This document shows positions 1 through 64,000 of a stretch of DNA of 64,000 nt, in pieces. Numbering within the stretch: the stretch's first letter is position 1; the number at the start of each line of letters is the position of its first letter. Source of the stretch: Actinomycetota bacterium. Its GTDB lineage: Bacteria > Actinomycetota > UBA4738 > HRBIN12. The position numbers and the translations under genes are program-made. The notes below the pieces were generated by a model. That model saw nothing but the letters and a program-made list of their open reading frames with translations, was not told where the DNA came from and searched no databases. The DNA is taken from NCBI GenBank assembly GCA_040004125.1, contig JBDUBL010000003.1, positions 8,392 to 72,391 of the forward strand, read 5' to 3'.

Positions 1-1462
1 GGCTGAGCTCCACACGTTTGGGGTCGACGAGCACCAGGCGCACGTCGTCGGGGGTCGTGCGCACCAGCAGCGATGTGATGAACGAGTTGACCAGGCTCGA
101 CTTGCCCGCGCCCGTCGCGCCGGCGATCAGCACGTGCGGCATCCTCGCGAGGTTCACGAGGCGCGCACGGCCGTGGACGTCCTTGCCGAGCGCAACCTCG
201 AGCGGATGCGTCGCTTCCTTGGCGGCCGGCGAACGCAGGATGTCGCCCAGCATCACGAAGTCGCGGTGCTTGTTCGGCACCTCGATGCCGATCGCGGACT
301 TGCCCGGGATCGGCGCTTGGATCCGAACGTCGGGGGTCGCCAGCGCGTAAGCGATGTCGCTGGACAGCGCCAAGACCTTGTTGACCTTCGTGCCCGCCGC
401 GACCTCGACCTCGTACATCGTCACGGTCGGGCCTCGGTGAGCGCCGGTGACGTGCGCATCGACACCGAAGTTCCGCAGGGTCTGCTCGAGCGCGTCGTGC
501 ATCTGCGCCTGGTCGGCGCCGTCGGCGGTCGATGGCGGGGCCTCGCGGAGCAGATCCAGCGGCGGTAGCTGGTACGGGCCGTCGGCGGTCTCGACCGTCC
601 GGGAGCGCGCTCTCCGCGCTGGCGCCGCATCCGCCTCCTCCTGCTCGGTCTCCCAATCGTCATCCACCTCGTCGGCGGGCTCGACGTCGGGCACGTACAC
701 GAGCTCGTCGCCGTTGGGCTCCACCAAGCCGAAGGCTTCCTTCAGATGCCGGACGCGCTGCTTCTTAGGCCTCTCGACCGGCTCCTCAAGTTCGACCTGG
801 ACAGGGGTCTCGTCCTCGTCGACCTCGACGTCGGCGGCGGTGAAGAAGTCGTGCAGGTGCGCCCAGGCGCTTGCGATCGGCGTGCCGGTGAAGATCAACA
901 GCCCCAACACCGTGAGCCCCATGCAGACGATCGCGGCGCCGATCGGGGAGATCACGCCCGCCAGCGGGTGCGCAACGATCGCCCCCATCGCACCGCCCGC
1001 GGCCGCAAGGGCCGCGTAGCCGGCGGTCGGCGCCGGGTCGCCACCGAGCAGCGACAGCAACCCCAGGACACCGCCGCACAGCACCGTGAAACCGATGAAC
1101 ATGCGGACGCGTTCCTCGCGGGCGGTGTCGCGCAGCAACAGGACGCCCCAGTACACCCCGACCAGCGGGAAGAGCATCGCCGCCACGCCCCACGCGCCAT
1201 GCAACAGCCATCCGAGGAAGTCGCCGACCGGCCCGGCGGCGTCGAACCAGAGGCCGAGCACCGCGACCAGCGCAACGACCACCAGGAAGATGCCGAACGC
1301 GTCGCGCGCGTGCGGCGACAGGATCTGGTGGACGGGCGTCCGCGGCGGCTTCTTCTTGGCAGCGGGCTTCCGGCGAGCCGGCGCCTTCCGCGAGGAGGTC
1401 TTGGAACGGCTGGACGATGCGCGCGACGATGAGCGCCGCGAGGGGGAAGTCTTCGTGGCCAT
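1..1462 (-). CDS. ftsK: DNA translocase FtsK/SpoIIIE, N-terminal ~487 codons (3' end lies beyond the window start)
   Basis: Absent from the ORF track because it runs off the window. My minus-strand translation from ATG 1462-1460 gives MATKTSPSRR..., then several hydrophobic TM segments, then ...GATGAGKSSLVNSFITSLLVRTTPDDVRLVLVDPKRVELS (Walker A plus the typical FtsK motor motif), reading out at position 2. Confidence 0.9.
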   Translation of the reverse strand, partial: MATKTSPSRRSSSRASSSRSKTSSRKAPARRKPAAKKKPPRTPVHQILSPHARDAFGIFLVVVALVAVLGLWFDAAGPVGDFLGWLLHGAWGVAAMLFPLVGVYWGVLLLRDTAREERVRMFIGFTVLCGGVLGLLSLLGGDPAPTAGYAALAAAGGAMGAIVAHPLAGVISPIGAAIVCMGLTVLGLLIFTGTPIASAWAHLHDFFTAADVEVDEDETPVQVELEEPVERPKKQRVRHLKEAFGLVEPNGDELVYVPDVEPADEVDDDWETEQEEADAAPARRARSRTVETADGPYQLPPLDLLREAPPSTADGADQAQMHDALEQTLRNFGVDAHVTGAHRGPTVTMYEVEVAAGTKVNKVLALSSDIAYALATPDVRIQAPIPGKSAIGIEVPNKHRDFVMLGDILRSPAAKEATHPLEVALGKDVHGRARLVNLARMPHVLIAGATGAGKSSLVNSFITSLLVRTTPDDVRLVLVDPKRVELS

Positions 1463-1520
1463 AGGGGCGTCAGTCTGACGCCTGGAACGCCCGGCGCAAG
1501 CAGCCTGGTCGGGCGGTGCC

Positions 1521-3185
1521 TCAGGCCTCCATGATCACCGGCAGGATCACCGGCTTGCGCTGTGTCACCTCGACGAAGTAGCGCTTGAGGACCCGGCGGA
1601 TGTTCTGCTGCAGGGCAGACGGGTCGGTGACACCGGCCGACGAGGACCCTTCGAACGAGGCGATCACGCGGGCTCGTGCCTCCTCGAGGATGTCGCCCGA
1701 TGTCTCCTCGTGCACGAACCCGCGGTTCACCACGTCGGGCCCCCCGACCAGCTCCCCGGTCTGTGCATCGACGGTGACGACCACCACCACGACACCGTCG
1801 CTGGCGAGCTTCCGACGGTCGCGCAGGACCTCTCCCCCGACATCGCCGATCCCCAGACCGTCGACGAAGGTCATACCGGCGCGTACACGCTCGCCCTTGG
1901 CCAGGCGCTCGCCGATCTCCACGCTGTCGCCGTCCTCACAGACAAGGATGTGGTCCTGCGGGATGCCGACCTCCTCGGCCAGGCGCGCGTGATGTTGCAG
2001 GTGCCGGCGCTCGCCGTGCACCGGGATGAACCAACGTGGTCGCACGAGCGAGATCAACAGCCGCAGTTCCTCCTGCGCGGCGTGCCCGCTCGCGTGCACG
2101 GGGTCCGACGGCATATGGAAGACATCGGCCCCGCTTCGATAGAGCGAGTCGACGACCCGGTGGATCGCGGGCTCGTTGCCGGGGATCAAGCTGGAGGACA
2201 GGACGACCGTGTCGCCCTTCTTCAGCTTGACCCACTTGTGCTCACGCGCGGCCATCAGACTGAGCGCCGAGTAGGGCTCGCCTTGGCTGCCGGTGCAGAT
2301 GATCACGACACGGCCGGGGTCCAGCGAGTCCACCTCGGAGATGTCGATCACGTCGCGTTCGTCCAGGCGCAGGATGTCGAGCCTTCGGGCCGCCGCGACC
2401 GAATTCTGCATCGAGCGGCCCAGGAACGTGACCACGCGCCCGTCGGCGACCGCAGCGTCGATCACCTGCTGGGTGCGGTGGATGTGGCTCGAGAAACAGG
2501 CGACCACCACGATGCCCTGCGCGTTCGAGACGATGTCGCGCAGGATCGGCCCGACGGTCTTCTCACTCGTGCTGTGACCCGGTTCCTCGGCGTTCGTCGA
2601 GTCCGACAGCAGCACGTGGACCCCGCGGCCGGCCTCCTCGGCGAAGCCATGCAGATCGGTCGCGAAGCCGTCGATAGGCGTGGGATCGAGCTTGAAGTCC
2701 CCGGTGTGCAGCACCGTGCCGTAGGGGGTGTCGACTGCCACCGCCATGCCGTCGGGGATCGAGTGCGTCACGTGCAGGAAGCGCATGGTGAACCCGCCGA
2801 CCGTGAGACCACTGCCAGGCTCGGCGAGCGTCAGCTCCGCCAGGTCCGTGACGCCGTGTTCCTCCAGCTTGCCCTGCAGGAGCTCGAGCGTGAAAGCGGT
2901 GCCGACCACCGGGACGGGGCGACCCAGGTCTTTGAGCAGGTACGGAAGTGCCCCGACGTGATCCTCGTGCCCGTGCGTCAACACGATCGCCTCCACGTCG
3001 TCCGCGCGGTCGCGGACGAACTCCATGTCGGGCAAAACGAGGTCGATGCCGAGCATGTCGGCGGACGGGAACGACAGCCCGACGTCGATGATCAACAGCC
3101 TGCCGTCGACCTCCAGACAGGCCATGTTGCGACCCACCTCGCCGATACCTCCGAGGAAGACGAGACGGCAGTCGGACTCAGGCAA
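1521..3185 (-). CDS. rnj: Ribonuclease J (metallo-beta-lactamase/beta-CASP RNase)
   Basis: ORF 1521-3269 carries the HxHxDH motif (THGHEDHVGALPYL). The conserved N-terminus begins at RLVFLGGIGEVGRNM. The first ~28 codons of the track ORF are Arg-rich and overlap dapA, so I trimmed to the in-frame TTG at 3185-3183, just past the dapA stop. The exact start is uncertain. Confidence 0.9.
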   Translation of the reverse strand: MPESDCRLVFLGGIGEVGRNMACLEVDGRLLIIDVGLSFPSADMLGIDLVLPDMEFVRDRADDVEAIVLTHGHEDHVGALPYLLKDLGRPVPVVGTAFTLELLQGKLEEHGVTDLAELTLAEPGSGLTVGGFTMRFLHVTHSIPDGMAVAVDTPYGTVLHTGDFKLDPTPIDGFATDLHGFAEEAGRGVHVLLSDSTNAEEPGHSTSEKTVGPILRDIVSNAQGIVVVACFSSHIHRTQQVIDAAVADGRVVTFLGRSMQNSVAAARRLDILRLDERDVIDISEVDSLDPGRVVIICTGSQGEPYSALSLMAAREHKWVKLKKGDTVVLSSSLIPGNEPAIHRVVDSLYRSGADVFHMPSDPVHASGHAAQEELRLLISLVRPRWFIPVHGERRHLQHHARLAEEVGIPQDHILVCEDGDSVEIGERLAKGERVRAGMTFVDGLGIGDVGGEVLRDRRKLASDGVVVVVVTVDAQTGELVGGPDVVNRGFVHEETSGDILEEARARVIASFEGSSSAGVTDPSALQQNIRRVLKRYFVEVTQRKPVILPVIMEA

Positions 3186-4065
3186 GGAGACCGGCGTCCT
3201 CCAGCGCCGCGCGGACCCTGGCCTCTTCGTCCGAGGTCGCCGCCACCAGCGGCAACCGCGTCCCGCCACAGCCGCGCCCGAGCATCTGCAGCGCGGCCTT
3301 GACCGGGATCGGGTTCGACGTGATGAACATCGCGTTGTAGAGCGGCGCGAGGGACTCGTGGATCTTGCGCGCAGCGGGGATGTCCCCGGTCACGATCAGA
3401 TCGACCATCTGATGGATCTGCTGACCGACCAGGTGGCTCGCAACGCTCACGACCCCGGCGGCGCCCAGGCACACGTAGCCGAACGTGGCCCAGTCATCAC
3501 CCGAGTAGACCTCGAACCCATCCGGCGCTTCCGCGATCAGTCGCGACACAGCCTGGAAGTCCCCGGTCGAGTCTTTGACCGCGACGATGTTGGGGTGGGC
3601 GGCAAGTTCCAGGAGCGTGGCGTGCTCGATCCGCAGTGCGGTGCGCCCCGGGATGTTGTAGAGCATGACGGGCAGATCGGTCGCGTCGGCCACGGCCGTG
3701 AAGTGGGCCGTGAGGCCGCGTTGCGGCGGCTTGTTGTAATAGGGCGTCACGACGAGCACGCCGTCGGCCCCGGCATCGGCGGCCACGTGCGCCAGCTCGA
3801 GCGTCTCGGCCGTCGCGTAGGTGCCGACGCCCGCGATCATCGCACCCTGGCCGCGGATCGCCTCGCCGACGGCATGGAAGAGCTCGCCCTTTTCGGTGGC
3901 GGTCAGGGTCGGAGCTTCGCCGGTCGAGCCGCACACGACGACGGCGTCGGACCCGTTGGCGACCAGCCAACGCGCGAGCTCCTGCGCACGAGGGAGGTCG
4001 ACGCCCTGATCGTCGCGGAACGGCGTCACCATGGCGGTGATGACGGATCCGAACCTGCCGGTCAT
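3178..4065 (-). CDS. dapA: 4-hydroxy-tetrahydrodipicolinate synthase
   Basis: 295-aa ORF with typical DapA sequence (GSVITAMVTPF..., VVVCGSTGE, LYNIPGRT, VAVKDSTGD). Sits in the conserved position next to rnj. Confidence 0.93.
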   Translation of the reverse strand: MTGRFGSVITAMVTPFRDDQGVDLPRAQELARWLVANGSDAVVVCGSTGEAPTLTATEKGELFHAVGEAIRGQGAMIAGVGTYATAETLELAHVAADAGADGVLVVTPYYNKPPQRGLTAHFTAVADATDLPVMLYNIPGRTALRIEHATLLELAAHPNIVAVKDSTGDFQAVSRLIAEAPDGFEVYSGDDWATFGYVCLGAAGVVSVASHLVGQQIHQMVDLIVTGDIPAARKIHESLAPLYNAMFITSNPIPVKAALQMLGRGCGGTRLPLVAATSDEEARVRAALEDAGLLA

Positions 4066-4117
4066 CGCGGGACGCCCCTTTCGACCGGGCCGCCCGGGCG
4101 GCGGCGCGGTATCGCCC

Positions 4118-4123
4118 TATGCT
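4118..4123 (+). promoter_or_regulatory. Candidate -10 box (TATGCT) for a leaderless transcript of the adenosyltransferase gene
   Basis: TATGCT matches the actinobacterial TANNNT -10 consensus and ends 8 nt before ATG 4132. No Shine-Dalgarno sequence lies between them. Inference only. Confidence 0.3.
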
Positions 4124-4131
4124 AGCCGCCC

Positions 4132-4677
4132 ATGCCACGCATCTACACGAAGACCGGTGACGACGGCACGACGGGGCTCCTGTACGGCGGTCGGATCCCC
4201 AAGGACGACCTGCTCACCGAGGCATACGGCACGACCGATGAGGCGGTCGCGCTGCTCGGTCTGGCTCGCGCGCTCACGGAAGACCCTGCGATGCAGGGGG
4301 ATCTGCTTGCCCTGCAGCGCGAGCTCTTCGTCGTGGGGGCAGACCTCGCGACCAACCCCCGGAAGCGCAAGAAGCTCGAGCCGGAGGTGTCCCTGGTGAC
4401 CGGGCGGATGATCAAACGTCTCGAACGCCGGATCGACGCCCTGGTGGAGGAACGGCCGCTGCCCGAGGTCTTCATCGTGCCGGGGGCGAACCCCGCGAGC
4501 GCCGCGATCGACGTGGCGCGGTCCGTGATACGGCGTGCCGAACGCGACGTCGTGGCGCTGGAGCACGCGCAACGCGAGGTGAACCCCGAGGTGCGCCGCT
4601 ACCTCAACCGGCTGAGCGATCTGCTGTTCGTGCTCGCGCGCTGGCAGGCCGGCGAAGCCGAGCCTGCGAGCCGCTGA
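4132..4677 (+). CDS. PduO-type ATP:cob(I)alamin adenosyltransferase
   Basis: 181-aa ORF with the signature N-terminus MPRIYTKTGDDGTTGL and a helical-bundle-like remainder (TDEAVALLGLAR, LQRELF). Confidence 0.85.
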   Translation: MPRIYTKTGDDGTTGLLYGGRIPKDDLLTEAYGTTDEAVALLGLARALTEDPAMQGDLLALQRELFVVGADLATNPRKRKKLEPEVSLVTGRMIKRLERRIDALVEERPLPEVFIVPGANPASAAIDVARSVIRRAERDVVALEHAQREVNPEVRRYLNRLSDLLFVLARWQAGEAEPASR

Positions 4678-4683
4678 CGAGAG

Positions 4684-6633
4684 CTACGTGAACCGCAGGT
4701 ACAACCACGGCGACGAGTCGCCGATATGATCGCTGTGCGTCGGCAACTGCACCATCACGCGGAAGTTCACGTTGGCCGATCCTTTGATGACGAACGTCGT
4801 GTTGCTCGAGGCGTTCAAGGGGAACGAACCGGTGTCGAGCGTCTTCCAGGCGCCGCCGGTGTAAGCCTGCAGCGTCGCCTTCACGCTGAACCGCGCGTGG
4901 TTCGGTGCCACGTGCACCTCGCAATGGGCATACGTGCCCGCGCGATAAATGCGGTAGGCGCCCGACGTCGAGACGTACTTCGTGAGCTTCGCGGTGAGGA
5001 TGACGCGGACGCGGGTCGTGACGGCATCCAGCGCCGCAGCGTGCGTGCCGTCGCCGGCGTAGCGCGCGATGAAGGTCGTGTCGCGCGTCGGCGCGAACTT
5101 CACCGACAGGTTCCCGTGACTGTCGACGGTTCCCTTCTTGAGCAGCTTCTCGCTGCCACCGTCGGGCTTGGCGTAGATCGAAAGCGTCCGGCTCTTCGTG
5201 CCGCCTCCGAGGTGCCCCTTCACGGTGACGGACTTGCCGATCGTGACGGTCTTGGTGCTCGCCGTGGCGGATACGGACACCGACAGTAGCTTGACCTTGA
5301 CGGTGTCCTTCGCGCTTGACGCGGGGTGGTGATCGATCCCTGCGAACGATGCCGTGTAGGCCACCGTCCCGCCGACCTCCGGTACGTCATCGATATGGAA
5401 CGAGCCGTCGCTCTGGGTGGTCGCCTGGCCGATCGAGGTTGTCCCGCTGTCGTCTTTCCGTTCGAATGTGACCGTCTGGCCCGCGGCGCTCGAGCCGTCG
5501 CCGAAGGTCAGGACGCCGTCGAGTGACACCGAGTCACCGATCGTCGGTGTCGAGGGCGTCGCCGACAGCGTGAGCGTGGTCGGCGACTCGAGTGGATCGA
5601 GCGCGTAGAAGGAGACAGGCTGTCCCGAATACACAGATGTGCTCGTCACCGCGAAGACGCGCGTGGCGTCCCCAGCCCAGGCGACGCCGTGGGGCACGAT
5701 GGTGACGTCGCCGCTCGCGAAATCGTATGTCCACTTCGCCGTCGTGACGCCCAGGTCGTACACGAAGACGTCCGTGTCATAGGAGCTGTCGCTGCCCCCG
5801 ACCAACTGCCCGCCACCCACGGAAGTCACGTCGACGGACGTCGGGTACGGATCGGCATCGTAGCTGCGGATGGTCGCGAAGTCCGATCGCCGGATCTCCG
5901 GGTAGGTATAGGGATACCCCGATGCCAGGAAGATCGAACCGCCGTCGGGGGCAACAGCCGCCTGATACAGGTTCTCCGCGCCGCCTGGGTTGTCCAAGTT
6001 GTGGAGCAGGGTCGGTGGCGCCGTCGACATGTCGTAGGCGTACATCGTCGCGGACGAGATCTGCGTCTCGAACGTGATCAGCGCGTTCGGGTCCGTGGAC
6101 CCGGATGCGTAGCGCGGACAGTAGGAGGCGCCCAGACTCTTCGCGTTCGCGGTCAACTTCGTGCCGTCGGTCGCCACCGCAGCGTGTTGCATCGAAAACG
6201 AGCCACAGGTGCCGATCGTGAACCACAGCCTGCCGGCGACATACGCCACATCGCCTGGGTCGGTGAACGTGCCGATCGAGATCGTGCGCGACACAGCGGG
6301 CGTCGGCAACGTCAGGTCGACGACCTGGATATCGTCGTCGCCCGCCGATGCGACGAAGAGCTCGGGACCGACCTGCACCATGCCGCTCGCACCCGCGATC
6401 GGGATCGTGTCGAGCAGCGCACCGTCGTAGTCCAGCACCGCAACCCCGTCTTGCGTCTGGCCCCCCGACACGAACACGCGATCGTGCGCGCCGTCGACGA
6501 CGAGATCGAAGATGCCCGTCACGAATGGAAGCGTGGTGCCGCTCGGCTGCGCGTTCGCCGCGAGCTGCGCGACCGCGATAAACGTCACCGCGACCATGAG
6601 TCCGGCCACGGCCGTGCAAAGACGTTTCAACAT
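4684..6633 (-). CDS. Secreted protein of unknown function (beta-propeller-like N-terminal half followed by about three Ig-like beta-sandwich repeats)
   Basis: 649-aa ORF starting at ATG 6633. Signal peptide MLKRLCTAVAGLMVAVTFIAVAQLAANA. Repeated approx. 95-aa Thr/Ser/Val-rich modules in the C-terminal half (TLTLSATPSTPTIGDSVSL..., LSVSVSATASTKTVTIGKSVTV...). High G/C at third codon positions. Confidence 0.7.
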   Translation of the reverse strand: MLKRLCTAVAGLMVAVTFIAVAQLAANAQPSGTTLPFVTGIFDLVVDGAHDRVFVSGGQTQDGVAVLDYDGALLDTIPIAGASGMVQVGPELFVASAGDDDIQVVDLTLPTPAVSRTISIGTFTDPGDVAYVAGRLWFTIGTCGSFSMQHAAVATDGTKLTANAKSLGASYCPRYASGSTDPNALITFETQISSATMYAYDMSTAPPTLLHNLDNPGGAENLYQAAVAPDGGSIFLASGYPYTYPEIRRSDFATIRSYDADPYPTSVDVTSVGGGQLVGGSDSSYDTDVFVYDLGVTTAKWTYDFASGDVTIVPHGVAWAGDATRVFAVTSTSVYSGQPVSFYALDPLESPTTLTLSATPSTPTIGDSVSLDGVLTFGDGSSAAGQTVTFERKDDSGTTSIGQATTQSDGSFHIDDVPEVGGTVAYTASFAGIDHHPASSAKDTVKVKLLSVSVSATASTKTVTIGKSVTVKGHLGGGTKSRTLSIYAKPDGGSEKLLKKGTVDSHGNLSVKFAPTRDTTFIARYAGDGTHAAALDAVTTRVRVILTAKLTKYVSTSGAYRIYRAGTYAHCEVHVAPNHARFSVKATLQAYTGGAWKTLDTGSFPLNASSNTTFVIKGSANVNFRVMVQLPTHSDHIGDSSPWLYLRFT

Positions 6634-6680
6634 CGCCCCAGGGTACGGGGGGTGGCCCCGAGGGGCAACCCAACTTTCGG

Positions 6681-7127
6681 CTACTTCTCGAGGACCCTGG
6701 GGCTGAGCGCGCCCCAGTTCGCATCGCCGAGCTTCAAGACGACCAGTCCCACGTCATCGCGCGTAAGGGCACCAGGAAACTTCACCTGGTACTCGCCGAT
6801 CCCTCCGTCGGCAAGCGGCCCCGATCCGGCCAGTTTCCCGGCGACTTGTCGCTGATCCTGGGTGACCACGTATACGGAGGGGGCGCCGACCTCGCGTCCG
6901 CTGCCGTTCTTGACGGTGAGGACCGGCGGGCCGTCCTTCCATTCGAAGGTCGCCTTCACGCCGAGGTATTCATATATCCACTCCCCGGGCACGATCGTCG
7001 CGTTGACATCGGTCGTCGGCAGCGGGCCGGCCGAGTCAGACGTCGACGTCGTCTCGGTCGTGCCGCCACCGGTGCAGGCGGTGAGGGCCGCGAGTAAAAG
7101 CACGGTCACGAGGGTCCGTAGGCGCAT
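6681..7127 (-). CDS. Small lipoprotein of unknown function
   Basis: Trimmed from track ORF 6681-7871 to ATG 7127-7125. MRLRTLVTVLLLAALTAC is a lipobox (LTAC) signal peptide. The upstream 248 codons are Arg-rich and antisense to the phosphatase gene. Confidence 0.7.
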   Translation of the reverse strand: MRLRTLVTVLLLAALTACTGGGTTETTSTSDSAGPLPTTDVNATIVPGEWIYEYLGVKATFEWKDGPPVLTVKNGSGREVGAPSVYVVTQDQRQVAGKLAGSGPLADGGIGEYQVKFPGALTRDDVGLVVLKLGDANWGALSPRVLEK

Positions 7128-7181
7128 GGATGCGGCATGATACGCGAGCCCTGGAGGGGCCGACCGCACCGAGGAGCGCCG

Positions 7182-7652
7182 ATGCAGCGACTGGAATTGC
7201 GACGCCATGCCGCGCGCGAGGCGGCGAGCGACGCCCTCTCGCCAGAGGGGCGGGCCGCCGCGGAAGATGTCGGCCGTTCCCGGGGCGAGCGCTACGAGGT
7301 CGTGTTCGTCTCTCCGGCCGAGCGAGCAGCCGAGACCGCCGCCTGGATCCTGCGCGGTGCGGGACAGCAACTGCCACCCGAGCACGCGGTGATCCCGGGA
7401 CTGGCCGGCCAGGACGCGACCGGCGGCTCTCCCGAGGGCATGGCCGCCGGTGTCCGAGCGCTCCTGGATCGGATCCCCGACGAAGGGCTCGCACTGGCGA
7501 TCAGCCACACCCCATTGGTCGAGCGCGCCGCGTTCGGCCTTTCCGGCCGAGAGATCTCCCCGGTGGACCCATGCGAGGGCGTCATGGTGACCCGTCACGA
7601 CGACGGGCGGATCACGATCAAGGAGTTGCGTCTGGCCGGCGGTGTCGGGTGA
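7182..7652 (+). CDS. Histidine phosphatase (phosphoglycerate-mutase-like) family protein
   Basis: ATG 7182 is preceded by GAGGAG (7171-7176). N-terminal RHA catalytic motif (MQRLELRRHAARE) and a later ISHTPLV His motif. Confidence 0.7.
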   Translation: MQRLELRRHAAREAASDALSPEGRAAAEDVGRSRGERYEVVFVSPAERAAETAAWILRGAGQQLPPEHAVIPGLAGQDATGGSPEGMAAGVRALLDRIPDEGLALAISHTPLVERAAFGLSGREISPVDPCEGVMVTRHDDGRITIKELRLAGGVG

Positions 7653-7678
7653 GCGCCACCCTGGGGCAGCGCGCCGCC

Positions 7679-8893
7679 TCAGAAATAATACATGGGCCAC
7701 GGCGCGACGTCGCTGCGGAACATCGCGTCGATCGTGTCGAGGACTTCGGGCGTGCGGACCTCGATCCGACCGGCGCGAGCGAGCGCGGACCAGGTGAACC
7801 CGCCCAGATAGGTCGACCCGAGCGCATGCACGGAACACACGATGTCCGGCTCGGACTGCACCAGACGGCACGTCGCCGCCCGGTCCGTCACGACGAGCTC
7901 GTAGATGCCGTCGTTGGCAGGCATCGAAGCGTCCGTGACCGCGAGCACGACCCGACCGTCGGCGGCATACCCCCGCGCCTCCAGGGCACCGACGACGCTC
8001 AGCGGCCGTAGGAGCAGGCCGTCGTCGAGCTCGGGTCGCAACGACCGCGGCTCGGCCAACTGCAGCAGCAAAGGGTCATCGACCGCCCGGGTCTCGGCCT
8101 TCACGCGAGACACCAGGTCCACGTCGAAGAGGAACCGCCACAGCGAGGCGCTCGCCTCCGGGGAGACCGCGACATGACGTCGCACCGTCATCTCGACGCT
8201 GGGCAGTCCGCGCGGCCATTCGTGCTTCGTCCGGTACATCGCGAACGCGTCCGGTGTGCCGGCATCGTCCTCGTGCACGGCATAGAAGAGCCGTTCGTCG
8301 TCCTTGGAGGATTCCCAGAATGCGACCTCCATCCAGGTCGCGTCCGCCTCCAAAGCCCCCGGGCGTGCGAGGAACGCGCGGCTGTAGATGTCGCGCATCG
8401 CCGGCATCGCCTCCTCTCGGCTGTGCAACACGACGCGGCCGGTTGGTCCCGTGTCCGGCGCCCACCGCACGCGGTCCAAGGCCAGGTCGAAACTGAGGTG
8501 ATGAGCGGCGGCGCCGAAACCGAACCGGCCGTAGATCGCCGCCTCCGACGCGAACAGGGTGGTCACGACCTCGCCCCGCTCGAGCGCCTGGTCGAACATG
8601 CGCATCATCAGCTCGCGCAGGATGCCGCGGCGCCGGTGGGTCGGCAAGACACCCACGAGGGTGACGCCGGCCGTGGGCACGAGCGCCCCGCCCGGCACGA
8701 CCATCTGCTGTGTGAAGACGCCGGCGCAGCCGACGATCCGACCCTCGTCGAAGGCGGCGAACGTTCGATCGGGCTCCAGGACCATGCGGTCGGATCGGAG
8801 CTCGTCCGGATCCGGATGGGCGTCAGCGAACGCCGTCGCAAGCGACGCGAAGAACGGATCGATCTCCTCGGCAGTGATCGCGCGGTAGTCCAC
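7679..8893 (-). CDS. GNAT-family N-acetyltransferase, Eis-like (GNAT plus SCP2-like C-terminal domain)
   Basis: Trimmed to GTG 8893-8891, downstream of the dapB stop at 8922, giving 404 aa. GNAT motif VLPTHRRRGILRELM. Length and C-terminal end (...APWPMYYF) are typical of Eis-type enzymes. Confidence 0.75.
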   Translation of the reverse strand: MDYRAITAEEIDPFFASLATAFADAHPDPDELRSDRMVLEPDRTFAAFDEGRIVGCAGVFTQQMVVPGGALVPTAGVTLVGVLPTHRRRGILRELMMRMFDQALERGEVVTTLFASEAAIYGRFGFGAAAHHLSFDLALDRVRWAPDTGPTGRVVLHSREEAMPAMRDIYSRAFLARPGALEADATWMEVAFWESSKDDERLFYAVHEDDAGTPDAFAMYRTKHEWPRGLPSVEMTVRRHVAVSPEASASLWRFLFDVDLVSRVKAETRAVDDPLLLQLAEPRSLRPELDDGLLLRPLSVVGALEARGYAADGRVVLAVTDASMPANDGIYELVVTDRAATCRLVQSEPDIVCSVHALGSTYLGGFTWSALARAGRIEVRTPEVLDTIDAMFRSDVAPWPMYYF

Positions 8894-8921
8894 GGCGAGC
8901 CAGCCTAGTGCAGGCGGTGGC

Positions 8922-9686
8922 TCAGTCGAGCAGCACGTCGAGACCGACTGTGAGTCCGGGCCGCTCGCCCACTGCCCGAACGGCCAACAACACCCCCGGC
9001 ATGAACGCCGCCCGGTCCATCGTGTCGTGGCGCAGCGTGAGCGTCTGCCCCGGCCCCCCGAACAGCACCTCTTCATGGGCGACCAACCCCGGCAGACGCA
9101 CCGCGTGCACCCGCACGCCATCGACCTCGGTGCCACGCGCGCCGGCGTACTGCCCGACGGCCTCCGGCGCCGACCAGTCCCCTGCGCGTGCCGCCCCGAT
9201 CACACGAGCGGTTGCGATGGCGGTGCCACTGGGCGCATCGGCCTTCCCGTCGTGATGCAATTCGATCACCTCGGCCGCGTCGAAGTAACGGGCCGCTTGA
9301 GCCGCGAACCGGAGCAGGAGCACCGCGCCGAGCGCGAAGTTGGGGGCCACGATGCAGTTCGCCTCGCCCGCCGTGGCCGCGGCATCGAGTTCATCGAGAT
9401 CGGCCGGGGTGAGCCCCGTAGTGCCGACGACCGCGTGGATACCGTTGCGGAGACACCATCGCGTGTTGGGCATCACGGTCGAGGGGTGCGTGAAGTCCAC
9501 GGCCACATCGACGTCGGCCCCCGCCAGACTCTCGAACGTTGCCGCCACCAAGAGGCCTTCGGCTTCCAGGCCGGTGTTGTTCGGATCGACCGCGGCGACC
9601 AACTCGAGACCGTCGGCGCCGGCAACCGCCCGGCAGACCTCGCGGCCCATGCGCCCGGCAGCGCCCAATACGCCGACGCGGATCAC
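8922..9686 (-). CDS. dapB: 4-hydroxy-tetrahydrodipicolinate reductase
   Basis: 254 aa. N-terminal Rossmann motif MIRVGVLGAAGRMG, plus ELHHDGKADAPSGTA. Its GTG start overlaps the stop of the upstream peptidase gene (GTGA). Confidence 0.93.
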   Translation of the reverse strand: MIRVGVLGAAGRMGREVCRAVAGADGLELVAAVDPNNTGLEAEGLLVAATFESLAGADVDVAVDFTHPSTVMPNTRWCLRNGIHAVVGTTGLTPADLDELDAAATAGEANCIVAPNFALGAVLLLRFAAQAARYFDAAEVIELHHDGKADAPSGTAIATARVIGAARAGDWSAPEAVGQYAGARGTEVDGVRVHAVRLPGLVAHEEVLFGGPGQTLTLRHDTMDRAAFMPGVLLAVRAVGERPGLTVGLDVLLD

Positions 9687-10957
9687 GGTGCGACTCCGCG
9701 CAGCTCCTTCATCCCCACGGGTCCCACAACCGCGAGCGTCATCGGTTGGGACAGTACCCGCTCGGCCACCCGATGCGCATCGTCCAAGCTCACGGCCTCA
9801 ACCCGCTGCAGCGTCTCGCTCAAGGTCAAGATCTCGCCGTGCGCCACCTCGGCTTTGCCCAGACGCGACATCCGGCTGCCGGGGTCTTCTTGCGACAGCA
9901 CGGTCGAGCCCTTCACATGGCTCTTCGCGCGGGCGAACTCTTCCGGGGTGATGCCGCCGTCGCGAACATCTTCAAGCTCGTGGCGCATGAGCCCAAGCAC
10001 CTCGGCGGCGCGGTTGGGAGCCGTTCCCGCGTAGGCGCTGAACACGCCGGCCTCAGTGTATTGCGAGTGGAAGCTGTAGGCGGTGTAGGCGAGCCCGCGC
10101 TTCTCGCGGATCTCCTGGAACAGGCGCGAGCTCATACCGCCCCCGAGCACGGTGTTCACGATCAGGAACGGGAATCGGTCGGGATCGGTGCGCGCGAGCC
10201 CGTTGGTACCGAGCACGATGTTGGCCTGCTCGACGCGCTTGCGCTTGATCATGTGTGCACCGGAGGGTTTCGGCGCACGGCGCATCACGCGGACCTCCTT
10301 TGCCGAGCGACCCCGCGCGCCCAGCGGCCGCCCGACGTCCATGCGCTCGGCGAGCATCGCCAGCACGCGATCGTGCTTCACGTTGCCCGCCACCGAGATG
10401 ACCATCCTGCCCGGCACGTAGTGGCGCCGGTAGAAGCCGCGCACCGACGCGCGCGTGGAGGCGCGGATCCGGTCCTTGGTCCCGAGGATTGGGCGTCCGA
10501 GCGGGTGCCCCGGCCACAAAGCCTCGGTGAACACGTCGTGCACCATGTCCTCGGGCGAGTCCTCGTGCATATCGATCTCGGACAGGATCACTTCGGTCTC
10601 ACCCGCGAGGTCGGCTGCGGCGATCTTCGAGTGCAGCAGCATGTCGACTAAGTGCTCGACCGCCATCTCGAGGTCGCGGTCGAGCACGCGCGCGTAGTAG
10701 CACGTGTACTCCTTGGCGGTGAACGCGTTCACATCGCCGCCGACCGCGTCGAACGCCTCGGCGATGTCGAGCGCGCTGCGCGACTCGGTCCCCTTGAACA
10801 GCAGGTGCTCGAGGAAATGACAGTGCCCGCTGATCGCCGGCCGCTCGTCACGAGAGCCGGCTAGCACCCAGATGCCGATCGTGGCGGAGCGGACGCCAGG
10901 CATCCGCTCCGTCACGACACGCAGACCCGAGCTGAACTCGGTGCGTGTGATCGTCAT
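9683..10957 (-). CDS. M16-family (pitrilysin-like) zinc peptidase
   Basis: Trimmed to ATG 10957 (MTITRTEFSSGLRVV...). Inverted zinc motif HFLEHLLFKG (HxxEH). Sits in the conserved position downstream of pnp. Confidence 0.9.
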   Translation of the reverse strand: MTITRTEFSSGLRVVTERMPGVRSATIGIWVLAGSRDERPAISGHCHFLEHLLFKGTESRSALDIAEAFDAVGGDVNAFTAKEYTCYYARVLDRDLEMAVEHLVDMLLHSKIAAADLAGETEVILSEIDMHEDSPEDMVHDVFTEALWPGHPLGRPILGTKDRIRASTRASVRGFYRRHYVPGRMVISVAGNVKHDRVLAMLAERMDVGRPLGARGRSAKEVRVMRRAPKPSGAHMIKRKRVEQANIVLGTNGLARTDPDRFPFLIVNTVLGGGMSSRLFQEIREKRGLAYTAYSFHSQYTEAGVFSAYAGTAPNRAAEVLGLMRHELEDVRDGGITPEEFARAKSHVKGSTVLSQEDPGSRMSRLGKAEVAHGEILTLSETLQRVEAVSLDDAHRVAERVLSQPMTLAVVGPVGMKELRGVAP

Positions 10958-10962
10958 CCGGC

Positions 10963-13293
10963 TCAGGCGTCGGTGGGCTCGCTCGGGGTGGCGTCGCCAC
11001 CGCCCTCGCGATCGCGGAACCGCTTTCCTGACCGCTGACTGCGATCGCGGTCGCCGCCGCCGCCACTGCTGCTGCTTCGGCCGCGATCGCCGCCGCGGTC
11101 GCGGTCGCGGCCACCGCCGGTGGAGGCCTCGGTACCCTCGGGCGCCTCCCACTCCGGACCGATCGGCTTCAGGCTGATCTTGCCCTGCGGATCGATGTCC
11201 TCGACCAGCACATTGACCAGGTCGCCTTCCTTGATGGCCTCCTCGACGCTGGACAGCCGCTTGCCGCGGCCGAGCTTCGAGATGTGGACCAGGCCGTCAC
11301 GCCCGGGCACCAGGTTGACGAACGCCCCGAAGGTCGTGGTCTTGACCACGCGACCCTCGTAGGTCTCGCCGACCAGCACCGGCCGCGGGTTCGCGATCTC
11401 GTCGATCATGCGCGCAGCCTCGTCGGCTCCGTCTCCCTGCGTCGACCCGATGAACACCGTGCCGTCGTCTTCGATGTTGATGTCGGCACCGGTCATCGCG
11501 ATGATCTCGTTGATCTTCTTGCCCTTGGGCCCGATGACCTCGCCGATCTTGTCGATCGGGATCTGGATCGTGATGATCCGCGGCGCGAACATGTTGACCT
11601 CTCCCCGCGGCTCCGGGATCGTCGCTAGCATGACGTCGAGGATCTGCATACGGGCGTCCTTCGCCTGCTGCAGCGCCCCGGCCAGCACGTCGGCCGGCAT
11701 GCCCTGAACCTTCATGTCCAGCTGGATCGCCGTGACGAACTCCTCGGTACCGGCGACCTTGAAGTCCATGTCGCCGAGTGCGTCCTCGGCGCCCAGGATG
11801 TCGGTCAGGGTCACGTACTTCCCGTCGTCGGCGATCATGCCCATCGCGATGCCGGCCACCGGCGCCTTGAGCGGCACACCGGCGTCCATCATCGACAAGG
11901 TCGAGCCGCAGACGCTGGCCATCGACGTCGAGCCGTTGGAGCTCATCACGTCGGACACCAGGCGCAGCGCATAGGGAAACTCGTCTTCGGGCGGCACCAC
12001 CGGCAGCAACGCGCGCTCGGCGAGCGCGCCGTGGCCGATCTCGCGCCGTCGCGGCGATCCCACGCGCCCGGTCTCACCGGTGCTGTAGGGCGGGAAATTG
12101 TAGTGGTGCATGTAGCGCTTCGTGTCCTCGGGATCGAGCGTGTCGATCATCTGGGTCATGCGCAGCATGCCGAGCGTGGCCACGTTGAGCACCTGTGTGT
12201 CGCCCCGGCTGAACAACGCCGAACCGTGCGCCCGCGGCAACACGCCGACCTCGGCCGACAACGGCCGGATCTCGGTGGCACCGCGGCCGTCGAGCCGCAC
12301 GCCCTGCTCGACCACGCGGCGACGCATGACCTTTTTCTGCAGCGACTTCCACGCGGGGCCGAACTCGGCCGCCCGCTCGGCGAACGCCTCTTCGCCCAGC
12401 GTTGCGGCCAGGTGTGCCTTCGCCTCTTCCTTCACGGCGCCGAAGGCCTCGTCACGTGCCGCACGGTCCGGCACGATGGCGGCCTCCAGCTTGCCCGCGA
12501 AGTTCGCGTACAGCGCGTCCCACAGGTCCTCGCCATACTGCGGCGTGGGGGTCCACTCCATCTCGGAGACGCCGTGGGCGGTGATGAACTCGTCCTGGAA
12601 CGCGATGATCTTGGCGATCTCGGTCTTGGCGACCTCGAGGCCCTGCGCAACGACCTCTTCGGTCGGCGCCATCGCACCCTCGGCCAGCAACGACCACGTG
12701 TGCACGGGGGCCTCACCCTCGATCATGAGCACGTCGACGCCGCCATCGTCGCTCTTGGAGCCGGCCACGACGATGTCGAACGTGGCGTTCTCGACCTCTT
12801 GGTAGGTCGGGTTGATGACCCACGCACCATCGATCAGGCCGAGGCGCACGGCGGCGACCGGCCCCTCGAACGGCAGGCCCGCCAAACCGACGGCGCATGC
12901 CGCGGCATTCATGGCCGGGATGTCGTAGGGGTTCTCCATGTCGACGGACAACACGGTCACGACCACCTGGACCTCGTCGCGGAACCCTTCCTTGAAGGTC
13001 GGGCGCAACGGGCGGTCGATCAGACGGGCCGTGAGGATCGCGGTCTCGCCGGGACGGCCCTCCCGACGGAAGAACGACCCGGGGATCTTACCGGCGGCGT
13101 ACGCCCGCTCCTCGACATCGATCGTGAGCGGGAAGAAATCGATCCCCTCGCGGGGCTTGGAACGGACGCAGGTGGCGACCACCTGGGTCTGTCCGTAGGT
13201 AACGACGACGGCGCCGTCGGCAAGCTTCGCAAGCTTGCCGGTCTGCATCGTCAGGTCGTGCGCGCCGATGGGGCGCGTCATCTCAGTGACCAT
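10963..13293 (-). CDS. pnp: Polyribonucleotide nucleotidyltransferase (PNPase) with an Arg/Gly/Asp-rich C-terminal tail
   Basis: 776 aa with two RNase PH domains, KH and S1 (FKVAGT, GSTSMASVCG, GRVVKTTTFGAFV). AAGGAGGA lies 9 nt upstream of ATG 13293. Confidence 0.96.
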   Translation of the reverse strand: MVTEMTRPIGAHDLTMQTGKLAKLADGAVVVTYGQTQVVATCVRSKPREGIDFFPLTIDVEERAYAAGKIPGSFFRREGRPGETAILTARLIDRPLRPTFKEGFRDEVQVVVTVLSVDMENPYDIPAMNAAACAVGLAGLPFEGPVAAVRLGLIDGAWVINPTYQEVENATFDIVVAGSKSDDGGVDVLMIEGEAPVHTWSLLAEGAMAPTEEVVAQGLEVAKTEIAKIIAFQDEFITAHGVSEMEWTPTPQYGEDLWDALYANFAGKLEAAIVPDRAARDEAFGAVKEEAKAHLAATLGEEAFAERAAEFGPAWKSLQKKVMRRRVVEQGVRLDGRGATEIRPLSAEVGVLPRAHGSALFSRGDTQVLNVATLGMLRMTQMIDTLDPEDTKRYMHHYNFPPYSTGETGRVGSPRRREIGHGALAERALLPVVPPEDEFPYALRLVSDVMSSNGSTSMASVCGSTLSMMDAGVPLKAPVAGIAMGMIADDGKYVTLTDILGAEDALGDMDFKVAGTEEFVTAIQLDMKVQGMPADVLAGALQQAKDARMQILDVMLATIPEPRGEVNMFAPRIITIQIPIDKIGEVIGPKGKKINEIIAMTGADINIEDDGTVFIGSTQGDGADEAARMIDEIANPRPVLVGETYEGRVVKTTTFGAFVNLVPGRDGLVHISKLGRGKRLSSVEEAIKEGDLVNVLVEDIDPQGKISLKPIGPEWEAPEGTEASTGGGRDRDRGGDRGRSSSSGGGGDRDRSQRSGKRFRDREGGGDATPSEPTDA

Positions 13294-13489
13294 CCGGTCG
13301 GGTCCTCCTTGGACTCGTGGGCGCGCGGCGCGCGCCTCAATCAGGCGGGGGACGTCGGCCGGTTGTCAGTGGTGAATCTCCGAACCGCAGCGGGCTGCGG
13401 GGATTCGCCACTGAGAACCGACCGGGCTTCGGGGCCTCCCTCGGGGCCGGGAGTTTGGGCTGTGGTGCATCACCCCCTCATGCGATGAA
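13294..13489 (-). promoter_or_regulatory. Structured pnp 5' leader (candidate Actino-pnp-type cis-regulatory RNA)
   Basis: This is the ~200-nt rpsO-pnp spacer. It contains a long imperfect hairpin at 13367-13413 (cagtggtgaatc...ccgcagc ggg ctgcgg...gattcgccactg). A conserved RNA motif is known upstream of actinobacterial pnp genes. I could not score it against a covariance model. Confidence 0.4.
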
Positions 13490-13506
13490 GGCCCCCGGCG
13501 GGGGCC
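13490..13506 (-). terminator. GC hairpin just downstream of rpsO (terminator/processing hairpin)
   Basis: ggccccc-ggc-gggggcc (7-bp stem) lies 13 nt after the rpsO stop. Only a short U stretch follows on the minus strand. Confidence 0.4.
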
Positions 13507-13518
13507 CCGACGCACGTC

Positions 13519-13788
13519 CTAGCGGCGAAGACCGAGCTTCGCGACGATGTCGCGATAGCGCGTGATGTCCTCGCGCTTCAAGTACTCCAACAGCCGACGG
13601 CGACGGCCGACGAGCATCAGCAGGCCACGGCGGCTGTGGTGATCGTGTTTGTGGCTCTTTAGGTGATCGGTCAGATCGGTGATGCGCCTCGTCAGTACGG
13701 CGATCTGCACCTCGGCGGATCCGGTGTCGCCCGTGGTACGAGCATGTTCCGCGATGATGGCGGTCTTGTCTTGTGTGGTCAACGTCAT
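13519..13788 (-). CDS. rpsO: 30S ribosomal protein S15
   Basis: 89 aa: [36 protein letters not shown]...[16 protein letters not shown]. Confidence 0.97.
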
Positions 13789-13831
13789 GGTCAGTGGACA
13801 AGGCTACCAGCGGCTGTGGGGCTGTGACCTG

Positions 13832-14773
13832 CTACGCAAGCGACGCATCGGGTACCAAGGCTCGGGCGCGGGCCACATCGAGCGTGATCGCCGCGACGAG
13901 CTCCTCGACCCCGTCGTACTTCTCCTCGTCGCGCAATCGGGCCCAAAACTCGATGCCGAGCGGCTCGCCGGGCAGGTCCTCGCCCTCATAGTCGAGCAGG
14001 AACGCCTCCACGTGTAGCGGCTCGACACCGAACGTCGGGTTGGTGCCCACATCCAGGGCGGTGCGGTACCGGCGCCCCCTGTGCTCGGCGACACCGACGT
14101 AGATGCCTTGCCCCGGAAGCAAGAGCCTCGGCCAGGTCCGTAGGTTCGCCGTTGGGTAGCCGAGCCCTTTGCCGCGCCCGTGGCCCGTGACGACCTCGCC
14201 GTCCAGGACGAAGCGTCGGCCCAGGGCCTCGCGCGGCCATACGAGGTCGCCGGCCGCCAGCGCCTCGCGGATCGACGTCGAGGACACCGTTCGCCCCTCC
14301 AGCTCGACGAGCGGCACCGCCTCGGCGGTCAGCCCGAATGGGGCGCCGATCTGCGGCAGGTTCTCCATCGTGCCCAAGGCCTTGAAGCCGAACGTGAAGT
14401 TGGCCCCCATCGCGGCATGCTGCGCGTGGACCCCGGCCACCAGGATCTGCGCGACGAACTCCTCGGCGGGCACGAGCGAGAAGTCACGGTCGAACGGCAG
14501 GACAACGAGCACGTCGACCCCACACGCGGCGATCAGCTCCGCCCGACGCTCGACGGTCGTCATCAGTCGCGGCTCGCTGCCGGGCGACAGGACCTCGCGA
14601 GGATGCCGATCGAACGTGAGGGCGACGCTTCGCACACCGCGTGCGCTGGCCTCGGCTGCGACGCGCGTGAACACCGCCTGGTGGCCTTTGTGTACCCCGT
14701 CGAAGAACCCAACGGTCCCAACGCACGGTCGATCGTCCAGTGGGAGCGCCTCGAGCCCGTGCAGCACCTGCAT
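13832..14773 (-). CDS. ribF: Bifunctional riboflavin kinase / FMN adenylyltransferase
   Basis: 313 aa with GFFDGVHKGH, GYPTANL and the riboflavin-kinase C-terminal half. Confidence 0.94.
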   Translation of the reverse strand: MQVLHGLEALPLDDRPCVGTVGFFDGVHKGHQAVFTRVAAEASARGVRSVALTFDRHPREVLSPGSEPRLMTTVERRAELIAACGVDVLVVLPFDRDFSLVPAEEFVAQILVAGVHAQHAAMGANFTFGFKALGTMENLPQIGAPFGLTAEAVPLVELEGRTVSSTSIREALAAGDLVWPREALGRRFVLDGEVVTGHGRGKGLGYPTANLRTWPRLLLPGQGIYVGVAEHRGRRYRTALDVGTNPTFGVEPLHVEAFLLDYEGEDLPGEPLGIEFWARLRDEEKYDGVEELVAAITLDVARARALVPDASLA

Positions 14774-14800
14774 CGCGATGGAGGCTATCGGACCTTGGAC

Positions 14801-15670
14801 CTACCGCGGCGCCAGGATCACGAGCGGGCGCGCCTTGGACCCCTCGTCGCGATAGACACCGATCAGCAGGCCCTCGGGGTCATAGACCCCGTACGGGCCT
14901 TCGATCGCGGCGGGGGCGAGGATCCGGCCGTGCGACGCCGCGATCGACTCCTCGTGCTCGAGCGGGAACCTCGGCAGATGTGAGACCGCGCGCTCCAGCG
15001 GCAAGGGTGGACCGGGCTCGCCGGGCGTGGTAGCGGCATCGACGGTGAACGGGCCGATCGCGGTGCGCCGAAGCGCGATCAGATGGGCCCCGCAGCCAAG
15101 CGCCGTGCCGACGTCGGCGGCCAAGACGCGCACGTACGTGCCGCCGCTCACGGTGCACGAGAATGAGACGACCTCGCCCGTACGACCCGTGAACTCGAAG
15201 CGATCGACCCGGACGATCCGAGCCGGCGCGTCCAATGTCTCGCCCTTGCGGGCGGCTTCGTAGAGCTTGCGGCCACCCACCTTGACCGCCGAATACGCGG
15301 GCGGCCGCTGCGCACTCGCACCGTGCTTCGCCGCCATGGCGGCGCGGATCGCATCGTCGCTCACTTCCACGGGCGCCTCACGCGTGACGTCGCCGTCGGC
15401 GTCCAGCGTGGCGGTCTCGACCCCGAGAAGCATCGCTCCCTCATAGACCTTCGAAAGGTCGCCCAGGAAACGCAGCAGCCGCGTGGCCCGCCCAACCCCG
15501 ATCACCAGCAGGCCGGTCGCCATAGGATCGAGCGTTCCCGCGTGGCCGACCTTCCGCGTCGACAGGGCTCGGCGGACGGCGGCCACGGCGTCGTGCGACG
15601 TGATGCCACCGGGCTTGTCGATGAGCAGGAGCCCGTCGGGCCCTGGTCCGCGGCGTGCGTCGGCGTTCAC
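14801..15670 (-). CDS. truB: tRNA pseudouridine(55) synthase
   Basis: 289 aa with the catalytic motif GHAGTLDPMATGLL. Confidence 0.94.
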   Translation of the reverse strand: MNADARRGPGPDGLLLIDKPGGITSHDAVAAVRRALSTRKVGHAGTLDPMATGLLVIGVGRATRLLRFLGDLSKVYEGAMLLGVETATLDADGDVTREAPVEVSDDAIRAAMAAKHGASAQRPPAYSAVKVGGRKLYEAARKGETLDAPARIVRVDRFEFTGRTGEVVSFSCTVSGGTYVRVLAADVGTALGCGAHLIALRRTAIGPFTVDAATTPGEPGPPLPLERAVSHLPRFPLEHEESIAASHGRILAPAAIEGPYGVYDPEGLLIGVYRDEGSKARPLVILAPR

Positions 15671-16650
15671 GGGGCGACGGGGTCGCCGAGCAGCGCCGCA
15701 CGAAGGTCCGCGATCGTGGCAGCGGGGCCATGCTCGCTGGTGTAGCCGGCGGCGAGCCGGTGCCCGCCGCCGCCGAACGTCGCGGCGATCACACTCAGAT
15801 CATGCGCCCCGCGAGAGCGCACGCTCACCTTGAACCGCCCGTCGCGCTGCTGCTTGAGCACGGCGGCAGCGTCTGCCTCGCGTGTCGAGCGCAACACGTC
15901 GATCAGATCGTCCACCTCGCCGGGACCGATGTCGGCGCGTTCGAAGTCGGACCACAAAATGTAGGTCCAGACGAGATCGGCGGCGGCGTCCAGCTGTGCG
16001 CGCGACATCGCGACCGATAACACGTCGAGGTAGGACACACGGTTGTCCTCGTACAGGAGCTGCGAGACGCGGGCATGATCGAAGGGGTGCTCGCGTAACC
16101 GTGCCGCAAGTCGAAGCGTCGCCGGCGTCGCCGCCTCGTATTGGAACCGTCCCGTGTCGGCGATCAGACCTGCGTACAGACAGACGGCCGACGCGTCGGT
16201 CATGTCGCCGCCGATCGCATCGATCACCCCGGCCGCCAGCTCGCAGGTGCTTGACGCGGCCGGGTCGACCAGGCGGATCGTTCCGCGCCCGTCATTCGAG
16301 CGATGGTGATCGATCCAGATCAGCTCTCGTGCGGCCGTCGCGGCATCCCCGAGCGGTCCCAGCCGGTCGAACGAGGCACAGTCGCACGTGACCATCACGT
16401 CGGGCGCCGCCGGAAAGTCAGTCACCTCCACCAACAGCTCGAGCCCGGGCAGCGCCTCGCCCCAGCGCGGCACTACCAACGGCTGGTTCGGAAACGAGCA
16501 CACCACCGCCGCGCCACGGGCGGCCAGATGATGTGCCAGACCGAGCATCGAGCCGAGGGCGTCGGCATCTGGATTCACGTGACATGCGAGCGCGACCGTC
16601 GGCGCGTCACGCAAGACCGAGGCCGCGCGCTCGAGCTGCTCAGAGTCCAT
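15667..16650 (-). CDS. nrnA: DHH/DHHA1 phosphoesterase (NrnA-type oligoribonuclease / pAp phosphatase)
   Basis: 327 aa with motifs HVNPDADALGS, DHH (WIDHHRSN) and GGGH (FGGGGHRLAAG). Sits in the conserved position between rbfA and truB. Confidence 0.88.
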   Translation of the reverse strand: MDSEQLERAASVLRDAPTVALACHVNPDADALGSMLGLAHHLAARGAAVVCSFPNQPLVVPRWGEALPGLELLVEVTDFPAAPDVMVTCDCASFDRLGPLGDAATAARELIWIDHHRSNDGRGTIRLVDPAASSTCELAAGVIDAIGGDMTDASAVCLYAGLIADTGRFQYEAATPATLRLAARLREHPFDHARVSQLLYEDNRVSYLDVLSVAMSRAQLDAAADLVWTYILWSDFERADIGPGEVDDLIDVLRSTREADAAAVLKQQRDGRFKVSVRSRGAHDLSVIAATFGGGGHRLAAGYTSEHGPAATIADLRAALLGDPVAP

Positions 16651-17002
16651 CGGGCTCGTCCTGTCTCGTAACCTGCTGCAAGAGCCGGTCGATCTGCTCG
16701 GCCTGGACCAACAGCTCGTCTTGCTCGAAACGGAGCTCGGGCGTGACCTTCAGTCGAACCTGCCGGCCGAGCTCGCGGCGTAGATGCGGCGCCGCCGAGC
16801 GTAAGGCCGCGCGGGTGCCGGCCCGCGCCTTCTCGTCGCCCAGCACCGTGTAGTAGACCCACGCCACCCGCAGATCGGGCGATACCTTCACGCCGGTGAC
16901 GGTTACGAACCCCACGCGAGGGTCTTTCAGCTGGTGGATCGCTTCGGCGAGGATCTCTCGGAACTCCTCACCGACGCGCTCGGTCCGTGCTCCCTGCGGC
17001 AT
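16640..17002 (-). CDS. rbfA: Ribosome-binding factor A
   Basis: 120 aa: RVGEEFREILAE...LKDPRVGFVTVTGVKVSPDLRVAWVYY. Confidence 0.93.
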   Translation of the reverse strand: MPQGARTERVGEEFREILAEAIHQLKDPRVGFVTVTGVKVSPDLRVAWVYYTVLGDEKARAGTRAALRSAAPHLRRELGRQVRLKVTPELRFEQDELLVQAEQIDRLLQQVTRQDEPDGL

Positions 17003-17099
17003 GCGTCCAGGGTACTCGTCGTCGGCTCATTCCTCGGGCGCCCCGAGTTGCAGGTCCCGATCGACCGCGTCGAACCGTTCGACGGCCACAATCACGGGA

Positions 17100-19247
17100 T
17101 CAGATCGTCCGGGCGACCTCTTCGACGTCGTAGACCTCGACGAGGTCGCCTTCCTTGAGGTCCTGGTAGTTCTCCAGGCCGATGCCGCATTCGTAGCCCT
17201 CGCGAACTTCGCCGACGTCGTCCTTGAAACGGCGCAGGGACGCGATCTTGCCGTCGTAGACCACAACGCCGTCGCGCACCAATCGGGCGAGCGCGTTGCG
17301 CTTGATCGTGCCGCCCCGCACGTAGGAGCCGCCGATCATGCCGAGCTTCGGCACGCGGAAGGTCTGACGGATCTCTGCCTCGCCGAGCACGCGCTCGTGC
17401 TCCTCGGGCTTGAGCATGCCCGACAACGCCGCCTTGATGTCGTCGATCGCGTCGTAGATCACCTTATAGGTGCGGATGTCGACGCCTTCCTTCGCGGCGA
17501 GCTCGCGCGCGTTGGTGTCCGGGCGTACGTTGAAGCCGACGATGATCGCGTCGGATGCCATGGCGAGCGTGACGTCGTTCTCGGTGATGCCCCCGGCGCC
17601 GGCGCGCACGATGTTCACGCGAACCTCCTCTTGCGGCAGCTTCAGCAACGAGTCCTCCAGCGCTTGCACCGAGCCTTGCACGTCTGCCTTCACGATCAGG
17701 TTGAGCTCCGTGATGGCGTCGGCTCCGGTGCGCCGAAGCAGGTCCTGCAATGTCGCGCGTCGCGCCACCACGAGCTCGGCCTGGCGCGATTTGGCCTCCC
17801 GCTCCTCCGCGATATGGCGCGCCTCACGCTCGTCCTCGACCTCGCGGAAGTCATCCCCCGCGCTCGGCACATGGCTCCATCCGAGGATCACGACCGGCTT
17901 GGACAACCCGGCGACGTCGACGGGCTTGCCGTTCTCGTCCTGCATCGCTCGGATCCGGCAATAGGCGGTACCCGCGATCAGCGCGTCGCCGACCGAGAGC
18001 TCGCCCTTCTGTACGAGCACCGTCGCGACAGGGCCGCGTCCCTTGTCGAGATGCGCCTCGAGCACCGTGCCCCGGGCTCGCCCGGTCGGATCGCCCTTGA
18101 GATCCTCGAGATCCGCGACCACCAACAACGTCTCGAGCAGCTTGTCGAGGTTCTGATGCACCTTCGCAGACACATCGACGAACTCGAAGTCGCCGCCCCA
18201 CTCGGACGGAATGATGCCGTGCTCCACCATCTGCGTGCGCACGCGGTTGGGGTCGGCGTTTTCTTTGTCGACCTTGTTCACCGCGACGACGATCGGCACG
18301 TTGGCGGCCTTGGCGTGGTCCAGCGCCTCGAGCGTCTGTGGCATCACGCCGTCGTCGGCGGCAACCACCAACACGGCGATGTCGGTCACGCTGGCACCGC
18401 GTGCCCGCATCGCGGTAAACGCCTCGTGGCCGGGCGTGTCGATGAACGTGATCTCGCGCTCGCCAGCGTGCGCCTGGTAGGCGCCGATGTGTTGCGTGAT
18501 GCCGCCGAACTCACCCGCGACCACGTCGGTCGAACGGATCGCGTCCAGGAGCTTCGTCTTGCCGTGGTCGACGTGGCCCATGATCGTGACCACCGGGGCA
18601 CGCGTCTCGAGCTTGGTCTCATCGATGACCTCGGCTTCTTCTTCAGCTTTCAGCTCGTCTTGGAGCCCGACGATGTCGGCGGCATAGCCAAGCTCTACCG
18701 CGATCAGCTCGATCGCCTCGTCGCCCAGCGACGTGGTTGCGGTGACCATATCGCCGGCCAAGAACAGGATCTTGACGATCTCGGCGGGCGAGCGGTTGGT
18801 CTTCTCGGCGATCGTCTGCGGCGTGGCGCCGTGGATGACCTGCAGCACCGGTCCGGTCGGGCGGTCGGGTTCCTCGGCCGGGCGCCGACGTTGTTTCGCG
18901 GTCTGAGCCTCCTCGGCAGGTGGCGCCGGGGCGATCGGATCCGCGCCGGTCTCGGGCGCAGGCACCTCGTCCGCGGCTGCCACGGCCTTCGGCTCGACTT
19001 TTGCCTTGGGCTTGGCTGCCGCCTTGGGCTTGGCTTTCGGCTTGCGCGGCGCCGGCGGTGGCTCAAGCACTTCGCGAGGCTTGGCCGGCGTGGTGGTCAC
19101 CTTGCCGCCGGAGGCCCGCAGGCGCGGGACGATGTCCTCGGGCACGCTGGAAGAAGCGGACTTGCCCGTCACGCCCATCGCACCAAGCGTTTCCAGCAGC
19201 TCTTTGCTGCTCACGCCCAGTTCCTTCGCCAGTTCGTGGACCCTCAC
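17100..19247 (-). CDS. infB: Translation initiation factor IF-2
   Basis: 715 aa with a Lys/Ala/Pro-rich N-terminal region and G-domain motifs [20 protein letters not shown] and NKVD. Confidence 0.97.
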
Positions 19248-19522
19248 GCACGCTCCTGCTTCTCGGTGGACAGTTCCGTAAGCCTACCTGCCGTCTCCGG
19301 ATCGACGCCTGCTCGCAACGCCTTAGCCAACCCCCCGCGCGCCAGGGCCGCTTCGACGCAGCTCGCGTGCGGATGCACCCATGCCCCTCGACCCGGTGCC
19401 CGCCGGGTCGCGTCGACCACGACCTCGCCATCGGCCGTGCGCACGACACGCAGCATCCCCGCGGTTGGCCCGATCGAGCGGCACCCGACGCAGGTTCGCA
19501 GCGGTTCGTGAGCCCCCGCCAC
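19244..19522 (-). CDS. ylxR: YlxR/DUF448 family RNA-binding protein
   Basis: 92 aa with RTCVGCR and GRGAWVH motifs. Sits between nusA and infB with a 4-nt overlap. Confidence 0.88.
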   Translation of the reverse strand: MAGAHEPLRTCVGCRSIGPTAGMLRVVRTADGEVVVDATRRAPGRGAWVHPHASCVEAALARGGLAKALRAGVDPETAGRLTELSTEKQERA

Positions 19523-19526
19523 CGTG

Positions 19527-20579
19527 TCAGCCGGCCGCGGGCGCCTCCGGGGTCGCAGCGGCCTGCGACTCCGACTTGATGTCGATCCGCCACCCGGTGA
19601 GCCGGGCGGCGAGCCTGGCGTTCTGGCCTTCTTTCCCGATGGCCAGTGACAACTGGTAATCGGGCACGATGACCTGGGCGGTCTGTGAGTCCGGATCGAT
19701 GATCACGCGATTGACCTTGGCCGGCTGCAGCGCGTTCGCGACGAGCTCGCCGGGGTCATCGGACCACGGCACGACGTCGATCTTCTCGCCCCGAAGCTCG
19801 GTCACGACGTTGCGCACCCGCGAGCCTTTCGGCCCGACGCAGGCGCCCACCGGATCGACGGCCGGCTCGTTGGACCACACCGCGATCTTCGAACGGTGCC
19901 CGGGCTCGCGAGCCACGGCGCGGATCTCGACCACGCCGTCCTCGATCTCGGGCACCTCCATCTCGAACAGACGCTTGAGCAGGCCCGGGTGTGTACGGCT
20001 CACAACGATCTGGGGACCCTTCGCGCCACGGCGCACCTCGGTGATGTAGGCCTTGAGGCGCTCGCCGTTGCGGTGCGGCTCGGAAGGGACCTGCTCGGCC
20101 TGGGGCAGCAGCGCCTCGACCTTGCCGAGGTCCAGCAAGGTGTAGCGCCGCTCGGACTGCTGCACGATGCCGGTCACGACATCGCCTTCGCGCCCCGCGA
20201 ACTCCTCATACGTCATCTCGCGCTCGGCGTCGCGGAGCTTCTGGAAGATCACCTGCTTGGCGGTCTGCGCGCCGATCCGGCCGCGGAAGTCCTCGGTGAC
20301 GGGGACCTCCTTCTCGGTGAGGATCTTCATCTCGACGCCGTCGCCGTCTTCGGTGTCGACCTCCTCGAGCTCCTGTTGGAACATGCGCATCTCGCCGGTC
20401 TCCGCATCGATCTCAGCGCGGAAACCCACGAAGTCGTCGTCGGCGTCTGGGTGCTCCTGCTTCCAGGCCGTCTTGTAGGCGGCGGCCATCGCCTCGTCGA
20501 GGCCCTGCAAGATCGTTTCGAAGGCGATCCCCTTCTCGCGCTCCAGCTCGCGGAGCGCCGCGATCATCTCGACGTTCAT
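19527..20579 (-). CDS. nusA: Transcription termination/antitermination factor NusA
   Basis: 350 aa with S1 and two KH domains (GDVVTGIVQQ, RTHPGLLKRLFEMEVPEI, LAIGKEGQNARLAARLTGWRIDI). Confidence 0.96.
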   Translation of the reverse strand: MNVEMIAALRELEREKGIAFETILQGLDEAMAAAYKTAWKQEHPDADDDFVGFRAEIDAETGEMRMFQQELEEVDTEDGDGVEMKILTEKEVPVTEDFRGRIGAQTAKQVIFQKLRDAEREMTYEEFAGREGDVVTGIVQQSERRYTLLDLGKVEALLPQAEQVPSEPHRNGERLKAYITEVRRGAKGPQIVVSRTHPGLLKRLFEMEVPEIEDGVVEIRAVAREPGHRSKIAVWSNEPAVDPVGACVGPKGSRVRNVVTELRGEKIDVVPWSDDPGELVANALQPAKVNRVIIDPDSQTAQVIVPDYQLSLAIGKEGQNARLAARLTGWRIDIKSESQAAATPEAPAAG

Positions 20580-21052
20580 ACCTTCGTTCCCTTCAACTCA
20601 GCGCTCCAGTCGGCCACCGTGCGCGCGGACGCGATGTCCGCGAACGGCACCCTCCGCGGGACGCCGTCGACCTCCACCACGATGCCGTCCTCGTCGCTGG
20701 CAACGAGCACGCCGAGGTGCACGTTCGTTCCAGCGACGGGCTGGATCGTCGTGACCTTCACCCGCCTCCCGAGCGCCCGCGCGAAGTGCACCGACGTCCG
20801 CAGCGAACGCTCGATCCCGGGGGTACTCACCTCGAGCTCGTAGCGGGCGTCGCCGAAGTCCTCGAGGTCGAGCCGTCGGGCGATCTTCTCGGATAGCCTC
20901 GCGATCGCGTCCAAATCGAGCCCGCCGTCGCGGTCGACGGTGACGCGCAGGGTACGCCTTCCTCCGGTCCCTTCGAAGGCCACGTCGACCAACTCGACAC
21001 CCGCACCCTCGACGACCGGCCGGACCAGCGTCTCGGCGTCCACCACGACCAA
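20576..21052 (-). CDS. rimP: Ribosome maturation factor RimP
   Basis: 158-aa ORF in the conserved position, overlapping the nusA start. The track start at 21052 is TTG. GTG at 21046 or 21043, 6-9 nt after AGGGGG, is a more likely start. Confidence 0.88.
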   Translation of the reverse strand: MVVVDAETLVRPVVEGAGVELVDVAFEGTGGRRTLRVTVDRDGGLDLDAIARLSEKIARRLDLEDFGDARYELEVSTPGIERSLRTSVHFARALGRRVKVTTIQPVAGTNVHLGVLVASDEDGIVVEVDGVPRRVPFADIASARTVADWSAELKGTKV

Positions 21053-21057
21053 CCCCC

Positions 21058-21088
21058 TACGAAACGAAAGGTGGGCACGCGCCCACCT
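21058..21088 (-). terminator. Rho-independent-type terminator after the 527-aa secreted-protein gene
   Basis: On the minus strand: aggtgggc-gcgt-gcccacct (8-bp stem, 21088-21069) followed by TTCGTTTCG. It lies 60 nt after the stop at 21148 and just before rimP. Confidence 0.55.
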
Positions 21089-21147
21089 CCGGCCTTCCTG
21101 ACGACTACGTTTCCGCAGGCAGTATAGCCGACGGAGGTCGGGCGGGC

Positions 21148-22731
21148 TCAGAGATCGGCCAGCAGCGCGACGTGTTCGCGGAACGCATCGGTCGTCGCCA
21201 AGCCCTGATCATCGGCGAACGCGCCGAAGATCGCGACGTCGGCGGCGGTCACCGGATCGCGGTTGGCGGCGCTGAAGTCCCCCCATCGCTCGACCCCCGG
21301 ACCGAACTCGTAGCGGGCACCGCCAGGGGCGATCAGCGCCGCCTGCGACGCCGTCCCCGTGCCCGCGGGGACGGTGGCAGCCCAGATCCCGAGGCATTCG
21401 CTCGAACCCGCGCGCGCATAGGCGATGAAGAGGGTGCCGGCGTCGTTCGTGGCAACAGCGGGCCAGGCCGCGTCGTGGTTGGCGGCACCGACCGTGCCCT
21501 CCCGGAGCACCCGGGAATGCGCGAGCCGGCCTCTGGGAGCTGTCTCGTACCACCGGATCACGGACTCCGGCGGTCCCGCGCCCGCGTTGCCGGCGACCGA
21601 CGTCGCCGTGTAAAGGCGATTCGTCGAAGCGTCGTAGAACGCAGATGTGAGGCGCACGTCACCGGTGTCCCACCACGTGTTGGCGCTCGCCGTGCTGCCG
21701 CATTGATACCCGTACGGCGGCAGCCGCACGCGGGTGACGGCCTTCGCGGTGCGGTCGGCCCGGAGCTGGCCGCCGACGATCCGTAGCCGCCACACGACGA
21801 GCTTGGCCGACGTCGTCGTGGCCTCGAGCGAGGTGAGGAACTGATCGGTCGGCGCGCCACCCACGGATTGCGCGGCCTGCAACGTGAACGCCTTGGACCC
21901 GTCGGGGTTCTTCGTGCGCGCGCCGCCGAGCACCTTGATCGGCACGGTCTTCGTACACGTCGGGTCGTTGTAGAGGGCGGCCTTGGGCATCGAGATCACC
22001 TGGGCGTATCGGAACGGACCATTGTTGAAGCCGAAGTTGTTCGTGGTCACAACGACGCGGTTGGCCGTGAACCCCACGCTCGGGTAGTCGGCGAACTCGT
22101 GCGTGCCGTTGTGGACCTGATCGCCGACCATATGCGTACGGCACCACGTGCTCGTGTCCTCGGCCGTTGCCGAGGGGATCGTGACGACCTCGATGTAGCC
22201 TTGGGAGGAGTCATACACGAGAAACGTCAACACGAAGACGTCGTCGTATGCGTCATAGACCACCTTGGGGTCGGTCTCCGTCAAACCTGAGAGCTGGCTG
22301 CTCATCGACCGGAGGCGGAGCGGAGCCAGCAGCTGGGCCCCGATTCGGTCGTACACACCCACGCGCACGTTCACGGCCGCCACGACTCGGGTCGGCCCGG
22401 TCGCCCCCGTCGGGTCGCCCGGGCTCGTGAGTGGGTTCGGGCCCATCAGATCGGCGTCCAGCCCATCAGCCACCGGTGTGCGCGTGCCGAGCCTCGCGGG
22501 GGCGGATCGAGGTGCCGGACGGGTCGCGCGCGGCCACGCCGCCGCGGGCCCCGCGCCATCGTGGCGAACCGCGGTCGCTCGGGTCTGCGCGGGCCTGCTC
22601 GCGCGGCCGGCCGATCGCCAGGGCACGTTCGCGATCCGGTCGGCGGCCGGCCGCTCGGCTCCCGCGGAGATCGGCGCGGTAGCGATGGCGGCCAGCAGAA
22701 ACAGGGCGATCACGGCGGTCAGACGGCGCAT
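21148..22731 (-). CDS. Secreted protein of unknown function
   Basis: Trimmed from track ORF 21148-23004 to ATG 22731. MRRLTAVIALFLLAAIATAPISAGA is a signal peptide. An Arg/Pro/Ala-rich linker is followed by a ~400-aa beta-rich domain. I recognise no motif. Confidence 0.65.
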   Translation of the reverse strand: MRRLTAVIALFLLAAIATAPISAGAERPAADRIANVPWRSAGRASRPAQTRATAVRHDGAGPAAAWPRATRPAPRSAPARLGTRTPVADGLDADLMGPNPLTSPGDPTGATGPTRVVAAVNVRVGVYDRIGAQLLAPLRLRSMSSQLSGLTETDPKVVYDAYDDVFVLTFLVYDSSQGYIEVVTIPSATAEDTSTWCRTHMVGDQVHNGTHEFADYPSVGFTANRVVVTTNNFGFNNGPFRYAQVISMPKAALYNDPTCTKTVPIKVLGGARTKNPDGSKAFTLQAAQSVGGAPTDQFLTSLEATTTSAKLVVWRLRIVGGQLRADRTAKAVTRVRLPPYGYQCGSTASANTWWDTGDVRLTSAFYDASTNRLYTATSVAGNAGAGPPESVIRWYETAPRGRLAHSRVLREGTVGAANHDAAWPAVATNDAGTLFIAYARAGSSECLGIWAATVPAGTGTASQAALIAPGGARYEFGPGVERWGDFSAANRDPVTAADVAIFGAFADDQGLATTDAFREHVALLADL

Positions 22732-22795
22732 CGCTGCACCGTACCAGCCCCGTCGTTGACGCCGGCGAACCGCGCATGCGACCATCCCGCCCCTG

Positions 22796-22864
22796 ATGGC
22801 GATGCAGGCAGCGACCTGGTGGTGGCGCTCGGGCTCGTGGAGCCCGGCGCCGCCGTGCGCCTGA
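22796..22864 (+). CDS. trpL: trp operon leader peptide (22 codons, MAMQAATWWWRSGSWSPAPPCA)
   Basis: Three consecutive TGG codons at 22817-22825 and a fourth at 22838-22840, with stop TGA at 22862-22864. It lies 80-150 nt upstream of trpE and is followed by a terminator hairpin. Confidence 0.8.
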   Translation: MAMQAATWWWRSGSWSPAPPCA

Positions 22865-22891
22865 CGCGATCGCCCTCGAGCATCGCCCCAC

Positions 22892-22928
22892 GAGCCTCGG
22901 ACCAGCGGTCCGGGGCTCACGTCTTTCC
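22892..22928 (+). terminator. trp attenuator terminator hairpin
   Basis: gagcctcggacc-agc-ggtccggggctc (12-bp stem with one G-U pair) followed by acgTCTTTcc. The left arm overlaps ccacgagcc (22888-22896), which is complementary to ggctcgtgg (22832-22840) inside the leader ORF and is a candidate antiterminator pairing. Confidence 0.65.
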
Positions 22929-22945
22929 GAGACCCGTACGAGAGG

Positions 22946-24439
22946 ATGGACGCTATGACCGCCCGCCTGCAGATCCACCCGGACCGCACGAGCTTCGACC
23001 GCATGGCGGCTGAGTGGCCGCTCGTCCCGGTGTGGGCGGAGCTACTCGCCGACGTGGGGACCCCGGTCGGGTTGTTCCCCGCGATCGCCGGCGATGGGCC
23101 GGGGCTGCTGCTCGAGTCGGTCGAGCGATCGGAGCGTTGGGGCCGCTACTCCTTCATCGCCGGGGATCCCGCGGCGATCCTGGTGGTCGATGACGATGGT
23201 TTGCACCTACGCGACGTCGTGCGCCAGCTGCCGATCGGGGAGCCCTCACGGCGTTTGTCGCCGCGCGAGGCGCTCCGCGTCGCGGTCAACGGGCTGAAGG
23301 CGCCGCGTCTGGAGGGGCTGCCGCCGATCACGGGCGGGCTGATGGGCTACGCCAGCTATGAGGCCGCGACCTTGCTCGACGGTCACCCCGCACCCCACGC
23401 CCCCGAAGCCTCCGTCCCGCCGATCGGCCTGCTCCTGATCGATCGCGCGGTGGTCTTCGACCACTGGCGACAGCGGCTCGTGCTGATGGCGCACGCGCAA
23501 GGCGGCGGATACGACGAGGCGATCGCTGCGCTCGATGCGCTCGCCGCGAAGGTTGCGTCGGCGACCCCGTTGCCCCTGCTGAGCGCGGCCGCAGGGTCGG
23601 AGGCGACCGGTGAGCCCAACATGACCGACGAGGCCTACCGAGACATCGTGGCCAGCTTCCAGGAGCACATCCTTGCCGGGGACATCTTCCAGGGCGTGCC
23701 CTCTCGGCGCGTCTCGTTTCCGGCGCCCGAAGGCGGCCTCCCGATCTACCGACGTCTACGGGTCTCGAACCCGGCGCCATACATGTTCTATCTGCGGGCG
23801 CTCGGCATAGAGCTGGCCGGCTCCTCCCCCGAACCCCTCGTGCGGGTCGAGGGGCGACGCGTGCTTGCCCGACCCATCGCCGGCACCCGCCCCCGCGGAC
23901 GCACCGAGGTGCGCGACCGACTGCTCGAGCACGAGTTGCTGGCCGATCCCAAGGAGCAGGCCGAGCACGCGATGCTCGTCGATCTGGCGCGCAACGACCT
24001 CGGGCGCGTCTGCGTGCCCGGGAGCGTGCGACCCACCGAGCTGATGGAGGTCGAGCGCTTCTCAACGGTGATGCACATCGTCTCGACGGTAGAGGGCGAT
24101 CTTCGCCCCGACATGGAGCCCTTCGACGCCCTGGCGGTCACGTTCCCGGCGGGCACCGTGACCGGCGCACCGAAACGCCGGGCGATGGAGCTGATCGCCG
24201 AGCACGAGCCCACGCCGCGCGGGCCCTATGCCGGCGCGGTCGGCTATCTCACGTTCGCGGGCGATCTCGACTTCTGCATCACGATCCGCACGGCGGTGAT
24301 CACCGACGGACGGGTGAGCATCCAAGCAGGCGCGGGGGTCGTCGCCGACTCCGATCCCGAGACCGAGCTGCGCGAGACCAAGGCCAAGGCCGCCGGGCTG
24401 TTGCCCGCGGTCGCCCCGGACACGGAGGCACACGCATGA
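22946..24439 (+). CDS. trpE: Anthranilate synthase component I
   Basis: 497 aa with chorismate-binding family motifs (LLESVERSERWGRYSF, PSRRVSF, GAVGYLTFAGDLDFCITIRT). The second ATG at 22955 has better spacing to GAGAGGA (22939-22945) and may be the true start. Confidence 0.93.
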   Translation: MDAMTARLQIHPDRTSFDRMAAEWPLVPVWAELLADVGTPVGLFPAIAGDGPGLLLESVERSERWGRYSFIAGDPAAILVVDDDGLHLRDVVRQLPIGEPSRRLSPREALRVAVNGLKAPRLEGLPPITGGLMGYASYEAATLLDGHPAPHAPEASVPPIGLLLIDRAVVFDHWRQRLVLMAHAQGGGYDEAIAALDALAAKVASATPLPLLSAAAGSEATGEPNMTDEAYRDIVASFQEHILAGDIFQGVPSRRVSFPAPEGGLPIYRRLRVSNPAPYMFYLRALGIELAGSSPEPLVRVEGRRVLARPIAGTRPRGRTEVRDRLLEHELLADPKEQAEHAMLVDLARNDLGRVCVPGSVRPTELMEVERFSTVMHIVSTVEGDLRPDMEPFDALAVTFPAGTVTGAPKRRAMELIAEHEPTPRGPYAGAVGYLTFAGDLDFCITIRTAVITDGRVSIQAGAGVVADSDPETELRETKAKAAGLLPAVAPDTEAHA

Positions 24440-25002
24440 TCCTGGTCGTCGACCATTACGACTCCTTCACCTACAACCTCGTGCAACTGATCGAAAGCCT
24501 GGGGCGCTCGACCGTCGTCGTGAAGTCCGATGAGAAGCCGGCCGAGGAACTGGTGCGCCTGAAGCCCGACGGCGTTGTGCTGTCGCCGGGCCCGGGTCAC
24601 CCACGAGATGCCGGGTGCTTCCCCACGCTGCTGGAGCAGCTCCCCGTGACCACGCCGGTGTTGGGCGTGTGTCTCGGCCACCAGGCCATCGGCCTGCAAG
24701 CCGGCGCCACGGTCGATCGCGCAGCGCCGATGCACGGCAAGGCCTCGTTCATCTATCACGAAGGCCGAGGCATCCTCGAAGGGGTGAGCATGCCGTTCGA
24801 AGCCGGGCGATACCACTCGTTGGTCGTCGAGCGCGACGACCTGCCCGCCGAGCTCGAGCTCACCGCCTGGACCGAAGACGGCCTCGTGATGGGTACGCAG
24901 CATCGCGAGCTGCCTCGCTTCGGGGTCCAGTTCCATCCCGAGAGCATCCTAACTCCCGAAGGGCCGCGGATCGTCGAGAACTTCCTCGCGCTCGCCCGCT
25001 AG
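24436..25002 (+). CDS. trpG: Anthranilate synthase component II (glutamine amidotransferase, TrpG/PabA type)
   Basis: 188 aa with MILVVDHYDSFTYNLVQ, the catalytic GVCLGHQ and FHPES motifs. It overlaps trpE by 4 nt. Confidence 0.93.
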   Translation: MILVVDHYDSFTYNLVQLIESLGRSTVVVKSDEKPAEELVRLKPDGVVLSPGPGHPRDAGCFPTLLEQLPVTTPVLGVCLGHQAIGLQAGATVDRAAPMHGKASFIYHEGRGILEGVSMPFEAGRYHSLVVERDDLPAELELTAWTEDGLVMGTQHRELPRFGVQFHPESILTPEGPRIVENFLALAR

Positions 25003-25004
25003 CC

Positions 25005-25973
25005 TCAGGCCGCGGGACAGCCGGGGCCGTAGGCGAACGCACCGCTGTTGGGTGCGACGCGGCAGGCGTGTTCATCCACCGCCACGAAGGCCTTGGCGGG
25101 GATCCGCTTGAGCTGGTCGACGAACGCGTAGGTCCAACGCGGGTCGACCGTCCCTTGGAAGTACCAGTCGCTCCCGTTATCGGCCACGATCAGCCCGTAG
25201 TGCTTCATCGCGCGGATCACGATGCGCGCGTTCGCGCTGAACCGGCTCGCGTCGAACCCGGCCTTCAGCCGGAACCGGGCACCCATCGGCGGACAGCGAC
25301 GGTCCTTCACGCCCGCCTCATGACGCGCAGGCCAGAGATAGGCGTCGGTCGTGCAGGCGGCGGTGACTCGGATCGCATGGTCGACGTTGCCGGAAGCCAC
25401 CTCGTCATGGCGCAGCAGTCCCGGGTAGATCGGCAAGCCGGCGGCGTCGGCGCTGGTCCAGCCGGCCGGGCGCAGCGCGTTGGAGGTCAGGTCGAAGATC
25501 GCGCCCGAGCCCGCCTTCGGGTTCCCGCCGTTCCACCGCGCGGCGAAGAGCTCATAGAGGGCGCACGTGTCGCGGTCGACCATGATCGCGTGGCGATCGG
25601 ACCCGCCCTCGATGTGCGTATCGGCGCCGAAGGGGTACGGGCCCAGGTCGCTTTCGCTCGCGTAGGTGAAGTCGACGCCGACGCCCGGGTGCGCGGCGTC
25701 CACCACATCGAACGGGATGCCGTAGGACGGCGGCCCGAAGTCCGGATGCAGGAACGTCCTACGGGCGTGCATCGCCTTCTTCCAGACATCCGACTTGGCG
25801 TGTGCCGGAAGCTTCGAGACATCGAGGTGCCAGACGTTGGAGGCCGGGAAGACATCGCACGTGGTCCCGGGAACCGGGGTCGCCGGTGCGGGCGGCGCGG
25901 CGAGAACGAGCACCGCCAGGCACCCCGCGATCGCCGTCACCCGTATCACCCGCATCCTCCGAGTCATCGGCAT
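25005..25973 (-). CDS. Secreted protein of unknown function
   Basis: 322 aa with a signal peptide (MRVIRVTAIAGCLAVLVLAAPPAPA) and conserved-looking Cys pairs. High G/C at third codon positions. No motif I can name. Confidence 0.65.
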   Translation of the reverse strand: MPMTRRMRVIRVTAIAGCLAVLVLAAPPAPATPVPGTTCDVFPASNVWHLDVSKLPAHAKSDVWKKAMHARRTFLHPDFGPPSYGIPFDVVDAAHPGVGVDFTYASESDLGPYPFGADTHIEGGSDRHAIMVDRDTCALYELFAARWNGGNPKAGSGAIFDLTSNALRPAGWTSADAAGLPIYPGLLRHDEVASGNVDHAIRVTAACTTDAYLWPARHEAGVKDRRCPPMGARFRLKAGFDASRFSANARIVIRAMKHYGLIVADNGSDWYFQGTVDPRWTYAFVDQLKRIPAKAFVAVDEHACRVAPNSGAFAYGPGCPAA

Positions 25974-25999
25974 CCGCGACCGCTACGGTTGAGCCCGAC

Positions 26000-27235
26000 A
26001 TGGCCCATACCCCCGCCGAGCGCGCCGGCTTCCTGCAGCAGCCCTCGACCGCGGTGCTGAGCGGTCTCGTCGCGATCCACCTGCTCGTGCTTGTCGTGAT
26101 CGTCGCGCGGGCGAGCTCACTGGCCCCTGGGGACGCCGACGTGGCACGGGCCAACCGCATCGCGACATCCCCGGCGATCGCCTACCGGAACTTCCCCGTG
26201 GAGTACATGCCGTTGCAGACGCTGTTCGATCGGACGCTCGCGGACGGCGACATCGCTGCGGCCGGGGTGCGGATCGCGATGGTCGCGTTCCTTGCCGATA
26301 TGGCGGCCGCCGTCGCGATGGCGTGGGGCTGGGGACGGCGACACGCCGTCACGTACCTGCTGCTCGGCTTCCCGCTGCTTTCATTCCTCTACCTGCGTTT
26401 CGATCTGGTCGCGGTCGCGCTCACCGCCTGGTCGCTGGCGCTCCTGCACCGGCGCCGGGAGGAACTAGGCGGGGCCGCGCTCGGCCTCGCGGTGATGGCC
26501 AAGCTGTGGCCGTTGGTGGTCCTGGTGCCGATCTTCGTGTTCCGAAAGGCGCGTCGGGCACTCGTCGTCGGTGTCGTCGTGTGTCTCGCGATCGGTGCGT
26601 GGTGGTACCTGACCGGCGGGCCAAAGGCGCCCTTCCAGGTGGTGTCGTTCCGCGGCACACGTGGATGGCACGTCGAAAGCGTCGTTGGCAGCGTGCTCTG
26701 GGCTCTCGGCCGTGGGGTCCCCTACCGCGAGGCCGACGCGATCCGGATCGGCCACGCGGCGCTGGCGGCCAAGGCGCTGCTGTTCCTCGGCCTGCTCGCC
26801 GTCGAGGGCCTGATCTGGCGTCGCGCGTCACGCGACGGGCGCGACCCCGCGGGCGCGGCCGCCCTCGCATCCGTCGCCGCGCTCGCCGTCTTCTCACCGC
26901 TGTTCTCGCTGCAGATGGCAGCGTGGCTCCTGCCGTTCGCGGCGCTGGCCCTCGATGGCGATCACGACGAGCGCCACACCGCCGGGGTCGCGACGGTGGC
27001 CGTGATCCTCACGGGGCTCGTCGCGCTCGTCTGGCGCGACCAGACCTCCACCCCGGCGAGTTGGGTCGCGTGGCTTGTGGTCGCCCGAAACCTCGTGTGG
27101 ATCGACATCGTGGTGTCGTGGCTGCGGATCAAACCGCTGCCGGTTCCCACGGACCCGGCGGAGGTCCCGCGGAGACGGGCCGCCGACGCCGCGACCGAGG
27201 GCCTCGAAACGGTGCTCCCGTTCGACGCGGAGTGA
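26000..27235 (+). CDS. Polytopic membrane protein, GT-C / DUF2029 (GT87-like) glycosyltransferase candidate
   Basis: Trimmed to ATG 26000 (MAHTPAERAGF...). About 10 hydrophobic segments. The first loop carries YRNFPVEYMPL, which resembles the DUF2029/GT87 motif (y-x-d-F-x-yeYPP). Confidence 0.6.
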   Translation: MAHTPAERAGFLQQPSTAVLSGLVAIHLLVLVVIVARASSLAPGDADVARANRIATSPAIAYRNFPVEYMPLQTLFDRTLADGDIAAAGVRIAMVAFLADMAAAVAMAWGWGRRHAVTYLLLGFPLLSFLYLRFDLVAVALTAWSLALLHRRREELGGAALGLAVMAKLWPLVVLVPIFVFRKARRALVVGVVVCLAIGAWWYLTGGPKAPFQVVSFRGTRGWHVESVVGSVLWALGRGVPYREADAIRIGHAALAAKALLFLGLLAVEGLIWRRASRDGRDPAGAAALASVAALAVFSPLFSLQMAAWLLPFAALALDGDHDERHTAGVATVAVILTGLVALVWRDQTSTPASWVAWLVVARNLVWIDIVVSWLRIKPLPVPTDPAEVPRRRAADAATEGLETVLPFDAE

Positions 27236-27236
27236 C

Positions 27237-28322
27237 TCAGACGGCGGCGGCGGCTTTCTCGGCGGCGACCTTGCGCGCCTCCACGAGCAGAGCGTCGACC
27301 AGCTCATCCTCCGGCACTTTGGCGACCGCTTCGCCGCCTCGGATGATGAACCCGAGCCCATTGCCGCTGGCGATGCCGACGTCGGCCTCGCGGGCCTCGC
27401 CGGGCCCGTTCACGACGCAGCCCATAACCGCGACACGCATCGGCACGTCGAACTTCTCGGCCTCGATCGCCGCCTCGACTTTCTTGGTGAGCTCCAAGAC
27501 GTTGACCTCGGCGCGGCCGCACGAGGGACACGCGACGAGATCCAACCCCCGCTCGCGAAGGCCAAGGGACTGCAGGATCGCGTTGCCGACCTTCACCTCC
27601 TCGACCGGATCGTCGGTGAGCGAGACGCGGATCGTGTCCCCGATTCCCTCGGCCAACAACGTGCCGATCCCGACCGCGGACTTGACGCCGCCCATCGGCA
27701 TGGGTCCGGCCTCGGTCACCCCGAGGTGCAGCGGGTAGTCGCACTGTTCGGCCAGCTGCCGATACGCCTCGATCATCACCGCCGCGCTCGAATGCTTCAC
27801 GCTGATCTTGATGTCGAAGAAGTCTTCCTCCTCCAAGATGCGCGCCTCGTTCATCGCGGACTCGACGAGCGCTTCGGCCCTCGGGGCGCCGTGCTTCGCC
27901 AACAGTTCCTTCTCCAGCGACCCGGCGTTGACCCCGATGCGGATCGGGACGCCGCGGTCCTTAGCCTCGCGAGCGATCAGGCGCACCTTGTCCTGGTACT
28001 TGATGTTGCCGGGGTTGATCCGCAGGCCCTGGATGCCCGCCTCGAGCGCGGCCATCGCGTACTTCCACTGGAAATGGATGTCGGCGACCACCGGCACGGT
28101 CGACTTCGCGGCGATCGCGACCAGTGCCTCGGCGTCTTCCCAATGGGGCACGGCCACCCGGACGATGTCGACGCCGGTGGCCACGAGCGAGGCGATCTGC
28201 TGCAGCGTGGCGTTGACGTCGGCGGTCTTGGTGGTCGTCATGGATTGGATCGAGACGGGTGCGTCGCCGCCGATCGCCACGCGACCGAGTTGGAGCTGCC
28301 GGGTCTTGCGCCGTTGCATCAT
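27237..28322 (-). CDS. ispG: 4-hydroxy-3-methylbut-2-enyl diphosphate synthase
   Basis: 361 aa with typical GcpE sequence ([42 protein letters not shown]). Confidence 0.95.
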
Positions 28323-28346
28323 CCGACAGTCTCCCAGGGCGTGTCG

Positions 28347-28796
28347 TTACGAGCCAAACACGTGGAACGTGACGGTGCGATCCTTCGGCTCGTCCATCTC
28401 GAAGAAGATCAGCCGCTGCCAGGTTCCGAACGCGGGCTCGCCGGCGGCGACCGGGATCGCGTGCGACGTCGCCGACAACAGCATCGCCTTCACATGAGCG
28501 TGGCCGTTCTTGCGCTCGTCATCGTGCATGTTCTGCGTGCGGATATCGAAGTCGTCGTGCTGGTAGTAGACGCCCTCATGCGGGATCGCGGAGTTCAGGT
28601 GCCGTCGGAAGTCCGCGAGCGCGCCGTCCTCCCACTCGTTGATCAGCAGCGCACAGGTGGTGTGCGCACAGAACGCAACGACCATGCCGTCGGTCACGCC
28701 CGCATCCTTGACGGCACGGCGCAGTTCATCGGTCAGGTCGAGGTACTCGTAGCGGCCGTCGGCGACGACGGTCACGGCGGTGGTGGCGGAGATCAC
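28347..28796 (-). CDS. YjbQ/UPF0047 family protein (secondary thiamine-phosphate synthase-like)
   Basis: 149 aa with HTTCALLINEWEDG and NGHAHVKAMLL motifs. Its GTG start overlaps the stop of the kinase gene (GTGA). Confidence 0.8.
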   Translation of the reverse strand: MISATTAVTVVADGRYEYLDLTDELRRAVKDAGVTDGMVVAFCAHTTCALLINEWEDGALADFRRHLNSAIPHEGVYYQHDDFDIRTQNMHDDERKNGHAHVKAMLLSATSHAIPVAAGEPAFGTWQRLIFFEMDEPKDRTVTFHVFGS

Positions 28797-30157
28797 GTGG
28801 AAGCCCTCCTGTCGGTCGTGGAAACGGCGGCCTCCGCCGCCGGCAGGTCGAACGTGAACGTGGAGCCGTTGCCCGGTTGGCTGGTGGCGGTGATCCGGCC
28901 GCCGTGGGCCTCGACGATCGATCGCGCGATGGCCAAGCCGATCCCGGTACCGCCGCCCTCGCGTGAGCGGGAGGCGTCGGCCCGGTAGAACCGCTCGAAC
29001 AACCGTGGCAGGTGCTCGGGCGCGATCCCGACGCCGCTGTCGCGCACGGCGACGCTGACCCGATCGTCGTGCCTGCTGGCCGACACACTGACCGAGCCAC
29101 CGGGCGGCGTGAATCGGACGGCGTTGTCCACGAGGTTGTAGAGCACCTGGTGGATGCGCTCCGCGTCGGCGATGGCGGCCACGTCGGCCGGCACCTCGTC
29201 GCGCAGCGTCACGTCGGTGACCGACCGGCCCACCGCGATCTCCGAGAGCACGCGAGTCACGATCGGCTCCAGCGTGGTCGACTCGAGGTACAGGGGCACC
29301 TCACCGCTCTCCAGTCGGGACAGATCCAGGAGTTGATCGACGAGTCGCCCCAGGCGCTCGGTCTGGCTAAGCATCACTTGCAGCGTCTTGGGATCGGGTT
29401 GCTCGACCCCGTCGGCGAGGTTCTCCAGGTGCGCGCGGATCGCCGTGATCGGGGTCTTCAGCTCGTGAGAAACGTTGGCGACCAGGTCGCGGCGCGACTT
29501 CTCCAGCACCGCCAGCTCCGCGCTCATCCGGTTGAACGCCGCGGCGAGCTGGCCCACCTCGTCGCGGCTGGTCGTGAGCACCCGGACGGTGTAATCACCG
29601 GTCTCCATCGCCCGGGCTGCCGCGGCCATGTCGCGCAGGGGTTGCGTCATGCCGCGCGCCAGCCAGCGCGCGATCAGGAGCGAGATCAGCCCGGCGGTCA
29701 CCCCGGCCAGGAGGAACTGCCACCACATGCTCTGCAGGAACCCGAGCGTGGCCGACATCCTGCCGAGCGAGCCGCGACTCGGCGAGGGTTGCATCGCGGT
29801 CACCCATCCCCCGTCGGCCGTGGGCACGCTCGCATAGGTGATGTGCCCCACGATCCCCCAGTGGGGAACCCCGTCGTTGAACTCGGGAGGCAGGACGGAA
29901 AAACCGGTGCCCTCGATCGTGACGGTGTCGGTGACCGATCGTCGAACGATCGCGGTTCCCGCCGGGACGTCCGGCATCTGCCCAGTTGCCGCTCGGTTCG
30001 CGAGCTGCAACGTATCGATCGCCTCGGTGTCGCGCGGGGAGTCTCGCAGCGCGTACCCGATCACGGCGTAGCTGATCAACAGCGTCATGGCGACCGCGAG
30101 CACGATGACGGATCCGAGCTTCGCGCGGATCGACGGGAGCTTCTCGAGAGGCCGCAT
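28793..30157 (-). CDS. Sensor histidine kinase (2 TM, HAMP, HisKA, HATPase_c)
   Basis: Trimmed to ATG 30157 (MRPLEKLPSIRAKLGSVIVLAVAM...). H-box ANVSHELKTPITAI, N-box YNLVDNAVRF, G-boxes DSGVGI and GGTGIGLAIA. Confidence 0.9.
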   Translation of the reverse strand: MRPLEKLPSIRAKLGSVIVLAVAMTLLISYAVIGYALRDSPRDTEAIDTLQLANRAATGQMPDVPAGTAIVRRSVTDTVTIEGTGFSVLPPEFNDGVPHWGIVGHITYASVPTADGGWVTAMQPSPSRGSLGRMSATLGFLQSMWWQFLLAGVTAGLISLLIARWLARGMTQPLRDMAAAARAMETGDYTVRVLTTSRDEVGQLAAAFNRMSAELAVLEKSRRDLVANVSHELKTPITAIRAHLENLADGVEQPDPKTLQVMLSQTERLGRLVDQLLDLSRLESGEVPLYLESTTLEPIVTRVLSEIAVGRSVTDVTLRDEVPADVAAIADAERIHQVLYNLVDNAVRFTPPGGSVSVSASRHDDRVSVAVRDSGVGIAPEHLPRLFERFYRADASRSREGGGTGIGLAIARSIVEAHGGRITATSQPGNGSTFTFDLPAAEAAVSTTDRRAST

Positions 30158-30167
30158 CGCCACCCGC

Positions 30168-30872
30168 TCACTCCTTGAAAGCGTAGCCGACCCCGTGCAC
30201 CGTGCGGATGAACCGCGGGTCGTTGCCGTCCTCGCCGAGCTTGCGACGGATCCGCGCGACGTGCGAGTCGACAACCCGGCCGCCCGCGTAGTCCCGGTAG
30301 CCCCAGACGCGGTCCATCAGCGCCTCGCGGCTCATCACCACGCCTGGGTCGCGGGCCAGCGCCAGCAGGATCTCGAACTCCAGTGGCGTGAGCCCGACCT
30401 CCTCGCCGTCGACCTCGATCCGCCGACGAGCGTCGTCGATCATCATGCCGTGGCGCTCGATAGGCCCCGTGGGCTGCTGGCCGATGCCGCGGATCCGGTC
30501 GACCCGTCGCAGGATCGCCTTCACGCGCACCGTGAGCTCGCGAAGGCTGAACGGCTTCGTGAGGTAGTCGTCGGCCCCGACGGCGAACCCGGCGACCTTG
30601 TCGGCCTCCTCGGTTCGGGCTGTGAGCATCAGGACCGGGGTCCAGCCGTCTCTCTGGATCTGCTGGCAGACCTCCAGCCCGTCCATGCCCGGCAACATCA
30701 GGTCGAGCACGACCAGATCGGGGTGGTGCTCGGCCGTGGCCTCGATCGCCTCGGGGCCGTCGGCGGCCGTCACGACGCGGAACCCCTCGGACTCCAAGCG
30801 GGCCCGGACGGCTTCCGCGATCGCGTCCTCGTCGTCCACGATCAGGATCGTCTGCTCACCCACGGGCGACAT
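30168..30872 (-). CDS. OmpR/PhoB-family response regulator
   Basis: 234 aa with a receiver domain (ILIVDDED...DLVVLDLMLPGMDG...TARTEE...KPF) and a winged-helix output (LTPLEFEILLAL...IRTVHGVGYAF). Confidence 0.93.
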   Translation of the reverse strand: MSPVGEQTILIVDDEDAIAEAVRARLESEGFRVVTAADGPEAIEATAEHHPDLVVLDLMLPGMDGLEVCQQIQRDGWTPVLMLTARTEEADKVAGFAVGADDYLTKPFSLRELTVRVKAILRRVDRIRGIGQQPTGPIERHGMMIDDARRRIEVDGEEVGLTPLEFEILLALARDPGVVMSREALMDRVWGYRDYAGGRVVDSHVARIRRKLGEDGNDPRFIRTVHGVGYAFKE

Positions 30873-30966
30873 CGTACGCGGCCGAGGTTGCCAGCGGGGG
30901 GCTGCGTGATGGAGAACCTGTGACGGACCTGCAGGCGTTCCCGCAGGTCACCGGGCTGTCGAAGGG

Positions 30967-32079
30967 CTACGGTCCATTCGGGATCGGCTTCCACACGTCG
31001 AGGATCATCGCGGAGACCGAGAAGAACCCCAGGATCAACAGGACCACCGCCGAGACCGGCACGACCTTCTTCATGTCGATGCGCTTGCCGCGGATCTTCT
31101 CGATCACCGCGATCGCCACGTGGCCACCGTCCAGAGGCGGGAAGGGCAGCAGGTTGATCAGCCCGATGAACAGAACGACGGTGGCGAACAACGTGAAGTA
31201 CCAAGCCCACGCCCCTTGCGAGCCCGCGTGACCCGCCGCTTGGCCGACCGCGATCAACGACACGCCGCCGTCCGTGCTCCGGGGGGCGCCCGTGAAGAGC
31301 TGCGAATAGGTGCGCTGGAACCCCGACGGGCCGAATACCTTGGTGATACCGGTCACTGCCTCGCGCGTGGTGTCCCAGAGAGACCCCCCCGCGTGCTCCA
31401 GCGCCCCGATCGGGCCCTCCTTCACGCCTGCCATTTGGATGCCGATGCGCGCCCCTTTGACACCGTCGGTCTGCGTCTGGACGGGCGTGGCCGTGAGCGA
31501 AAGCTCCTGGCCATCTCTGTCGACGACGTAGACGATCGGTTCGCCTACATGCGCCGCCTGGTAGTCGCCCACTTCGCCGAGGTTCGGCTGTGAGAGGTCG
31601 CCGATCTGCAGGACCACATCGCCCGGCTGCAGGCCGGCGACGGCGGCAGGCGACGGCCGACCGTTGATCAGCGGCTCGACCGCGGCGATGCCCGGGATGC
31701 TCCAATTCGCGGAAAAGAAGAACACGGCCGCGAAGATGCAGTAGGCAACGACGAAATGGGAGAACGGTCCGGCGAGGATCACGGTGACGCGTTGCCACAC
31801 CGGCCGGGCGGTGTACGCGCGATGCTCGTCTCCTTCGGGCACGTCGTTCTCGAAGGGGTTCATGCCGGCGATCTTCACGTAGCCGCCGGCGGGGATCGCC
31901 TTGACGCCGTACTCGATCTCGCCGCGGCGGAACGACCAGAGCTTGGGACCGAACCCGAGGAAGTACTCCAGCACCCGGAAGTTGAACCTGCGTGCCGCCA
32001 GGTAGTGCCCGCCTTCGTGGATCATCACGATGGCGAACATCGCGACGACGAACAACACGATCGACAGTCCGAACGCCAT
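30967..32079 (-). CDS. rseP: Site-2 (RIP) zinc metalloprotease, RseP/Rip1 type, with PDZ domain
   Basis: 370 aa with HEGGHYLAARRF (HExxH) and NLLPFPPLDGGH. Sits in the conserved position between dxr and ispG. Confidence 0.92.
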   Translation of the reverse strand: MAFGLSIVLFVVAMFAIVMIHEGGHYLAARRFNFRVLEYFLGFGPKLWSFRRGEIEYGVKAIPAGGYVKIAGMNPFENDVPEGDEHRAYTARPVWQRVTVILAGPFSHFVVAYCIFAAVFFFSANWSIPGIAAVEPLINGRPSPAAVAGLQPGDVVLQIGDLSQPNLGEVGDYQAAHVGEPIVYVVDRDGQELSLTATPVQTQTDGVKGARIGIQMAGVKEGPIGALEHAGGSLWDTTREAVTGITKVFGPSGFQRTYSQLFTGAPRSTDGGVSLIAVGQAAGHAGSQGAWAWYFTLFATVVLFIGLINLLPFPPLDGGHVAIAVIEKIRGKRIDMKKVVPVSAVVLLILGFFSVSAMILDVWKPIPNGP

Positions 32080-32082
32080 GCG

Positions 32083-33240
32083 TTACCGCTCTTCGATGAT
32101 CTCGGCCGCTCGATGCCGCGCCCAGGCGTCGGCACGCTCGATGGTCACGATCGAGACGATCGATCCGGGCTCGTGCTCGTCTACCACCGTCTGCACCAGG
32201 TCGACGATGCGGGTGAGCGGGATCTTCCCTTCGAGGAAGGCCATGACGGCGACCTCGTTCGCGGCGTTCATGACCGCCGGGAACGTGAGCCCCAGACCGC
32301 CGACACGGTAGGCCAGGTCGACCGCGGGGAAGGCTTCGCGGTCAACCGGCTCGAAGCTGAGGCCGCGCTCGGTGAGCGGGACCGGTTCGACGCCCGTTGG
32401 CAGGCGCTCGGGCCACGCGAGGGCGAGCTGGATCGGCAAGCGCATGTCGGCGCTCGCCAGCTCGGCGCGCAGGCTGCCGTCGCGGAACTCGGCCATGGCA
32501 TGCACGACGCCCTCGGGGTGGATCAGGACGTGGATCTGCGAATAGTCCAGGTCGAACAGGTAGTGCGCCTCGATGACCTCGAGACCCTTGTTCATCAGGG
32601 TCGCGGAGTCGATCGTGATCTTTGGGCCCATCGCCCACACCGGGTGCTGCAGGGCCTCCTTGACGCTGGCGCGCTGCAACTCGGCGTGCGTCCAGCCGCG
32701 GAACGGACCGCCGGAGCCGGTGATGACGACCCGTTTGAGGTCTTCGCGGCGTTCGTGACGCATCGCGAGGGCGAGCGCGGCGTGCTCGGAATCGACCGGC
32801 AGTAGCCGCTCGGGCTCGCCCTTGACCAGGTCCATGACGAGTTCGCCACCGACGACCAGCGACTCCTTGTTCGCCAGCGCCAAGGTCTTGCCGGCCTGAA
32901 GCGCGGCCAGGGTCGGGCCGAGGCCGGCGCTGCCCACCAGCGCGTTCAACACGAGGTCGCCCTCGGTATCGCGGGCCAACTGCTCGGCGGCGTCGGGACC
33001 GACGATGAACTCGACGCCTTTGAGCCCGCCGAGGTGCCGCTGGATGTCGCGGGCGGCCTCCTCGTCGGCGATGGCGACCAGGGGTGGCAGGAATTCCCGG
33101 ATCTGGCCGACGAACAGTTCCTGGTTCATGCCGGCGGCCGACAACCCGACGACCTTGAACCGGTCGGCGTTGCGCCGCACGACGTCCAGCGCCTGGGTCC
33201 CGATCGACCCCGTCGAGCCGAGGATACCGAGCTGCCTCAT
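32083..33240 (-). CDS. dxr: 1-deoxy-D-xylulose-5-phosphate reductoisomerase
   Basis: Trimmed from track ORF 32083-33846 to ATG 33240 (MRQLGILGSTGSIGTQALDV...), giving 385 aa. Contains LANKESLV and PVDSEH motifs. Confidence 0.95.
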   Translation of the reverse strand: MRQLGILGSTGSIGTQALDVVRRNADRFKVVGLSAAGMNQELFVGQIREFLPPLVAIADEEAARDIQRHLGGLKGVEFIVGPDAAEQLARDTEGDLVLNALVGSAGLGPTLAALQAGKTLALANKESLVVGGELVMDLVKGEPERLLPVDSEHAALALAMRHERREDLKRVVITGSGGPFRGWTHAELQRASVKEALQHPVWAMGPKITIDSATLMNKGLEVIEAHYLFDLDYSQIHVLIHPEGVVHAMAEFRDGSLRAELASADMRLPIQLALAWPERLPTGVEPVPLTERGLSFEPVDREAFPAVDLAYRVGGLGLTFPAVMNAANEVAVMAFLEGKIPLTRIVDLVQTVVDEHEPGSIVSIVTIERADAWARHRAAEIIEER

Positions 33241-33296
33241 GCAGACGAGCTTACCCCGAGCCCGCGCGAACTCGGCGAGGAACGACCGATCCTGCG

Positions 33297-34820
33297 TCAG
33301 CCGAAGATCACACGGAACAACAGGAATGTCGTCGGGGCGACGAAGAGCAGCGAGTCGATCCGGTCGAGCACGCCACCGTGGCCGGGCAACAGGGTGCCCA
33401 TGTCCTTGACCCCGATATCGCGCTTCAGCAGCGACTCCGCCAGGTCCCCGAAGGTCGCGGCGCCTGCGATCACGAGCCCCAGGGCGAGGGCGGCCATCTT
33501 GCGCCCTTCGAACACTCCGACGAACGACGAGAGGAACGCCACCGAGGCGATCGCCGTCGCAAGCGCGCCGCCGATGATGCCTTCCCAGGACTTCTTCGGA
33601 CTGACGTTGGGGGCGAGCGGTCGCTGGATCCACCCCCCACCCGAGACCGAGCCGATCAGGAACGCCGCCGTGTCGAACAGGAAGGTCAACAGGATCACCC
33701 ACAGGACGAGGGCCTTCCCGTCGGGCAGCTTGAGCGTGGCGATCAGGTACCCGGCGAGCAGGGGGATCCATGCCATGTTGAGGATCGTCAGCCCGAGGTC
33801 GCGCACGACGTGCACCCGCTGGTCGACGGGCACGGTCATATACCACAGGAACGCCGCGATCACCCCGAGCGCGAACATCGCCGGCGTGGCAGATTCACCG
33901 CGCCAGTAGGCACCCAGCATCATCAGGGCGCCCGCGACGAGCCCGATCAGCGCCGCCGGCCTGAAATGGTGTTTGACCAGCACACCGAACAACTCGCCCT
34001 GCGCGACCAGCACGAGCAGGCCGGCGAAGGCCGCGAAGTACGCCGGCCCCGCCCACAACGAGACGACGGCGACACCTGCAAGGATCAACCCGGTCATGAA
34101 CGCCGCCGGCACGTCGCGATCGCCCGTCAGCGACCCGCGCCGATCGATCTCCGCGCCGACCTCGACGGAAGCCGGCTCCTGCCAGCTCGGTCCGGTGATG
34201 CCCTCGCCGCCCACGACCACCGTCCGGGGGGCCGAGGTGTCCTGCATGTCGGACAGCAGCTCGTCCTCGACGTCGTCTGCACCGAGATCGCTCAGCAGAT
34301 CGTTGGGTCGCGGCTCCCTCCCGACGACATCGACCGGTTCGGTCGGGTAGGTCTCATCGCGGGCCAGGGAGCCGGCGAAGTGCTCGGCCGCCGCCTCCAG
34401 CTCTTGTTCCGAGGGCGCACGCACCACGACGTCGGCTGCTTCGATCGCATCGAAGGCGACCGTGGGATCGGCCTCCGGCGTCGCGACGACCGGCTCCTGC
34501 ACCTCGACGTAGTCCTCGACGGCGATCACGTCCTCGGTCGCATCGGCGGGACGCTCGCCGAGGATCTCGTCGATCTCCTCGAGCTGGCCGGTGTCGTACC
34601 ACGCGTCTTCGTCGCCCTCATCGCTGGCCCGAGGCGCCTCGGGTTCGTCGTCGGGCAACTGCATCGGAGACGTGGACTCGGTGCGCACCGCCACGTGCTC
34701 CTCGGCGGGCACGGTCACCGCCGGCTCGTCGCTCTCGTCCCAGTCCACATCCCGGATCGGCGCAAAGAACTTGTCCAGATCCTCGAAGAGCTCGTCGCCG
34801 CCACGTTCGTCGTTGGCCAC
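33297..34820 (-). CDS. cdsA: Phosphatidate cytidylyltransferase with a ~235-aa acidic N-terminal extension
   Basis: The C-terminal ~270 aa is a canonical CdsA (SPKKSWEG, SLLKRDIGVKDMGTLLPGHGGVLDRIDS). The N-terminal part is Asp/Glu-rich, keeps high third-position G/C and starts 4 nt after the frr stop. Confidence 0.9.
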   Translation of the reverse strand: MANDERGGDELFEDLDKFFAPIRDVDWDESDEPAVTVPAEEHVAVRTESTSPMQLPDDEPEAPRASDEGDEDAWYDTGQLEEIDEILGERPADATEDVIAVEDYVEVQEPVVATPEADPTVAFDAIEAADVVVRAPSEQELEAAAEHFAGSLARDETYPTEPVDVVGREPRPNDLLSDLGADDVEDELLSDMQDTSAPRTVVVGGEGITGPSWQEPASVEVGAEIDRRGSLTGDRDVPAAFMTGLILAGVAVVSLWAGPAYFAAFAGLLVLVAQGELFGVLVKHHFRPAALIGLVAGALMMLGAYWRGESATPAMFALGVIAAFLWYMTVPVDQRVHVVRDLGLTILNMAWIPLLAGYLIATLKLPDGKALVLWVILLTFLFDTAAFLIGSVSGGGWIQRPLAPNVSPKKSWEGIIGGALATAIASVAFLSSFVGVFEGRKMAALALGLVIAGAATFGDLAESLLKRDIGVKDMGTLLPGHGGVLDRIDSLLFVAPTTFLLFRVIFG

Positions 34821-34824
34821 TGGA

Positions 34825-35385
34825 CTAGACCTCCATCAGTTCCTGCTCCTTGTGGCCCTGGATCTGATCGATCTCGGCCACGAAGCGGTCGGTCAGCTTC
34901 TGTAGGTCCTTCTCCGCACGTGCCAGGTCATCTTCCGAGATGTCGCCGCCGTGCTCAAGCTTCTCCAACTCATCCTTGGCATGGCGCCGCACGTTGCGAA
35001 CCGCCACGCGACCCTCCTCGGCGCGGTGGTGCACCTGCTTCACAAGCTCCTTGCGCCGCTCCTCGGTCAGCGGCGGGAACGCCAGACGGATCACATTCCC
35101 ATCGTTGTTGGGGGTGATGCCGAGGTCGCTGGTCATGATCGCCTTCTCGATAGCGCCGATCGCGCCCTTGTCGAAGGGCTGGACCTGCAGCATGCGCGGC
35201 TCGGGGACGCTCACGCCCGCGAGCTGGTTCAGCGGGACCGGTGTGCCGTAGTACTCGACGGTCACCCGGTTCAACACCGCGGGAGCAGCGCGGCCGGTGC
35301 GGATACCCGCGAGGTCGTCCTTCATATGGGTGAGCGCCTGGTCCATCTTGTGCTCGGCGTCTCGCATCGCGGATTCGATCGTCAC
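34825..35385 (-). CDS. frr: Ribosome recycling factor
   Basis: Trimmed to GTG 35385 (VTIESAMRDAEHKMDQAL...), 8 nt below the pyrH stop, giving 186 aa. Confidence 0.94.
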   Translation of the reverse strand: MTIESAMRDAEHKMDQALTHMKDDLAGIRTGRAAPAVLNRVTVEYYGTPVPLNQLAGVSVPEPRMLQVQPFDKGAIGAIEKAIMTSDLGITPNNDGNVIRLAFPPLTEERRKELVKQVHHRAEEGRVAVRNVRRHAKDELEKLEHGGDISEDDLARAEKDLQKLTDRFVAEIDQIQGHKEQELMEV

Positions 35386-35393
35386 GGGGCTCC

Positions 35394-36113
35394 TCAGTGG
35401 ATGACGGTACCGATGTGCTCGCCGGTGACCACGCGTCGGATGTTGCCCTCGTCGCGAAGGTTGAAGACCAGGATCGGCAGCTTGTTCTCCATGCACAGCG
35501 ACACGGCGGTGGCGTCCATCACGCCGTAGCCCTCCCGCAGGAAGTCGGCGTATTCAAGGATTTCCAGCCGCTCGGCCGACGTGTCGACCACCGGGTCGGC
35601 GGTGTAGACCCCGTCGACCTTCGTGCCCTTCAGCAGCGCGTCGGCGTTGATCTCGAGCGCCCGCTGCGCCGCGCAGGTGTCCGTAGAGAAGTAGGGCACG
35701 CCGAGTCCCGCCGCGAAGATCACGACGCGACCCTTCTCGAGGTGCCGGATCGCGCGCAACGGCACGAACGGCTCGGCCACCTGTGTCATGGCGATGGCGG
35801 ACTGGACACGGGTCGGCACGTGGATCTTCTCGAGGGCGTCCTGCAGTGCCAACGCGTTCATGATCGTTGCCAGCATCCCCATGTAGTCGGCCCGGTTCCG
35901 CTCGATGCCCGGGGCCTGGCGCCCGCGCCAGATGTTGCCGCCGCCCACGACCACGGCAGGCTGGATGCCCATGTCGACCACCTCGGCCAACTGGCGGGCC
36001 ACGAGTGCGGTGGCCGCATCGGAGATGCCGGAGCCGGAGGAGGGGGAAAAAGCCTCGCCGGAGAGCTTGAGCAGGACCCGGTGGTACGTGGGCCGTGCGT
36101 CCCCGTCAACCAT
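35394..36113 (-). CDS. pyrH: UMP kinase
   Basis: 239 aa with [19 protein letters not shown] and [11 protein letters not shown]. Confidence 0.96.
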
Positions 36114-36169
36114 GCGTGTTGGGCTCCTCCCCCGCGGGTGCCGAGCAGACCTCCGCGTCCGGCGTCAGC

Positions 36170-36778
36170 TTACTCCGCCTCTTCGCCCAGCTTGAACCGG
36201 GCGAACCGACGAACCTGGACCTTCTCGCCCGTCTTGGCGCTGACCTCGTCCAAGTACTGCTGGATCGTCTTGCTGTCATCCTTCACGAACGGCTGGTCCA
36301 GCAGCACGTGGTCCTTGAGGAACGCCTCGATCTTTCCCTCGACGATCCTGGGCACGACGGTGTCGGGCTTCCCGGCCTCTCGTGCCTGGGCCTCGGCGAT
36401 CCGCTGCTCCCCCGCGAGCACGGCGGTCGGCACGTCGTCGCGGCTGAGCCACCTCGGCGCAGACGGGCTGGCGACGTGCAGGGCCAGATCCTTCACCAAC
36501 TGTCGGAACTCATCGGTGTTGGCGACGAAATCCGTCTCACAGTTGACCTCGACCATCGCGCCGACGGTGTTGTTGAAGTGGATGTACGCGTCGATCAGCC
36601 CCTGGTCGGCATTCCGGCCCGCGCGCTTGGCCACGCTCGCAAGGCCCTTTTCGCGCAGGATCTCCGACGCCCGCTGCCTGTCGCCATCGGATTCGATCAA
36701 GGCACGCTTGCAATCCATCATGCCCGCGCCGGTGGCATCGCGCAGCGCCTTGACCATCTCGGCGGTGACGTCCGCCAT
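36170..36778 (-). CDS. tsf: Elongation factor Ts (short, ~200-aa form)
   Basis: 202 aa with a UBA-like N-terminus (AEMVKALRDATGAGMMDCKRAL). Its ATG overlaps the rpsB stop. Confidence 0.94.
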   Translation of the reverse strand: MADVTAEMVKALRDATGAGMMDCKRALIESDGDRQRASEILREKGLASVAKRAGRNADQGLIDAYIHFNNTVGAMVEVNCETDFVANTDEFRQLVKDLALHVASPSAPRWLSRDDVPTAVLAGEQRIAEAQAREAGKPDTVVPRIVEGKIEAFLKDHVLLDQPFVKDDSKTIQQYLDEVSAKTGEKVQVRRFARFKLGEEAE

Positions 36779-37764
36779 CAGTGCTCCTCTCCGGAGGCCG
36801 GCTCGGCAACCGCCTCGGCCACAACGCCGATGACCGTCTCCTCGACGACCTCGACCGTCGCGGCCGGCGTACCGACCTCGGCCACAACCTCTTCGATCAC
36901 GATCTCTTCCTCGACAACGTCCGCCGCGGGCGCATCAGGCTCGAACACCGTGCTTGCGGCGATCGCGGCAGCCTCCTCATCGGAAGGGGTGTCGTCGACC
37001 GCGGCGGGGGCCGCCTGTGGTTTGGGACCGCTCGGCTTGCGCGGCGCGCGTGCGGCTAGGTTCTCGGCCACCTCCTCCTTGGCCATGCCGTAACCCTCGG
37101 CGAGCGCGTCGGCAATCACACGGGTTACGAGGTTCACCGCGCGGATCGCGTCGTCGTTCCCGGGGATCACGAAGTCGACCTCGTCGGGGTCGCAGTTCGT
37201 GTCCACGATCGCGATCACTGGGATGCCCAGCTTGCGCGCCTCGGTGACGGCGATGTGCTCCTTCTTCGTGTCGACCACGAAGACGGCGTCGGGGAGGCGC
37301 TCGAGGCCGGCGATGCCGCCGAGGTTGCGCTCCAGCTTCTCGCGCTCGCGACGCAGACGGATCGCCTCCTTCTTGGGCAGGCGGTCCATCGCACCGTTGT
37401 CGTCCATCTCGACGAGCTCGCGCAAACGCAGCAAGCGGCCTTTGATGGTGGTGAAGTTGGTCAGCATGCCGCCCAGCCAGCGGTTGTTGATGTACGGCAT
37501 GCCGATGCGCGTGGCCTGCTCGGCGACGACTTCTTGGGTCTGCTTCTTCGTCCCGATGAACAGAACGATGCCGCGACGGCGGCCGAGGCCCTGGACGAAC
37601 GCGTGGGTTTCCTCGAGGCCCGCGAGGGACTGTTCTAGGTCGATCAGATAGATCCCGGAACGCTCCCCGAAGAGGTAGGGCTTCATCTTCGGGTTCCACC
37701 GGCGTGTCTGGTGGCCGAAGTGCACGCCTGCTTCGAGGAGCTCCCGCCGGGTGACGACCGGCAT
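36778..37764 (-). CDS. rpsB: 30S ribosomal protein S2 (with acidic/Ala-rich C-terminal tail)
   Basis: Trimmed from track ORF 36778-38697 to ATG 37764 ([27 protein letters not shown]...). GAAAGGAG lies upstream. Confidence 0.96.
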
Positions 37765-37913
37765 GGCAGCGACTCCTTTCGGTTTTTTCCTCCGTCCGGT
37801 TCGACTCGTCGCCGGCCCGCGAGGGACCCCGGCGAACGATCCCCGGACGTGTGAGCTCGGCACGGGTGCGCCGGCGACAGCGAGTCTACCAGCGGGTTCG
37901 AGCGCGGATACGC

Positions 37914-38894
37914 CTACCGGCGGCGGGCGGGGGCCTTGCGGGCCACCGGCTGGTCCGGCACCTCCGGTGCCACCGCGAGGTACCGGTAGGCCAAGGTCGA
38001 CTGCACGATCACGTGCATCACGTTGATCGCGATCACGACCGCCCAGGCGGTGACGGTCGGTGTGACACCGATCGAGGACCCTGGCAGCGGCGCGATCACC
38101 GTGACCAGGGAGATCAACACGTAGCCGACCGCGAGCCAGAGGTTCGCCGACCCGGGCATACGGGCCGCGCGCACGCTCCGGACGAGGTTGTCGGTCACGC
38201 GCCGCTCCTCGTCGGTCGCGATCGTGGCCGCGAAGCCGAACAGGTACACGCCAACGACCATCGATCCGATGAGCCCGAAGATCACCCCGGGCCCGCCGAG
38301 GAACGCCGCCAGGACGTTTCCGGCGATCAGCAGGCCGAGAGAGATCAGGGCGACCACGGCCGTCGTCCGCAGCACGCGTCCGGCACGGCGGATCGCCCAC
38401 GCACTCACGGAGCCGGTGCGCAGTTTCTCGACACTCAGCGTCGTGACCACGGCGACGAGAGCAGCGTGGAACAACAGGAGCGAAGCGATGCCGATCAGGC
38501 CCGGTCCGGCAACGCCGATGCCCGAGGCACCGATCGCCGCGCGGAATGTCTTGCCGGCCACCTGCGCGTCGGCGAAGGTGGTGATCGGCGGGATCGCGAA
38601 CGTCACACTCATCGCGGTGAACGGTCCTTGGAACCCCAGGGTAGTCAACAACACCCACACGACCAGGATCGTGATCGGGATCGCGGCGACCAGCCAAGAC
38701 TGCGTCAGCACGGTCACGGACCCGCGAGCCAACGTGGAGCGCAGCTTCGGCATCGGCGAGCCGCCGGGCGGGCGCGGTGCGAACAACCCGTCGAGGAGAC
38801 CTCGGCGAGGCGGACCGGTATCTTTCGCCGGCGCGCGATACGTCGAGGTCGAGCCGGACGGCCGCTTCTTCTTCTTTCTATTGTTGTTGCTCAC
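37914..38894 (-). CDS. Polytopic membrane protein of unknown function
   Basis: Track ORF 37914-38921 begins with TTG. GTG 38894-38892 overlaps the stop of the upstream propeller gene (GTGA), so I take it as the start. Polybasic N-terminus ([11 protein letters not shown]) followed by about 6 TM segments. Confidence 0.6.
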
Positions 38895-40444
38895 GGCGCG
38901 CCCTCCGGATCCGTTTCCCAAGGATCGACGAGGTCCTCATCGTCGGCGGTCCCCAGATCGAGGGTGCCCAGGCGGGCGCCGAGGGTGCGCCCGAGCACGA
39001 TCAACACGGCGCAGATCGGCAGCGCGGCGGCCAACCACGCGAGCAGGAGCCCACCGGGATCGGCCGTGGTCGGACTGGTGATGTCCTCCGTGACGCCGGC
39101 GGGGTCGGTCTGCAACGCGACGAACCCCGGGGCGGTTCCTGTGTGCGTGGCCACGATCAGGTCCGCAGAGGCCGCCAGCCCGATCACCGCGGCGTCGGCC
39201 ACAGAGGCGTGCCAGACCTGGTGGCCACTCGCCGTGTCGATCGCCAGGATCGTGCCGTCGCTCGCGGGCTGCAGCACCGCGTCGGCGGTCACGATGGGCC
39301 CCCCGATCGCGAAACGGTTGGTGGCGAAGCGCCACCGCTCGGTGCCGGAAGCCGGGTCGAACCCGTAGACCGTCCCCGATTGATCCGTCACGAAAACGCC
39401 GTCGCCGCCGACCGCTGGCGGCGAGCCCGCGGTCGGCGTGTACAGCTGCGAGGCCCAACGCTGCGACCCGTCGGCGATCGCGATCGCGCGGATCGAGTCA
39501 TCGGACGCGACGAGGTATGCGAGGTCGCCGGCCACGCTCGGTCCGCCGAGATCCACGACCGTTCCTCCCGGTTGGTATCGCCACGACTCCGAACCGTCGT
39601 TCACGCGCAGCGCGACAAGGGACGGCTGTCCCTGCGTCTGGGGACGCACGCTCGCGAACACGAGATCGTTCGTGCCCGCCATCGGCGCCGTCAGGTGATC
39701 GCCGGCCCCGATGCTCCACCGCTGCTCGCCGCTGGCCGTATCGACAGCGGTGACCTGGCCGTCGTCCGTACCGACGATCGCCGTGTCGCCGACGAGGAGC
39801 ACGCCCGCGTGGCTGACATCAGAGAGCGGGACCGTCCACGATCGTTTCTGCGTCGAAAGGTCGATCGCAACCAGGGTCGAGGTCGTCGTGGCGGTCGGGA
39901 CGGAGGATGCGGATCCGGATGGCGACGCGGACCGTGACGGTGACCGCGGCGAGGTGGTGGCCGAGGTCTGTGTCGCGGGTGACCGGCTCGCGCTCGGCGT
40001 CGCACTGGCGCTCGTCGACGTGGCGGACGCCGAAGGGGTGCTGGACGCGGATGCGGACTCGTCGCCTCCGCCCTCCAAGAACAACAAGAGGTCGCCTGCG
40101 ACCGCGGGGGTGGACGAGGGCCCCAGCGCGCGAGGAGCGGACCAGGCGGGCGTCCCGGATGCGAGATTGACCGCCGAGATTTCCTCGCGACCGACGACGA
40201 TCGCCAGCGACGACGTCAGCACGGGGGCCGGCAGGCCGCTGACGTGGGTCGTATCACCGATGTCGGCCGGCGCGTTCCACGAGACGCGATATGGGAGCGC
40301 CGGCGCGTCCTCGGCGGCGCCCGTGCGGGCTGCGTTGCCTTGGAACTGAGGCCACGGCGGGTTCGACGTGGCCGCGAACGCCGGGGCGAACGCCGACGCG
40401 GCGACGGACACCAGCAGGGGAACGAGGAGGCGTGGGGTACGCAA
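38891..40444 (-). CDS. Secreted PQQ-like beta-propeller repeat protein with C-terminal TM anchor
   Basis: 517 aa from a TTG start with signal peptide (RTPRLLVPLLVSVAASAFAPAFA). Repeated ...G.V.A.D..TG...W blades (AVNLASGTPAWS, AVDTASGEQRWS, AIDTASGHQVWH). A ~70-aa Ser/Thr/Ala/Pro insert, then a C-terminal TM (LLLAWLAAALPICAVLIVL) and an acidic tail. Confidence 0.75.
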   Translation of the reverse strand: MRTPRLLVPLLVSVAASAFAPAFAATSNPPWPQFQGNAARTGAAEDAPALPYRVSWNAPADIGDTTHVSGLPAPVLTSSLAIVVGREEISAVNLASGTPAWSAPRALGPSSTPAVAGDLLLFLEGGGDESASASSTPSASATSTSASATPSASRSPATQTSATTSPRSPSRSASPSGSASSVPTATTTSTLVAIDLSTQKRSWTVPLSDVSHAGVLLVGDTAIVGTDDGQVTAVDTASGEQRWSIGAGDHLTAPMAGTNDLVFASVRPQTQGQPSLVALRVNDGSESWRYQPGGTVVDLGGPSVAGDLAYLVASDDSIRAIAIADGSQRWASQLYTPTAGSPPAVGGDGVFVTDQSGTVYGFDPASGTERWRFATNRFAIGGPIVTADAVLQPASDGTILAIDTASGHQVWHASVADAAVIGLAASADLIVATHTGTAPGFVALQTDPAGVTEDITSPTTADPGGLLLAWLAAALPICAVLIVLGRTLGARLGTLDLGTADDEDLVDPWETDPEGAP

Positions 40445-40982
40445 GGGCCGTCATCCTACCCGTGGCGGACAGAGGCGCCGGAACGCTCAAGGGTGCCAAG
40501 CGGATGAGCGCCGAGACCGACAACGGCTCGAGATAGTCGAGCGGATCGACGTAGCCACCATCGAGACGGACGCCGAAGTGGAGGTGCGGCACGGTGAGGT
40601 CGGCGTGCCCCCAGCCGGTGGTCGCGACAGGTTGTCCCCGGACAACGCGATCGTCCTTACGGACGAGCACCGAGGTCAGCCACGAATCGGTGCTCGTCAG
40701 CCCGCCACCATGATCGATCGTGAGAAAGAGACGTCCACCGACCTTCCCCGCGAAGGTCACCACGCCGTCGTCGGGGGCGACGATCACCGTTTGCAACGCG
40801 GCCGCGATGTCGATGCCGCGATGACCGGCGCCGTAGGGCGAATCGGGAGGGTCGAAGCCGCGCAGGACGGCACCGGTCACCGGCCACACCCACGGGACGA
40901 CCGCGTGGGCGTCGGGGGCGACCACGATCACGACCACGATCGCGATCGCGAGGAGGGTCATGCGCAGCGCTCCGCGTCTCAC
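40254..40982 (-). CDS. M23-family metallopeptidase (secreted), with a run-on C-terminal tail
   Basis: 242-aa ORF with a signal/TM segment and M23 motifs HRGIDIAA and VPHLHFGVR. The conserved domain ends near 40500, but the first in-frame stop is at 40254, which is 191 nt inside the next gene. Confidence 0.8.
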   Translation of the reverse strand: MRRGALRMTLLAIAIVVVIVVAPDAHAVVPWVWPVTGAVLRGFDPPDSPYGAGHRGIDIAAALQTVIVAPDDGVVTFAGKVGGRLFLTIDHGGGLTSTDSWLTSVLVRKDDRVVRGQPVATTGWGHADLTVPHLHFGVRLDGGYVDPLDYLEPLSVSALIRLAPLSVPAPLSATGRMTALAYPTPPRSPAGVRRRVGVRPGVRGHVEPAVASVPRQRSPHGRRRGRAGAPISRLVERAGRHR

Positions 40983-41045
40983 GTCGGCAACCTTACGGGT
41001 GCGCGGACATGCGCATCGTGACGGACCGCACAGACAGCGGTGGTG

Positions 41046-41948
41046 CTAGTCGTATTCCGTCATCTGGCCGCGAAGCACGCCGACGGCCTTCGTGTGGATC
41101 TGGCACACCCGCGATTCAGTGACGCCGAGGATCTCCCCGATCTCCGCCAGCGTGAGGCCTTCGAAGTAATACAGCGTCACGACGATCTTCTCGCGCTCGG
41201 ATAACTCGTTGATCGCTGCCGCCAACAGTCCGCGCGTCTCCTGCGACTCCACGCCGCTGATCGGGTCGAACCCCTTGTCGGCCAGCGTGTCGACCAGCGA
41301 TACCTTCTCGCCGCGGTCGGCGCCGACCGAGACGGTCTCATCGAGCGCGAGCACGGAGACGAATGAGATCTGCGTGATCACCTCGTGCAGCTCGTGCAAC
41401 GACATGCCGAGCCGCTCGGCGAGCTCCTTCTCGGAGGGTTGACGCTTGAGCATGGACTCGAGATCGGCCAGGGCCTTCTCGATCTCACGCTGCTTGAACC
41501 GGACGGAGCGGGGCACCCAGTCCATCGCGCGGAGCTCATCGATAATGGCCCCGCGGATACGCGGGATCGCGTAGGTCTCGAACTTGTTGCCGCGACCGGG
41601 CTCGAACTTCTGCAAGGCATCGATCAGGCCGAACATCCCGTAGGACACGAGATCTGCCTGATCAACCGAGGCGGGGAGACCGGTCGCTACCCGAGAAGCG
41701 ACGTATTTCACGAGCGGGGCGTAGTGCAGGATCAAGCGCTCGCGCGCCTGGCCGTCGGCGTCGGCCTTGAACGCGTGCCAACTCTTGCCGAGTGCGTCGT
41801 CGACTTGGGGTGGCACGGTGTGGGACACGGCGCGCGGATCCGTCGGCGGGGCAGAGGTGTCGATGCCCTTGGCCTTCGTTTTCGTGGCGGTCGCCATCTT
41901 GGGCTTCGCCTTGCTCGGCGCGGCGGCGGCCTTCTTCGCGGGACTCAC
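41046..41948 (-). CDS. whiG: FliA/WhiG-family RNA polymerase sigma factor
   Basis: 300 aa with region 2 (LILHYAPLVKYVASRV...DLVSYGMFGLIDALQKFEP...FETYAIPRIRGAIIDELR) and region 4.2 (LTLAEIGEILGVTESRVCQIHTKAV). Same position relative to M23/rpsB as whiG in Streptomyces. A Lys/Ala-rich N-terminal extension is present, and the start could be the internal Met 17 codons in. Confidence 0.85.
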   Translation of the reverse strand: MSPAKKAAAAPSKAKPKMATATKTKAKGIDTSAPPTDPRAVSHTVPPQVDDALGKSWHAFKADADGQARERLILHYAPLVKYVASRVATGLPASVDQADLVSYGMFGLIDALQKFEPGRGNKFETYAIPRIRGAIIDELRAMDWVPRSVRFKQREIEKALADLESMLKRQPSEKELAERLGMSLHELHEVITQISFVSVLALDETVSVGADRGEKVSLVDTLADKGFDPISGVESQETRGLLAAAINELSEREKIVVTLYYFEGLTLAEIGEILGVTESRVCQIHTKAVGVLRGQMTEYD

Positions 41949-41950
41949 CG

Positions 41951-42892
41951 TCAGGCCCTCGGGTGGGAGCGCTCATAGGCCTCGAAGAGCCGCGCCCGCG
42001 AGACGTGCGTGTAGCGCTGGGTGGTGGCAACGCTGCTATGTCCCAGCAGTTCCTGTACCGCGCGGATGTCAGCCCCTCCTTCCAACAGGTGTGTCGCGAA
42101 CGAGTGCCGAAGCGTGTGCGGGCCGACCCGGCGCCCCGGCAACAAGGCATCAGCATAACCGTCCACCATCGCTCGAACGTCACGCGGGGTGATCGGCTTG
42201 TGCTTGCGATTCAGGAACAGCGCCTCGGTCGGGACCGTCGCGAGGATCGGACGGGCCTCGGCCAGCCACACCCGAAGCGCCGCCACCGCGTAGTCCGAAA
42301 GCGGCACCCGGCGCTGCTTCGCGCCCTTGCCGATCACGTGTACCCGGCCGCCGTCGAGGTCGAGCCCCGTCCGCTCAAGCGTCGTGACCTCGCTCACCCG
42401 CAGGCCGGATCCGTAGAGCAACTCCAGGATCGCCTCGTCGCGCAGGCGCACCGCCTGGTCGACCGGATCCTCGGCGGGGGTCGCGGCGGGCACCTCCATC
42501 AGCGCCGCTGCCTCACCCGCCCGCAGCACGGTCGGGAGGCGGTTGGCGACCTTCGGCCTGCCGAGCAGCAGGGACGGATCGCGATCGATGCGCCCCGCGT
42601 CGTTCGCCCACCGGTAGAAGGTGTGGATCGCGCCCACGCGCCGGGCGATCGAGGCGCGGGCGTATCCGAGTGCGTGTTGCTGGGCGAGGAAGCGACGCAA
42701 GGTCGCCTGATCCGCTCCCTCCAAGGTCCGGTGCGATCGATGCAGGAACGTCGCGAGGTGCAGCAGATCCGTACGGTATGCGGTCCGGGTGTTGACCGCG
42801 AGGTGACGCTCCAGGCGCAGATGTGCAAGGAACGAATCGATCAGCTCACGCTGGGGTGCGGGCAGCGCGTCGTCGTTGGATACGGGTGCCAC
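41951..42892 (-). CDS. xerC: Tyrosine recombinase XerC
   Basis: 313 aa with the catalytic region [39 protein letters not shown]. Housekeeping synteny with dprA and whiG. Confidence 0.9.
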
Positions 42893-43028
42893 GAGTCCTC
42901 TCCAGGCGCGCCGGCGGGTCCGGCCAAAGCCGGGACGTATCGTCCCAGCGGCCTACGGCTGACGCAATCACCCGGATGGGCGTCGGCCGAACTCGTGCCA
43001 GGGGCGGCATTCGTCCCCGGAGAGACCT

Positions 43029-44156
43029 TCAGGCCTGGGCCGCAGGACGAAACGTCCGCTGGAAGCGACCGCCAACACCCTCTACCAACCCCCGGACCTC
43101 GAGTCGGATGAGCGCAGTGACCGTATCGGGAATCGACAACCCGGTGATCCGCGAGACCGCGTCGGGCAGCATCGGCTCGATGAGCGCGGCCAGGGCAAGA
43201 CCTTCGTCGGGCGGCAGACCGTCGAGCGACGCCAACGCAGCGCCGCCGGACTCGAGCCCGAGATCATCGAGCAGGTCTTCGGCACCACGGATCAACCGGG
43301 CACCGTCGCGGATCAACTCGTGCGGGGCCTCGGTGAGCGGGCTGTTCACCGGGCCGGGCACGGCGAACACATCGATCCCCAGCTGTGAGGCGTAGTCCGC
43401 CGTGCTGCGCGTACCGCTGCGTGCCACACCCTCGACGATCACGACACCGATCGAGAGTCCAGCGATGAGCCGATTCCGAGCCGGGAATCGGAAGGGCTCC
43501 GCCGGTACCCCAGGCGGATATTCGCTTACGAGCGTGCCACGCTGAACGATCTCGCGCAACAGAGCACGATTCGTTGCGGGGTACTCGACGTCGATACCGG
43601 AACCGAGCACCGCCACCGTCGTGCCGCCGGCATCCAGCGCCCCTTCGTGCGCCCGGGCATCGATGCCGATCGCACCTCCGCTCGTAACCACCACGCCAGA
43701 GGCAGCCAGCCCCCGACCGAGATCGCGGGCCGCGTCGATCCCCAGCTTCGAGGGCCGCCGCGACCCAACGACGGCGACCCTGCGATCGCCAAGTCGCAAC
43801 GGGCGCCCGCGCAGGAACAGACCCACCGGCGGATCGGCCAAGCGCAGGAACGCCGGCCAGTACTCCGGATCGCCGGCGAGCGCGAAGCGAACTCCGGCGG
43901 CGTCGAGACGCCGCCGGACGTGCGTCGGTGTGGTCTCCTCCAAGAAGGACCGGTCGTTGTCGGAGCCTGCAGCCCCGGCCATGATCGCCTGGACGCTCGC
44001 TGCCGCCGACCCCTCACGCCAGATCAGCTCGTGGAGGTCGCGCGGCGTGATGCCGAGCAGACAGCGCAACGCCAAGGCGGCGTCTGCATCACCGGAGCCC
44101 TGCCCGAAGTCCGATGGGAACCCCTCGGGCCGAGGGGCACCCTCGTCAACTGGCAC
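43029..44156 (-). CDS. dprA: DNA-processing protein DprA
   Basis: Trimmed from track ORF 43029-44309 to GTG 44156, an 11-nt overlap with the upstream gene stop. Rossmann-like core GSRRPS...GGAIGIDARAHEGAL...VLGSGIDVEYP. Confidence 0.88.
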   Translation of the reverse strand: MPVDEGAPRPEGFPSDFGQGSGDADAALALRCLLGITPRDLHELIWREGSAAASVQAIMAGAAGSDNDRSFLEETTPTHVRRRLDAAGVRFALAGDPEYWPAFLRLADPPVGLFLRGRPLRLGDRRVAVVGSRRPSKLGIDAARDLGRGLAASGVVVTSGGAIGIDARAHEGALDAGGTTVAVLGSGIDVEYPATNRALLREIVQRGTLVSEYPPGVPAEPFRFPARNRLIAGLSIGVVIVEGVARSGTRSTADYASQLGIDVFAVPGPVNSPLTEAPHELIRDGARLIRGAEDLLDDLGLESGGAALASLDGLPPDEGLALAALIEPMLPDAVSRITGLSIPDTVTALIRLEVRGLVEGVGGRFQRTFRPAAQA

Positions 44157-45684
44157 GCGCCCTGCGCTCCTCCGCCTCGAAGGCCTCGCGATAGGACAAC
44201 GCCTCGGCGATGTGCACGACGTCGACCCGCTCGGCCGCGCCGAGGTCGGCAACGGTGCGCGCGACCTTGACCACGCGGTCGAACCCCCGTCCGGACAGGG
44301 CCGAGGCATCGACGGCGTCGCCGAGCAGCCGTTCCCCCGCCGCGGTCATCGACGCCTCGCGTCGTGCGAACGGCCCGGGCAGGTGCGCGTTGCAGGTCCA
44401 GCCGGTGTTGCGATAGCGAGCGAGCTGTCGCTCACGCGCGGCGATCACCCGTTCGCGGACGACCACCGAGGCCTCACCACCGGTCGCGCCCAGGAGCTCG
44501 TGTTTGGTCAGCCGCGGCACGCGCAGACGCAGATCGATCCGATCCAACAGAGGGCCCGACAGCTTCCCGCGGTACCGTGCGCGCTGATCGTCGCGACACC
44601 CGCACATGCGCACCGCGTCGTCGCGGAACCCGCAGGGACATGGATTGGCCGCCGCGATCAAGGTGAATCGCGCGGGGAAGGTGACCGAACCCGCGGCCCG
44701 CGTGACGACGACCTCGCCGTCTTCCAGCGGTTGCCGAAGGGCCTCGATCGCGTCGCGGCGGAACTCGGTCAGCTCGTCGAGGAACAGCACGCCCCGGTGC
44801 GCGAGGCTCGCCTCTCCCGGTCGAAACACGGTCGAGCCGCCGCCCAGCAGCCCCGCAGTACTGATCGAGTGATGCGGCGATCGGAAGGGGCGCTGACGCA
44901 GCAAACCACTCCCCGCGAGCAACCCGGCAACGGAGTGCAACTGTGTCGCCTCCAGAGCCTCGTCATGCGTCAGCTCCGGCAGGATCGAGGCGAGGCGACG
45001 GGCGAGCATGGTCTTGCCGGCCCCGGGCGAGCCCACCAGCAGCAGGTTGTGCCCCCCAGCCGCCGCGACCTCGAGCGCCCGCCGAGCCTGTTCCTGGCCG
45101 CGAACGTCCGCCAGGTCGGCGGCCGGTGCCTGCCATCCCGCACCCGGGCCAACCTCGATCGCCGGCGGGTGCCACGAACCGCGGAGGAACAGGACAACCT
45201 GTTCGAGGGTGGCAGCGCCCACAACCCGCACGCCGTCGACCTGCGCCGCCTCGACCGCGTTGGCTTCGGGCACCACGACCGTGGGCAGCCCGCCCCGCGC
45301 CGCCGCGATCGCCGCCGAGAGCACCCCAGGGATCGGCAACACCTCGCCCTTCAACGAGAGCTCACCGAAGAACACGACGCCCGTGAGCGACGGAGCCGGG
45401 ACCTGACCGGTGGCCGCGAGCACACTGACCGCGATCGGGAGGTCGAGCCCCGCGCCCTCCTTGCGAAGGTTTCCGGGGGCGAGGTTGACCACCACGCGTC
45501 GCAACGGCCACTCGAGCCCCGCGTGTTCGACGGCCGGCCGTATGCGGTCTCGGGCATCCTGCACCGCCGCCCCCGGCAGGCCGGTGAAGGTGAGTGCCGG
45601 AAGCCCGCGCCCGACGAACGCTTCGACCGTCACGGGATGGCCGCCCACCCCGAGCAGCGTCATCCCCTGCACCCGTCCGTACAT
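44146..45684 (-). CDS. YifB/ComM-family Mg-chelatase-like AAA+ ATPase
   Basis: 512 aa with an N-terminal Lon-protease-like domain, Walker A GSPGAGKTMLARRL, Walker B VLFLDEL and a C-terminal Cys cluster (NPCPCG). Confidence 0.92.
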   Translation of the reverse strand: MYGRVQGMTLLGVGGHPVTVEAFVGRGLPALTFTGLPGAAVQDARDRIRPAVEHAGLEWPLRRVVVNLAPGNLRKEGAGLDLPIAVSVLAATGQVPAPSLTGVVFFGELSLKGEVLPIPGVLSAAIAAARGGLPTVVVPEANAVEAAQVDGVRVVGAATLEQVVLFLRGSWHPPAIEVGPGAGWQAPAADLADVRGQEQARRALEVAAAGGHNLLLVGSPGAGKTMLARRLASILPELTHDEALEATQLHSVAGLLAGSGLLRQRPFRSPHHSISTAGLLGGGSTVFRPGEASLAHRGVLFLDELTEFRRDAIEALRQPLEDGEVVVTRAAGSVTFPARFTLIAAANPCPCGFRDDAVRMCGCRDDQRARYRGKLSGPLLDRIDLRLRVPRLTKHELLGATGGEASVVVRERVIAARERQLARYRNTGWTCNAHLPGPFARREASMTAAGERLLGDAVDASALSGRGFDRVVKVARTVADLGAAERVDVVHIAEALSYREAFEAEERRARAS

Positions 45685-45758
45685 GCGCGCGACGGTATTG
45701 CGGGCCGCGAGGTCGATCCGTGACAGATGTCATGCCCGGGCCTTAGTAGCCTCCCTCG

Positions 45759-47291
45759 ATGCCGCGCGACGATCTTCCACGCGTCCCCGATCCGGAACTG
45801 CTCGATCTCGGCGATGCGGCAGCCCGGGCAGCGCTCGAGCGCTTCGCCGACGCGATCACGCGCGAGGCGTTCGATTGGCTGTTCGAACGGGCCATGAACC
45901 GGCCGATCCATCCGCAGAGCTACCCGGAATCCCGTCGGGCGTTCTTCGGCGCCACCGGGGAGCCCGCGACGATGCCGGCCCGCGGCATACCGGCGGAGGC
46001 CGTCTTGCGTGCCTTCCGCGAACGGGTCGCGCCGATGACCTTCAACGCCCAACACCCTGCGGCCTTCAGCTACTTCACACCGCCGCCGCTCGCGATGTCC
46101 GTCGGCGGCGAGGTGCTCGGTCAATGGCTCCAGCAGGGCGTCGACGTCTGGCATGCGGGACCCGTCGGCGCCTTCGTGGAAGAAGAGGTGACCCGCTGGC
46201 TGTGCGAACTCATCGGGTTGCCCGGCGGCTCGTGGGGGGTCCTGACCAGCGGCGGCGCGATGGCGAACCTCATGGCGTTGGCCGTGGCCCGTGAGGTGCA
46301 TCTGCGGAGGCTGCGAGGCCTGGATCGCGTCCCTCGCGGCGCCGACCTCGAGGGCGTGCGGGTGTATGCGAGCGACCAAACACACTTCTCCGTGGCCCGC
46401 GGCCTCGACATCCTGGGTTTCCCCGAGGCCACGCTGCATGTGGTCGCTTCCGACGACCGGTTCCGTCTGCAGGCGCCGCCGGTCGCGACCGCGATCGCCG
46501 CCGATCGCGCGGCCGGGCTGACTCCGCTGGCCATCAGCGCTGTCGCAGGCTCGACGAACACCGGGTCGGTCGACGACGTGCCCGAGCTGGCGGCGCTCGC
46601 CTCCGGCGAGGGTCTGTGGTTCCACGTGGACGCCGCATACGGGGGCGCGGCCCGGCTCTCGACGCGCGATGCCGGCCGGATGCCCGGCCTCGGGCTCGCA
46701 GACTCCGTCACCGTCGATCCTCACAAATGGTTCTTCCAGGCATACGACATCGGCGGATTGGTCGTGCGACGACGCCAGGATCTGCTCGACACGTTCCACC
46801 GGGCCCCCGAGTACTACGCGTCGAGCCGGCCCGAGGACGCACCTCTGAACTACTACGAGTACTCCATCGAAGGCACACGCCGCTTCCGGGCGCTCAAACT
46901 CTGGATGAGTTGGCAGCATCTGGGCACCGACGGATTGGGTGGCCTGATCGAGTACACCGACGACCTTGCCGCGTACCTCGCCGCATCGCTGCGTGCGGCC
47001 GAGGACTTCGACCTCGCGTGCGAACCCGAGCTGTCGGTCGTCTGCTTCCGACACCTGCCCGCAAGCGGGCGCACGTGGACGAGCGAACGCATCAACGCGT
47101 ACCAGAACGCGCTGCAGCGTGCGCTGGAGGTGGACGGCACGAGCTGGGTCAGCATGACGACCCTTCGCGGCAGAACCTATCTGCGCGCCGGCATCGTGAA
47201 TTACCTCGCGACACGGGTCGAGCTCGATGCCCTGTTGGCTGCGCTGCGCCGACTGTCAGAAGGCGTCCTCGAAGATCTCGACAGAGGCTGA
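45759..47291 (+). CDS. PLP-dependent group II amino-acid decarboxylase (aromatic-L-amino-acid / diaminobutyrate decarboxylase-like)
   Basis: 510 aa with SGGAMANLMAL and the PLP-lysine motif SVTVDPHKWFFQAYDIG. The 464-aa minus-strand ORF over the same DNA is Arg-rich antisense noise. Confidence 0.88.
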   Translation: MPRDDLPRVPDPELLDLGDAAARAALERFADAITREAFDWLFERAMNRPIHPQSYPESRRAFFGATGEPATMPARGIPAEAVLRAFRERVAPMTFNAQHPAAFSYFTPPPLAMSVGGEVLGQWLQQGVDVWHAGPVGAFVEEEVTRWLCELIGLPGGSWGVLTSGGAMANLMALAVAREVHLRRLRGLDRVPRGADLEGVRVYASDQTHFSVARGLDILGFPEATLHVVASDDRFRLQAPPVATAIAADRAAGLTPLAISAVAGSTNTGSVDDVPELAALASGEGLWFHVDAAYGGAARLSTRDAGRMPGLGLADSVTVDPHKWFFQAYDIGGLVVRRRQDLLDTFHRAPEYYASSRPEDAPLNYYEYSIEGTRRFRALKLWMSWQHLGTDGLGGLIEYTDDLAAYLAASLRAAEDFDLACEPELSVVCFRHLPASGRTWTSERINAYQNALQRALEVDGTSWVSMTTLRGRTYLRAGIVNYLATRVELDALLAALRRLSEGVLEDLDRG

Positions 47292-47654
47292 GCCGTCGGG
47301 TCGCAACCACACGCTGGCGACGTCGAAACGAACCGACGAAGGCTGTGGACCCGTCTGCAGCAGGTAGACCTCTGCCAGTGTTCGAACCTTCTGGCGCTTC
47401 CGGGCGTCGACCGCTTCGTACCCCCCGCCGAAGCGCGAGCCGCGCCGGGTCTTGACCTCGCAGATCACCAGCGATCGACCGCGCGCCACCACCAGATCGA
47501 GCTCACCGAGACGGCAACGCCAGTTGCGTGCGACCACTCGATAACCGCGCGCCACATACCGCGTTTCCGCGGCGAACTCGCCGCGGCGACCCACGCTCGC
47601 CCGCTCATCCATCGCACGGACCGTATCGGCGGCCTCTGACACCGCCAGCGGCAA
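47256..47654 (-). CDS. yraN: YraN/UPF0102 family endonuclease-like protein
   Basis: 132 aa with GRRGEFAAETRYVARGYRVVARNWRCRLGELDLV...EVKTR. The start could be the internal ATG (MDERAS...). The 3' end overlaps the decarboxylase gene by 36 nt. Confidence 0.85.
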   Translation of the reverse strand: MPLAVSEAADTVRAMDERASVGRRGEFAAETRYVARGYRVVARNWRCRLGELDLVVARGRSLVICEVKTRRGSRFGGGYEAVDARKRQKVRTLAEVYLLQTGPQPSSVRFDVASVWLRPDGSASVEIFEDAF

Positions 47655-47661
47655 GTGAACG

Positions 47662-47976
47662 CTAGCTGGGCGAAAGCTCGGGGGCCTCGGGGATCGTCGT
47701 GTCGTCCCGGCGGAGCTCCTCGACGTTCACGTCGCGGCGGGTCATCACCTGCACGCTCGAGACGAACCGAGCCGGGCGGAACATGTCCCACACCCACGCA
47801 TCGGTCAGTGCCACTCGGACCCAGCCGTCTTCCATCGGGCCCATATCGACCTTGTTCGCGAGGTAGAAGCGGCGTTCGGTCTCGATCACGAAGCTGAACA
47901 TCGGTAGCACGTCTCGGTACTCCCGATACAGCTCCATCTCACGTTCTTCTTCGAAGCGTTCGATGTCGTCTTCCAT
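47662..47976 (-). CDS. DUF2469 family protein
   Basis: 104 aa: EDDIERFEEEREMELYREYRDVLPMFSFVIETERRFYLAN..., as in the conserved actinobacterial gene between rnhB and yraN. Confidence 0.85.
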   Translation of the reverse strand: MEDDIERFEEEREMELYREYRDVLPMFSFVIETERRFYLANKVDMGPMEDGWVRVALTDAWVWDMFRPARFVSSVQVMTRRDVNVEELRRDDTTIPEAPELSPS

Positions 47977-47990
47977 CGGGCCTCATGCTC

Positions 47991-48644
47991 TCACGCGGGG
48001 CCGACGTCCGCCCGTCCGATCCCCGGTAGAGACGGTTGGCCGACCCCCGAGAAGCTCAGCCGGTGCACCGGCGTCGGACCGTGGGCCTGCAACGCCACCC
48101 AGTGGTCCGGAGTGCCGTAACCCTTGTTGTGGGCGAACCCGAAGTCCGGATACCGTCGCGCCAGCCGCAGCATGATCCGGTCACGCGTGACCTTCGCGAC
48201 GATCGAGGCGGCGGCCACGCTGGCCGAGACCGTGTCGCCTTTCTTCATCGACAGGGCGGGACACGGCATCCGCGGTACCGGGAAGCCATCCGTGAGCACG
48301 TAGTCGGGCTCGGGATCCAGCGCCCGCGCCGCGCGGCGCAGTAGCGCCAGGTTCGACCGATGGAGGCCGCGGAGATCCAGCATGGGCGGCTCGGCCTTGG
48401 CCACCGCGAACGTGCAGCCCGCGACGATCCGGGCGAACTGCGTGTCGCGTTGCTTGGCCGTGAGTTGTTTGGAGTCGCGGATGCCCGTCGTGTCGAAGTC
48501 TGCGGGCATGATCACCGCGGCGGCGACCAACGGGCCGGCGAGGGCTCCCCGGCCGGCCTCGTCGACGCCGGCGATACGCGCGAACCCTTGCGCGCGCAGT
48601 GCCGCCTCGTAGCGCTCCAGATCGGTGGCTACAGCGACCCCCAT
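47991..48644 (-). CDS. rnhB: Ribonuclease HII
   Basis: 217 aa with IAGVDEAGRGALAGPLV, DSKQLT and KGYGT motifs. Confidence 0.94.
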   Translation of the reverse strand: MGVAVATDLERYEAALRAQGFARIAGVDEAGRGALAGPLVAAAVIMPADFDTTGIRDSKQLTAKQRDTQFARIVAGCTFAVAKAEPPMLDLRGLHRSNLALLRRAARALDPEPDYVLTDGFPVPRMPCPALSMKKGDTVSASVAAASIVAKVTRDRIMLRLARRYPDFGFAHNKGYGTPDHWVALQAHGPTPVHRLSFSGVGQPSLPGIGRADVGPA

Positions 48645-49288
48645 CTTGACGGCGGGTACACGATCACGAACGCCGTTCCGATCACCTTATCTTCCGGGAC
48701 GAGACCGACGCCCGTCGGTGGTTCATACCGGGAATCGCCCGAGTTGGCCCGGTTGTCCCCCAGCACGAACAGCATCCCATCGGGAACCGTCACGGGCCCG
48801 TAAGGAGTGGTGTCGATCTCGGGATTCAGATACGGTTCGTCGACCTGCTCTCCATTGACGAACAGCTTCCCGTCATGCAGCTCGACGACGTCACCGGGTA
48901 GACCGATCACCCGCTTGATGAAGTCCTCGTTCTCCGGTTGCGCGACGCCGATACCCTCACCGAGCCAGTGCAGCGCGTCCCCGATCGTTCCCTGGTCCGG
49001 TCCCGCCGTGGGGTGTGGATCGGAGAACACGATCACGTCGCCGCGCTGGATGTCGCTGACGTGCAGACAGATCCGACACACGAGGACGCGATCGCCCTTC
49101 TCCAGAGTCGGTGCCATGGAGATCGACGGGATGAAGAAGGCTTGGATCAGGAACGTCTTGACGATGATCGCGATCGCCAACGCGGCGATCAACAGGATCG
49201 GGAGTTCACGCCAGGACCGATCGGCGCGCTCGCCATCCGGGTGCTCGCAGGGCGTCGGCGCCACTACATCGCCGGGCCGCTCGGCCAC
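48629..49288 (-). CDS. lepB: Signal peptidase I
   Basis: 219 aa with a TM anchor, Ser box IPSISMAPTL, Lys box FIKRVIGLPGD and GDNRANSGDSR. Confidence 0.94.
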   Translation of the reverse strand: MAERPGDVVAPTPCEHPDGERADRSWRELPILLIAALAIAIIVKTFLIQAFFIPSISMAPTLEKGDRVLVCRICLHVSDIQRGDVIVFSDPHPTAGPDQGTIGDALHWLGEGIGVAQPENEDFIKRVIGLPGDVVELHDGKLFVNGEQVDEPYLNPEIDTTPYGPVTVPDGMLFVLGDNRANSGDSRYEPPTGVGLVPEDKVIGTAFVIVYPPSRWGSL

Positions 49289-49291
49289 GGG

Positions 49292-49801
49292 TTAGCCCTC
49301 GGCTGGTTCTTCCGCGGATTCCTCGGCGGCGGCCTGGTTCTCGATAGGTGCGTCCGATCCGTCGGCGACGATCTCTGCTTCCTCGTCCGCCTTCCCGGCT
49401 TCGGCCGTCTCCGCCGCGGCCTCGGCGGCGGCCTCCATCGCAGCCAGCTTGGCGTCGTCGATCCGGCGCTCCTTGATGCGGGCCTTCTTGCCTCGCAGGT
49501 CGCGCAGGTAATACAGCTTGGCGCGCCGCACCCGCCCGCGCTGCACGATCTCGAGCTTGGCGATCGAGGGCGAGTGCACCGGGAACGTACGTTCCACGCC
49601 GACACCGAACGAGATCTTGCGCACGGTGAAGGTCTCGCGGATCCCGCCACCGGAGCGGCGGATCACGACGCCCTGGAACACCTGGACGCGCTCACGATTC
49701 CCCTCCACCACGCGGACGTCCACTTTCACGGTGTCGCCGGGGCGGAATTCCGGGAGGTCCGTGCGCAGGAACGGCTGCTCGATCAGATCAGTCTTGTTCA
49801 T
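49292..49801 (-). CDS. rplS: 50S ribosomal protein L19 with ~50-aa acidic/Ala-rich C-terminal tail
   Basis: Trimmed from track ORF 49292-50008 to ATG 49801 ([27 protein letters not shown]...). The conserved L19 core ends near ...[10 protein letters not shown]. Confidence 0.95.
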
Positions 49802-49865
49802 GGCAACGGCTCGCGATTGTACCAGCGGGCCGACGCCGTCTGCGGCGATTCGCCTGTAACACCTT

Positions 49866-49881
49866 GTGACGGAACCGTCAC
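49866..49881. promoter_or_regulatory. Perfect 16-bp palindrome GTGACGG-AA-CCGTCAC in the rplS / DUF4153 divergent intergenic region
   Basis: Read directly from the sequence. It has GTGA/TCAC half-sites spaced 8 nt apart, versus 6 nt in canonical CRP boxes. Candidate operator. Confidence 0.3.
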
Positions 49882-49945
49882 GAACCGATGCTGACGCCGT
49901 GTCACGTCTTGCGCCGGGGATTCCGCCGTCTGAAGCTCCCGGCGC

Positions 49946-51469
49946 ATGGACGACACCACCGCGATCGCTCGTTCCCTTCCTGCGAGACCTGATCGGCGGA
50001 GCCGGCACGCGGGAACCTGGGGGGGTGTCGCCGCGGCTTGCGCGTTCGGATTCCTTGCCGACGCCGCGGCGCGGACACCCAGCGGCCTCGCGCTGACCCT
50101 GGCGACCTGGCTCGCGGGTGCTGCGGTCATTACGTTCGTGCGACCGCGTCGCGCCGGCGCGCCGTTCGTCGTCGCGGCGTGCGCGATCGGCGCCTGTCTC
50201 ACACTGCGCGCGTCCCCGGTCCTGACAGGGCTCAACGTGCTCGCCGCAGGTGCGCTGTTGTGCGCCGGAGCTTCGTTTGCGAGGCTCGGCACGCCGATCG
50301 CGACGACGACTCGCTCCTACCTGGCACGGCTCGTGTGGAGTCCACTGCAGGCGATGCCGGAGGGCGCAGCCAGCCTTGCCGGCCCGCCAACCCGCCTCCT
50401 GCGCTCATGGCGAGGCACGGCGGGGGGTCTGGCGCGTGGGTTGCTCCTCGTCGTGCCCGTCGCCCTGGCGCTGCTGGTGTTGTTGGCCAGCGCCGACGCG
50501 GTGTTCGCCCGGTATGTCCGAGTCCCGATCCGGGTGGCGCCTGGCTCGATCGCCTCGCGCGCGCTCGTGCTTGCGGTCGGAGCACTGGCGCTCGCGACAC
50601 TTGTTGCCATCGGCACGCTGGGCCCCTCGACGATCGACGCGGCAGCGCAACGGCCGGTCCGCGCTGCGTGGGCGCGGGCCGGCGACTGGGTCGCACTGCT
50701 TGTGGTGGCCGACGTCATCTTCGGGGCCTTCGTAGCGGTGCAGTTCACGGTCTTCTTCGGCGGGCGCGCGCAGGTTCTGACCGCCGAGGGGCTTACGTAC
50801 GCGCAGTACGCGCGTACCGGCTTCTGGCAACTGCTCAGTGCCACTGCGATCGCCGGGGGCGTCCTTGCCTTCGCCTGGGCTGCGCTGCCGCGCCCCCTGC
50901 CGCGGGGCGTCCGCCTGGTGTTCCAGGCGCTCGGCCTCACCCTGATCGTGTTCGTGCTCGTGGTGCTCGTATCGGCGTTCCATCGGCTGGCGCTGTACGA
51001 GGATGCATATGGCTACACGTGGCTGCGGGTGTTGGCGCACACCGCGATCCTGGCGATCGGTGCACTCCTGCTCTGCGCCATGGTGACGGTCGTGCGCGGT
51101 CGAGCGGCGTGGCTGCCCTTCGCGGCCGTCGTGATCGCGACTGCTGCGGTGCTCGGTCTCAACGTCGTGAACCTGGATGCGTTCATCGCGACGCGGAACA
51201 TCTCGCGGGCGGCGAACGGGGCTCCGCTAGATGCCAGAGAGCTGACGCGGTTGTCCGCCGACGCCGCGCCGACGATGGCGGCCGCGCTCGATTCGCTGAC
51301 CCCGGCCGCGCGCACCGACTTCGAAGGCATTCTGGCGTGCATGCGCGACCAACTCGAACGACAGACCGCGAGCGGCTGGGCCGGGAGCAACTGGGGGCGT
51401 AACCTCGCCCTCGAGGCGCTCACGGAGCGCCGTCTCCCGCCGTGTCGAGCTCCGCGAGGACCCTTCTAG
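49946..51469 (+). CDS. DUF4153/DUF4173-like polytopic membrane protein
   Basis: 507 aa with more than 10 TM segments and the conserved-looking [14 protein letters not shown] segment typical of that family. Assigned by eye. Confidence 0.65.
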
Positions 51470-52146
51470 CGCTGCTTCTCGCCGAGGTCGGGGCGGTTGC
51501 GCGCGGTCTTGGCGCGTGCGGCGTCGCGACGCCATGTCTCGATGGCTGCGTGGTCGCCCGAGACCAGCACTTCCGGCACACGCAGGCCTCGGAACGCCTG
51601 CGGCCGTGTGTAGTGGGGGTGATCGAGCAAACCGGACTCGCTGAAGGAATCGCGCGCGTGGGACTGCTCCTTGCCGATCACGCCGGGGAGCAGGCGCGTG
51701 ACCGCTTCGACGAGGACGAGCGCTGGCAGCTCTCCTCCGGACACGACGTAGTCGCCGATCGAGACTTCCTGCGCGGGGAGGCCGTCGATGACCCGCTCGT
51801 CGAACCCCTCGTAGCGCCCACACAACAGCGTGAGGTGTGGCTCTGCGGCAAGCTCGACCACGAGCGTCTGGTCCAGTCGGGGCCCCGAAGGCGACAACGC
51901 AAGCACGCGACCTCGGTCCGGATCGAGCGACTCGACCGCTGCGAACAGCGGCTCCACCCTCAACACCATGCCCGGGCCACCACCGAAGGACGCATCGTCG
52001 ACACTGCGGTGCGTATCCAGGGACCAGTCGCGCAGATCGTGGATGCGCACATCGACGAGACCACTCTCGATCGCCCTGCCGAGCAGGCTCTCGGTCAGGA
52101 ATCCAGGGAACAACCCCGGGAAGATCGTGATGATGTCGATACGCAC
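51466..52146 (-). CDS. trmD: tRNA (guanine37-N1)-methyltransferase
   Basis: 226 aa from a GTG start, with MRIDIITIFPGLF and GGELPALVLVEAVTRLLPGV. Confidence 0.95.
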   Translation of the reverse strand: MRIDIITIFPGLFPGFLTESLLGRAIESGLVDVRIHDLRDWSLDTHRSVDDASFGGGPGMVLRVEPLFAAVESLDPDRGRVLALSPSGPRLDQTLVVELAAEPHLTLLCGRYEGFDERVIDGLPAQEVSIGDYVVSGGELPALVLVEAVTRLLPGVIGKEQSHARDSFSESGLLDHPHYTRPQAFRGLRVPEVLVSGDHAAIETWRRDAARAKTARNRPDLGEKQR

Positions 52147-52187
52147 GCCCCGAGGCTACCGCGCCCCGTCGGCGCGGCCTCGTGGCG

Positions 52188-52430
52188 TCAGTGGCGGAAG
52201 GGGATCGTCAGCAGCGTCGCGGTGGAGGCCGCGACCCGGCGGATCGACGTTGCGCGCTGCGCCGACCGGCGCGCGGCGATACTGCGGCTGGCCCGGTGGC
52301 CTTCCGCGATGCGGACCATGTCGTTCACCCGGTACTTGGCAGCGTCTCCGTTCAGCATCTGCGCACCCCCTGTGTCGATGGCAACAGCGTAGGAATCGAG
52401 GTCTGCTGTCGCGATGACGACCGTCACCAT
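52188..52430 (-). CDS. Hypothetical 80-aa protein (not listed as its own ORF in the track)
   Basis: ATG 52430-52428 lies inside the 163-aa track ORF 52188-52679. Sequence: MVTVVIATADLDSYAVAIDTGGAQMLNGDAAKYRVNDMVRIAEGHRAS... then an Arg/Ala/Ser-rich tail. By hand count 68 of 80 third positions are G/C, and position-2 composition is coding-like. The stop lies 41 nt upstream of the trmD start. No Shine-Dalgarno sequence seen. Confidence 0.4.
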   Translation of the reverse strand: MVTVVIATADLDSYAVAIDTGGAQMLNGDAAKYRVNDMVRIAEGHRASRSIAARRSAQRATSIRRVAASTATLLTIPFRH

Positions 52431-52458
52431 CGACGTGTGTCGTCGGCGACCGATCCGG

Positions 52459-52474
52459 TGTGATGCGCGACACG
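52459..52474. promoter_or_regulatory. CRP-like box TGTGA-TGCGCG-ACACG (8/10 to TGTGA-N6-TCACA) in the divergent promoter region
   Basis: Read directly from the sequence. It lies 84 nt upstream of the M50-CNB start and 29 nt upstream of the 80-aa ORF start. It overlaps the 8-bp-stem palindrome cgacacgc-gggaa-gcgtgtcg (52468-52488). Confidence 0.3.
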
Positions 52475-52557
52475 CGGGAAGCGTGTCGGGTTGCGGGAAC
52501 CGCCCCCCTCGGGCAGGATGCGTTCCGGCCGTTCGCTTCCGGAGTCCGAGGAGGAGT

Positions 52558-54849
52558 ATGCAGTACCTGATCCTCGCCGCGCTGCTCATCGCGGGCTCGA
52601 TCGTGGGCGTCGACGCGATCCGCGAGCGCGCCGCCCGCCGCAAAGCGTTGCACGTTCCTGGTCTCGTCTCCGCCGCCATCCGCTCGCAAAGTCAGCCCGG
52701 AAGGCCGGTTGCACCGGCTCTGTCGGCATCGCTGGCGGCGGCGCCTCCGACCGAGGGCGACGCCGGAGGGTTGTGGGACGAGCTGACGGCGATGCTCGAT
52801 CCCGAGACGTTCGCGCCCACGCTCGCGGAGGGCACCGAGATCAAGAACTTCAAGATGCGCTGGGGCAACGACTTCGCGATCGTCGCTCGCCCCGACCACG
52901 CCCTCCATTTCGAGCTCCAGCCGTGGGAGGCGACGCTCATGGCGCAGATGGACGGCACGAAGACAGCGCAGGAGCTGATCGTCGATCACCTGCAGGCGGT
53001 CGGCGATCTCGATCCCGGCGCTGTGCTCGGGCTGATCGTGGCGCTGCGTGAGGGAGGGTTCCTCGATCCCGCCCGACCGGATGTGAAGGTGCTGGTGCAG
53101 CTGCACCTCGATCGCGCCTCGGCGGGCCGGCGGAAACTCCGCGACTTCGCGAAGAACCTCCGGATCTCGTGGTCAGGAGCGGAGCGATTCGTCGAGGGCG
53201 CGTATCGGGGCGGCCTGAAGCTCTTCTTCCGCCCTGTCATGGTTGTGCTCTGCTCCATCGTGGCGTTGGTCGGCCTCGTCGCGTTCATCGGCGTGCAGCA
53301 ATCGGGGCGCTATCAACTGTCGACGACCGCAGCACCGGTTGAGACCCTGCTGTTCCTCGCACTCGCCCTCTTCCTCACCTTCGCCCACGAGCTGGGGCAC
53401 GCCGTGGCGCTGATCCACTACGAGCGTCGGGTGCTCGGCGCCGGCTTCTTCATCTTCTTCGGGTCGCCGGCCTTCTTCGTCGACGCGTCCGACGGTTTGA
53501 TGTTGGATCGCCGTGAGCGGGTCGTGCAGTCGTTCGCGGGGCCGTTCTCGGAGATGATTCTCGCCGGCGTTGCCTCCCTCGTGATCGTGGCCACCCCGGG
53601 CAGCGGTGTCGCGGCGTTCCTCTACCGGTTCGCCCTGATCAACTACTTCTTGATCTTCATGAACCTGATCCCGCTGCTGGAGCTCGACGGGTACTGGATC
53701 TTCTCGGACCTGATCCAGGTGCCGAACCTGCGGCGGCGCTCGATCAACTTCATCCAGGGCGACCTGTGGCACAAGATCGCCACATGGGAGAAGTTCAGCC
53801 TGCAGGAGCTCGGGCTCGGCTTCTACGGGATCGTCGGGATCGCGTTCACGATCTTCTCCTTCTACACCGCCTACTTCTTCTGGAAGGAGATCTTCGGCGG
53901 CCTGATCACCAGCCTGTGGGAGGGTGGGTTCGGCTCACGGATCCTGCTGGTGTTGCTTGCCTTGGTGTTCATCGGTCCGCTGATCCGCGGGCTGCTCACG
54001 CTCGGGCGGAGCGTGTACAAGCGTCTGAAATCGATCCGCGATCAGATCAGGTTCCGCGTGCAACGGTCGTGGCGGATCGAGGCGGCTGCGTTGATCGATG
54101 CGCTCCCCGCCTTCGACGACCTCGACGAGAACGTGCTGTCGGATCTCGCGGGCCGGATCGAGCTGGTGACCGTTCGCGACGGCCAAGCAGCGTTCCGCCG
54201 CGGCGACGTCGCCGACGCGTTCTACGTCGTGCGCTCCGGCACGATCCATATCGAAGACGAGGATCTCGAGGAGGGCGACACCCGAATCATCACCACGCTC
54301 GGGCGTGGCGACGCCTTCGGCGAGTTTGGGCTCATGGGCTCCGGCGTGCGAGCGGCCACCGCGCGCGCCGAAGGTGAGGCGACGCTGTTCCGCGTCGACA
54401 AGGCATCGTTCGATCGGCTGCTCGCCGACGACATCGACGCGCCGGACTTCGCCCCGACGATGCAGGCCTACGCCGAGCTTCGCTCGCTGCCGCCGCTGCG
54501 GACCTTGTCCACGACTGACCTCGCCCTCGTCCTGGAGCACGGCGAATGGCGCAACGTGGCGCCCGGGGAGCGACTGATCCGGCAGGGCGAAGCCGGCGAT
54601 GCCTTCTTCGCGATCGGCGCCGGACAGGTTGACGTCGAGAGGGACGGTGCGATCATCGCCACCCTCGGTCCCGGCCAGCACTTCGGCGAGATCGCGCTGT
54701 TGACCGACGAGCCACGCAATGCCAGCGTGACCGCGCACACGCCGCTGCGGGTCTTCGTTCTGGATCGCGAGGGATTCATCCGCGTGATCGCTCGAACGTT
54801 CCGACGCGGCGCGGCGGAACGAACACCCGACCGGAACATGGAGCACTGA
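52558..54849 (+). CDS. Polytopic M50-family (site-2-protease-like) metalloprotease with PqqD-like segment and two C-terminal cyclic-nucleotide-binding domains
   Basis: Trimmed from track ORF 52414-54849 to ATG 52558, directly after GAGGAGGAG, giving 763 aa. HELGH at 53386-53400 and NLIPLLELDG at 53662-53691. Phosphate-binding cassettes FGEFGLMGSGVRAATARA (54316-54369) and FGEIALLTDEPRNASVTA (54682-54735). Residues ~95-170 resemble PqqD/RRE. Confidence 0.85.
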   Translation: MQYLILAALLIAGSIVGVDAIRERAARRKALHVPGLVSAAIRSQSQPGRPVAPALSASLAAAPPTEGDAGGLWDELTAMLDPETFAPTLAEGTEIKNFKMRWGNDFAIVARPDHALHFELQPWEATLMAQMDGTKTAQELIVDHLQAVGDLDPGAVLGLIVALREGGFLDPARPDVKVLVQLHLDRASAGRRKLRDFAKNLRISWSGAERFVEGAYRGGLKLFFRPVMVVLCSIVALVGLVAFIGVQQSGRYQLSTTAAPVETLLFLALALFLTFAHELGHAVALIHYERRVLGAGFFIFFGSPAFFVDASDGLMLDRRERVVQSFAGPFSEMILAGVASLVIVATPGSGVAAFLYRFALINYFLIFMNLIPLLELDGYWIFSDLIQVPNLRRRSINFIQGDLWHKIATWEKFSLQELGLGFYGIVGIAFTIFSFYTAYFFWKEIFGGLITSLWEGGFGSRILLVLLALVFIGPLIRGLLTLGRSVYKRLKSIRDQIRFRVQRSWRIEAAALIDALPAFDDLDENVLSDLAGRIELVTVRDGQAAFRRGDVADAFYVVRSGTIHIEDEDLEEGDTRIITTLGRGDAFGEFGLMGSGVRAATARAEGEATLFRVDKASFDRLLADDIDAPDFAPTMQAYAELRSLPPLRTLSTTDLALVLEHGEWRNVAPGERLIRQGEAGDAFFAIGAGQVDVERDGAIIATLGPGQHFGEIALLTDEPRNASVTAHTPLRVFVLDREGFIRVIARTFRRGAAERTPDRNMEH

Positions 54850-54859
54850 GGAGGATCCG

Positions 54860-55072
54860 ATGGTGTGTTGGCATTGCCGCCGGACGGCGGTCGGCTCCTG
54901 CCGATTCTGTGGGCGTGGCGTGTGCGAGGACCACGCCAAGGAGCAGCCGTACGTCCTCGAGCTCTTCCGAGGCGGCGATATGACCCGCGCCCTCGTGGTC
55001 GAGGACGCCCTGTTCTGTGGAGCGTGTACGCCTCGACCGGATCCGATCGACCTGCCTGAGCTAGACGAGTGA
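54860..55072 (+). CDS. Small 8-Cys zinc-ribbon protein (DUF2180-like / B-box-like; family assignment tentative)
   Basis: 70 aa: MVCWHCRRTAVGSCRFCGRGVCEDHA...FCGACTPRP. The Shine-Dalgarno sequence GAGGAGGA (54848-54855) overlaps the stop of the upstream gene, with a 10-nt gap to the ATG, indicating translational coupling. Confidence 0.7.
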   Translation: MVCWHCRRTAVGSCRFCGRGVCEDHAKEQPYVLELFRGGDMTRALVVEDALFCGACTPRPDPIDLPELDE

Positions 55073-55083
55073 CGTTCGTCACA
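55068..55083. promoter_or_regulatory. Near-consensus CRP/GlxR-type box AGTGA-CGTTCG-TCACA
   Basis: 9/10 match to TGTGA-N6-TCACA and internally palindromic (GTGACG-TT-CGTCAC). It overlaps the stop codon of the Zn-ribbon gene and lies upstream of the small repeat ORF and crp. Confidence 0.5.
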
Positions 55084-55090
55084 CATCTGC

Positions 55091-55106
55091 CGTGACGGAA
55101 AGCACC
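55091..55106. promoter_or_regulatory. Second, weaker CRP-like box CGTGA-CGGAAA-GCACC
   Basis: 7/10 match to the consensus. Its centre is 23 bp from the first box. Confidence 0.25.
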
Positions 55107-55151
55107 GAGCGGATGTGACCCGCGATACCGACGACTCGGCGTTCCAGCGGG

Positions 55152-55361
55152 ATGATGCCGACATTGCACCGGCCCAAGAGGGCCCCGGACAGAGGGAGCG
55201 GCGAGATGGGCGACAAGAAGATTCAGCCGAAGCGGCCCGAGGGCGAGCAGGCGGCAGCGGGGATCCGCGATGCCGAGAAGACGTCGGCGCGGCGCTTCAG
55301 TGCGAGGCGCTGGAGTGCGAGGCGCTGGAGTGCGAGGCGCTGGAGTGCGAAGAGGGTCTGA
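55152..55361 (+). CDS. Small basic protein ending in a (S-A-R-R-W/F)x4 repeat; likely start at ATG 55206 (51 aa)
   Basis: Track ORF of 69 aa. GAGGGAG (55192-55198) lies 7 nt before ATG 55206. By hand count 44 of 51 third positions are G/C. TGA is at 55359-55361, 20 nt before a perfect hairpin. The reading frame across the repeat itself is ambiguous (see findings). Confidence 0.4.
   Translation: MMPTLHRPKRAPDRGSGEMGDKKIQPKRPEGEQAAAGIRDAEKTSARRFSARRWSARRWSARRWSAKRV
55291..55350 (+). repeat. Tandem direct repeat, 4 x 15 bp (GGCGCT[TC/GG]AGTGCGA)
   Basis: Copy 1 (55291-55305) is ggcgcttcagtgcga. Copies 2-4 (55306-55350) are identical, ggcgctggagtgcga. Confidence 0.95.
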
Positions 55362-55380
55362 GCCAACGAACTGGTGGCAC

Positions 55381-55412
55381 GAAAGGCCCGGGCCCGATGG
55401 CCCGGGCCTTTC
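55381..55412 (+). terminator. Perfect 14-bp-stem hairpin (gaaaggcccgggcc-cgat-ggcccgggcctttc)
   Basis: Read directly from the sequence. It lies 20 nt after the small-ORF stop and 56 nt before the crp ATG. There is no U-tract on either strand, so it may be an I-shaped terminator or processing site, possibly bidirectional. Confidence 0.5.
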
Positions 55413-55467
55413 GCTTGATCCGCGCCGGGTAGCGGAGACCCGCACCTTGCCGGTAGGCTCCACCACG

Positions 55468-56169
55468 ATGGCCGCTACCACCGACGCCGGGCTCGTTCCC
55501 GCCATGGCCTCCACCCCCGTGCTCCGGGGTGTCCCCCAGGAGCATGTCGAGAAGCTCGCCTCGCAGGGGGCGGTGCACCGCTTCCGCCGTGGCACCTACA
55601 TCTGCCACCAGGGGGATCCCTCCCCGGACGTGTATTTCCTCCTCGAGGGGCGGATCGAGATCGCCTCCTTCTCCCCGACCGGCGCTCGGATCCTGCACGC
55701 GTCCGTCGACACACCGCAGTTCTTAGGCGAGCTCGGTGTGCTCGGGAACCTCCCCCGGGGCGCCGATCTGCTCGCCCTCGAGGACACCGATGTGTGGACG
55801 ACGCCCGGGGATGACTTCATCGACTTCATCACGAGGCAGCCGGGAGCCGCGCGCCAGCTGCTGGCCGCTCTCGCGCGGCAGATCCAGGAACACCAGGCCT
55901 TCTCCGACGACCTGCTGTACCTCGACCTCAAGGGGCGGGTCGCGAAGCGGCTGCTCCAGATGGGCACGTCGTCGCTCGACGATCTCCCCGATGCAGGGAC
56001 GTCGGTGCCCGCGCTTACGCACGCGGACCTCGCCAGTCTCTGCGGCGGCAGCCGCGAGAACGTGACGCGGATCGTGGCGGACTTCCAGCGCCGCGGCATG
56101 GTGAACCGCGACGGGAAACGCTACATCTTGAAGAACCCCGTGCAGCTGGCCAAGATCGCCGGGCTCTAG
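55468..56169 (+). CDS. Crp/Fnr-family transcriptional regulator (CNB domain plus C-terminal HTH)
   Basis: Trimmed from track ORF 55270-56169 to ATG 55468 (MAATTDAGLVPAMASTPVLRGVPQEHVEKL...), giving 233 aa. CNB cassette FLGELGVLGNLPRGADL and HTH THADLASLCGGSRENVTRIVADFQRRG. TAGGCT (55454-55459) lies 8 nt before the ATG, suggesting a leaderless transcript. Confidence 0.88.
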   Translation: MAATTDAGLVPAMASTPVLRGVPQEHVEKLASQGAVHRFRRGTYICHQGDPSPDVYFLLEGRIEIASFSPTGARILHASVDTPQFLGELGVLGNLPRGADLLALEDTDVWTTPGDDFIDFITRQPGAARQLLAALARQIQEHQAFSDDLLYLDLKGRVAKRLLQMGTSSLDDLPDAGTSVPALTHADLASLCGGSRENVTRIVADFQRRGMVNRDGKRYILKNPVQLAKIAGL

Positions 56170-56684
56170 CCCGCGTCGTCGGGAGCCGTCAGTCCGGGCA
56201 GATCCCGTACGACGGCACGGCCGCCGGGGATATCGACCGAAACCACGAGATCGTCCACGGCAGGGATCAAGGTCTCGGTTCCGGGATCGGCGACGACGCG
56301 CCAGAGATCCTGGGCCGGGTAGGGCAGGACCTCGGCGATGCGGCCGATGGCTCTTCCGGACTCCGTCACGACATCGAGGCCCTCCACCTGATGAGACCAC
56401 CACCGGCCCTCGGGCAACTCCGGAAGCCAGGACTCGGGAATGAGCAGCTCGATACCGGCCACAGCTTCGGCCTCCGTTCGATCGCCGATCTCCTCGAAGG
56501 TCACGAGCAGTCGCTCGCCGTGCGGGCGGACGGTGCGCACGGTGTACGTGTGGCCCGTCGCGTCGAAGACGACCGCGCCGGGCACCCAGCGCTTGGGGTT
56601 GTCGGATCGGCTCTGCACGGACAACTCACCGCGCACACCGTGGGGCTTGGCGATGCGGCCGACGGTCACCGTCGGCTCGTCCAT
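56166..56684 (-). CDS. rimM: 16S rRNA processing protein RimM
   Basis: Trimmed to ATG 56684 (MDEPTVTVGRIAKPHGVRGELSVQ...), giving 172 aa. Sits in the conserved position after the KH protein. Confidence 0.93.
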   Translation of the reverse strand: MDEPTVTVGRIAKPHGVRGELSVQSRSDNPKRWVPGAVVFDATGHTYTVRTVRPHGERLLVTFEEIGDRTEAEAVAGIELLIPESWLPELPEGRWWSHQVEGLDVVTESGRAIGRIAEVLPYPAQDLWRVVADPGTETLIPAVDDLVVSVDIPGGRAVVRDLPGLTAPDDAG

Positions 56685-56685
56685 C

Positions 56686-56916
56686 TCAGTCCTCGAAGTC
56701 GACGCGGGCCGCCAGGTCCTGGCGCGACGCGGCTGCGCGCACGACCGTGCGGATCGCCTTGGCGGTGCGGCCACCACGGCCTATCACCTTGCCGAGCTCA
56801 CCGGGGGCCACCGTCACGCTGTACGTAGGGCCTCGCTCGTCGAATCGCTCGCCGACGCGCACGGCGTCGGGGTCATCGACCAACTCGCGGCATAGGAACT
56901 CGACGAGCTCCTTCAC
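56686..56916 (-). CDS. KH-domain RNA-binding protein (YlqC/UPF0109)
   Basis: 76 aa with LGKVIGRGGRTAKAIRTVV. Confidence 0.92.
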   Translation of the reverse strand: MKELVEFLCRELVDDPDAVRVGERFDERGPTYSVTVAPGELGKVIGRGGRTAKAIRTVVRAAASRQDLAARVDFED

Positions 56917-56917
56917 C

Positions 56918-57376
56918 TCAGGCCTCGGCCGTCTCCTCGGCGGGCGGAGCCTCGACAGCCACCTCCGTGGCGACCGCAGCCGCTTCCTCGACCGGGGCGG
57001 GCTTGGGCGCCGCGGCGGTCTTCACGGCCTGGGCGGCCTTGGCCTGCGCCTTCTTCGACACCTTCTCCTTGGCGGGGCGCTCGGTCTTGGTCTTGACGCC
57101 GATCGTGGCGCTCGGACGCTCCTTGACGAAGGTCTCCCAGATGCCGAGCTTGCTCATGAGGTTGCGAACCTGGTTCGATGGCTGGGCCCCCACCCGGAGC
57201 CAATGCAGCGCACGCTCCTCGTCGATCTCGATCAGCGAGGGGTCGCTCAACGGGTGATACTTGCCGATGTTTTCGATGAAGCGGCCGTCGCGGGGTGCCC
57301 GTTGGTCGGCCACCACTACGCGGTAGAAGGGCCGACCCTTCGATCCCATCCGCCGCAACCGGATCCTCGTCGCCAT
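56918..57376 (-). CDS. rpsP: 30S ribosomal protein S16 (with Ala/Lys/Glu-rich tail)
   Basis: 152 aa: [35 protein letters not shown]... Confidence 0.96.
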
Positions 57377-57405
57377 TCCTGTTCGTCCTTCGATCTCGTT
57401 GGAAG

Positions 57406-58749
57406 CTATCTCGTTGGAAGGTTCTGGGGCATCTTCATGCCCGGTCCGCGTTTGCCGCCCATCATCGACCGCATCATCTTCCTCGCGCCCTCGAAGTCCT
57501 TGAGCAGCGTGTTGACGTCGGCCGTGCTGGTCCCGGACCCGTTCGCGATCCGGAGACGGCGCGGTCCGGAGATGATACCGGGTTCCCGCCGCTCCTGGGG
57601 CGTCATCGACAGGATGATGGCCTCGGCACGGGCAAGCTCACCCTCGTCGATCGCGCCGGCCAGTTCCTCCATACCGGCCTTCCCGCCAGGCACCCCGGGC
57701 AACATCTTCAGCAGGTCCTGGATGGGCCCAAGCTTCCGCATCTCCCTCAGCTGGCCCAGGAAATCCTCGAGGTTGAACTGACCCGACAGCATCTGCTGCG
57801 CGGCCTTGGCGGCGGCCTCCTGATCGAGCGTGTCCTGCGCCTTCTCGATCAGGGTCAGCACATCGCCCATGCCAAGGATCCTGCCCGCCATGCGGTCGGG
57901 GTAGAACGGCTCCAGGTCATCGACCTTCTCCCCGGTGCCGGCGAAGAAGATCGGGCGACCCGTCGCGGCCGTCATCGACAGCGCAGCGCCCCCTCGGGCG
58001 TCGCCGTCGAGTTTCGTCAGGATGAACCCGGTCGTGTCGACCTCGTGCATGAAAGCCCGCGCCTGGACGACGGCGTCCTGACCGGTCATCGCGTCGCAGG
58101 CCATGACCACGTGATGAGCCTTGGTGACATCCTTGATCTTGCGCGCTTGCTTCATCATCTCGGGGTCGACATGGAGCCGTCCGGCCGTGTCGATGATCAC
58201 CACGTCGGCGCCGGTGCGCTGGGCTTCCTTCACACCGTTCTTCGCAAGCTTCACCGGGTCGCGCCCTTCCGACCACACGGGCACGCCGATCTCGCGACCC
58301 AGCGTACGGAGTTGTTCGACGGCAGCGGGGCGCTCGAGATCGGCGGCGATCAGGAGCGGGCGCTTGCCTTTGCCTTTGAGATGCTTCGCCAATTTGACAC
58401 AAGCCGTCGTCTTGCCCGAGCCCTGTACGCCCGCCAGCATGATCACGGCCGGATTGGCACCCGGCAGCGTGAAGGGATGATGTTCGCCTCCGAGCGTGAC
58501 CGTCAGCTCCTGGTCCACCACCTTCACGACCTGTTGCGCCGGCGTCAGGCTCTTGAGGACCTCTTCGGACAGCGCCCGGGCCCGTACACGCGCGATCAGG
58601 TCGTCGGCAACCTCGACGGACACGTCGGCCTCCAGCAGGGCCGTGCGGATCTCCGCCAGCGCGTTGTCCACCTGTTTGGGGTGGAGTTTGCCCCGGCTGC
58701 GGAGCTTCTTGAAAACGCCGTCGAGGCGATCGCTCAGGGTGTCGAACAT
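57406..58749 (-). CDS. ffh: Signal recognition particle protein Ffh
   Basis: Trimmed from track ORF 57406-59496 to ATG 58749 ([22 protein letters not shown]...). Contains [22 protein letters not shown] and a Met-rich M domain. Confidence 0.96.
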
Positions 58750-58758
58750 AAGGTGAGG

Positions 58759-58784
58759 GCGTTGCGGCGACGCCGCCGCAACGC
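58759..58784. promoter_or_regulatory. 11-bp-stem perfect hairpin/palindrome gcgttgcggcg-acgc-cgccgcaacgc in the ffh / kinase divergent region
   Basis: Read directly from the sequence. It starts 10 nt upstream of the ffh ATG. No Shine-Dalgarno sequence is visible for ffh. Confidence 0.3.
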
Positions 58785-58824
58785 GGCCTAGTGTATCGAC
58801 CCGAGACTGAGGGAACGGCGAGCG

Positions 58825-60627
58825 ATGAACGGGGCGGATAGCGAAGCGGCAAGGCTCGAGCGACACCTGGTCTGGCTGCGGTGGCTGGTGGCCGCCTTCG
58901 GGGCGGTCCAGGTCGGGTTTGCCGTCCGCGATCGGGGCCACGACCCGGCGTTCGCGCTCCCCTTGGCTGTGGCGCTGGTGATCGGCCTCACCGTGGGGAA
59001 CCTGGCGATCGCGAGCTCGGTCCGCAGGGCGACGAAGCCCACGCAGTTCCGCGCGATAGGCGTGGTTGCCTTCGTGCTCGACGCCGTCGTGATCCTCGGC
59101 CTCGTCTGGCTGGTTCCCAGCGGTCCGGCGGACCCCGTCTGGGTCCTCGGGTACCTCGTCCCGCTCGAGGGGGCGGCCCGATGGGGGCTGCGCGGCGGCC
59201 TGATCGGCGCCACCTTGTTCCTCGGGGAGCAGATCATGCAGGAGGCGGCCCGTGCCCAGGTCGCCGCCGGCGCTTCCCAGGTGTCGTTCCGCGCCGGGAT
59301 GGCCTTCGTGATCGGCGCCGTCACCGGTTCCTTCGTCTCGTCGTTGCAGCGCACCGCCGCCACCGCGGCGGCGAAGGCGGCCGAGGCGGCCGAGGCGGCC
59401 CAGCGCGCCGAACTTGCAGCGGCGCAGGCATCCGAGGCGCAGCGCGAGATCGCGGCGTTCCACGCCGCCGTGTTGTCCGACGCGCAGCCCGAACATCTCG
59501 CCGAGACGCTGCGGTCGACCGCCGGGCGGATCGCCGCGGAGCTCGAGTGCGAGGCCCTCGGGCTGCTCACGAGATCAACCGGGGCGGCCGGAGAGGTGAT
59601 CTTTGCGGTCGCGGGGGTGCATGGCGACCCGGGCTATCTGCTCGGTCAGCGGTTGTCGCCCGTCTCCGATCCCGTGGCCGCAGCTGCGATCGACGGCGAA
59701 ACGGTGGTCGCGCAGGGCGACGTCGTGGCGCCGATGCGAGTTCGAGGCAAGGTGGTGGGCGCCGTCCACGAGCGCGCAACGACGAGCCCCGATCCCGCCC
59801 GCATCGACGCGCTCCAGACGATCGCGGACCAGCTGGGTGTCGCGCTGGAGGCTACGCGCCTGCGCGCCGAGCAGGCCGCGATCGTCGAACGACTGACCGA
59901 GCTCGACACGATGAAGAGCGACTTCGTTGCGATCACGAGTCACGAGCTGCGCACCCCGCTGGCCGGGATCCGAGGCTTCGTCGACATGTTGTTGCGTCGT
60001 GGTCCCGAGCTGTCGCCGGCTGAGCAGCAAGAGTACCTCGGCATCGTCCAGACGCAGACCGAACGTCTGATCCACCTGGTGGACGATCTTCTCGTCGTCT
60101 CACGCGTGGAGGGCGATGCGCTGACGCTGGAGCCCACCGACATCGCGATCCGTTCGGTGCTGGCCCAGGTCGTTGCCGGGCTTGGCGAGTCCGGCGTCCG
60201 CATCGCGCTGGAAGAGGCTCCCGGCGCGCCCTCGACGTTGACGATCGACCCGAATCGCCTGATCCAGATCCTGACCAACCTGACCCACAACGCGGTGAAG
60301 TTCTCTCCCGCAGACGCGGTCGTCCGGCTCCGCTGGTCGGCGCCGGCGGAAGGAACGATCGTGTTCGAAGTGATCGATCGCGGCCCGGGCATCCCGCCCG
60401 CCGAGCAGCAGCTGATCTTCGAGCGATTCCGGCAGCGCGGCGACCACCGCTCCCACGCCGAGGGGTTTGGACTCGGTCTCTATATCACGAAGCTGTTGAC
60501 CGAGGCGATGGGCGGGTGGATCGACGTCACGTCGTCTCGCGAGGGCACGACGTTTCGGGTCACGCTTCCGGTGGCCCGTCCGTTGCCAACACCCGCTCGA
60601 CCGTCCGCAGCAACGCGGTCGGACTGA
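58825..60627 (+). CDS. Sensor histidine kinase (N-terminal ~5-TM domain, coiled coil, GAF, HisKA, HATPase_c)
   Basis: 600 aa. GAGGGAA lies upstream of ATG 58825. H-box ITSHELRTPLAGI, N-box LTNLTHNAVKF, G-boxes DRGPGI and GFGLGLYI. A GAF-like region lies at about residues 230-340. Confidence 0.9.
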   Translation: MNGADSEAARLERHLVWLRWLVAAFGAVQVGFAVRDRGHDPAFALPLAVALVIGLTVGNLAIASSVRRATKPTQFRAIGVVAFVLDAVVILGLVWLVPSGPADPVWVLGYLVPLEGAARWGLRGGLIGATLFLGEQIMQEAARAQVAAGASQVSFRAGMAFVIGAVTGSFVSSLQRTAATAAAKAAEAAEAAQRAELAAAQASEAQREIAAFHAAVLSDAQPEHLAETLRSTAGRIAAELECEALGLLTRSTGAAGEVIFAVAGVHGDPGYLLGQRLSPVSDPVAAAAIDGETVVAQGDVVAPMRVRGKVVGAVHERATTSPDPARIDALQTIADQLGVALEATRLRAEQAAIVERLTELDTMKSDFVAITSHELRTPLAGIRGFVDMLLRRGPELSPAEQQEYLGIVQTQTERLIHLVDDLLVVSRVEGDALTLEPTDIAIRSVLAQVVAGLGESGVRIALEEAPGAPSTLTIDPNRLIQILTNLTHNAVKFSPADAVVRLRWSAPAEGTIVFEVIDRGPGIPPAEQQLIFERFRQRGDHRSHAEGFGLGLYITKLLTEAMGGWIDVTSSREGTTFRVTLPVARPLPTPARPSAATRSD

Positions 60628-60943
60628 ACGGTTTCGTGAAGTACTCGTCGGCGCCGAGTCGCAGCGCCGCGGCCCGACCCTCCTCCCCCGCGGCGGTCAC
60701 GACGATCACGCGCACTCCGGCGGTCACCGGATCCGCCTTCACAGCCTCCAGGACACCGGTGCCACTGGTGCCCGGGATGTTCATGTCGAGGAACAGCAGA
60801 TCGGGCGGCAGCCGGCGGATCAGCTCCATCGCGACGAGGCCGTCGGCGGCCTCGTCGATCTCGAACCCCTCGCCCTCGAGCACGAGCCGCATCGCCTCGC
60901 GCATCGTGGCGTGATCCTCGACGATCAGGATGCGCGTGGCCAT
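60560..60943 (-). CDS. Single-domain (CheY-like) response regulator
   Basis: Trimmed to ATG 60943 (MATRILIVEDHATMREAM...), giving 127 aa. Contains DLLFLDMNIPGTSG, VVTAAG and KPF. Its 3' end overlaps the kinase 3' end by 68 nt (convergent). Confidence 0.88.
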   Translation of the reverse strand: MATRILIVEDHATMREAMRLVLEGEGFEIDEAADGLVAMELIRRLPPDLLFLDMNIPGTSGTGVLEAVKADPVTAGVRVIVVTAAGEEGRAAALRLGADEYFTKPFSPTALLRTVERVLATDGPPEA

Positions 60944-60956
60944 CGACCCCACCCGA

Positions 60957-61949
60957 TCACGCGAGAAGCCGGTCCGCGAACGCGGCAGCGTCAAACGGTC
61001 GCAGATCCGCGCCCGTCTCACCGATCCCGACGTAGCGGATCGGCAGGTCCAACTCCTCGCGCACGGCAAGGACGATGCCGCCCTTGGCCGAACCGTCGGT
61101 CTTTGTCAGCACGACGCCCGTCAGCGCCACCGACTCCGTGAACGCCCGGGCCTGTGCGATGCCGTTCTGCCCCGTCTGCGCATCCAAAACGAGGAACGTT
61201 TCTTCGACCGTCGCGCCGGCCTTCTCGATCACCCGTTTGACCTTCTGCAGCTCCTCCATGAGGGGCCGCTTCGTATGCAGGCGACCGGCCGTGTCGACGA
61301 TCAACACGTCGGCGCCGCGAGCGGTTGCCGACTTCACGGCATCGAACGCGACGGCGCCCGGATCGGCACCGCGATCCTGCGAGACCAGATGCGCGCCGGA
61401 GCGTTGGGCCCACACCTCCAACTGCTCGCCGGCCGCGGCGCGGAACGTGTCGGAGGCCGCGAGGCTCACGCGTTTCCCCTCGGCGGCAAGCATCGTGGCG
61501 AGCTTGCCGATGGTCGTGGTCTTGCCCGCGCCATTGACCCCGACGACGAGGATCACGTCGAGCCCGTCCGCCCCGAGGTCCAGCGGGTGATCGGGGCCGA
61601 GGACCGCCAGTATCTCGTCTCGCAGCAACGCCGCCGGGTCGGCTCCGGTGGTGAATCGGGCGCGGACGCGCGCCACGAGGTCTGCCGCTGCCTTTGGGCC
61701 GACGTCTGCCTTGACCAGCAAGTCCTCGAGTTGCGACCACGCGTCGGGCTCGGCCCCGCCGAACAGCGAACGCACCTTGGCCCCGAGGCCCCCGGATCGG
61801 AACGCACCCGCCGATGCGTCGGTGGCCGCGGGCGCGGTTGCATCGGCGAAGCACTTGGACGCGCCCGTGCGCCGTGTTCGCACGACGACGAACGCCGCGA
61901 TGCACAGCAACGCGATGAGTCCGAACAGGAACAGGTAGGCGGCGGTCAC
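60957..61949 (-). CDS. ftsY: Signal recognition particle receptor FtsY
   Basis: 330 aa with an N-terminal TM anchor, VGVNGAGKTTTIGKLA, DTAGRLH and TKTDGSAKGG. Confidence 0.96.
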   Translation of the reverse strand: MTAAYLFLFGLIALLCIAAFVVVRTRRTGASKCFADATAPAATDASAGAFRSGGLGAKVRSLFGGAEPDAWSQLEDLLVKADVGPKAAADLVARVRARFTTGADPAALLRDEILAVLGPDHPLDLGADGLDVILVVGVNGAGKTTTIGKLATMLAAEGKRVSLAASDTFRAAAGEQLEVWAQRSGAHLVSQDRGADPGAVAFDAVKSATARGADVLIVDTAGRLHTKRPLMEELQKVKRVIEKAGATVEETFLVLDAQTGQNGIAQARAFTESVALTGVVLTKTDGSAKGGIVLAVREELDLPIRYVGIGETGADLRPFDAAAFADRLLA

Positions 61950-61956
61950 GGGAGCG

Positions 61957-64000
61957 TCAGCCTACCGGAGGACTCGCCAGCTCCTCGTCGAGGCCTACGG
62001 ACAGGATCGGCTCGTCGTCGGACGCGGACTGCGGCGCGGAGGCCCCGGCGGCGGCTCCGCGCTCCGCTTCGACGCTTTGCTGGTTCTCCAGTCGCTGGGC
62101 GACCACCTTGGTGGTCCCGTCGTTGTTGAGGGAGATGCCATAGAGCATGCCGGCGATCTCCATCGTCCGCTTCTGGTGGGTCACGATGAGCACCTGCGAA
62201 GCGTCGGCGAACCCGTCCACCAGCCGCAGGAACCGATGCAGATTGACGTCGTCCAGCGCCGGTTCCACCTCGTCCATGAGATAGAAGGGCGAAGGTCGAG
62301 CGGTGAAGATCGCGAACAGGAACGCCATCGCGGTCAACGAGCGTTCGCCGCCGGACAGCAGCGAGATGCGCTTGACCCGCTTGCGGCCGGGGCTCGCCTC
62401 GATCTCGATGCCGGACGCAAGCGGGCTCGCGGGGTCGGTCAGCACGAGGCGGCCCTCGCCACCGGGGAACAGCTCTGCGATGAGCCGCTCGAACTGGATC
62501 GCCACATCTTGATAGGCCGACGTGAACGACTCCGTGATCTGCTGATCGATCTGCGCGACCACCTCGAGGAGATCGCGCCGCGCCTTGCGTACATCGTCAA
62601 GCTCGCGCTGCATGAAGTCGTGGCGCTCCTGCATCGACTCGAGCTCTCCGGTCGCCAGCAGGTTCACGCGACCGAGCAAGGCGAGGCGACGCTGCACGAG
62701 CTCCTGCCGCTTCTCGATCGTCTCGACGCCCTCGTCGTCGCTGAGCGTCGCAAGGATATCTGCGGGCTCGATCGCGAAGCCCTCTCGTAACAGCCGTTCC
62801 GCCTCCCCGATGCGCCGCTCGATGTCGCCCCGAAGGCGGTCCTCGTCCTCGTAGCGCTCCCGGAGCTCGTCCAGGGAGGTCGAGGCATCACGCCAACTCT
62901 TGTTGACGGCTGCCTCGCGCTCGGCCGCGGCGCGCTCGGCGAGGCCCGCCGCCTCGCGGGCCTCGGCGACGGCCGTGAAGGCGGCGTCGGCACGAGCAAC
63001 CGCGGTCTCGGCCTCTGTGCGAGCCGTTTCGGCGGCGGCGAGCTCTGCACGCAGCCGCGCCGGATCGTGCGCCGCAAGTTGATCGCGCTCGACGCGAAGT
63101 TCGGACACGCGGTGATCCTGGTTGGCGCGCTCGCGACGCAACGTCTCCACCGTGACGCGCACCTGGATCGGGGCTTGCGGAAGCGGCGGGAGCTCCGGCG
63201 CCTCCTCGGCGGCGCCGGGCCCCATCTCGGCGATCCGCTCGCGCGCCGCGGATGCGGTCTCGGCAACCACGCCCAGCCGCTGTGCGAGCAACTCCTCCTC
63301 CTTGTGCATCGCGGCGAGCTCGCGCTCGGCGGTGATCAGCCGCTCGGCGGCCTCGGTGATATCTGCATCGGCGGCCTCGATCTGCTCCTGCAAGAACAAC
63401 ACCTCCCCGGCGATCTCGTCGAGTCGCTCCGTGCGGGGGCGAAGCTGTTGTTCGGTCGCCGAGAGGTCGTGTGCGAGGACCTGCAGTTCGGCGCGGATCT
63501 CGCGCAGCCGGACATCGGCCTCCTTCGCGGTATGGATCACGGCGGGGCCGACCAGCACACCTTCCGCGGTCACGAACGACGCCCGCGGGTTCTCGATCTG
63601 CTTGCGCGCCGCCTCGGCGATATCGCCGACGAGGTAGACGTCGCGCAGCACCGTCGAGACGATCCCGCGCGCCGAGGGCTCGGCATCGACCTTCGATAGG
63701 AGCTTCTGCTCGCCCGACAGGCCGATCGGCACGGGGCCGCCTGCGGCGATCGCGAGGATCGCACCGGCGCCGTGGGGGGCGTCCTCGAGCGCACGGTCGC
63801 CGTCGTCATAGACCACGGCGTCGGCGAGCGGGCCGAGCGCCGCGACGAGAGCACGCTCGAGACCGGCCTCGACACGAACGAGATCCCGAAGCAGACCGAT
63901 TGCCTGGCCCGTGTGTCCGGCGAGGAACCGCGAGCCGGGCGTCTCCTCGATGTCGCGACGACGGGCATCGAGCAGGTCCTTGCGAGCCTGCATCCGCCGG
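61957..64000 (-). CDS. smc: Chromosome segregation protein SMC, C-terminal ~680 codons (5' end beyond the window end)
   Basis: Long coiled coil followed by LSGGERSLTAMAFLFAIF...FYLMDEVEPALDD (ABC signature plus Walker B). The ORF stays open to position 64000. Confidence 0.94.
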   Translation of the reverse strand, partial: RRMQARKDLLDARRRDIEETPGSRFLAGHTGQAIGLLRDLVRVEAGLERALVAALGPLADAVVYDDGDRALEDAPHGAGAILAIAAGGPVPIGLSGEQKLLSKVDAEPSARGIVSTVLRDVYLVGDIAEAARKQIENPRASFVTAEGVLVGPAVIHTAKEADVRLREIRAELQVLAHDLSATEQQLRPRTERLDEIAGEVLFLQEQIEAADADITEAAERLITAERELAAMHKEEELLAQRLGVVAETASAARERIAEMGPGAAEEAPELPPLPQAPIQVRVTVETLRRERANQDHRVSELRVERDQLAAHDPARLRAELAAAETARTEAETAVARADAAFTAVAEAREAAGLAERAAAEREAAVNKSWRDASTSLDELRERYEDEDRLRGDIERRIGEAERLLREGFAIEPADILATLSDDEGVETIEKRQELVQRRLALLGRVNLLATGELESMQERHDFMQRELDDVRKARRDLLEVVAQIDQQITESFTSAYQDVAIQFERLIAELFPGGEGRLVLTDPASPLASGIEIEASPGRKRVKRISLLSGGERSLTAMAFLFAIFTARPSPFYLMDEVEPALDDVNLHRFLRLVDGFADASQVLIVTHQKRTMEIAGMLYGISLNNDGTTKVVAQRLENQQSVEAERGAAAGASAPQSASDDEPILSVGLDEELASPPVG

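Follow-up and report, generated by a model that had tools for sequence, protein, structure and literature searches.

The genes lying between trmD and rimM in this genome belong to a conserved module, the gene content, domains, motifs and promoter boxes of which are maintained, and inherited together, between genomic contexts and across deep divergence. Its carriers are uncultured soil actinobacteria. We interpret it as a conserved cyclic-nucleotide-responsive, Crp-driven peptide-processing module, a reading that could as readily prove wrong as right and in which all of the biochemistry is inferred.

Gene content and inheritance of the module

The window, meaning the whole stretch of 64,000 nucleotides that was analysed, contains about 4 kb of + strand genes between trmD and rimM (Table 1). 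These encode a protease, the 70-aa protein ZnR, a small basic protein (SBP) formed by a repeat ORF with a hairpin behind it, and a Crp/Fnr regulator, the stop codon of which overlaps that of the convergent rimM by 4 nt. The module now parts trmD, together with a 56-aa gene (smORF), from rimM.

Table 1. Coordinates of the module, its putative regulatory sites and its flanking genes
Feature	Position	Strand	Basis or remark
trmD flank	51466-52146	-	PF01746 match, 196 bits
smORF, 56 aa, MLNGDAAKYRVNDMVR...TLLTIPFRH	52188-52358	-	conserved frame and ribosome-binding site in alignment
Weak CRP-like box GATGACGACCGTCACC, 7/10	52413-52428		divergent smORF/protease promoter region; read from sequence
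CRP-type box TGTGATGCGCGACACG, 8/10	52459-52474		84 bp before protease ATG, 100 bp before smORF ATG
Polytopic metalloprotease, 763 aa	52558-54849	+	Pfam, NCBIfam, 35-sequence alignment, AlphaFold2, fold searches
ZnR, 70 aa	54860-55072	+	10 nt past protease stop; own GGAGGA site
CRP box array, three boxes, 23-bp spacing	55068-55129		sequence and conservation
Box 1 AGTGACGTTCGTCACA, 9/10	55068-55083		overlaps ZnR stop codon
Box 2 CGTGACGGAAAGCACC	55091-55106		array member
Box 3 TGTGACCCGCGATACC	55114-55129		array member
Candidate -10 hexamer GATGAT, SBP promoter	55151-55156	+	offset from box 3; no transcript data
SBP, 51 aa, MGDKKIQPKRPEGEQAAAGIRDAEKTSARRF(SARRW)x3SAKRV	55206-55361	+	locus comparison
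Hairpin, 15-bp perfect stem, 4-nt loop	55380-55413	+	-39.9 kcal/mol, z = -6.3
Candidate -10 hexamer TAGGCT, crp	55454-55459	+	8 nt before Crp ATG; read from sequence
Crp/Fnr-family regulator, 233 aa	55468-56169	+	Pfam; likely start ATG 55468
rimM flank	56166-56684/56777	-	matches RimM and PRC_RimM

Most claims of a preliminary description, made without database searches, were upheld: a block of about 4 kb with opposite-strand genes between rimM and trmD, a 763-aa M50-type protease with two cyclic-nucleotide-binding (CNB) domains, a small basic ORF with a 4x15-bp repeat and a perfect hairpin, and a Crp/Fnr regulator, likely starting at ATG 55468. From comparison with other loci, the SBP start is most likely ATG 55206 and not 55152. 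The claim of an 8-Cys protein of 70 aa held in part, the eight conserved ligands being seven Cys and one His; this protein, described as translationally coupled, has a ribosome-binding site of its own and a start codon 10 nt beyond the protease stop. The gene list was incomplete, the conserved smORF having been missed. When the profiles named in that description were run, CNB passed easily, HTH_Crp_2 was present, M50 was marginal despite invariant catalytic motifs, DUF2180 fell just short and PqqD gave nothing. The boxes claimed at 52459-52474 and 55068-55106 held and were joined by another at 55114-55129.

Conservation was assessed in loci L001-L090, with proteases 49-92% identical, counting only loci long enough to tell. 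ZnR lies behind the protease in 78/78, Crp is present in 48/48, and SBP in 66 of 67, L035 being the sole exception. The proposal of a single functional unit is therefore supported by co-localisation in every locus long enough to tell. A search from the ZnR side recovered ten places, all with a + strand gene ending 10 nt upstream; in four of them that gene is annotated, with M50 and cNMP-binding domains. The unit lies between trmD and rimM in 52 loci, between rplS and trmD in 3, and beside moaA, groES and a prmC-like gene in 7-11. Its composition is unchanged through these three genomic contexts, which indicates that the module travels as a unit.

ZnR is retained even beside protease relatives only 32-39% identical, and one of these retains Crp and three boxes. 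In L097 (34% identity), where ZnR persists together with Crp and an array of three boxes spaced 23 bp apart, the gene behind the boxes encodes an NHLP-clan RiPP-precursor-like peptide; L096 has two NHLP-clan peptides at the cargo position. These cargo peptides score 43-71 bits against NF038399 (cut-off 40). Another relative, L095, encodes two tandem 52-aa peptides starting MTKSIDPQDP, and a divergent ECF sigma factor, itself next to a 129-aa protein, is encoded beside one distant relative.

The label "island", used in the preliminary description, is misleading, because the module matches its flanks in composition, a search around it found no flanking repeats, and the arrangement is also present in relatives with a protease merely ~50% identical. 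The module is situated in the core ribosomal-protein/ffh region and is apparently inherited vertically down to ~50% protein identity. As in the preliminary description, which reported no nucleotide cyclase in the window, Pfam revealed no cyclase domain in 36 of the 39 large ORFs (≥150 aa, picked by a codon-composition filter). The window also encodes a canonical Rip1/RseP-like S2P, at 30967-32079.

The protease and its small neighbours

The protease begins at ATG 52558 behind the ribosome-binding site GGAGGAG. An N-terminal TM helix is followed by a PqqD-like RRE fold (~residues 87-170), a HExxH/LDG M50-type membrane core (~225-500) and tandem CNB-A/CNB-B domains (~505-750), and the C-terminus carries an invariant R759...H763. 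In an alignment of 35 homologues, the HExxH residues H277/E278/H281 and a second motif, N369-L-I-P-L-L-E-L-D377-G (NxxPxxxLDG), are invariant; the AlphaFold2 model places them in predicted helices 260-287 and 350-386, with a beta-hairpin between the two. The match to Peptidase_M50 (PF02163) is marginal, at 29.3 bits against a cut-off of 27.2, and partial (profile positions 143-195 of 221), and many homologues score below the cut-off. With the model of residues 72-500 (pLDDT 78.4) as Foldseek query at E ≤ 10, the 50 best of its 107 matches included no solved S2P (MjS2P, RseP, SpoIVFB).

The best curated match is the daptide intramembrane metalloprotease NF041824 (161.6 bits, E 3e-47, residues 106-449), which falls short of the equivalog cut-off of 300 bits, and the locus has none of the tailoring genes of a daptide biosynthetic neighbourhood. 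The YydH/LiaK family NF058609 is matched at 46 bits, its cut-off of 225 not being reached, and the module lacks a radical-SAM gene, the adjacent epimerase that is a criterion for that family. By sequence, the protease belongs to the M50 branch containing RiPP leader peptidases.

The top PDB fold matches for residues 72-500 were to TbiB1 bound to leader peptide, with TM 0.64-0.65, rmsd 3.7 A and probability 1.0 for the best three chains, and with weak E-values of 0.04-0.1. The predicted secondary structure of the N-terminal domain (E94-98, E106-110, E117-120, H122-129, H137-148, H153-165) fulfils, in the model, the three-strand plus three-helix winged-helix criterion of PqqD/RRE; Pfam PqqD gave no match in the protease even at E ≤ 10. 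The domain is predicted by the model to be a PqqD-type peptide-recognition fold, and its binding of a peptide is inferred. The two CNB domains are matched by cNMP_binding (PF00027) at 137.9 bits, E 1e-40. Residues G588, E589, R598 and G710, E711, R720 of their phosphate-binding cassettes are invariant, and the tandem pair matches the CNB-A/B pair of PKA-R and PKG in a fold search (E 1e-19) and TIGR03896 weakly. That they bind cAMP or cGMP is inferred, there being no binding data. Relatives of the protease core (RRE plus M50) number 9,398 when clustered at 50%, and CNB domains were still present in 9 of 10 distant core relatives sampled. The names found for family members are all automatic, and no study of an M50-CNB fusion was present in the full-text literature searched.

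ZnR has the motif CxxC-x7-CxxC-x4-CxxH-x27-CxxC, constituting two zinc sites, and an acidic tail ending in DLPELDE. All eight ligands, the His being His25, are kept in 80 sequences, and identity between loci is 69-99%, exceeding the conservation of the protease. ZnR scores 20.4 bits against DUF2180 (PF09947), the threshold being 22.2, and a precomputed PF09947 match exists for a few homologues. ZnR is the invariable partner of the protease, encoded in the same, inferred, operon.

The smORF has a strong ribosome-binding site; it runs divergently from the protease gene, with trmD 41 nt downstream of it. It was found by tblastn in 31 loci, in all three contexts, staying within ~1 kb of the module, and gene callers had called it in L098, L100 and L101; it was not detected beside the distant relatives examined. 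Its N-terminal part is charged, its C-terminal segment is hydrophobic, 13 residues long and closed by a His, the last four positions read P-[FIV]-[KR]-H wherever the end is readable, and neither Pfam nor NCBIfam gave a family match. It is a tentative candidate for a fifth module component, and could conceivably be an alternative substrate or an inhibitor of the protease.

Promoter boxes, Crp and the SBP gene

Three to four CRP-type boxes, spaced 22-24 bp apart, follow the ZnR stop codon, and at least one box is present in 76/77 loci. Box 1 has the consensus wGTGACGnnCGTCACA, a 14-bp palindrome (76/77 loci). Box density behind ZnR is 16.5 per kb versus 0.13 per kb in the background, an enrichment of ~120-fold. 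The number of boxes within the window alone is not above chance (10 found, 13.8 expected), so that their significance rests on conservation between loci and not on the in-window count; the preliminary argument that matching boxes denote one unit holds on that basis only. The duplicated loci that were inspected carry a separate box for every SBP copy, and the SBP-less L035 is also without boxes. In the divergent smORF/protease promoter region, the TGACG..CGTCAC core of the 7/10 box is kept in close relatives and is weak evidence by itself. The 8/10 box has counterparts at the same offset in L001, L002, L004 and L006; in L008 and L009 a box lies ~57 bp upstream.

Box 3 is centred 29.5 bp upstream of GATGAT, corresponding to about -41.5. 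Hexamers that carry A in second and T in sixth place occur at the exact offset in 27/73 loci, and a further 13/73 have the same motif shifted by 1 bp, giving a total of ~40/73 at 29.5 ± 1 bp; most of the remaining loci have a fourth GTGAC-type half-site downstream of box 3. GATGAT may be the -10 of the SBP promoter, an inference made without transcript data.

The Crp protein contains the Pfam domains cNMP_binding, HTH_Crp_2 and Crp. Its cassette GELG..PRxA is conserved and its recognition helix SRENVTR is invariant in 54 orthologues, retaining the R-E-x-x-x-R pattern. Such a helix reads TGTGA in E. coli CRP. The best NCBIfam match is the E. coli CRP equivalog NF008732, at 68.6 bits with a cut-off of 266. 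The criteria for the CRP/FNR family, namely a CNB domain with C-terminal HTH_Crp_2, an RExxxR helix and palindromic sites near genes, are fulfilled. In other loci TACGCT or TAGGCT is present at the position equivalent to the putative crp -10 hexamer, the closeness of which to the Crp ATG suggests a leaderless or near-leaderless crp mRNA. Binding of Crp to the boxes, and whether it activates or represses, is inferred without binding data, and it is possible, again by inference, that trmD comes under Crp control.

Within the SBP gene, the DNA tandem repeat (55287-55350) has a period of 15, 4.3 copies and 93% matches. The compiled SBP family of 75 members, 78 after three later additions, combines a conserved N-terminal motif, M-A-[ED]-K-K-I-x-P-K-x-P, with a basic repeat tail that is hypervariable. 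Every peptide repeat is in frame, net charge ranges from +9 to +29 and length from 35 to 111 aa, and there are 1-2 copies per locus; a database of 5.8 billion proteins holds only 2 clusters. SBP has no match to the NHLP-clan families TIGR03793 and NF038399, and its tail weakly resembles H1-like nucleic-acid binders (Hc2, Rv3852) at the low-complexity level. The RiPP precursor pattern, in which a conserved leader precedes a variable core and an RRE and leader peptidase are close by, is fulfilled at the level of pattern only. The hairpin behind SBP is likely a terminator despite its poor U-tract, and equivalent GC-rich hairpins are found behind SBP in other loci.

Proposed mechanism, rival explanations and known systems

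We propose that the module is composed of a chassis and a cargo. The chassis would be the M50-type membrane protease, with a cytoplasmic RRE in front and the PKA-R-like CNB pair behind, together with the 70-aa two-zinc partner ZnR and the Crp/Fnr regulator. The cargo would be a small peptide gene directly behind three to four CRP boxes, here the polybasic SBP. Rising cAMP (or cGMP) would cause Crp-cNMP to switch on the SBP promoter, with the proximal box at about -41.5 as in class II promoters and the upstream boxes as helper sites. The same nucleotide would bind the CNB domains of the protease and relieve auto-inhibition. The RRE would dock the conserved N-terminal region of SBP, and the membrane-embedded active site would cut it, parting the leader from the polybasic tail. 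Nucleotide binding, Crp binding, proteolysis and the choice of substrate are all inferred, as is what becomes of the product and what it does. The preliminary description had left open a regulated intramembrane proteolysis (RIP) module or a peptide-processing module. The evidence favours the latter because RiPP peptidase families are closest, the PqqD/RRE fold is present and relatives have NHLP-clan cargo. The substrate, thought there to be perhaps an adjacent small protein, is now by preference, and by inference, SBP. None of the computational tests run met the grounds for refutation given there, which included orthologues never co-localised and CNB or M50 regions failing HMM thresholds.

Several points count against this reading. 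Its biochemical steps are all without experimental support. SBP is without a hydrophobic segment; the classical substrates of site-2 proteases span the membrane, whereas SpoIVFB and RiPP M50 enzymes cut non-transmembrane ones. No S2P structure was recovered for the membrane core among the best 50 of 107 Foldseek matches, and the RRE match is weak (E 0.04-0.1), with Pfam PqqD silent. The reading gives no role to ZnR, the most conserved component; another genomic Crp paralogue could serve the boxes, and SBP could be a plain Crp-regulon gene. The module is not a canonical RiPP cluster, since it lacks a modifying enzyme, an ABC transporter or other exporter, and an immunity gene, and no post-translational tailoring enzyme was present in any context examined.

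The best-surviving rival, although unlikely, is classical RIP, in which the CNB-gated protease would cleave a membrane-associated regulator (the smORF product or a distant anti-sigma factor), SBP being merely a co-regulated Crp-regulon product such as a histone-H1-like nucleoid or ribosome binder. In its favour are the M50-type HExxH/LDG core, the persistence of the smORF with its hydrophobic C-terminal segment near the module in three contexts, the divergent ECF sigma factor and 129-aa neighbour beside one distant relative, the weak likeness of SBP to Hc2, Rv3852 and H1-like basic repeats, and the precedent of SpoIVFB, a nucleotide-sensing S2P under small membrane proteins (PMC9042235). Against it, the smORF hydrophobic stretch is too short for a membrane span and the smORF was not detected beside the distant relatives examined; a canonical Rip1/RseP-like S2P is already in the window (30967-32079); the closest curated families are RiPP peptidases and not RseP/SpoIVFB; the RRE fold implies docking of a free peptide; and the NHLP-clan precursor behind the boxes in relatives is left unexplained.

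We regard two further explanations as very unlikely. In the first, a minimal bacteriocin/RiPP-like export system, SBP would be a secreted cationic antimicrobial or signalling peptide, the production of which cAMP switches on, and the M50 protease would remove the leader and export the product, as proposed for EpeP/YydH. EpeP is thought both to cleave and to export (PMC10885120), a precedent for this scheme, the protease has homologues in YydH/LiaK and the daptide peptidases, SBP is a multi-copy polycation that diversifies fast, relatives have NHLP-clan cargo, and TIGR03896, a "bacteriocin-type transport-associated protein", is a weak match to the CNB pair. However, the unit is without a modifying enzyme, ABC transporter or immunity gene, no export signal was found, and the core ribosomal-protein/ffh location and apparent vertical inheritance are unusual for bacteriocin loci. 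In the second, negative control, the protease, perhaps with ZnR as adaptor, would destroy SBP or ZnR depending on the nucleotide signal, and the module would be a switch on cytoplasmic polycation level rather than a maturation system. The same co-occurrence and regulatory evidence applies to it, a PKA-R-like tandem CNB could inhibit or activate, and the close 1:1 tie of ZnR to the protease in the operon points to a subunit or adaptor. The conserved-leader/variable-tail layout, however, suits a peptide that is recognised and then released better than one that is disposed of. A single endoproteolytic cut is the usual action of M50 enzymes, which also speaks against destruction; no data discriminate between negative control and maturation. 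Finally, that these are unrelated neighbours merely lying between trmD and rimM, as the chance-level box count within the window alone might allow, is all but excluded by order and content conserved in L001-L090 through three contexts, by the persistence of ZnR and Crp beside 32-39%-identical relatives, and by the ~120-fold box enrichment.

A bolder form of the peptide-processing reading is possible, though less likely than not. The cAMP/cGMP-gated intramembrane metalloprotease would be a new class of bacterial cyclic-nucleotide effector, forming with an obligate zinc-ribbon subunit and dedicated Crp a portable chassis that releases unmodified ribosomal peptides, and the product in this lineage would be a fast-evolving polycationic repeat peptide acting inside the cell on the ribosome or nucleoid. 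If this is true, cAMP signalling would be tied to a ribosome-biogenesis locus. Known bacterial cAMP/cGMP effectors are mainly transcription factors, with a few enzymes (e.g. Pat acetyltransferase) and channels. If real, a membrane protease gated by such nucleotides would add proteolysis to these and represent an undescribed route from cAMP-type signals to peptide processing. The large protease family is uncharacterised, and the module offers a candidate neighbouring substrate, an invariable 70-aa partner and defined operator-like sites, binding to which is inferred. It also shows the rpsP-KH-rimM-trmD-rplS operon to be stably interrupted, and includes a family of small basic repeat proteins almost never reported by gene callers.

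Among known systems, SpoIVFB of Bacillus subtilis is an S2P/M50 protease with a C-terminal CBS domain, the substrate Pro-sigmaK and the inhibitors BofA and SpoIVFA; it cuts the N-terminal pro-region off a non-transmembrane substrate, and small partners fill its active-site cleft (PMC9042235, PMC11486902). The module protease is likewise a membrane HExxH/LDG metalloprotease with a C-terminal cytoplasmic domain of the nucleotide-sensing type. Unlike SpoIVFB, it has tandem CNB instead of CBS and an extra N-terminal RRE fold, is closer in sequence to RiPP peptidases with no fold match to solved S2Ps recovered, and has partners, ZnR and smORF, unrelated to BofA and SpoIVFA. RiPP-associated M50 peptidases are membrane proteases acting on small ribosomal peptides encoded nearby (PMC10885120), and those of NF041824, NF058609 and TglG/TmoG are the best curated matches, spanning the RRE through the membrane core. 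The module protease differs in scoring far below their cut-offs (161.6 vs 300; 46 vs 225), in having no aminotransferase, radical-SAM or other tailoring gene nearby, and in its CNB domains, which to our knowledge have not been reported on RiPP-associated M50 peptidases.

The C-terminal 250 residues of the protease superpose on the tandem CNB of PKA-R/PKG (E 1e-19, 25-32% identity) and have cassettes of the same FGE..PR(A/S/N)A(T/S) type; the membrane protease of the module carries its pair in cis, whereas PKA-R binds its kinase in trans. The RRE shares with the lasso-peptide protein TbiB1 (PDB 5V1U/5V1V) three strands then three helices over ~90 aligned residues, and unlike PqqD-type elements has no sequence-level match. 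NHLP precursors pass through an export cassette that cleaves off the leader (PMC2887384). The cargo genes of L096 and L097 are of the NHLP clan, as in NHLP/Nif11 systems, but SBP of the window is not an NHLP member, and cleavage would be by M50 and not by a C39-peptidase ABC transporter. TIGR03896 ("cyc_nuc_ocin") has two CNBs and bears the NCBIfam description bacteriocin-type transport-associated. The regulatory part of the module resembles CRP-dependent class II/III promoters (E. coli CRP, actinobacterial CRP/GlxR) in its TGTGA-N6-TCACA palindromes, RExxxR helix, proximal site at about -41.5 and further upstream sites, and differs from them in having three to four sites at 22-24-bp spacing.

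A conserved gene unit between trmD and rimM

The genes encoding the M50-type protease with two cyclic-nucleotide-binding (CNB) domains, the zinc protein ZnR, the small basic repeat protein SBP and the regulator Crp are found together in other genomes. Homologous loci were collected from genomes (7), metagenomes (80) and exact look-ups (6), a scan of the genome collection with a single protein having yielded only 7 close relatives. Wherever there is sufficient DNA the order is protease, ZnR, SBP, hairpin, Crp, and among loci L001-L090 the protease is accompanied by ZnR in 78 of 78 cases, by Crp in 48 of 48 and by SBP in 66 of 67. The preliminary description had proposed one functional unit, and when co-localization was checked in other genomes the genes did co-occur. 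The unit is present in three genomic contexts: between trmD and rimM (52 loci including the window), between rplS and trmD (3 loci), and at an unrelated site (7-11 loci) with genes for a prmC-like methyltransferase, groES and UPF0047 upstream and moaA downstream. Signs of a mobile island were sought, and there was neither a composition shift relative to the flanks nor flanking repeats, so that the original label of an island has failed. We conclude that the arrangement is old and vertically inherited and not a recent insertion.

In other respects the description of the 4-kb block separating trmD and rimM held, with corrections. The tandem repeat and the perfect hairpin were both confirmed, the count of eight cysteines in the zinc protein was not, and a conserved small gene, smORF, a candidate fifth component of the unit, was missing from the gene list. 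The claim that the window encodes no nucleotide cyclase held for 36 of 39 large ORFs (at least 150 aa, chosen by a codon-composition filter), in which no cyclase domain was found.

Positions of the features (window coordinates unless a locus is named)
Feature	Position	Strand	Remarks
Canonical site-2 protease, Rip1/RseP-like	30967-32079	-	PF02163, 158 bits; few hundred bp from ispG (GcpE)
L19	49292-50008	-	longest ORF; acidic, Ala/Glu-rich C-terminal extension
DUF4153 polytopic membrane protein	49946-51469	+	507 aa; opposite strand, between rplS and trmD
trmD	51466-52146	-	
smORF	52188-52358	-	56 aa; strong ribosome-binding site; 41 nt upstream of trmD
Protease-promoter box, weaker	52413-52428		200-bp divergent region between protease and minus-strand small gene
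Protease-promoter box, stronger	52459-52474		same 200-bp region
Protease	from 52558 (ATG)	+	763 aa; GGAGGAG ribosome-binding site upstream
ZnR	starts 10 nt past protease stop	+	70 aa; own GGAGGA site
SBP	from ATG 55206 (likely)		51 aa; start from comparison with SBP in other loci
15-bp tandem repeat	55287-55350		4.3 copies
Hairpin	55380-55413		perfect 15-bp stem; -39.9 kcal/mol, z = -6.3
Crp	from ATG 55468 (likely)	+	8 nt past TAGGCT -10-like hexamer; CNB, HTH_Crp_2 and Crp domains
crp/rimM overlap	56166-56169		4 nt
rimM	56166-56684	-	
S16	56918-57376	-	longest ORF; long Ala/Lys/Glu-rich C-terminal extension
HisKA/HATPase sensor kinase	58825-60627	+	opposite strand, between ffh and ftsY
Upstream gene, third context	L063 4937-5971; L068 5114-5950; L078 4977-5711; L079 4916-5974		
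Palindrome	L094 6994-7100		directly after ZnR
Tandem peptides	L095 3242-3400 and next copy		downstream of ZnR
Split protease	L099 1867-3491		251-kb contig

Around the unit, the window has the gene content expected of a core actinobacterial region (ftsK, rnj, pnp, truB, infB, nusA, ispG, tsf, xerC, rnhB, lepB and rplS, on through ffh, ftsY and smc). A canonical site-2 protease (S2P) is encoded in the same genome, which makes the CNB-fused protease a further, divergent M50 paralog. The DUF4153 gene makes a second break in the same rplS/trmD/rimM operon and is present in only some relatives (L003, L033, L034, L046, L047 and L052, with a fragment in L099). The crp and rimM genes converge stop over stop, and their overlap leaves no space for a terminator between them. 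The sensor kinase gene is kept in the examined relatives L008, L009, L010, L091 and L092, where a response-regulator gene follows it. An Rfam scan of 49000-58000 found no riboswitch or sRNA, the sole match being a weak one of the hairpin to an unrelated sRNA terminator, and a scan for promoter and terminator consensus sequences was uninformative in this GC-rich DNA.

The gene directly upstream of the protease in the third context is conserved, its longest ORF being at most 244-352 aa, and it ends in an ATGA overlap with the start of the protease gene. Its product has a beta-rich ectodomain between an N-terminal signal or transmembrane segment and a C-terminal transmembrane helix, and belongs to no Pfam family. 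The proteases of these loci (L063, L068, L078 and L079) are without the N-terminal transmembrane helix present in the window protein. In L099 gene calling splits the protease in two (443 and 98 aa), and the Crp there is truncated; the copy could be frameshifted or degraded, or the assembly could be in error.

The protease and its zinc protein

Pfam recognizes two cNMP-binding domains in the protease (137.9 bits) and gives a marginal and partial match to Peptidase_M50 (29.3 bits, cut-off 27.2). The nearest NCBIfam model to residues 106-449 is the daptide intramembrane metalloprotease (161.6 bits, cut-off 300), and YydH/LiaK scores 46 bits (cut-off 225); on these scores the protease is related to RiPP leader peptidases and belongs to neither family. 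The HExxH and NLIPLLELDG motifs are invariant among homologs; each lies in a predicted helix, and a beta-hairpin separates the two. Full-length homologs number more than 1,000, all with automatic source names that include "cyclic nucleotide-binding domain-containing protein" and "putative peptide zinc metalloprotease protein".

A full-length AlphaFold2 model (pLDDT 75.7) matches the tandem CNBs of PKA-R and PKG in fold (E 1e-19), and Glu and Arg are retained in both phosphate-binding cassettes. Because the CNB matches swamped the fold search with this model, a second model was made of residues 72-500 (pLDDT 78.4, pTM 0.69). Its top PDB matches are to the lasso-peptide recognition protein TbiB1 with bound leader (TM-score 0.64-0.65, rmsd 3.7 A over ~90 residues), with a probability of 1.0 for the best three chains, yet an E of only 0.04-0.1. 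An earlier guess of a PqqD-like domain, the RiPP peptide-recognition (RRE) fold, thus held at the level of fold and not at that of the Pfam PqqD model, which did not match the N-terminal domain and so made the fold search necessary. A sequence search of residues 75-500 against PDB gave nothing usable, and no solved S2P was recovered for the membrane core by the fold search with the 72-500 model.

In ZnR, seven Cys and His25 form four CxxC/H knuckles; these eight ligands are all conserved across 80 sequences. ZnR is the most conserved part of the unit, being 69-99% identical across loci and better conserved than the protease. When the identical ZnR protein was looked up, a plus-strand gene ended 10 nt upstream in 10 of 10 places and had M50 and cNMP-binding domains wherever annotated (4 places). 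The last residues of the protease (R759...H763) are invariant and are modeled with low confidence. It is possible, no more, that a C-terminal His, invariant in the protease (..MEH) and in smORF (..[KR]H), serves in one of them as a zinc-ligand switch.

The small basic protein and its regulatory DNA

Read across the loci, the ZnR-Crp spacer shows one or two copies of SBP (35-111 aa) with a strong ribosome-binding site. The N terminus is conserved (M-A-[ED]-K-K-I-x-P-K-x-P), an AA(T)RVTKK motif is found in the middle of many members, and the tail is composed of in-frame, lineage-specific basic tandem repeats, the unit being SARRW in the window and KRVHA, RRVH, KKLSH, KKQLA, KRQT, RNA, KATKAV, LKKTGRAG or KPKQTI elsewhere. 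At least three perfect copies are present in 33 of the 75 compiled members, with 18 different units. Net charge ranges from +9 to +29, and none of the members has a hydrophobic stretch. SBP is a real, overlooked gene: it is nearly never called by gene callers, and since a homolog search gave only 2 clusters among 5.8 billion proteins, the family was read directly from the loci. Pfam and NCBIfam contain no curated family for it, only sub-threshold low-complexity likeness to Hc2, Rv3852 and H1-like proteins.

The Crp cassette retains GELG..PRxA, and the recognition helix SRENVTR is invariant. The R-E-x-x-x-R pattern, as in SRENVTR, reads TGTGA in E. coli CRP. The CRP-type boxes reported in the preliminary description for both promoter regions are present; within the window alone TGTGA-N6-TCACA-like sites are at chance level (10 vs 13.8 expected), and the significance of the boxes therefore rests on their conservation across loci. 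When 8 or more of 10 positions are required, at least one box lies within 130 bp past the ZnR stop in 76 of 77 loci, at 16.5 per kb vs 0.13 per kb elsewhere. Box 1 (consensus wGTGACGnnCGTCACA) overlaps the ZnR stop codon, and the array has three or four boxes at 22-24 bp spacing. An A2/T6 hexamer ((C/G)A(T/G/C)GAT) is exactly 29.5 bp from the center of box 3 in 27 of 73 loci and is offset by 1 bp in another 13; in most of the remainder box 3 is followed by a fourth GTGAC-type half-site. By inference, without transcript data, this geometry would correspond to a site at about -41.5. Inspected two-copy loci have one box per SBP copy, and the sole locus without SBP is also without boxes. The stronger protease-promoter box has the same offset in close relatives.

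Distant relatives, interpretation and known systems

Clustered at 50%, the relatives of the RRE and M50 core number 9,398 (E <= 1e-3), and CNB domains are present in 9 of 10 sampled distant members (28-41% identity, 645-1,156 aa). For the CNB pair there is a weak match to TIGR03896, a two-CNB "bacteriocin-type transport-associated protein". In long forms of ~1,000-1,170 aa (P0279, P0287 and ~40 other representatives), an unassigned insert of roughly 400-600 aa separates the membrane core from the CNB pair. One sampled distant member, P0303 (921 aa), is fused to a C-terminal AhpC/TSA peroxiredoxin domain.

The neighborhoods of distant loci L094-L097 indicate that protease, ZnR, Crp and box array persist and that the peptide gene behind the boxes is exchanged. 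In L097 (34% identity to the window core), Crp is upstream, and ZnR is followed by three CRP boxes at 23-bp spacing, found nowhere else in that locus, and then an NHLP-clan peptide. L096 (32%) has a shortened ZnR, a rubrerythrin-family gene and a pair of NHLP-clan peptides that exceed the NF038399 cut-off. Leader-cleaving machinery acts on NHLP peptides, which are recognized as precursors of RiPP type (PMC2887384). In L095 (39%), ZnR precedes two tandem 52-aa peptides starting MTKSIDPQDP, and in L094 (32%) ZnR follows the protease, with no Crp and no CRP boxes. The L095 peptides (MTKSIDPQDPTAIPRRGIAASVTRMWRRLTN...) begin with K-x-I-x-P-x-x-P, which resembles the SBP head. Short AGGCT(A/T)CAGGCT-like repeats in L094 form a long imperfect palindrome.

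Our best reading, as likely to prove wrong as right and with every biochemical step inferred, is a Crp-cNMP-driven, nucleotide-gated peptide-cutting module. Crp-cNMP would switch on the cargo gene, the same nucleotide would relieve a PKA-R-like inhibition of the protease, the RRE would dock the conserved head of the peptide, and the membrane active site would cut it.

The rival that survives best, and remains possible, is classical regulated proteolysis whose target is either smORF or an unlinked regulator, SBP being no more than co-regulated. The smORF gene is conserved in 31 loci and in all three genomic contexts, and at the third, non-ribosomal site, where there is no trmD close by, it lies upstream of the protease. 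The N-terminal part of its product is charged and the C-terminal segment of 13 residues hydrophobic; the protein ends in P-[FIV]-[KR]-H wherever readable, and has only sub-threshold, low-complexity matches in Pfam and NCBIfam and no family. Degradative control, in which the protease would dispose of SBP or ZnR, is unlikely, and a minimal secreted cationic-peptide system is also doubtful. Chance adjacency, with co-occurrence as consistent as it is, is all but excluded.

In the full-text literature searched we found no description of an M50/S2P protease with CNB domains, and neither the combination nor the invariable zinc partner nor the repeat-peptide cargo appears to have been described there. 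Since known relatives exist for every one of its parts, the proposed nucleotide-gated module is nevertheless not categorically new. Closest in sequence are the RiPP M50 peptidases EpeP/YydH, the daptide protease and TglG/TmoG (PMC10885120). Closest in working principle is SpoIVFB, an S2P with a C-terminal CBS domain that removes the pro-region from a non-transmembrane substrate and whose cleft is occupied by small proteins (PMC9042235, PMC11486902).

Follow-up and report, generated by a model that had tools for sequence, protein, structure and literature searches.

A candidate cNMP-gated, RRE-bearing M50 protease encoded in a conserved cassette with a zinc-finger protein, small leader-bearing peptides and a Crp/Fnr regulator

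Regulation of site-2 proteases (S2Ps) has so far been described in terms of PDZ domains, CBS domains and site-1 cleavage, and a 2023 review of these enzymes gives only the PDZ and CBS groups. SpoIVFB, a group III S2P, carries a cytoplasmic CBS domain and is inhibited by BofA/SpoIVFA, of which the small protein BofA is reported to occupy its active site. M50 enzymes also serve as leader or scaffold peptidases of RiPPs, namely in epipeptides (EpeP/YydH) and pearlins (TglG/TmoG). The daptide peptidase MpaP/DapP has been published as an RRE-dependent leader peptidase, in which the RRE is fused N-terminally to an S2P; daptide clusters require genes for a DUF-RRE protein, an oxidative decarboxylase, an aminotransferase and a methyltransferase, together with a precursor ending in Thr. 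Sequences of RREs are reported to vary widely. The NHLP-clan, Os1348 and Frankia_peptide families (NF038399, PF14407) are regarded as RiPP precursors.

Here we describe a protease encoded in the window, that is, the whole stretch of 64,000 nucleotides of actinobacterial DNA that was analysed. It is composed of four parts, an N-terminal TM helix, an RRE (PqqD-like) domain, an M50/S2P core and a cNMP-binding (CNB) tandem (Table 1), and we propose with moderate confidence that it acts as a cNMP-gated, RRE-dependent peptide-processing protease of the RiPP-leader-peptidase type. The longest reading frame listed for it opens at 52414, but the start given in the original prediction, 52558, is preferred because homologues are 755–766 aa long and their alignment begins at MQYLIL. 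The full-length AF2 model has a mean pLDDT of 75.5 and a pTM of only 0.50. Hydropathy and AF2 agree with the previously noted N-terminal TM segment; the basic stretch RERAARRK follows directly after it on the cytoplasmic side, and the helix is absent from a Chloroflexi orthologue. The RRE–M50–CNBx2 architecture forms more than 1000 clusters at 90% identity. The original prediction had envisaged that such an architecture might turn out to be widespread and already functionally assigned; it is indeed widespread, but the second part did not hold, in that a literature search found no description of a fusion of M50 with cyclic-nucleotide-binding domains, and literature on DUF2180 and Franean1_4349 yielded nothing describing the RRE–M50–CNB architecture.

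Table 1. Features of the protease gene and its cassette, with positions in the window.
Feature	Position	Strand	Basis
RRE-M50-CNBx2 intramembrane metalloprotease, 763 aa	52558..54849	+	ORF, domain matches, homologues of same length and architecture, AF2 model
N-terminal TM helix, residues 2-23	52561..52626	+	hydropathy peak 2.23; AF2 helix 2-29
RRE / PqqD-like winged-helix domain, residues 93-171, beta3-alpha3	52834..53070	+	AF2, Foldseek, daptide_HExxH, weak Pfam matches
M50/S2P membrane core, residues 226-486	53233..54015	+	Pfam PF02163, invariant motifs, AF2, hydropathy
cNMP-binding domain A, residues 512-624; cassette FGEFGLMGSGVRAATARA at 54316-54369	54091..54429	+	Pfam, PKG/PKA alignment
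cNMP-binding domain B, residues 635-750; cassette FGEIALLTDEPRNASVTA at 54682-54735	54460..54807	+	Pfam, PKG/PKA alignment, Foldseek
70-aa Cys7His zinc-finger protein (B-box/C5HCH/DUF2180-like)	54860..55072	+	synteny, invariant Cys, weak C5HCH/DUF2180
CRP/FNR-type box aGTGACGTTCGTCACA (TGTGA-N6-TCACA)	55068..55083	.	motif scan
51-aa basic peptide MGDKKIQPKRPEGEQAAAGIRDAEKTSARRFSARRWSARRWSARRWSAKRV	55206..55361	+	sequence, repeat analysis, positional homologues
Perfect 15-bp GC-rich hairpin, terminator-like, 3' of peptide gene	55380..55413	+	folding
Crp/Fnr-family regulator, 233 aa (cNMP_binding + HTH_Crp_2)	55468..56169	+	Pfam, NCBIfam

Judging from its HExxH and NxxPxxxxDG motifs and its match to Pfam Peptidase_M50 (PF02163), a marginal pass at 30.3 bits against a cut-off of 27.2, the protease is a member of the M50/S2P family. 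In the AF2 model the core comprises six TM helices and a beta-hairpin at residues 292–310. HELGH (residues 277–281, nt 53386–53400) lies inside the AF2 helix 259–287, and NLIPLLELDG occupies residues 369–378 (nt 53662–53691); both motifs are intact and stand exactly where they had first been reported. H277, E278 and H281 of HExxH, as well as N369, P372, D377 and G378 of NxxPxxxxDG, are invariant in 33 homologues of 52–90% identity. The NxxPxxxxDG motif of M50/S2P enzymes is the source of the third zinc ligand (Asp). When hydropathy and the helices of the AF2 model are combined with the positive-inside rule, seven TM helices are predicted, with the N-terminus outside; RRE, active site and CNB domains would then all face the cytoplasm, including the RRE-like and CNB parts that had been singled out for a topology check.

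A segment had been called PqqD-like by eye, and we conclude from its predicted fold that residues 93–171 form a genuine RRE-type winged helix. Full-length Foldseek output was dominated by PKA/PKG matches, so the N-domain was modelled on its own, with pLDDT > 90; AF2 places strands at residues 94–98, 106–110 and 117–120, followed by helices at 122–129, 137–148 and 153–165. The top Foldseek matches in the PDB, at probabilities of 0.97–1.0, include TbiB1 (5v1u/5v1v; probability 1.0, TM 0.63–0.65, E 3e-3) and the lasso B1 protein 6jx3, which are leader-peptide-bound structures. Foldseek E-values for this domain are modest, from 3e-3 to 0.1. The fold search was used because a PDB sequence search with the N-domain profile was uninformative, its sole match being the MecI winged helix (E 0.085). 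Pfam PqqD (PF05402) gave no match on the whole protease at E <= 1; sub-threshold matches to PqqD (best E 0.007) and PaaA-like_N are found in 4/23 and 6/23 domain homologues, respectively.

The best NCBIfam match of the protease is daptide_HExxH (NF041824), which covers residues 106–449 and profile positions 17–349 of 379 with 161.6 bits and an E-value of 2.8e-47. By sequence, the RRE and M50 half is homologous to the daptide RRE–S2P leader peptidase family. It had been suggested earlier that RREs occur on YydH-like M50 peptidases; this needs correcting, as the documented RRE–M50 fusion is MpaP/DapP, and the YydH/LiaK model matches the catalytic core only (residues 230–391, 46 bits against a cut-off of 225). 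Assignment to the daptides themselves was considered and rejected, the score lying at about half the cut-off of 300, with no daptide genes nearby and no C-terminal Thr on the peptide, which ends in Val; peptide C-termini vary among loci.

The two cNMP-binding domains that had been described as intact are supported. Pfam cNMP_binding (PF00027) matches in two stretches with 138.2 bits against a cut-off of 27.5, and F-G-E...R-x-A is preserved in the two phosphate-binding cassettes, which align one to one, without offset, to the cGMP/cAMP cassettes of PKG/PKA. G588, E589 and R598 in domain A and G710, E711 and R720 in domain B are invariant in the 33 homologues (52–90% identity), and the cassette residues are also kept in the Chloroflexi orthologue. 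With such canonical cassettes, the CNB domains of the protease are candidate cAMP/cGMP sensors.

Comparison of gene order and sequence across genomes shows a conserved cassette, in which the protease and the 70-aa zinc protein are accompanied by a Crp/Fnr regulator and by one or two small peptides with a leader. Its neighbours are trmD, rplS, lepB, rimM, a KH protein gene, rpsP and ffh, and it occurs in at least three genomic contexts (trmD–rimM, rplS–trmD and prmC...moaA); the pair of protease and zinc protein alone is also found in a nuo operon. Many uncultured soil Actinomycetota have the cassette, and it also occurs in Chloroflexi. The actinobacterial loci all belong to uncultured lineages that are related to one another, so the synteny may be partly inherited rather than selected.

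Both small neighbours that the original prediction had flagged, of 70 and about 51 aa, turn out to be conserved partners. Homologues of the latter, basic peptides of 40–60 aa with a conserved N-terminus, lie at the same position in ~35 actinobacterial loci; most Actinomycetota loci have such a peptide gene after the zinc-protein gene. The window peptide joins a leader-like N-terminal region (MGDKKIQPKRP...AEKTSARR; family consensus MAEKKIxPKxP...AA(T)RV(T/S)K) to a hypervariable basic tail made of a tandem 15-nt repeat (4.3 copies, 55287–55350). Close relatives whose proteases are 88–90% identical and whose zinc proteins are 99% identical retain the leader but differ entirely in the tail, which reads ARRWS three times, KRVHA five times or is non-repetitive, and some loci hold two copies. 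At least 201 clusters make up the family, every one of them annotated as hypothetical, and the same genomic context recurs. A conserved leader, a hypervariable core, an adjacent candidate leader peptidase and multicopy occurrence together form a pattern that fits a putative generic RiPP precursor. In place of the basic peptide, Chloroflexi cassettes encode recognised NHLP-clan RiPP precursors above threshold for NF038399 (70.8 and 52.4 bits, cut-off 40) and PF14407 (50.8 bits, cut-off 48), in which the conserved leader ends in LDER(I/V/L)(S/T)K and short variable cores come after it; the putative precursors of the two phyla are from unrelated families.

On the other hand, the peptide is not universal: none is recognisable at L028, L031, L033 and L083/84. 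Modification enzymes are absent from the conserved cassette and the flanks of the actinobacterial loci, as are exporters from the vicinity of the actinobacterial peptide gene. The peptide gives sub-threshold HC2 and H1-like matches, and its tail resembles nucleoid/histone-like basic tails in composition. Because of the lack of nearby modification enzymes and exporter and of this histone-like composition, it may simply be one more small basic protein that shares the cassette's regulation.

The CRP/FNR-type box overlaps the stop of the 70-aa gene and lies 137 nt 5' of the peptide ATG. Across loci, the density of exact GTGA-N6-TCAC boxes is 3.7 per kb in the gap between zinc protein and peptide genes vs 0.06 per kb elsewhere, a 60-fold enrichment over background. 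An exact box stands upstream of 31/34 peptide genes at a median distance of 136 nt, and it accompanies the peptide gene even at second copies and a displaced copy. The hairpin beyond the peptide gene is contained in a 71-nt stretch (55362–55432) with a folding energy of -43.7 kcal/mol (z = -5.05), and in L081 and L082, too, every peptide gene is followed by an equivalent hairpin; an Rfam scan of 52000–56300 gave sub-threshold matches to the terminator hairpin only. Scans for sigma-70 and terminator consensus sequences were uninformative in this DNA of 68% GC. The Crp/Fnr regulator (Pfam cNMP_binding 64.3 bits, HTH_Crp_2 51 bits, both above cut-offs) is encoded 3' of the peptide in most actinobacterial loci, where relatives' gene calls are 233–235 aa, and upstream of the protease instead in Chloroflexi loci.

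The zinc protein is the only universally conserved partner of the protease. Its gene starts 10 nt past the protease stop, with the Shine-Dalgarno sequence GGAGGA, and is found immediately 3' of the protease in every locus having it; a reverse look-up gives the same pairing. C3, C6, C14, C17, C22, C53 and C56 are invariant and H25 is nearly so. DUF2180 (PF09947) reaches 20.4 bits on the window's protein, below the cut-off of 22.2; weak C5HCH and DUF2180 matches are present in 21/21 homologues, and some relatives carry a precomputed PF09947 match or the name DUF2180. The family counts 454 clusters.

An alternative is that the RRE binds the zinc protein and not the basic peptide. The zinc protein would then be a cleaved substrate, or a pseudo-substrate or inhibitory subunit whose C-terminal tail PRPDPxxLPELD occupies the RRE or active site until cNMP frees it, with the peptides as co-regulated cargo of a Crp regulon. 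We regard this as rather unlikely, and it does account for several observations: the zinc protein is the sole partner at every cassette locus, always directly downstream and translationally close; it outdoes the protease in conservation, Chloroflexi included (identity between phyla 49–61% vs 27–32%); its tail is conserved across phyla, whereas the putative precursors of the two phyla belong to unrelated families; and L083/84 has the pair without any peptide or Crp gene. BofA, acting on SpoIVFB, offers a precedent for a small inhibitor in an S2P active site. However, even conservation over the full length and eight metal ligands point to a folded protein rather than an extended substrate, RRE–M50 relatives of known function act on leader peptides, and the leader and variable-core genes beside the pair in two phyla would be left unexplained.

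A classical S2P of regulated intramembrane proteolysis, cutting a membrane-anchored regulator (e.g., an anti-sigma factor) encoded elsewhere, with the CNB domains as input and a winged helix that is structural or binds a non-peptide ligand, seems improbable to us. The intact M50 core with its membrane-reentrant-like beta-hairpin, typical of S2Ps, would suit it, as would the cytoplasmic regulatory domains known in the family (CBS of group III S2Ps). But RseP and SpoIVFB models give no match at E <= 1, the nearest curated families being RiPP peptidases; no sigma or anti-sigma gene is found in any conserved neighbourhood, the winged helix matches leader-binding RREs specifically, and the conserved partners are small soluble proteins.

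We likewise give little credence to the view that the CNB-like domains are not cAMP/cGMP sensors but bind another ligand or act in dimerisation or autoinhibition only, which would make the cyclic-nucleotide link merely apparent. Effectors of other kinds are known for members of the CRP/FNR-CNB superfamily, and no cyclase gene was identified beside the cassette. What speaks against this view is the canonical and invariant state of both cassettes, which extends to the Chloroflexi orthologue, and the fact that the cassette itself includes a Crp-type regulator and CRP boxes, which fit a cNMP circuit. A Pycsar-like anti-phage effector was rejected, since PADLOC matches fall on the CNB regions only and the context is a ribosomal/housekeeping operon.

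The original prediction offered a choice between a second-messenger-gated S2P and a leader-recognising maturation protease; each finds support, but the either/or does not, because daptide homology, leader and variable-core peptides in two phyla and invariant cNMP cassettes favour both at once. In this candidate cNMP-gated leader peptidase, a PKA-R-like CNB tandem is fused onto the cytoplasmic C-terminus of an RRE-bearing S2P/M50 protease. The cytoplasmic RRE would dock the conserved N-terminal region of the small peptide, and the cytoplasm-facing HExxH/LDG site would cut near the leader/tail junction, releasing the cationic repeat tail. Cyclic nucleotides may act at two levels: the Crp-type regulator would bind cNMP and act on the TGTGA-N6-TCACA boxes 5' of the peptide gene, and the CNB tandem, binding cNMP as well, would gate the protease in analogy to the CBS domain in SpoIVFB. 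The zinc protein would be an obligate accessory subunit, whether adaptor, inhibitor or co-substrate. More tentatively, and as a possibility that we put forward with low confidence, the cassette might represent a new class of ribosomal-peptide system in which cNMP both induces the peptide gene, via the Crp regulator and tandem CRP boxes, and opens the RRE-guided protease, which together with the zinc protein would cut the leader from unmodified, fast-diversifying cationic repeat peptides and perhaps move them through the membrane, the Chloroflexi substrates being NHLP-type precursors.

If true, this would be the first case of an S2P gated by a second messenger, and also of a RiPP-like maturation step under cNMP control. 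To our knowledge, the RRE-guided M50 peptidases described until now are all constitutive leader peptidases of RiPP clusters. By its direct fusion to a PKA-R-like sensor, the protease would tie cyclic-nucleotide signaling to intramembrane or leader proteolysis, all the more so in a cassette with a Crp regulator and CRP-box-controlled peptide genes. The cassette consists of four small, cloneable parts, which makes the link testable, and, given the number of clusters, many small proteins now called "hypothetical" would gain context.

Among known systems, MpaP/DapP shares with the window protease an N-terminal RRE followed by the M50 core, and a small precursor-like peptide, sometimes in several copies, adjoins the window gene as well. 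In contrast, no MpaB/C/D/M-type genes lie near it, the protease is longer by ~260 C-terminal residues (the two CNB domains) and by a TM helix at the N-terminus, the 70-aa zinc protein is its obligate partner, and the peptide is basic and repetitive, without the invariant C-terminal Thr of daptide precursors. EpeP/YydH and TglG/TmoG are likewise M50 enzymes of the membrane whose substrates are small, soluble ribosomal peptides and not TM anchors, but they give no RRE match here and have no CNB domains, and their clusters contain modification enzymes. As to the NHLP-clan, of which Chloroflexi cassettes encode above-threshold members, the window peptide matches neither NF038399 nor PF14407; the sole likeness that we noted is a motif similar to (E/T)R(V/I)(S/T)K where leader and tail meet. 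SpoIVFB, whose substrate is Pro-sigmaK, resembles the protease in concept by a cytoplasmic nucleotide-sensing domain and small partners controlling active-site access; it differs in its CBS sensor, as against a tandem CNB here, and in the lack of a family match at the sequence level. Finally, residues 510–745 align as a single unit with the tandem CNB-A/B of RI-alpha, Bcy1 and PKG (sequence E down to 1e-34, Foldseek E 1e-19); in PKA-R and PKG a kinase or inhibitor sequence is attached to this tandem, whereas here it is fused to a membrane protease.

The protease is a member of the M50/S2P family with bona fide cNMP-binding (CNB) and RRE-type domains. The GC content of the window is 66–72%. Although the longest plus-strand frame of the ORF begins at 52414, its homologues are 755–766 aa long and align from MQYLIL; the start at 52558 (763 aa) chosen in the original prediction is therefore right. 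The coordinates proposed there for HELGH (residues 277–281, nt 53386–53400) and NLIPLLELDG (residues 369–378, nt 53662–53691) are likewise exact. Pfam reports two cNMP_binding domains (138 bits) and Peptidase_M50, the latter at 30.3 bits against a cut-off of 27.2. The catalytic residues H277, E278, H281, N369, P372, D377 and G378, together with the CNB ligand residues G588, E589, R598, G710, E711 and R720, are invariant in an alignment of 33 sequences at 52–90% identity. Residues 510–745 align as one unit with the CNB-A/B tandem found in PKG and in PKA regulatory subunits, both phosphate-binding cassettes aligning to those of PKG.

The segment first described by eye as PqqD-like is an RRE, as indicated by profile coverage, predicted fold and structural neighbours. 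Among NCBIfam models, the protease best matches that of the daptide biosynthesis intramembrane metalloprotease, which spans residues 106–449, i.e., this segment plus the M50 core; membership of the daptide equivalog itself was rejected, as the score (161.6 bits) is below the cut-off of 300 and the genomic context is not that of the equivalog. AlphaFold2 (AF2) models of the full-length protease (pLDDT 75.5, pTM 0.50) and of the domain only (pLDDT 80, core >90) both give strands at 94–98, 106–110 and 117–120, followed by helices at 122–129, 137–148 and 153–165. When the domain model was compared with the PDB by Foldseek, leader-peptide-bound lasso RRE proteins ranked first, including TbiB1 (5v1u/5v1v; E 3e-3 to 1e-2, TM 0.63–0.65) and 6jx3. 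Weak, sequence-only tests gave below-threshold matches to PqqD in 4 and to PaaA-like_N in 6 of 23 RRE-domain homologues, and a PDB profile search with the N-domain returned MecI (E 0.085).

Membrane topology was predicted from hydropathy, AF2 helices and the positive-inside rule. TM1 (residues 2–23) is followed by RERAARRK, which would leave the RRE region in the cytoplasm. Six more TM helices are predicted after the RRE, with HExxH and LDG at their cytoplasmic ends and a beta-hairpin at 292–310; a long helix would then join the membrane core to cytoplasmic CNB domains. With all three predicted to be cytoplasmic, the docking domain, active site and sensor would share one side of the membrane.

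Over 1000 clusters at 90% identity show the full-length architecture; almost all derive from soil or metagenome Actinomycetota, and their annotations go no further than ‘CRP-like cAMP-binding protein/Zn-dependent protease’ or ‘cyclic nucleotide-binding domain-containing protein’. The RRE and M50 core alone retrieve 368 representative proteins at E ≤ 1e-30, rising to 3313 at E ≤ 1e-10, with lengths grouping near 700–760 aa and 1030–1170 aa, plus shorter forms. Among species-representative genomes, every protease match is a MAG, from Actinomycetota and, at 25–32% identity, from Chloroflexi and a few others.

The principal outcome of the analysis, a conserved cassette around the protease, extends beyond the coordinates of the original prediction. 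Proteins encoded next to the protease in the window served as tblastn queries against the fetched loci. Wherever the Cys-rich, 70-aa zinc protein is present, it lies directly 3′ of the protease, and a reverse look-up with two of its homologues recovered this pairing in all places with upstream sequence, among them a pair in a nuo operon that has no other cassette genes. Its identity to the window protein is 64–93% within Actinomycetota and 49–61% in Chloroflexi, whereas the Chloroflexi proteases reach only 27–32%. C3, C6, C14, C17, C22, C53, C56 and H25 are invariant, and the C-terminal tail is conserved as PRPDPxxLPELD (PRPDPIDLPELD in the window). Its similarity to C5HCH, B-box and DUF2180 zinc fingers is weak, and each of the 454 clusters in its family carries a hypothetical annotation.

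In the window, the cassette lies on the opposite strand between trmD and rimM; elsewhere it is found between rplS and trmD or between prmC-like and moaA genes, and in one lineage the protease–zinc protein pair alone sits within a nuo (NADH dehydrogenase) operon. From these several contexts it follows that the cassette behaves as a unit. The nuo-operon pair is flanked by a polyprenyl synthase gene and nuoA, with neither a peptide gene nor a Crp gene beside it. In the window, the Crp-like gene converges with rimM on the minus strand, their 3′ ends overlapping by 4 nt (56166–56169). A DUF4153 gene between rplS and trmD likewise interrupts the rpsP-rimM-trmD-rplS-lepB-rnhB block on the opposite strand, the second insertion of this sort, and is also near the cassette in two fetched loci (L020, L029). 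The prmC…moaA group carries, directly 5′ of the protease, a conserved protein bearing a predicted signal peptide and C-terminal TM anchor (ORF up to 340 aa in L007, conserved part roughly 240 aa; equivalents in 11 loci), which is absent from the window.

Coordinates of features in the window and in fetched homologous loci (L handles, own coordinates)
Feature	Sequence	Coordinates	Strand	Remark
DUF4153 multi-TM protein	window	49946–51469	+	218.6 bits
Degenerate CRP-like site	window	52459–52474		TGTGATGCGCGACACG
Protease	window	52558–54849	+	RRE, M50 core, two CNB domains
Zinc protein	window	54860–55072		70 aa
CRP box (exact core)	window	55069–55082		at zinc-protein stop
Basic peptide gene	window	55206–55361	+	GGGAG Shine-Dalgarno sequence; leader-like N-terminus; basic repeat tail
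Crp/Fnr regulator	window	55468–56169	+	follows peptide in most actinobacterial loci
Further exact GTGA-N6-TCAC sites	window	10719–10732, 31343–31356, 42384–42397, 58978–58991		n = 4
Paralogous peptide genes	L002	8549–8686, 8854–8988		
Paralogous peptide genes	L081	8650–8799, 9015–9152		
Conserved protein 5′ of protease	L007	4946–5968		prmC…moaA group
Anaerolineales protease	L041 (MAG)	4811–8128		1105 aa
NHLP-clan precursor	L041	8748–9596		~200-aa C-terminal (A/G)-rich AAGG-type repeats, not a short core
Protease–zinc protein pair	L083/L084	2774–5213		nuo operon

In about 35 actinobacterial loci, the zinc protein is followed, ahead of the next gene, by an ORF for a very basic peptide of 40–60 aa. 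In its conserved N-terminus, a linker of roughly 11 residues separates MAEKKIxPKxP from AA(T)RV(T/S)K or AEKTSA(K/R)R; the tail is formed by a lineage-specific tandem repeat. The window tail is encoded by 4.3 copies of a 15-nt repeat, (ARRWS)n, and a perfect 15-bp hairpin lies downstream of the gene. In relatives whose protease and zinc protein are 88–90% and 99% identical to those of the window, the leader is kept with synonymous changes, including a TCG/AGC serine switch, and the tail is replaced by (KRVHA)5 or non-repeat sequence. Gene callers predict these ORFs; no fewer than 201 clusters make up the family, each labelled hypothetical, and two randomly chosen members were both located in a cassette of the same make-up.

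Across loci, the stop codon of the zinc-protein gene coincides with or closely precedes an exact GTGA-N6-TCAC core (in most cases TGTGAC-N4-GTCACA), which is often present in two or three copies spaced by 22–24 bp. Box density is 3.7 per kb in the zinc protein–peptide gap versus 0.06 per kb elsewhere in the loci. The CRP box belongs to the peptide gene, because 31 of 34 peptide genes have an exact box upstream (median distance 136 nt), a linkage that holds for the second copy in L081 and, in L010, for a peptide gene shifted 1.6 kb away. Each L081 copy has its own upstream box and downstream hairpin; in L002, an exact box lies only 5′ of the first copy. The window holds five exact sites against 0.9 expected from shuffles, none of which reached five, and the four further sites may be other targets of a Crp-type regulator. 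The degenerate site some 85–100 nt 5′ of the protease start is, at 2 mismatches, statistically not distinguishable from chance.

The Chloroflexi long forms of the protease (~1030–1170 aa), exemplified by the Anaerolineales protein, are without TM1; they gain an additional multi-TM insert (about 370 aa) and, before the CNB domains, a soluble segment (about 150 aa) that follows the M50 core. The Anaerolineales protease retains the RRE, M50 core and two CNB domains; a Crp/Fnr gene lies upstream and the zinc protein downstream. Proteins of the same cassette exceed the curated thresholds of NF038399 (Os1348 family, NHLP clan; 70.8 and 52.4 bits, cut-off 40) and PF14407 (Frankia_peptide; 50.8 bits, cut-off 48), both described in the literature as RiPP precursor families. 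Such precursor-family genes are present in 5 of the 6 Chloroflexi loci with sufficient flanks. Their leader, conserved over about 64 aa, ends in …LDER(I/V/L)(S/T)K, a junction that appears to resemble the actinobacterial …TRV(T/S)K, and their C-termini are mostly short and variable (SILGIFY, GKIVL, VAGAGLAIGFFNHP and one long Gly/Ala repeat).

A cNMP-gated, RRE-dependent peptide-processing protease is the simplest model that accounts for every part. The small peptide would dock onto the RRE through its conserved N-terminal region, and the cytoplasm-facing active site would cut near the leader/tail junction. Peptide transcription, via the Crp-type regulator and CRP boxes, and protease activity, via the tandem CNB domains, would both be under cNMP control in a feed-forward arrangement. 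Because the zinc protein, rather than the peptide, is the universal cassette partner, it may instead be the true RRE ligand, or an inhibitor or adaptor. If the peptide is processed as in the simplest model, its product could act inside the cell, because the actinobacterial cassette contains no modification enzymes or exporter and the tails have a composition like that of nucleoid-type basic tails.

A literature search found no paper on the M50–CNB fusion, the DUF2180-like partner or the cassette. Conceptual analogues are the CBS-regulated SpoIVFB for cNMP gating of the protease, and RiPP-associated M50 peptidases for the proposed peptide processing. RRE-guided M50 leader peptidases are an already known kind, to which the protease is assigned; relative to them, the features rated as new would be the second-messenger sensor and a putatively obligate zinc-protein subunit.

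Follow-up and report, generated by a model that had tools for sequence, protein, structure and literature searches.

Site-2 proteases usually cut membrane-embedded helices. The R-E-x-x-x-R recognition helix of E. coli CRP reads GTGA half-sites. Small basic ribosomal proteins of actinobacteria include bS22 and bL37, and the H1-like basic-repeat proteins include, besides chlamydial Hc2, Bordetella BpH1, Pseudomonas AlgP, and the mycobacterial HupB tail. Leader removal in the daptide systems is the work of MpaP, in which an RRE is joined to a site-2 protease (bioRxiv 10.1101/2023.03.08.531785). M50 proteases also mature epipeptides and pearlins (PMC10885120). Hc2 of Chlamydia (gene hctB) binds DNA and varies in size through lysine-rich pentamer repeats (PMC2848022).

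The locus described here lies in a 64-kb window, meaning the whole stretch of actinomycetotal DNA that was analysed. A first-pass annotation had singled out a small ORF built on a 15-bp tandem repeat, with a coding signal divided between two frames. Comparison with related loci draws a defined, testable gene family out of this ambiguous repeat, one that lacks a Pfam or NCBIfam model. The best reading of the gene, with a probability of about 0.6, is a CRP-induced peptide whose head docks on the neighbouring protease.

The gene occupies positions 55206-55361 of the forward strand and specifies a 51-residue basic protein, MGDKKIQPKRPEGEQAAAGIRDAEKTSARRFSARRWSARRWSARRWSAKRV, with 11 Arg, 5 Lys, and 5 Asp/Glu; translation from ATG 55206 to the TGA at 55359-55361 yields exactly the product first proposed. 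The Shine-Dalgarno sequence reported 7 nt before the ATG is there (GAGGGAG, 55192-55198), and a purine-rich GGAG-type motif occupies the same place in all homologues. The count of 44 G/C third positions agrees with a GC3 of 0.85 over 52 codons.

The frame of ATG 55206 is almost certainly protein-coding. Alignment of the orthologous regions, the check originally suggested, finds that the ORF, its start codon, and the GGAG-type Shine-Dalgarno sequence are conserved in the related loci L001-L015, with gaps of 3 or 6 nt only, rather than lost or broken by frame-disrupting indels. Frame-0 homologues are present in five of five loci retrieved through the protease, and frame +0 scores best in 5/5 cross-locus comparisons. 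A strain in sequencing run X4 differs from the window at 26 of 741 positions, four of which fall inside the ORF (55223, 55301, 55305, and 55346). All four are synonymous in frame 0, favouring that frame; the same four alter residues in the (ALECE)n frame. Repeated peptides in relatives are encoded by shuffled codons: (KKLSH)3 of locus L005 with mixed TTG/CTG and AGC/TCC/AGT, and the four RRW units of L006 with CGC, CGG, CGA, CGT, and AGG. Over the 27 codons of the head, pN/pS is 0-0.27 among orthologues and 0.5-1 between paralogues. Metatranscriptome contigs from three runs span 55175-55350, including the exact 45-nt repeat cycle; being contigs only, they give neither strand nor transcript ends, and DNA carry-over is possible. 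The ORF is transcribed, and selection acts on it at the protein level. Together, the conserved family, the synonymous-only strain differences, the codon-shuffled repeats, and the RNA contigs bear out one option of the first-pass annotation, a real Arg/Trp-rich mini-protein.

The repeat itself consists of four head-to-tail 15-bp units (55291-55350, forward strand) encoding a basic tail, (RRF/W-S-A)n. As originally read, the last three are identical: unit 1 (GGCGCTTCAGTGCGA, 55291-55305) is followed by 3 x GGCGCTGGAGTGCGA (55306-55320, 55321-55335, and 55336-55350). The TRF call (55287-55350, period 15, 4.3 copies, 93% matches) has a score of 107, the highest of 56 TRF rows in the 64-kb window. 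With up to two mismatches, the unit matches the window five times versus 0.74 expected, and only in the tract and at one chance site, 59538. The X4 strain, 3.5% diverged (96.5% identity), has four units, as in the window. The short-read run that holds the source strain (X1) gives contigs that break within the perfect repeat, so that copies are uncountable there. Contigs of 45 nt in runs X3, X15, and X16 arise because the period-15 cycle was read with 31-letter words; they attest to at least three perfect units, in a copy number that is not countable. The codons AGT and AGG had been flagged as rare, and they are: AGT accounts for 5 of 81 Ser codons and AGG for 10 of 146 Arg codons in six confident window genes. 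Both are still present in the tract, which is the newest tail expansion in the family; it re-copies an older xxRRW pentad periodicity, and relatives keep the pentads with divergent codons.

The head MAEKKIQPKxPxxDEPAAGARKAEKTSA, common to more than 130 homologues, leads into a basic tail that varies and contains no acidic residues. A profile search found 85 proteins of the family, and 54 clusters at 50% identity were found among 1.84 billion representatives. The family is unannotated and, as far as seen, restricted to one clade of uncultured Actinomycetota from soils and sediments. All of its database entries are labelled 'hypothetical protein'; many begin wrongly at the promoter ATGATG or are merged with crp. 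The small protein and five relatives gave no match to Pfam, NCBIfam, or PADLOC models. Against PDB sequences, a profile search had no significant hit; the best (E = 0.62) fell in a basic part of ribosomal protein eL27. Within the literature collection searched, nothing relevant turned up on a protease of the RRE-M50-cNMP type or on this peptide family.

Head and tail evolve differently. The conserved head, residues 1-28 (about 27; 55206-55289, forward strand), is predicted to be disordered and is a candidate docking or leader region. In a 50-sequence alignment M1, K4, and P8 are invariant, and I6 and P11 nearly so; an alignment of eight sequences adds I6, P11, and R21 to the invariant positions. 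Motifs AAGxR and KTSA also mark the head. In the predicted structure, residues 1-22 are coil and tail residues 23-50 form a single helix (pLDDT 64-81). Tails contain about 40-43% Lys/Arg and no acidic residues at all. They are often tandem peptide repeats, with units of 3-9 residues that include SARRW, HAKRV, KKLSH, AKKLH, RKTGAV, and KRTVIKP, among others. Copy number varies among relatives (KKLSH, three or four; HAKRV, one to four; AKKLH, seven), as do the C-termini (V, I, S, K, H, Y, and more). Across the family it is the composition of the tail that is conserved, not its sequence or period. Tails are rebuilt by in-frame tandem duplication in lineage after lineage, which makes the family a clean natural case of small-protein evolution: repeated duplication in frame, with selection for composition. 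Many tails contain R-R-x-S or K-K-x-S, resembling basophilic kinase sites. As a feature of the whole family this motif was set aside, being absent from the HAKRV, AKKLH, ARKVA, and KRTVIKP tails.

Upstream of the gene stand the CRP boxes described in the first-pass annotation, and they are real. Box 1 (AGTGACGTTCGTCACA, 55068-55083) is a perfect GTGA-N6-TCAC palindrome, one of five perfect CRP sites in the window versus 0.9 expected; GTGACGnnCGTCAC(A) is found upstream of the small gene in every locus, although the promoter-distal gene copy of L005 and L009 has a box with mismatches only. Box 2 (GTGACGGAAAGCAC, 55092-55105), with one mismatch, lies 23 bp from box 1; its sequence and a spacing of 23-24 bp are kept in L001-L008 and L012. 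Box 3 (GTGACCCGCGATAC, 55115-55128), a further 23 bp away, is degenerate but includes the invariant columns GTGACCnnCGnTAC. From the centre of box 3 to the end of a -10-like hexamer, GATGAT (55151-55156, forward strand; A at position 2, T at position 6), the distance is 34.5 bp in the window and 34.5-35.5 bp in 13 gene copies; across six aligned copies, GGnATGAT does not vary. Transcription would start near 55163. Given a start site 7 nt past the hexamer, box 3 would be centred at about -41.5, a class-II-like position. No consensus promoter emerged from a generic scan for sigma-70 sites and terminators. The same scan missed the hairpin, owing to its weak U tract, and reported a spurious minus-strand site.

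That hairpin (CGAAAGGCCCGGGCC-CGAT-GGCCCGGGCCTTTCG, 55380-55413) is perfect and terminator-like, with a 15-bp stem and a 4-nt loop, and appears in both MFE and centroid folds. The first-pass annotation had recognized it; the distance from the CDS stop is 18 nt rather than the 20 nt given. A hairpin with a CCCGGG core follows the stop in 16 of 22 gene copies (L009-L011 were not read), and L005 and L007 have GGGCCCGG-type hairpins instead; every copy read has a GC hairpin after its stop. An Rfam search at a permissive E-value gave only sub-threshold matches of the hairpin to the 3' ends of sRNA models, the best at 25 bits against a threshold of 45. Copies in the 15 related loci are self-contained units: a perfect CRP box, usually two further CRP-like boxes 23 bp apart, the ORF, and mostly the hexamer and a GC hairpin. 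Boxes with a 23-24 bp spacing precede the first or only copy of the gene in every locus. The L007 paralogue has the same promoter and terminator unit without a nearby crp or protease gene. CRP-like boxes are conserved upstream of the protease gene too. With a conserved TGTGA-N6-TCACA-type site at a promoter-compatible position, the small gene is probably under CRP control.

The neighbouring protease (52558-54849, forward strand) is a membrane M50, site-2-type metalloprotease. Pfam and NCBIfam matches and motifs (an HExxH in FAHELGH, and NLIPLLELDG) underlie this assignment. It combines an N-terminal TM helix, a domain of RRE/PqqD fold (about 52837-53052), and two C-terminal cNMP-binding domains. 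It matches NF041824 (daptide_HExxH) over model positions 17-349 of 379 at 2.9e-47 and 161.6 bits, under the cut-off of 300, and NF058609 (YydH/LiaK) at 5e-12. At least 1064 homologues were found, some of them labelled 'putative peptide zinc metalloprotease' by JGI. The protease had initially been called PqqD-like, and structure supports the name. Pfam PqqD does not detect the N-domain by sequence; its predicted model (pLDDT 87) has three strands and three helices, and the best PDB matches in Foldseek are the RRE proteins TbiB1, PqqD, and lasso B1, which bind leader peptides (probability 1.00, TM 0.59-0.65, with modest E-values of 2e-3 to 5e-3).

The small gene belongs to one conserved island between trmD and rimM, which the window shares with 14 of the 15 related loci and in which the M50 protease gene is followed by that of a 70-residue zinc-ribbon protein, one or two small genes, and crp. 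Neighbours are trmD, rplS, lepB, and rnhB on one side, and rimM, khpA, rpsP, and ffh on the other. All seven loci for which the protease was the sole basis of selection (L001-L005, L014, and L015) contain the small gene, which stays beside the protease down to about 52% protease identity. The Cys-rich zinc-ribbon-like protein (54860-55072, forward strand), 10 nt past the protease stop, has a weak DUF2180 match and no enzyme match in Pfam or NCBIfam. Its gene is called in L006, L008-L011, and L013-L015, read as an ORF in L003 and L004, and found in L005 as an in-frame 70-residue part of an 83-residue ORF; none is called in L012. The crp-family regulator (55468-56169, forward strand) contains cNMP-binding and HTH_Crp_2 domains and the recognition helix RENVTR. 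It lies 107 nt downstream of the small gene and 55 nt past the hairpin. TAGGCT, a -10 element at 55454-55459, is 8 nt before the crp ATG, and recurs 7-10 nt before it in L002, L003, L004, L014, and L015; this position suggests a leaderless crp mRNA. PADLOC matches on the protease and Crp reflect only the cNMP-binding domain that they have in common with Pycsar effectors. A defence-island reading was rejected, since the chromosomal position is fixed across the whole clade.

Several other accounts of the repeat were weighed. It is barely credible that the repeat lacks a coding role, as iterons or a structured RNA would, or that it is read in another frame. Three other ORFs are open: the -1 frame pointed out at the start, (ALECE)3, from 55115 to 55432 and so through the hairpin; LALQR on the minus strand (55223-55366); and VRGAG (55270-56169), an N-terminal extension of crp. 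None of the three is conserved, and all were rejected as coding. ALECE uses common codons within the repeat, and its GC pattern is 0.79/0.42/0.95, but these statistics depend on five repeated codons, and the X4 strain differences change its residues. The apparent frame ambiguity arose because codon bias was judged on those five codons; only the (SARRW)n frame of ATG 55206 is conserved. VRGAG also conflicts with the crp genes of relatives, which start at the MSPT/MAAT position, 3' of the terminator. The repeat region does self-pair in the RNA fold (transcript z-score, -3.5), yet no Rfam family reaches threshold, and homologous tails have unrelated DNA units that give a basic frame-0 reading every time, which disposes of iterons or an RNA element as originally entertained. 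(A 69-residue ORF from ATG 55152 was likewise rejected: in L003 and L004 the ATGATG there does not share the frame of the ORF, and it is the conserved -10-like promoter element.) A cis-acting leader peptide for crp, in which translation of Arg and Trp codons decides termination at the hairpin at 55380-55413, is very improbable. The ORF is indeed short, has reiterated rare codons, and ends 18 nt before a strong hairpin that itself lies 55 nt before crp. Nevertheless, amino acid conservation sits in the head and not the 3' end; the reiterated codons vary by lineage (Lys/Leu/His, Arg/Val, and others); and crp has its own TAGGCT for a leaderless mRNA in six loci. Attenuation leaders couple an antiterminator to translation and always precede the regulated gene. 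Here, the fold offers no antiterminator to compete with the hairpin, the first copy in two-copy loci precedes another small gene, and the L007 copy precedes an AMP-binding enzyme. Also improbable, if less so, is a contingency locus, in which a hypermutable VNTR tunes or switches the product within populations through copy number or a rare shift to an ALECE-type frame. The perfect 45-bp tract would be a good slippage substrate, the copy number of a given unit (KKLSH, HAKRV) varies among relatives, and some database proteins have out-of-frame tails that run through the terminator (for example P0033, P0051, P0063, P0214, and P0241, the last with a near-identical head and an ALEHA-type frame). Against this, the units measured in DNA (15, 18, and 21 bp) are all multiples of 3, so slippage cannot switch frame; a phase-variable unit would not be a multiple of 3. 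Moreover, the 3.5%-diverged strain keeps four units, and copies in the short-read contigs are beyond counting. Each frameshifted entry is a lone sequence, in some cases on a long contig, and continues into a GPG-rich stretch that translates the terminator hairpin, as for indel errors or pseudogenes. The early suggestion of a VNTR stands as a recent in-frame expansion of a recurrently expanding tail, but not as a frameshift-prone tract, given a 15-bp unit and an unchanged copy number at 3.5% divergence.

The remaining alternative is possible, if unlikely: a free-standing CRP-induced small protein that works as H1-like nucleoid proteins or small basic ribosomal proteins do, its basic tail covering DNA, RNA, ribosomes, or polyphosphate, with adjacency to the protease reflecting shared cAMP regulation only. 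It accounts for the charge (5 acidic residues versus 16 Arg/Lys, and acid-free tails with about 43% Lys/Arg), for a family that keeps composition rather than sequence or period, for the gene's own promoter and terminator, and for the paralogue off the island. The island sits within the rpsP-rimM-trmD-rplS ribosome-biogenesis cluster, the weak eL27 match is to a basic stretch, and chlamydial Hc2, DNA-binding and with lysine-rich pentamer repeats (PMC2848022), offers a precedent. However, a polyanion-binding role leaves unexplained the RRE fused to the adjacent protease, the conserved head, and the position kept beside the protease down to about 52% identity; nor did any DNA- or RNA-binding domain or known ribosomal-protein family match.

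The reading preferred here, a CRP-induced peptide docking on the protease, suggests the following model. cAMP-bound Crp would bind the three boxes, 23 bp apart, and the proximal, class-II-like box would drive a monocistronic transcript of about 250 nt that ends at the hairpin. The conserved head would bind to the cytoplasmic RRE domain of the intramembrane M50 protease, which its two cNMP-binding domains would gate. Cleavage would split head from tail. With these domains gating the cleaving protease and Crp driving transcription, the polycationic tail peptide would be under cAMP control in its synthesis as well as in its processing. The freed tail could bind intracellular polyanions or be exported.

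That the small protein is actually a substrate of the protease falls somewhat short of even odds. The earlier idea of a repeat-core precursor for the neighbouring protease remains plausible, and the predicted RRE fold and the homology to leader peptidases add weight to it. Islands hold one or two precursor-like genes with conserved N-termini and hypervariable C-termini, a pattern that fits leader and core logic. Against a substrate role, the daptide motif ELExMEAP is absent from the head and a C-terminal Thr from the tail, the peptide is free of hydrophobic segments, and the NF041824 score of 161.6 is well under the equivalog cut-off of 300. Furthermore, every small gene comes with a promoter and terminator of its own and the L007 paralogue lies away from the island, so the gene can work with no protease gene next to it. 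The zinc-ribbon protein is an alternative candidate for the RRE ligand.

A bolder proposal, and a doubtful one, is that the island is a new cAMP-gated peptide-maturation module: CRP would turn on the one or two precursors, and the RRE-site-2 protease, its two cNMP-binding domains serving as an in-built sensor of the second messenger, would dock their conserved head and free an unmodified polycationic repeat peptide. That peptide may leave the cell by way of the protease or next to it, a route proposed for EpeP, and act as an antimicrobial or signal; cores would diversify between lineages through tandem duplication, not point mutation. If true, this would define a class of ribosomal peptides by protease and regulation rather than by modification, and provide the first second-messenger-gated RRE peptidase. 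The island joins three cAMP-sensing elements (CRP boxes, crp, and the cNMP-binding domains of the protease) to a peptide-recognition RRE, and it offers an experimental route into cAMP control of proteolysis or peptide production in Actinomycetota. A further suggestion is that peptide systems without tailoring enzymes escape genome mining guided by RREs.

Among described systems, the daptides (MpaA with MpaP/DapP) share several features with this island: short precursor genes beside an RRE-bearing, site-2-type HExxH protease, with the RRE N-terminal; precursors with a conserved N-terminal and a variable C-terminal part; and an actinobacterial distribution. The adjacent RRE-fused intramembrane HExxH peptidase of daptide loci is present. 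Unlike in daptides, the core is polycationic and repetitive rather than aliphatic, the protease has two extra cNMP-binding domains, and the ELExMEAP leader motif and invariant C-terminal Thr are missing. Neighbourhoods lack the daptide tailoring genes MpaB/C/D/M (DUF-RRE MpaB, alcohol-dehydrogenase-type MpaC, aminotransferase, and methyltransferase) and a transporter. The island contains no enzyme for modifying the core, as a RiPP would require, although one may be encoded elsewhere in the genome, and no tailoring enzyme or exporter occurs within about 6 kb in any locus. Epipeptides (YydF/EpeX with YydH/EpeP) resemble it in that a membrane M50 protease matures a small peptide, maturation being a proposal here; they differ in their radical-SAM epimerase, ABC transporter, and peptide family, and cNMP and CRP control is a feature of this island.

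The basic tail invites comparison with two further groups. H1-like proteins also have short, Lys/Arg-rich tandem repeats, often pentamers, whose number and arrangement vary from strain to strain by in-frame tandem duplication (PMC2848022, for Hc2), but they are 3-5 times longer, Ala/Lys-rich, and demonstrated to bind DNA, and they have no conserved head, RRE-protease neighbour, or CRP-box promoter. Like bS22 and bL37, the small protein is very short and highly basic, with a gene beside ribosome-biogenesis genes; unlike them, it has a hypervariable tail, a narrow distribution, and predicted CRP control rather than constitutive expression, and no sequence similarity to either was found. In its regulation, the gene departs from E. 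coli class II CRP promoters and the Crp/GlxR regulon (TGTGA-N6-TCACA) in the unusual arrangement of three boxes at 23-bp spacing. It resembles them in having a perfect box together with two degenerate ones, the proximal at about -41.5 from the presumed start, and in a regulator with the R-E-x-x-x-R recognition helix.

The 15-bp repeat at 55291-55350 consists of four head-to-tail units (GGCGCTTCAGTGCGA, then three identical copies of GGCGCTGGAGTGCGA, in the copy number of the given assembly), just as the first-pass annotation had read it. TRF places the array at 55287-55350 (score 107, 4.3 copies, 93% matches), top among 56 rows for the 64-kb window. The unit recurs in the window at a single 2-mismatch site, taken as chance. 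Other tandem repeats lie at 18985-19044 (18-bp x 3.3, score 71), 63330-63379 (24-bp x 2.1, 70), and 59363-59412 (9/18-bp x 4.2/2.7, 55-56).

The array falls in the 3' half of a small ORF (55206-55361, + strand) whose described features were borne out: a Shine-Dalgarno sequence, GAGGGAG, 7 nt upstream of ATG 55206; a product of 51 residues, identical to that quoted; G/C-rich third positions (GC3 = 0.85; window GC content, 68.6%); repeat codons that are rare in six confident genes of the window (AGT, 5/81 Ser; AGG, 10/146 Arg); and a perfect hairpin (55380-55413, 15-bp stem) starting 18 nt past the stop. The −1 frame ORF (55115-55432) does encode ALECE x3 and extends across the hairpin.

Which frame is conserved had been left undecided; the small ORF is almost certainly coding in the frame of ATG 55206. 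Four independent lines fix this frame: strain differences; codon variation in repeats; pN/pS; and cross-locus scores. Of 741 positions compared between the window and a strain represented in sequencing run X4, 26 are different; the strain's protein (P0001) is 100% identical, all four differences within the ORF (55223, 55301, 55305, and 55346) being synonymous. In related loci, the perfect KKLSH repeat of L005 spells Leu as TTG or CTG and Ser as AGC, TCC, or AGT, and four RRW units in L006 use CGC, CGG, CGA, CGT, and AGG for Arg. Because codons vary, these repeats must be kept by selection on protein rather than DNA identity. Head residues have a pN/pS of 0-0.27 among orthologues, and this frame gave the highest alignment score in 5/5 cross-locus comparisons. 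Related loci fetched through the upstream protease gene carry a homologue in this frame at the equivalent place (5/5, L001-L005). Another frame, or a non-coding repeat, is scarcely credible.

Conservation was lacking for the ALECE frame, in which two of the four strain differences would alter residues; for the VRGAG frame, which extends crp upstream through the repeat (55270-56169); and for the minus-strand LALQR ORF. ATG 55152, which would open a 69-aa ORF, was also rejected: in L003 and L004 the conserved ATGATG (55152-55157) does not share the frame of the ORF, and it behaves as a promoter element. Gene callers often begin the protein there, giving 64-69-aa entries (e.g. P0004, P0007, P0009, P0010, P0028), and in the window crp could be called as a 299-aa ORF; these are annotation artefacts.

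Contigs from three metatranscriptomes span 55175-55350, including the exact repeat cycle, so this region is present in RNA libraries, although contigs do not give strand or ends. One of the metatranscriptome contigs (X14) comes from a relative and runs on as RRFSMRRFSARR.

The small gene belongs to a conserved island (52147-56169, within 51466-57376). The + strand order is shared by the window and 14 of 15 related loci: an M50 protease; a 70-aa zinc-ribbon protein; one or two small genes; and crp. At the zinc-ribbon position of L012, no gene was called. Where loci were picked by the protease alone, the small gene was present in 7/7. The island lies antisense between trmD and rimM, splitting an otherwise canonical rpsP-khpA-rimM-trmD-rplS cluster, a near-universal operon; the crp and rimM stops overlap by 4 nt (56166-56169). 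It follows that trmD must have its own promoter in 52147-52557. The perfectly palindromic hairpin would fold identically on a minus-strand transcript, and could block antisense read-through from rimM.

Each small-gene copy is a self-contained unit of box, promoter, ORF, and hairpin, even in L007, whose paralogue has neither crp nor protease nearby. Every locus has a perfect GTGACGnnCGTCAC(A) box upstream of the small gene, although the promoter-distal copies in L005 and L009 retain only a mismatched one. In most copies two more boxes of the form GTGA-N6-nnAC are present, spaced 23-24 bp apart; the three boxes of the window begin at 55068, 55092, and 55115. A [G/C]A[T/A]GAT hexamer, conserved in 13 copies, ends 34.5-35.5 bp past the box 3 centre; downstream come a Shine-Dalgarno sequence of GGAG type and then the ORF. 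If transcription starts about 7 nt past the hexamer (near 55163), the centre of box 3 would fall at about −41.5, where class II CRP sites classically sit in E. coli. The window has 5 perfect GTGA-N6-TCAC sites against 0.9 expected by shuffling. Of the other four, 31343 and 58978 are inside high-GC3 ORFs, 10719 falls beyond one by about 250 nt, and 42384 is in no ORF passing the filter.

Crp itself, whose gene begins 107 nt downstream, combines a cNMP-binding domain with HTH_Crp_2 and shows the recognition-helix pattern R-E-N-V-T-R. Judged by these motifs, the small gene is probably under CRP control. The region 5' of the protease gene also bears conserved CRP-like boxes (52414-52427 and 52460-52473, at most one mismatch), about −99 from the protease ATG in the window, L001, L003, L004, and L006, and about −145 in the window, L003, and L006; L005 (one mismatch) and L009 (perfect) have one at −59. 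The whole island may be a CRP regulon.

All copies with downstream DNA read have a GC-rich hairpin 3' of the stop, with a CCCGGG core in 16/22; those of L005 and L007 are of GGGCCCGG type. A hairpin ahead of crp might suggest an attenuator leader. However, no alternative pairing competes with it, conservation sits in the N-terminus, and crp is not the next gene after some copies, making such a role highly improbable. Moreover, a −10-like TAGGCT lies 8 nt 5' of the crp ATG (55454-55470; 7-10 nt in six loci), suggesting an independent leaderless or near-leaderless crp mRNA that would start just past the small-gene terminator.

Profile searching found 85 family proteins, every one annotated as "hypothetical", in MAGs and metagenomes of Actinomycetota; when 1.84 billion cluster representatives were searched exhaustively with HMMER, 54 clusters matched. 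All relatives are uncultured, as is the soil actinomycete from which the window comes. In the head (residues 1-28; 50-sequence alignment), M1, K4, and P8 never vary, I6 and P11 hardly do, and AAGxR and KTSA motifs come next. AlphaFold2, run on a 50-sequence alignment, predicts coil for 1-22 and a single helix for 23-50 (mean pLDDT 68.5).

The tails vary freely in sequence, with a median of 43% Lys+Arg and no acidic residues. Exact tandem peptide repeats occur in 36/89 members, 22 with a 5-residue unit and the others with 3, 4, 6, 7, 8, or 9; composition, not a structural period, therefore seems to be selected. Pentads include SARRW, MRRWS/TRRWT, HAKRV (L003, MAEKKIQPKLPTSDEPAAGARKAEKTSAKRV(HAKRV)4), KKLSH ((KKLSH)3 ending both L005 copies), KKVSR, KKLGH, AKKMH x6, AKKLH x7, ARKLQ x5, SAKRT x4, and ARKVA x4; longer units are RKTGAV x6-7, TAVKRS x7-8, KRTVIKP, SAKKVGKL, and RRALHKKTL. 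L001, L002, and L004 each carry a tandem pair of paralogues whose basic tails are non-repetitive. In many family tails there is an R-R-x-S or K-K-x-S motif (RRWS, KKLSH, KKVSR), a basophilic Ser/Thr kinase consensus and curious given the cAMP context; as a family feature it fails, being absent from HAKRV, AKKLH, ARKVA, and KRTVIKP tails.

Only some tails (window, L003, L013, L014, L015) are perfect repeats in DNA, which marks tails as recurrent targets for tandem duplication in frame, the copies later decaying through synonymous changes. RRW periodicity also occurs, with different codons and spacer residues, in L006 copy 2, P0021, and the X14 contig. Such comparisons indicate that the window's RRW pentad predates its perfect DNA repeat, the perfect 3 x 15-bp tract with its rare codons being a recent re-expansion. 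Several entries (P0033, P0035, P0051, P0063, P0072, P0214, P0241) switch frame in or just before the tail and read past the terminator; in P0241, a tail of ALEHA type follows a near-identical head. Most simply these are indel errors or pseudogenes; some may be real frameshift variants. Contingency behaviour, as an added property of the repeat, is unlikely.

The protease (52558-54849, + strand) contains FAHELGH (HExxH), NLIPLLELDG, and two C-terminal cNMP-binding domains. An N-terminal TM helix precedes the positive stretch RERAARRK, which would place the next domain in the cytoplasm. By NCBIfam it is homologous to NF041824, the intramembrane metalloprotease of daptide systems (2.9e-47; 161.6 bits, where the cut-off is 300), and to YydH/LiaK (5e-12). 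The protease had been called PqqD-like, and modelling agrees: residues 68-207 (AlphaFold2, 41 sequences, pLDDT 87) form three strands then three helices, and the top Foldseek PDB matches are RRE proteins that bind leader peptides, namely TbiB1 with leader bound, PqqD, and lasso B1 (probability 1.00; target-normalised TM 0.59-0.65). By this model, the enzyme is an RRE-site-2-protease plus two cyclic-nucleotide sensors.

These features (a selected, transcribed ORF; a box-promoter-terminator unit; a conserved island; and an RRE fold on the adjoining protease) are established, and lead us to favour, at a probability of roughly 0.45, a small protein that is the substrate or precursor of the protease. 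cAMP-Crp would activate the small gene; the conserved, disordered head would be the RRE ligand; and the cNMP-gated protease would cut head from tail. This proposal would explain the conserved N-terminus beside a freely varying C-terminus, the presence in each island of one or two copies that resemble precursors, and the peptide-recognition domain next door. Its weak points are the lack of a tailoring enzyme or exporter in the islands and flanks of related loci; the absence from the small protein of any hydrophobic stretch suited to an active site within the membrane; the independent promoters and one dispersed paralogue (L007); and another candidate ligand. The latter is the zinc-ribbon protein (54860-55072, + strand), which starts 10 nt past the protease stop and may be a protease partner or regulator, or the alternative RRE ligand. 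It reads CxxC...CxxCGRGVCxxH...CxxC, with an acidic C-terminus (DPIDLPELDE), equal length in nearly all loci, and weak matches to DUF2180 and C5HCH. The main rival, a free-standing, CRP-controlled polyanion-binding protein, is rather unlikely; its nearest analogue is chlamydial Hc2, which has a variable number of lysine-rich pentamer repeats (PMC2848022).

In the family libraries and literature searched, no prior description was found of the small-protein family, an RRE-peptidase fused to cNMP-binding domains, the wiring of the island by CRP boxes, or core diversification by tandem duplication, all of which appear undescribed. M50 proteases are established RiPP maturases for epipeptides and pearlins (PMC10885120). 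The small protein is not a daptide: leader motif, C-terminal Thr, and tailoring genes were each tested for and all absent. Nor does it qualify as a RiPP, since the island encodes no modification enzyme. Daptide MpaP is an RRE-site-2-protease (bioRxiv 10.1101/2023.03.08.531785); the protease here shares that layout, but adds two cyclic-nucleotide sensors. Among known systems, the closest functional parallel to the small gene would be a leader/core precursor paired with an RRE-peptidase.
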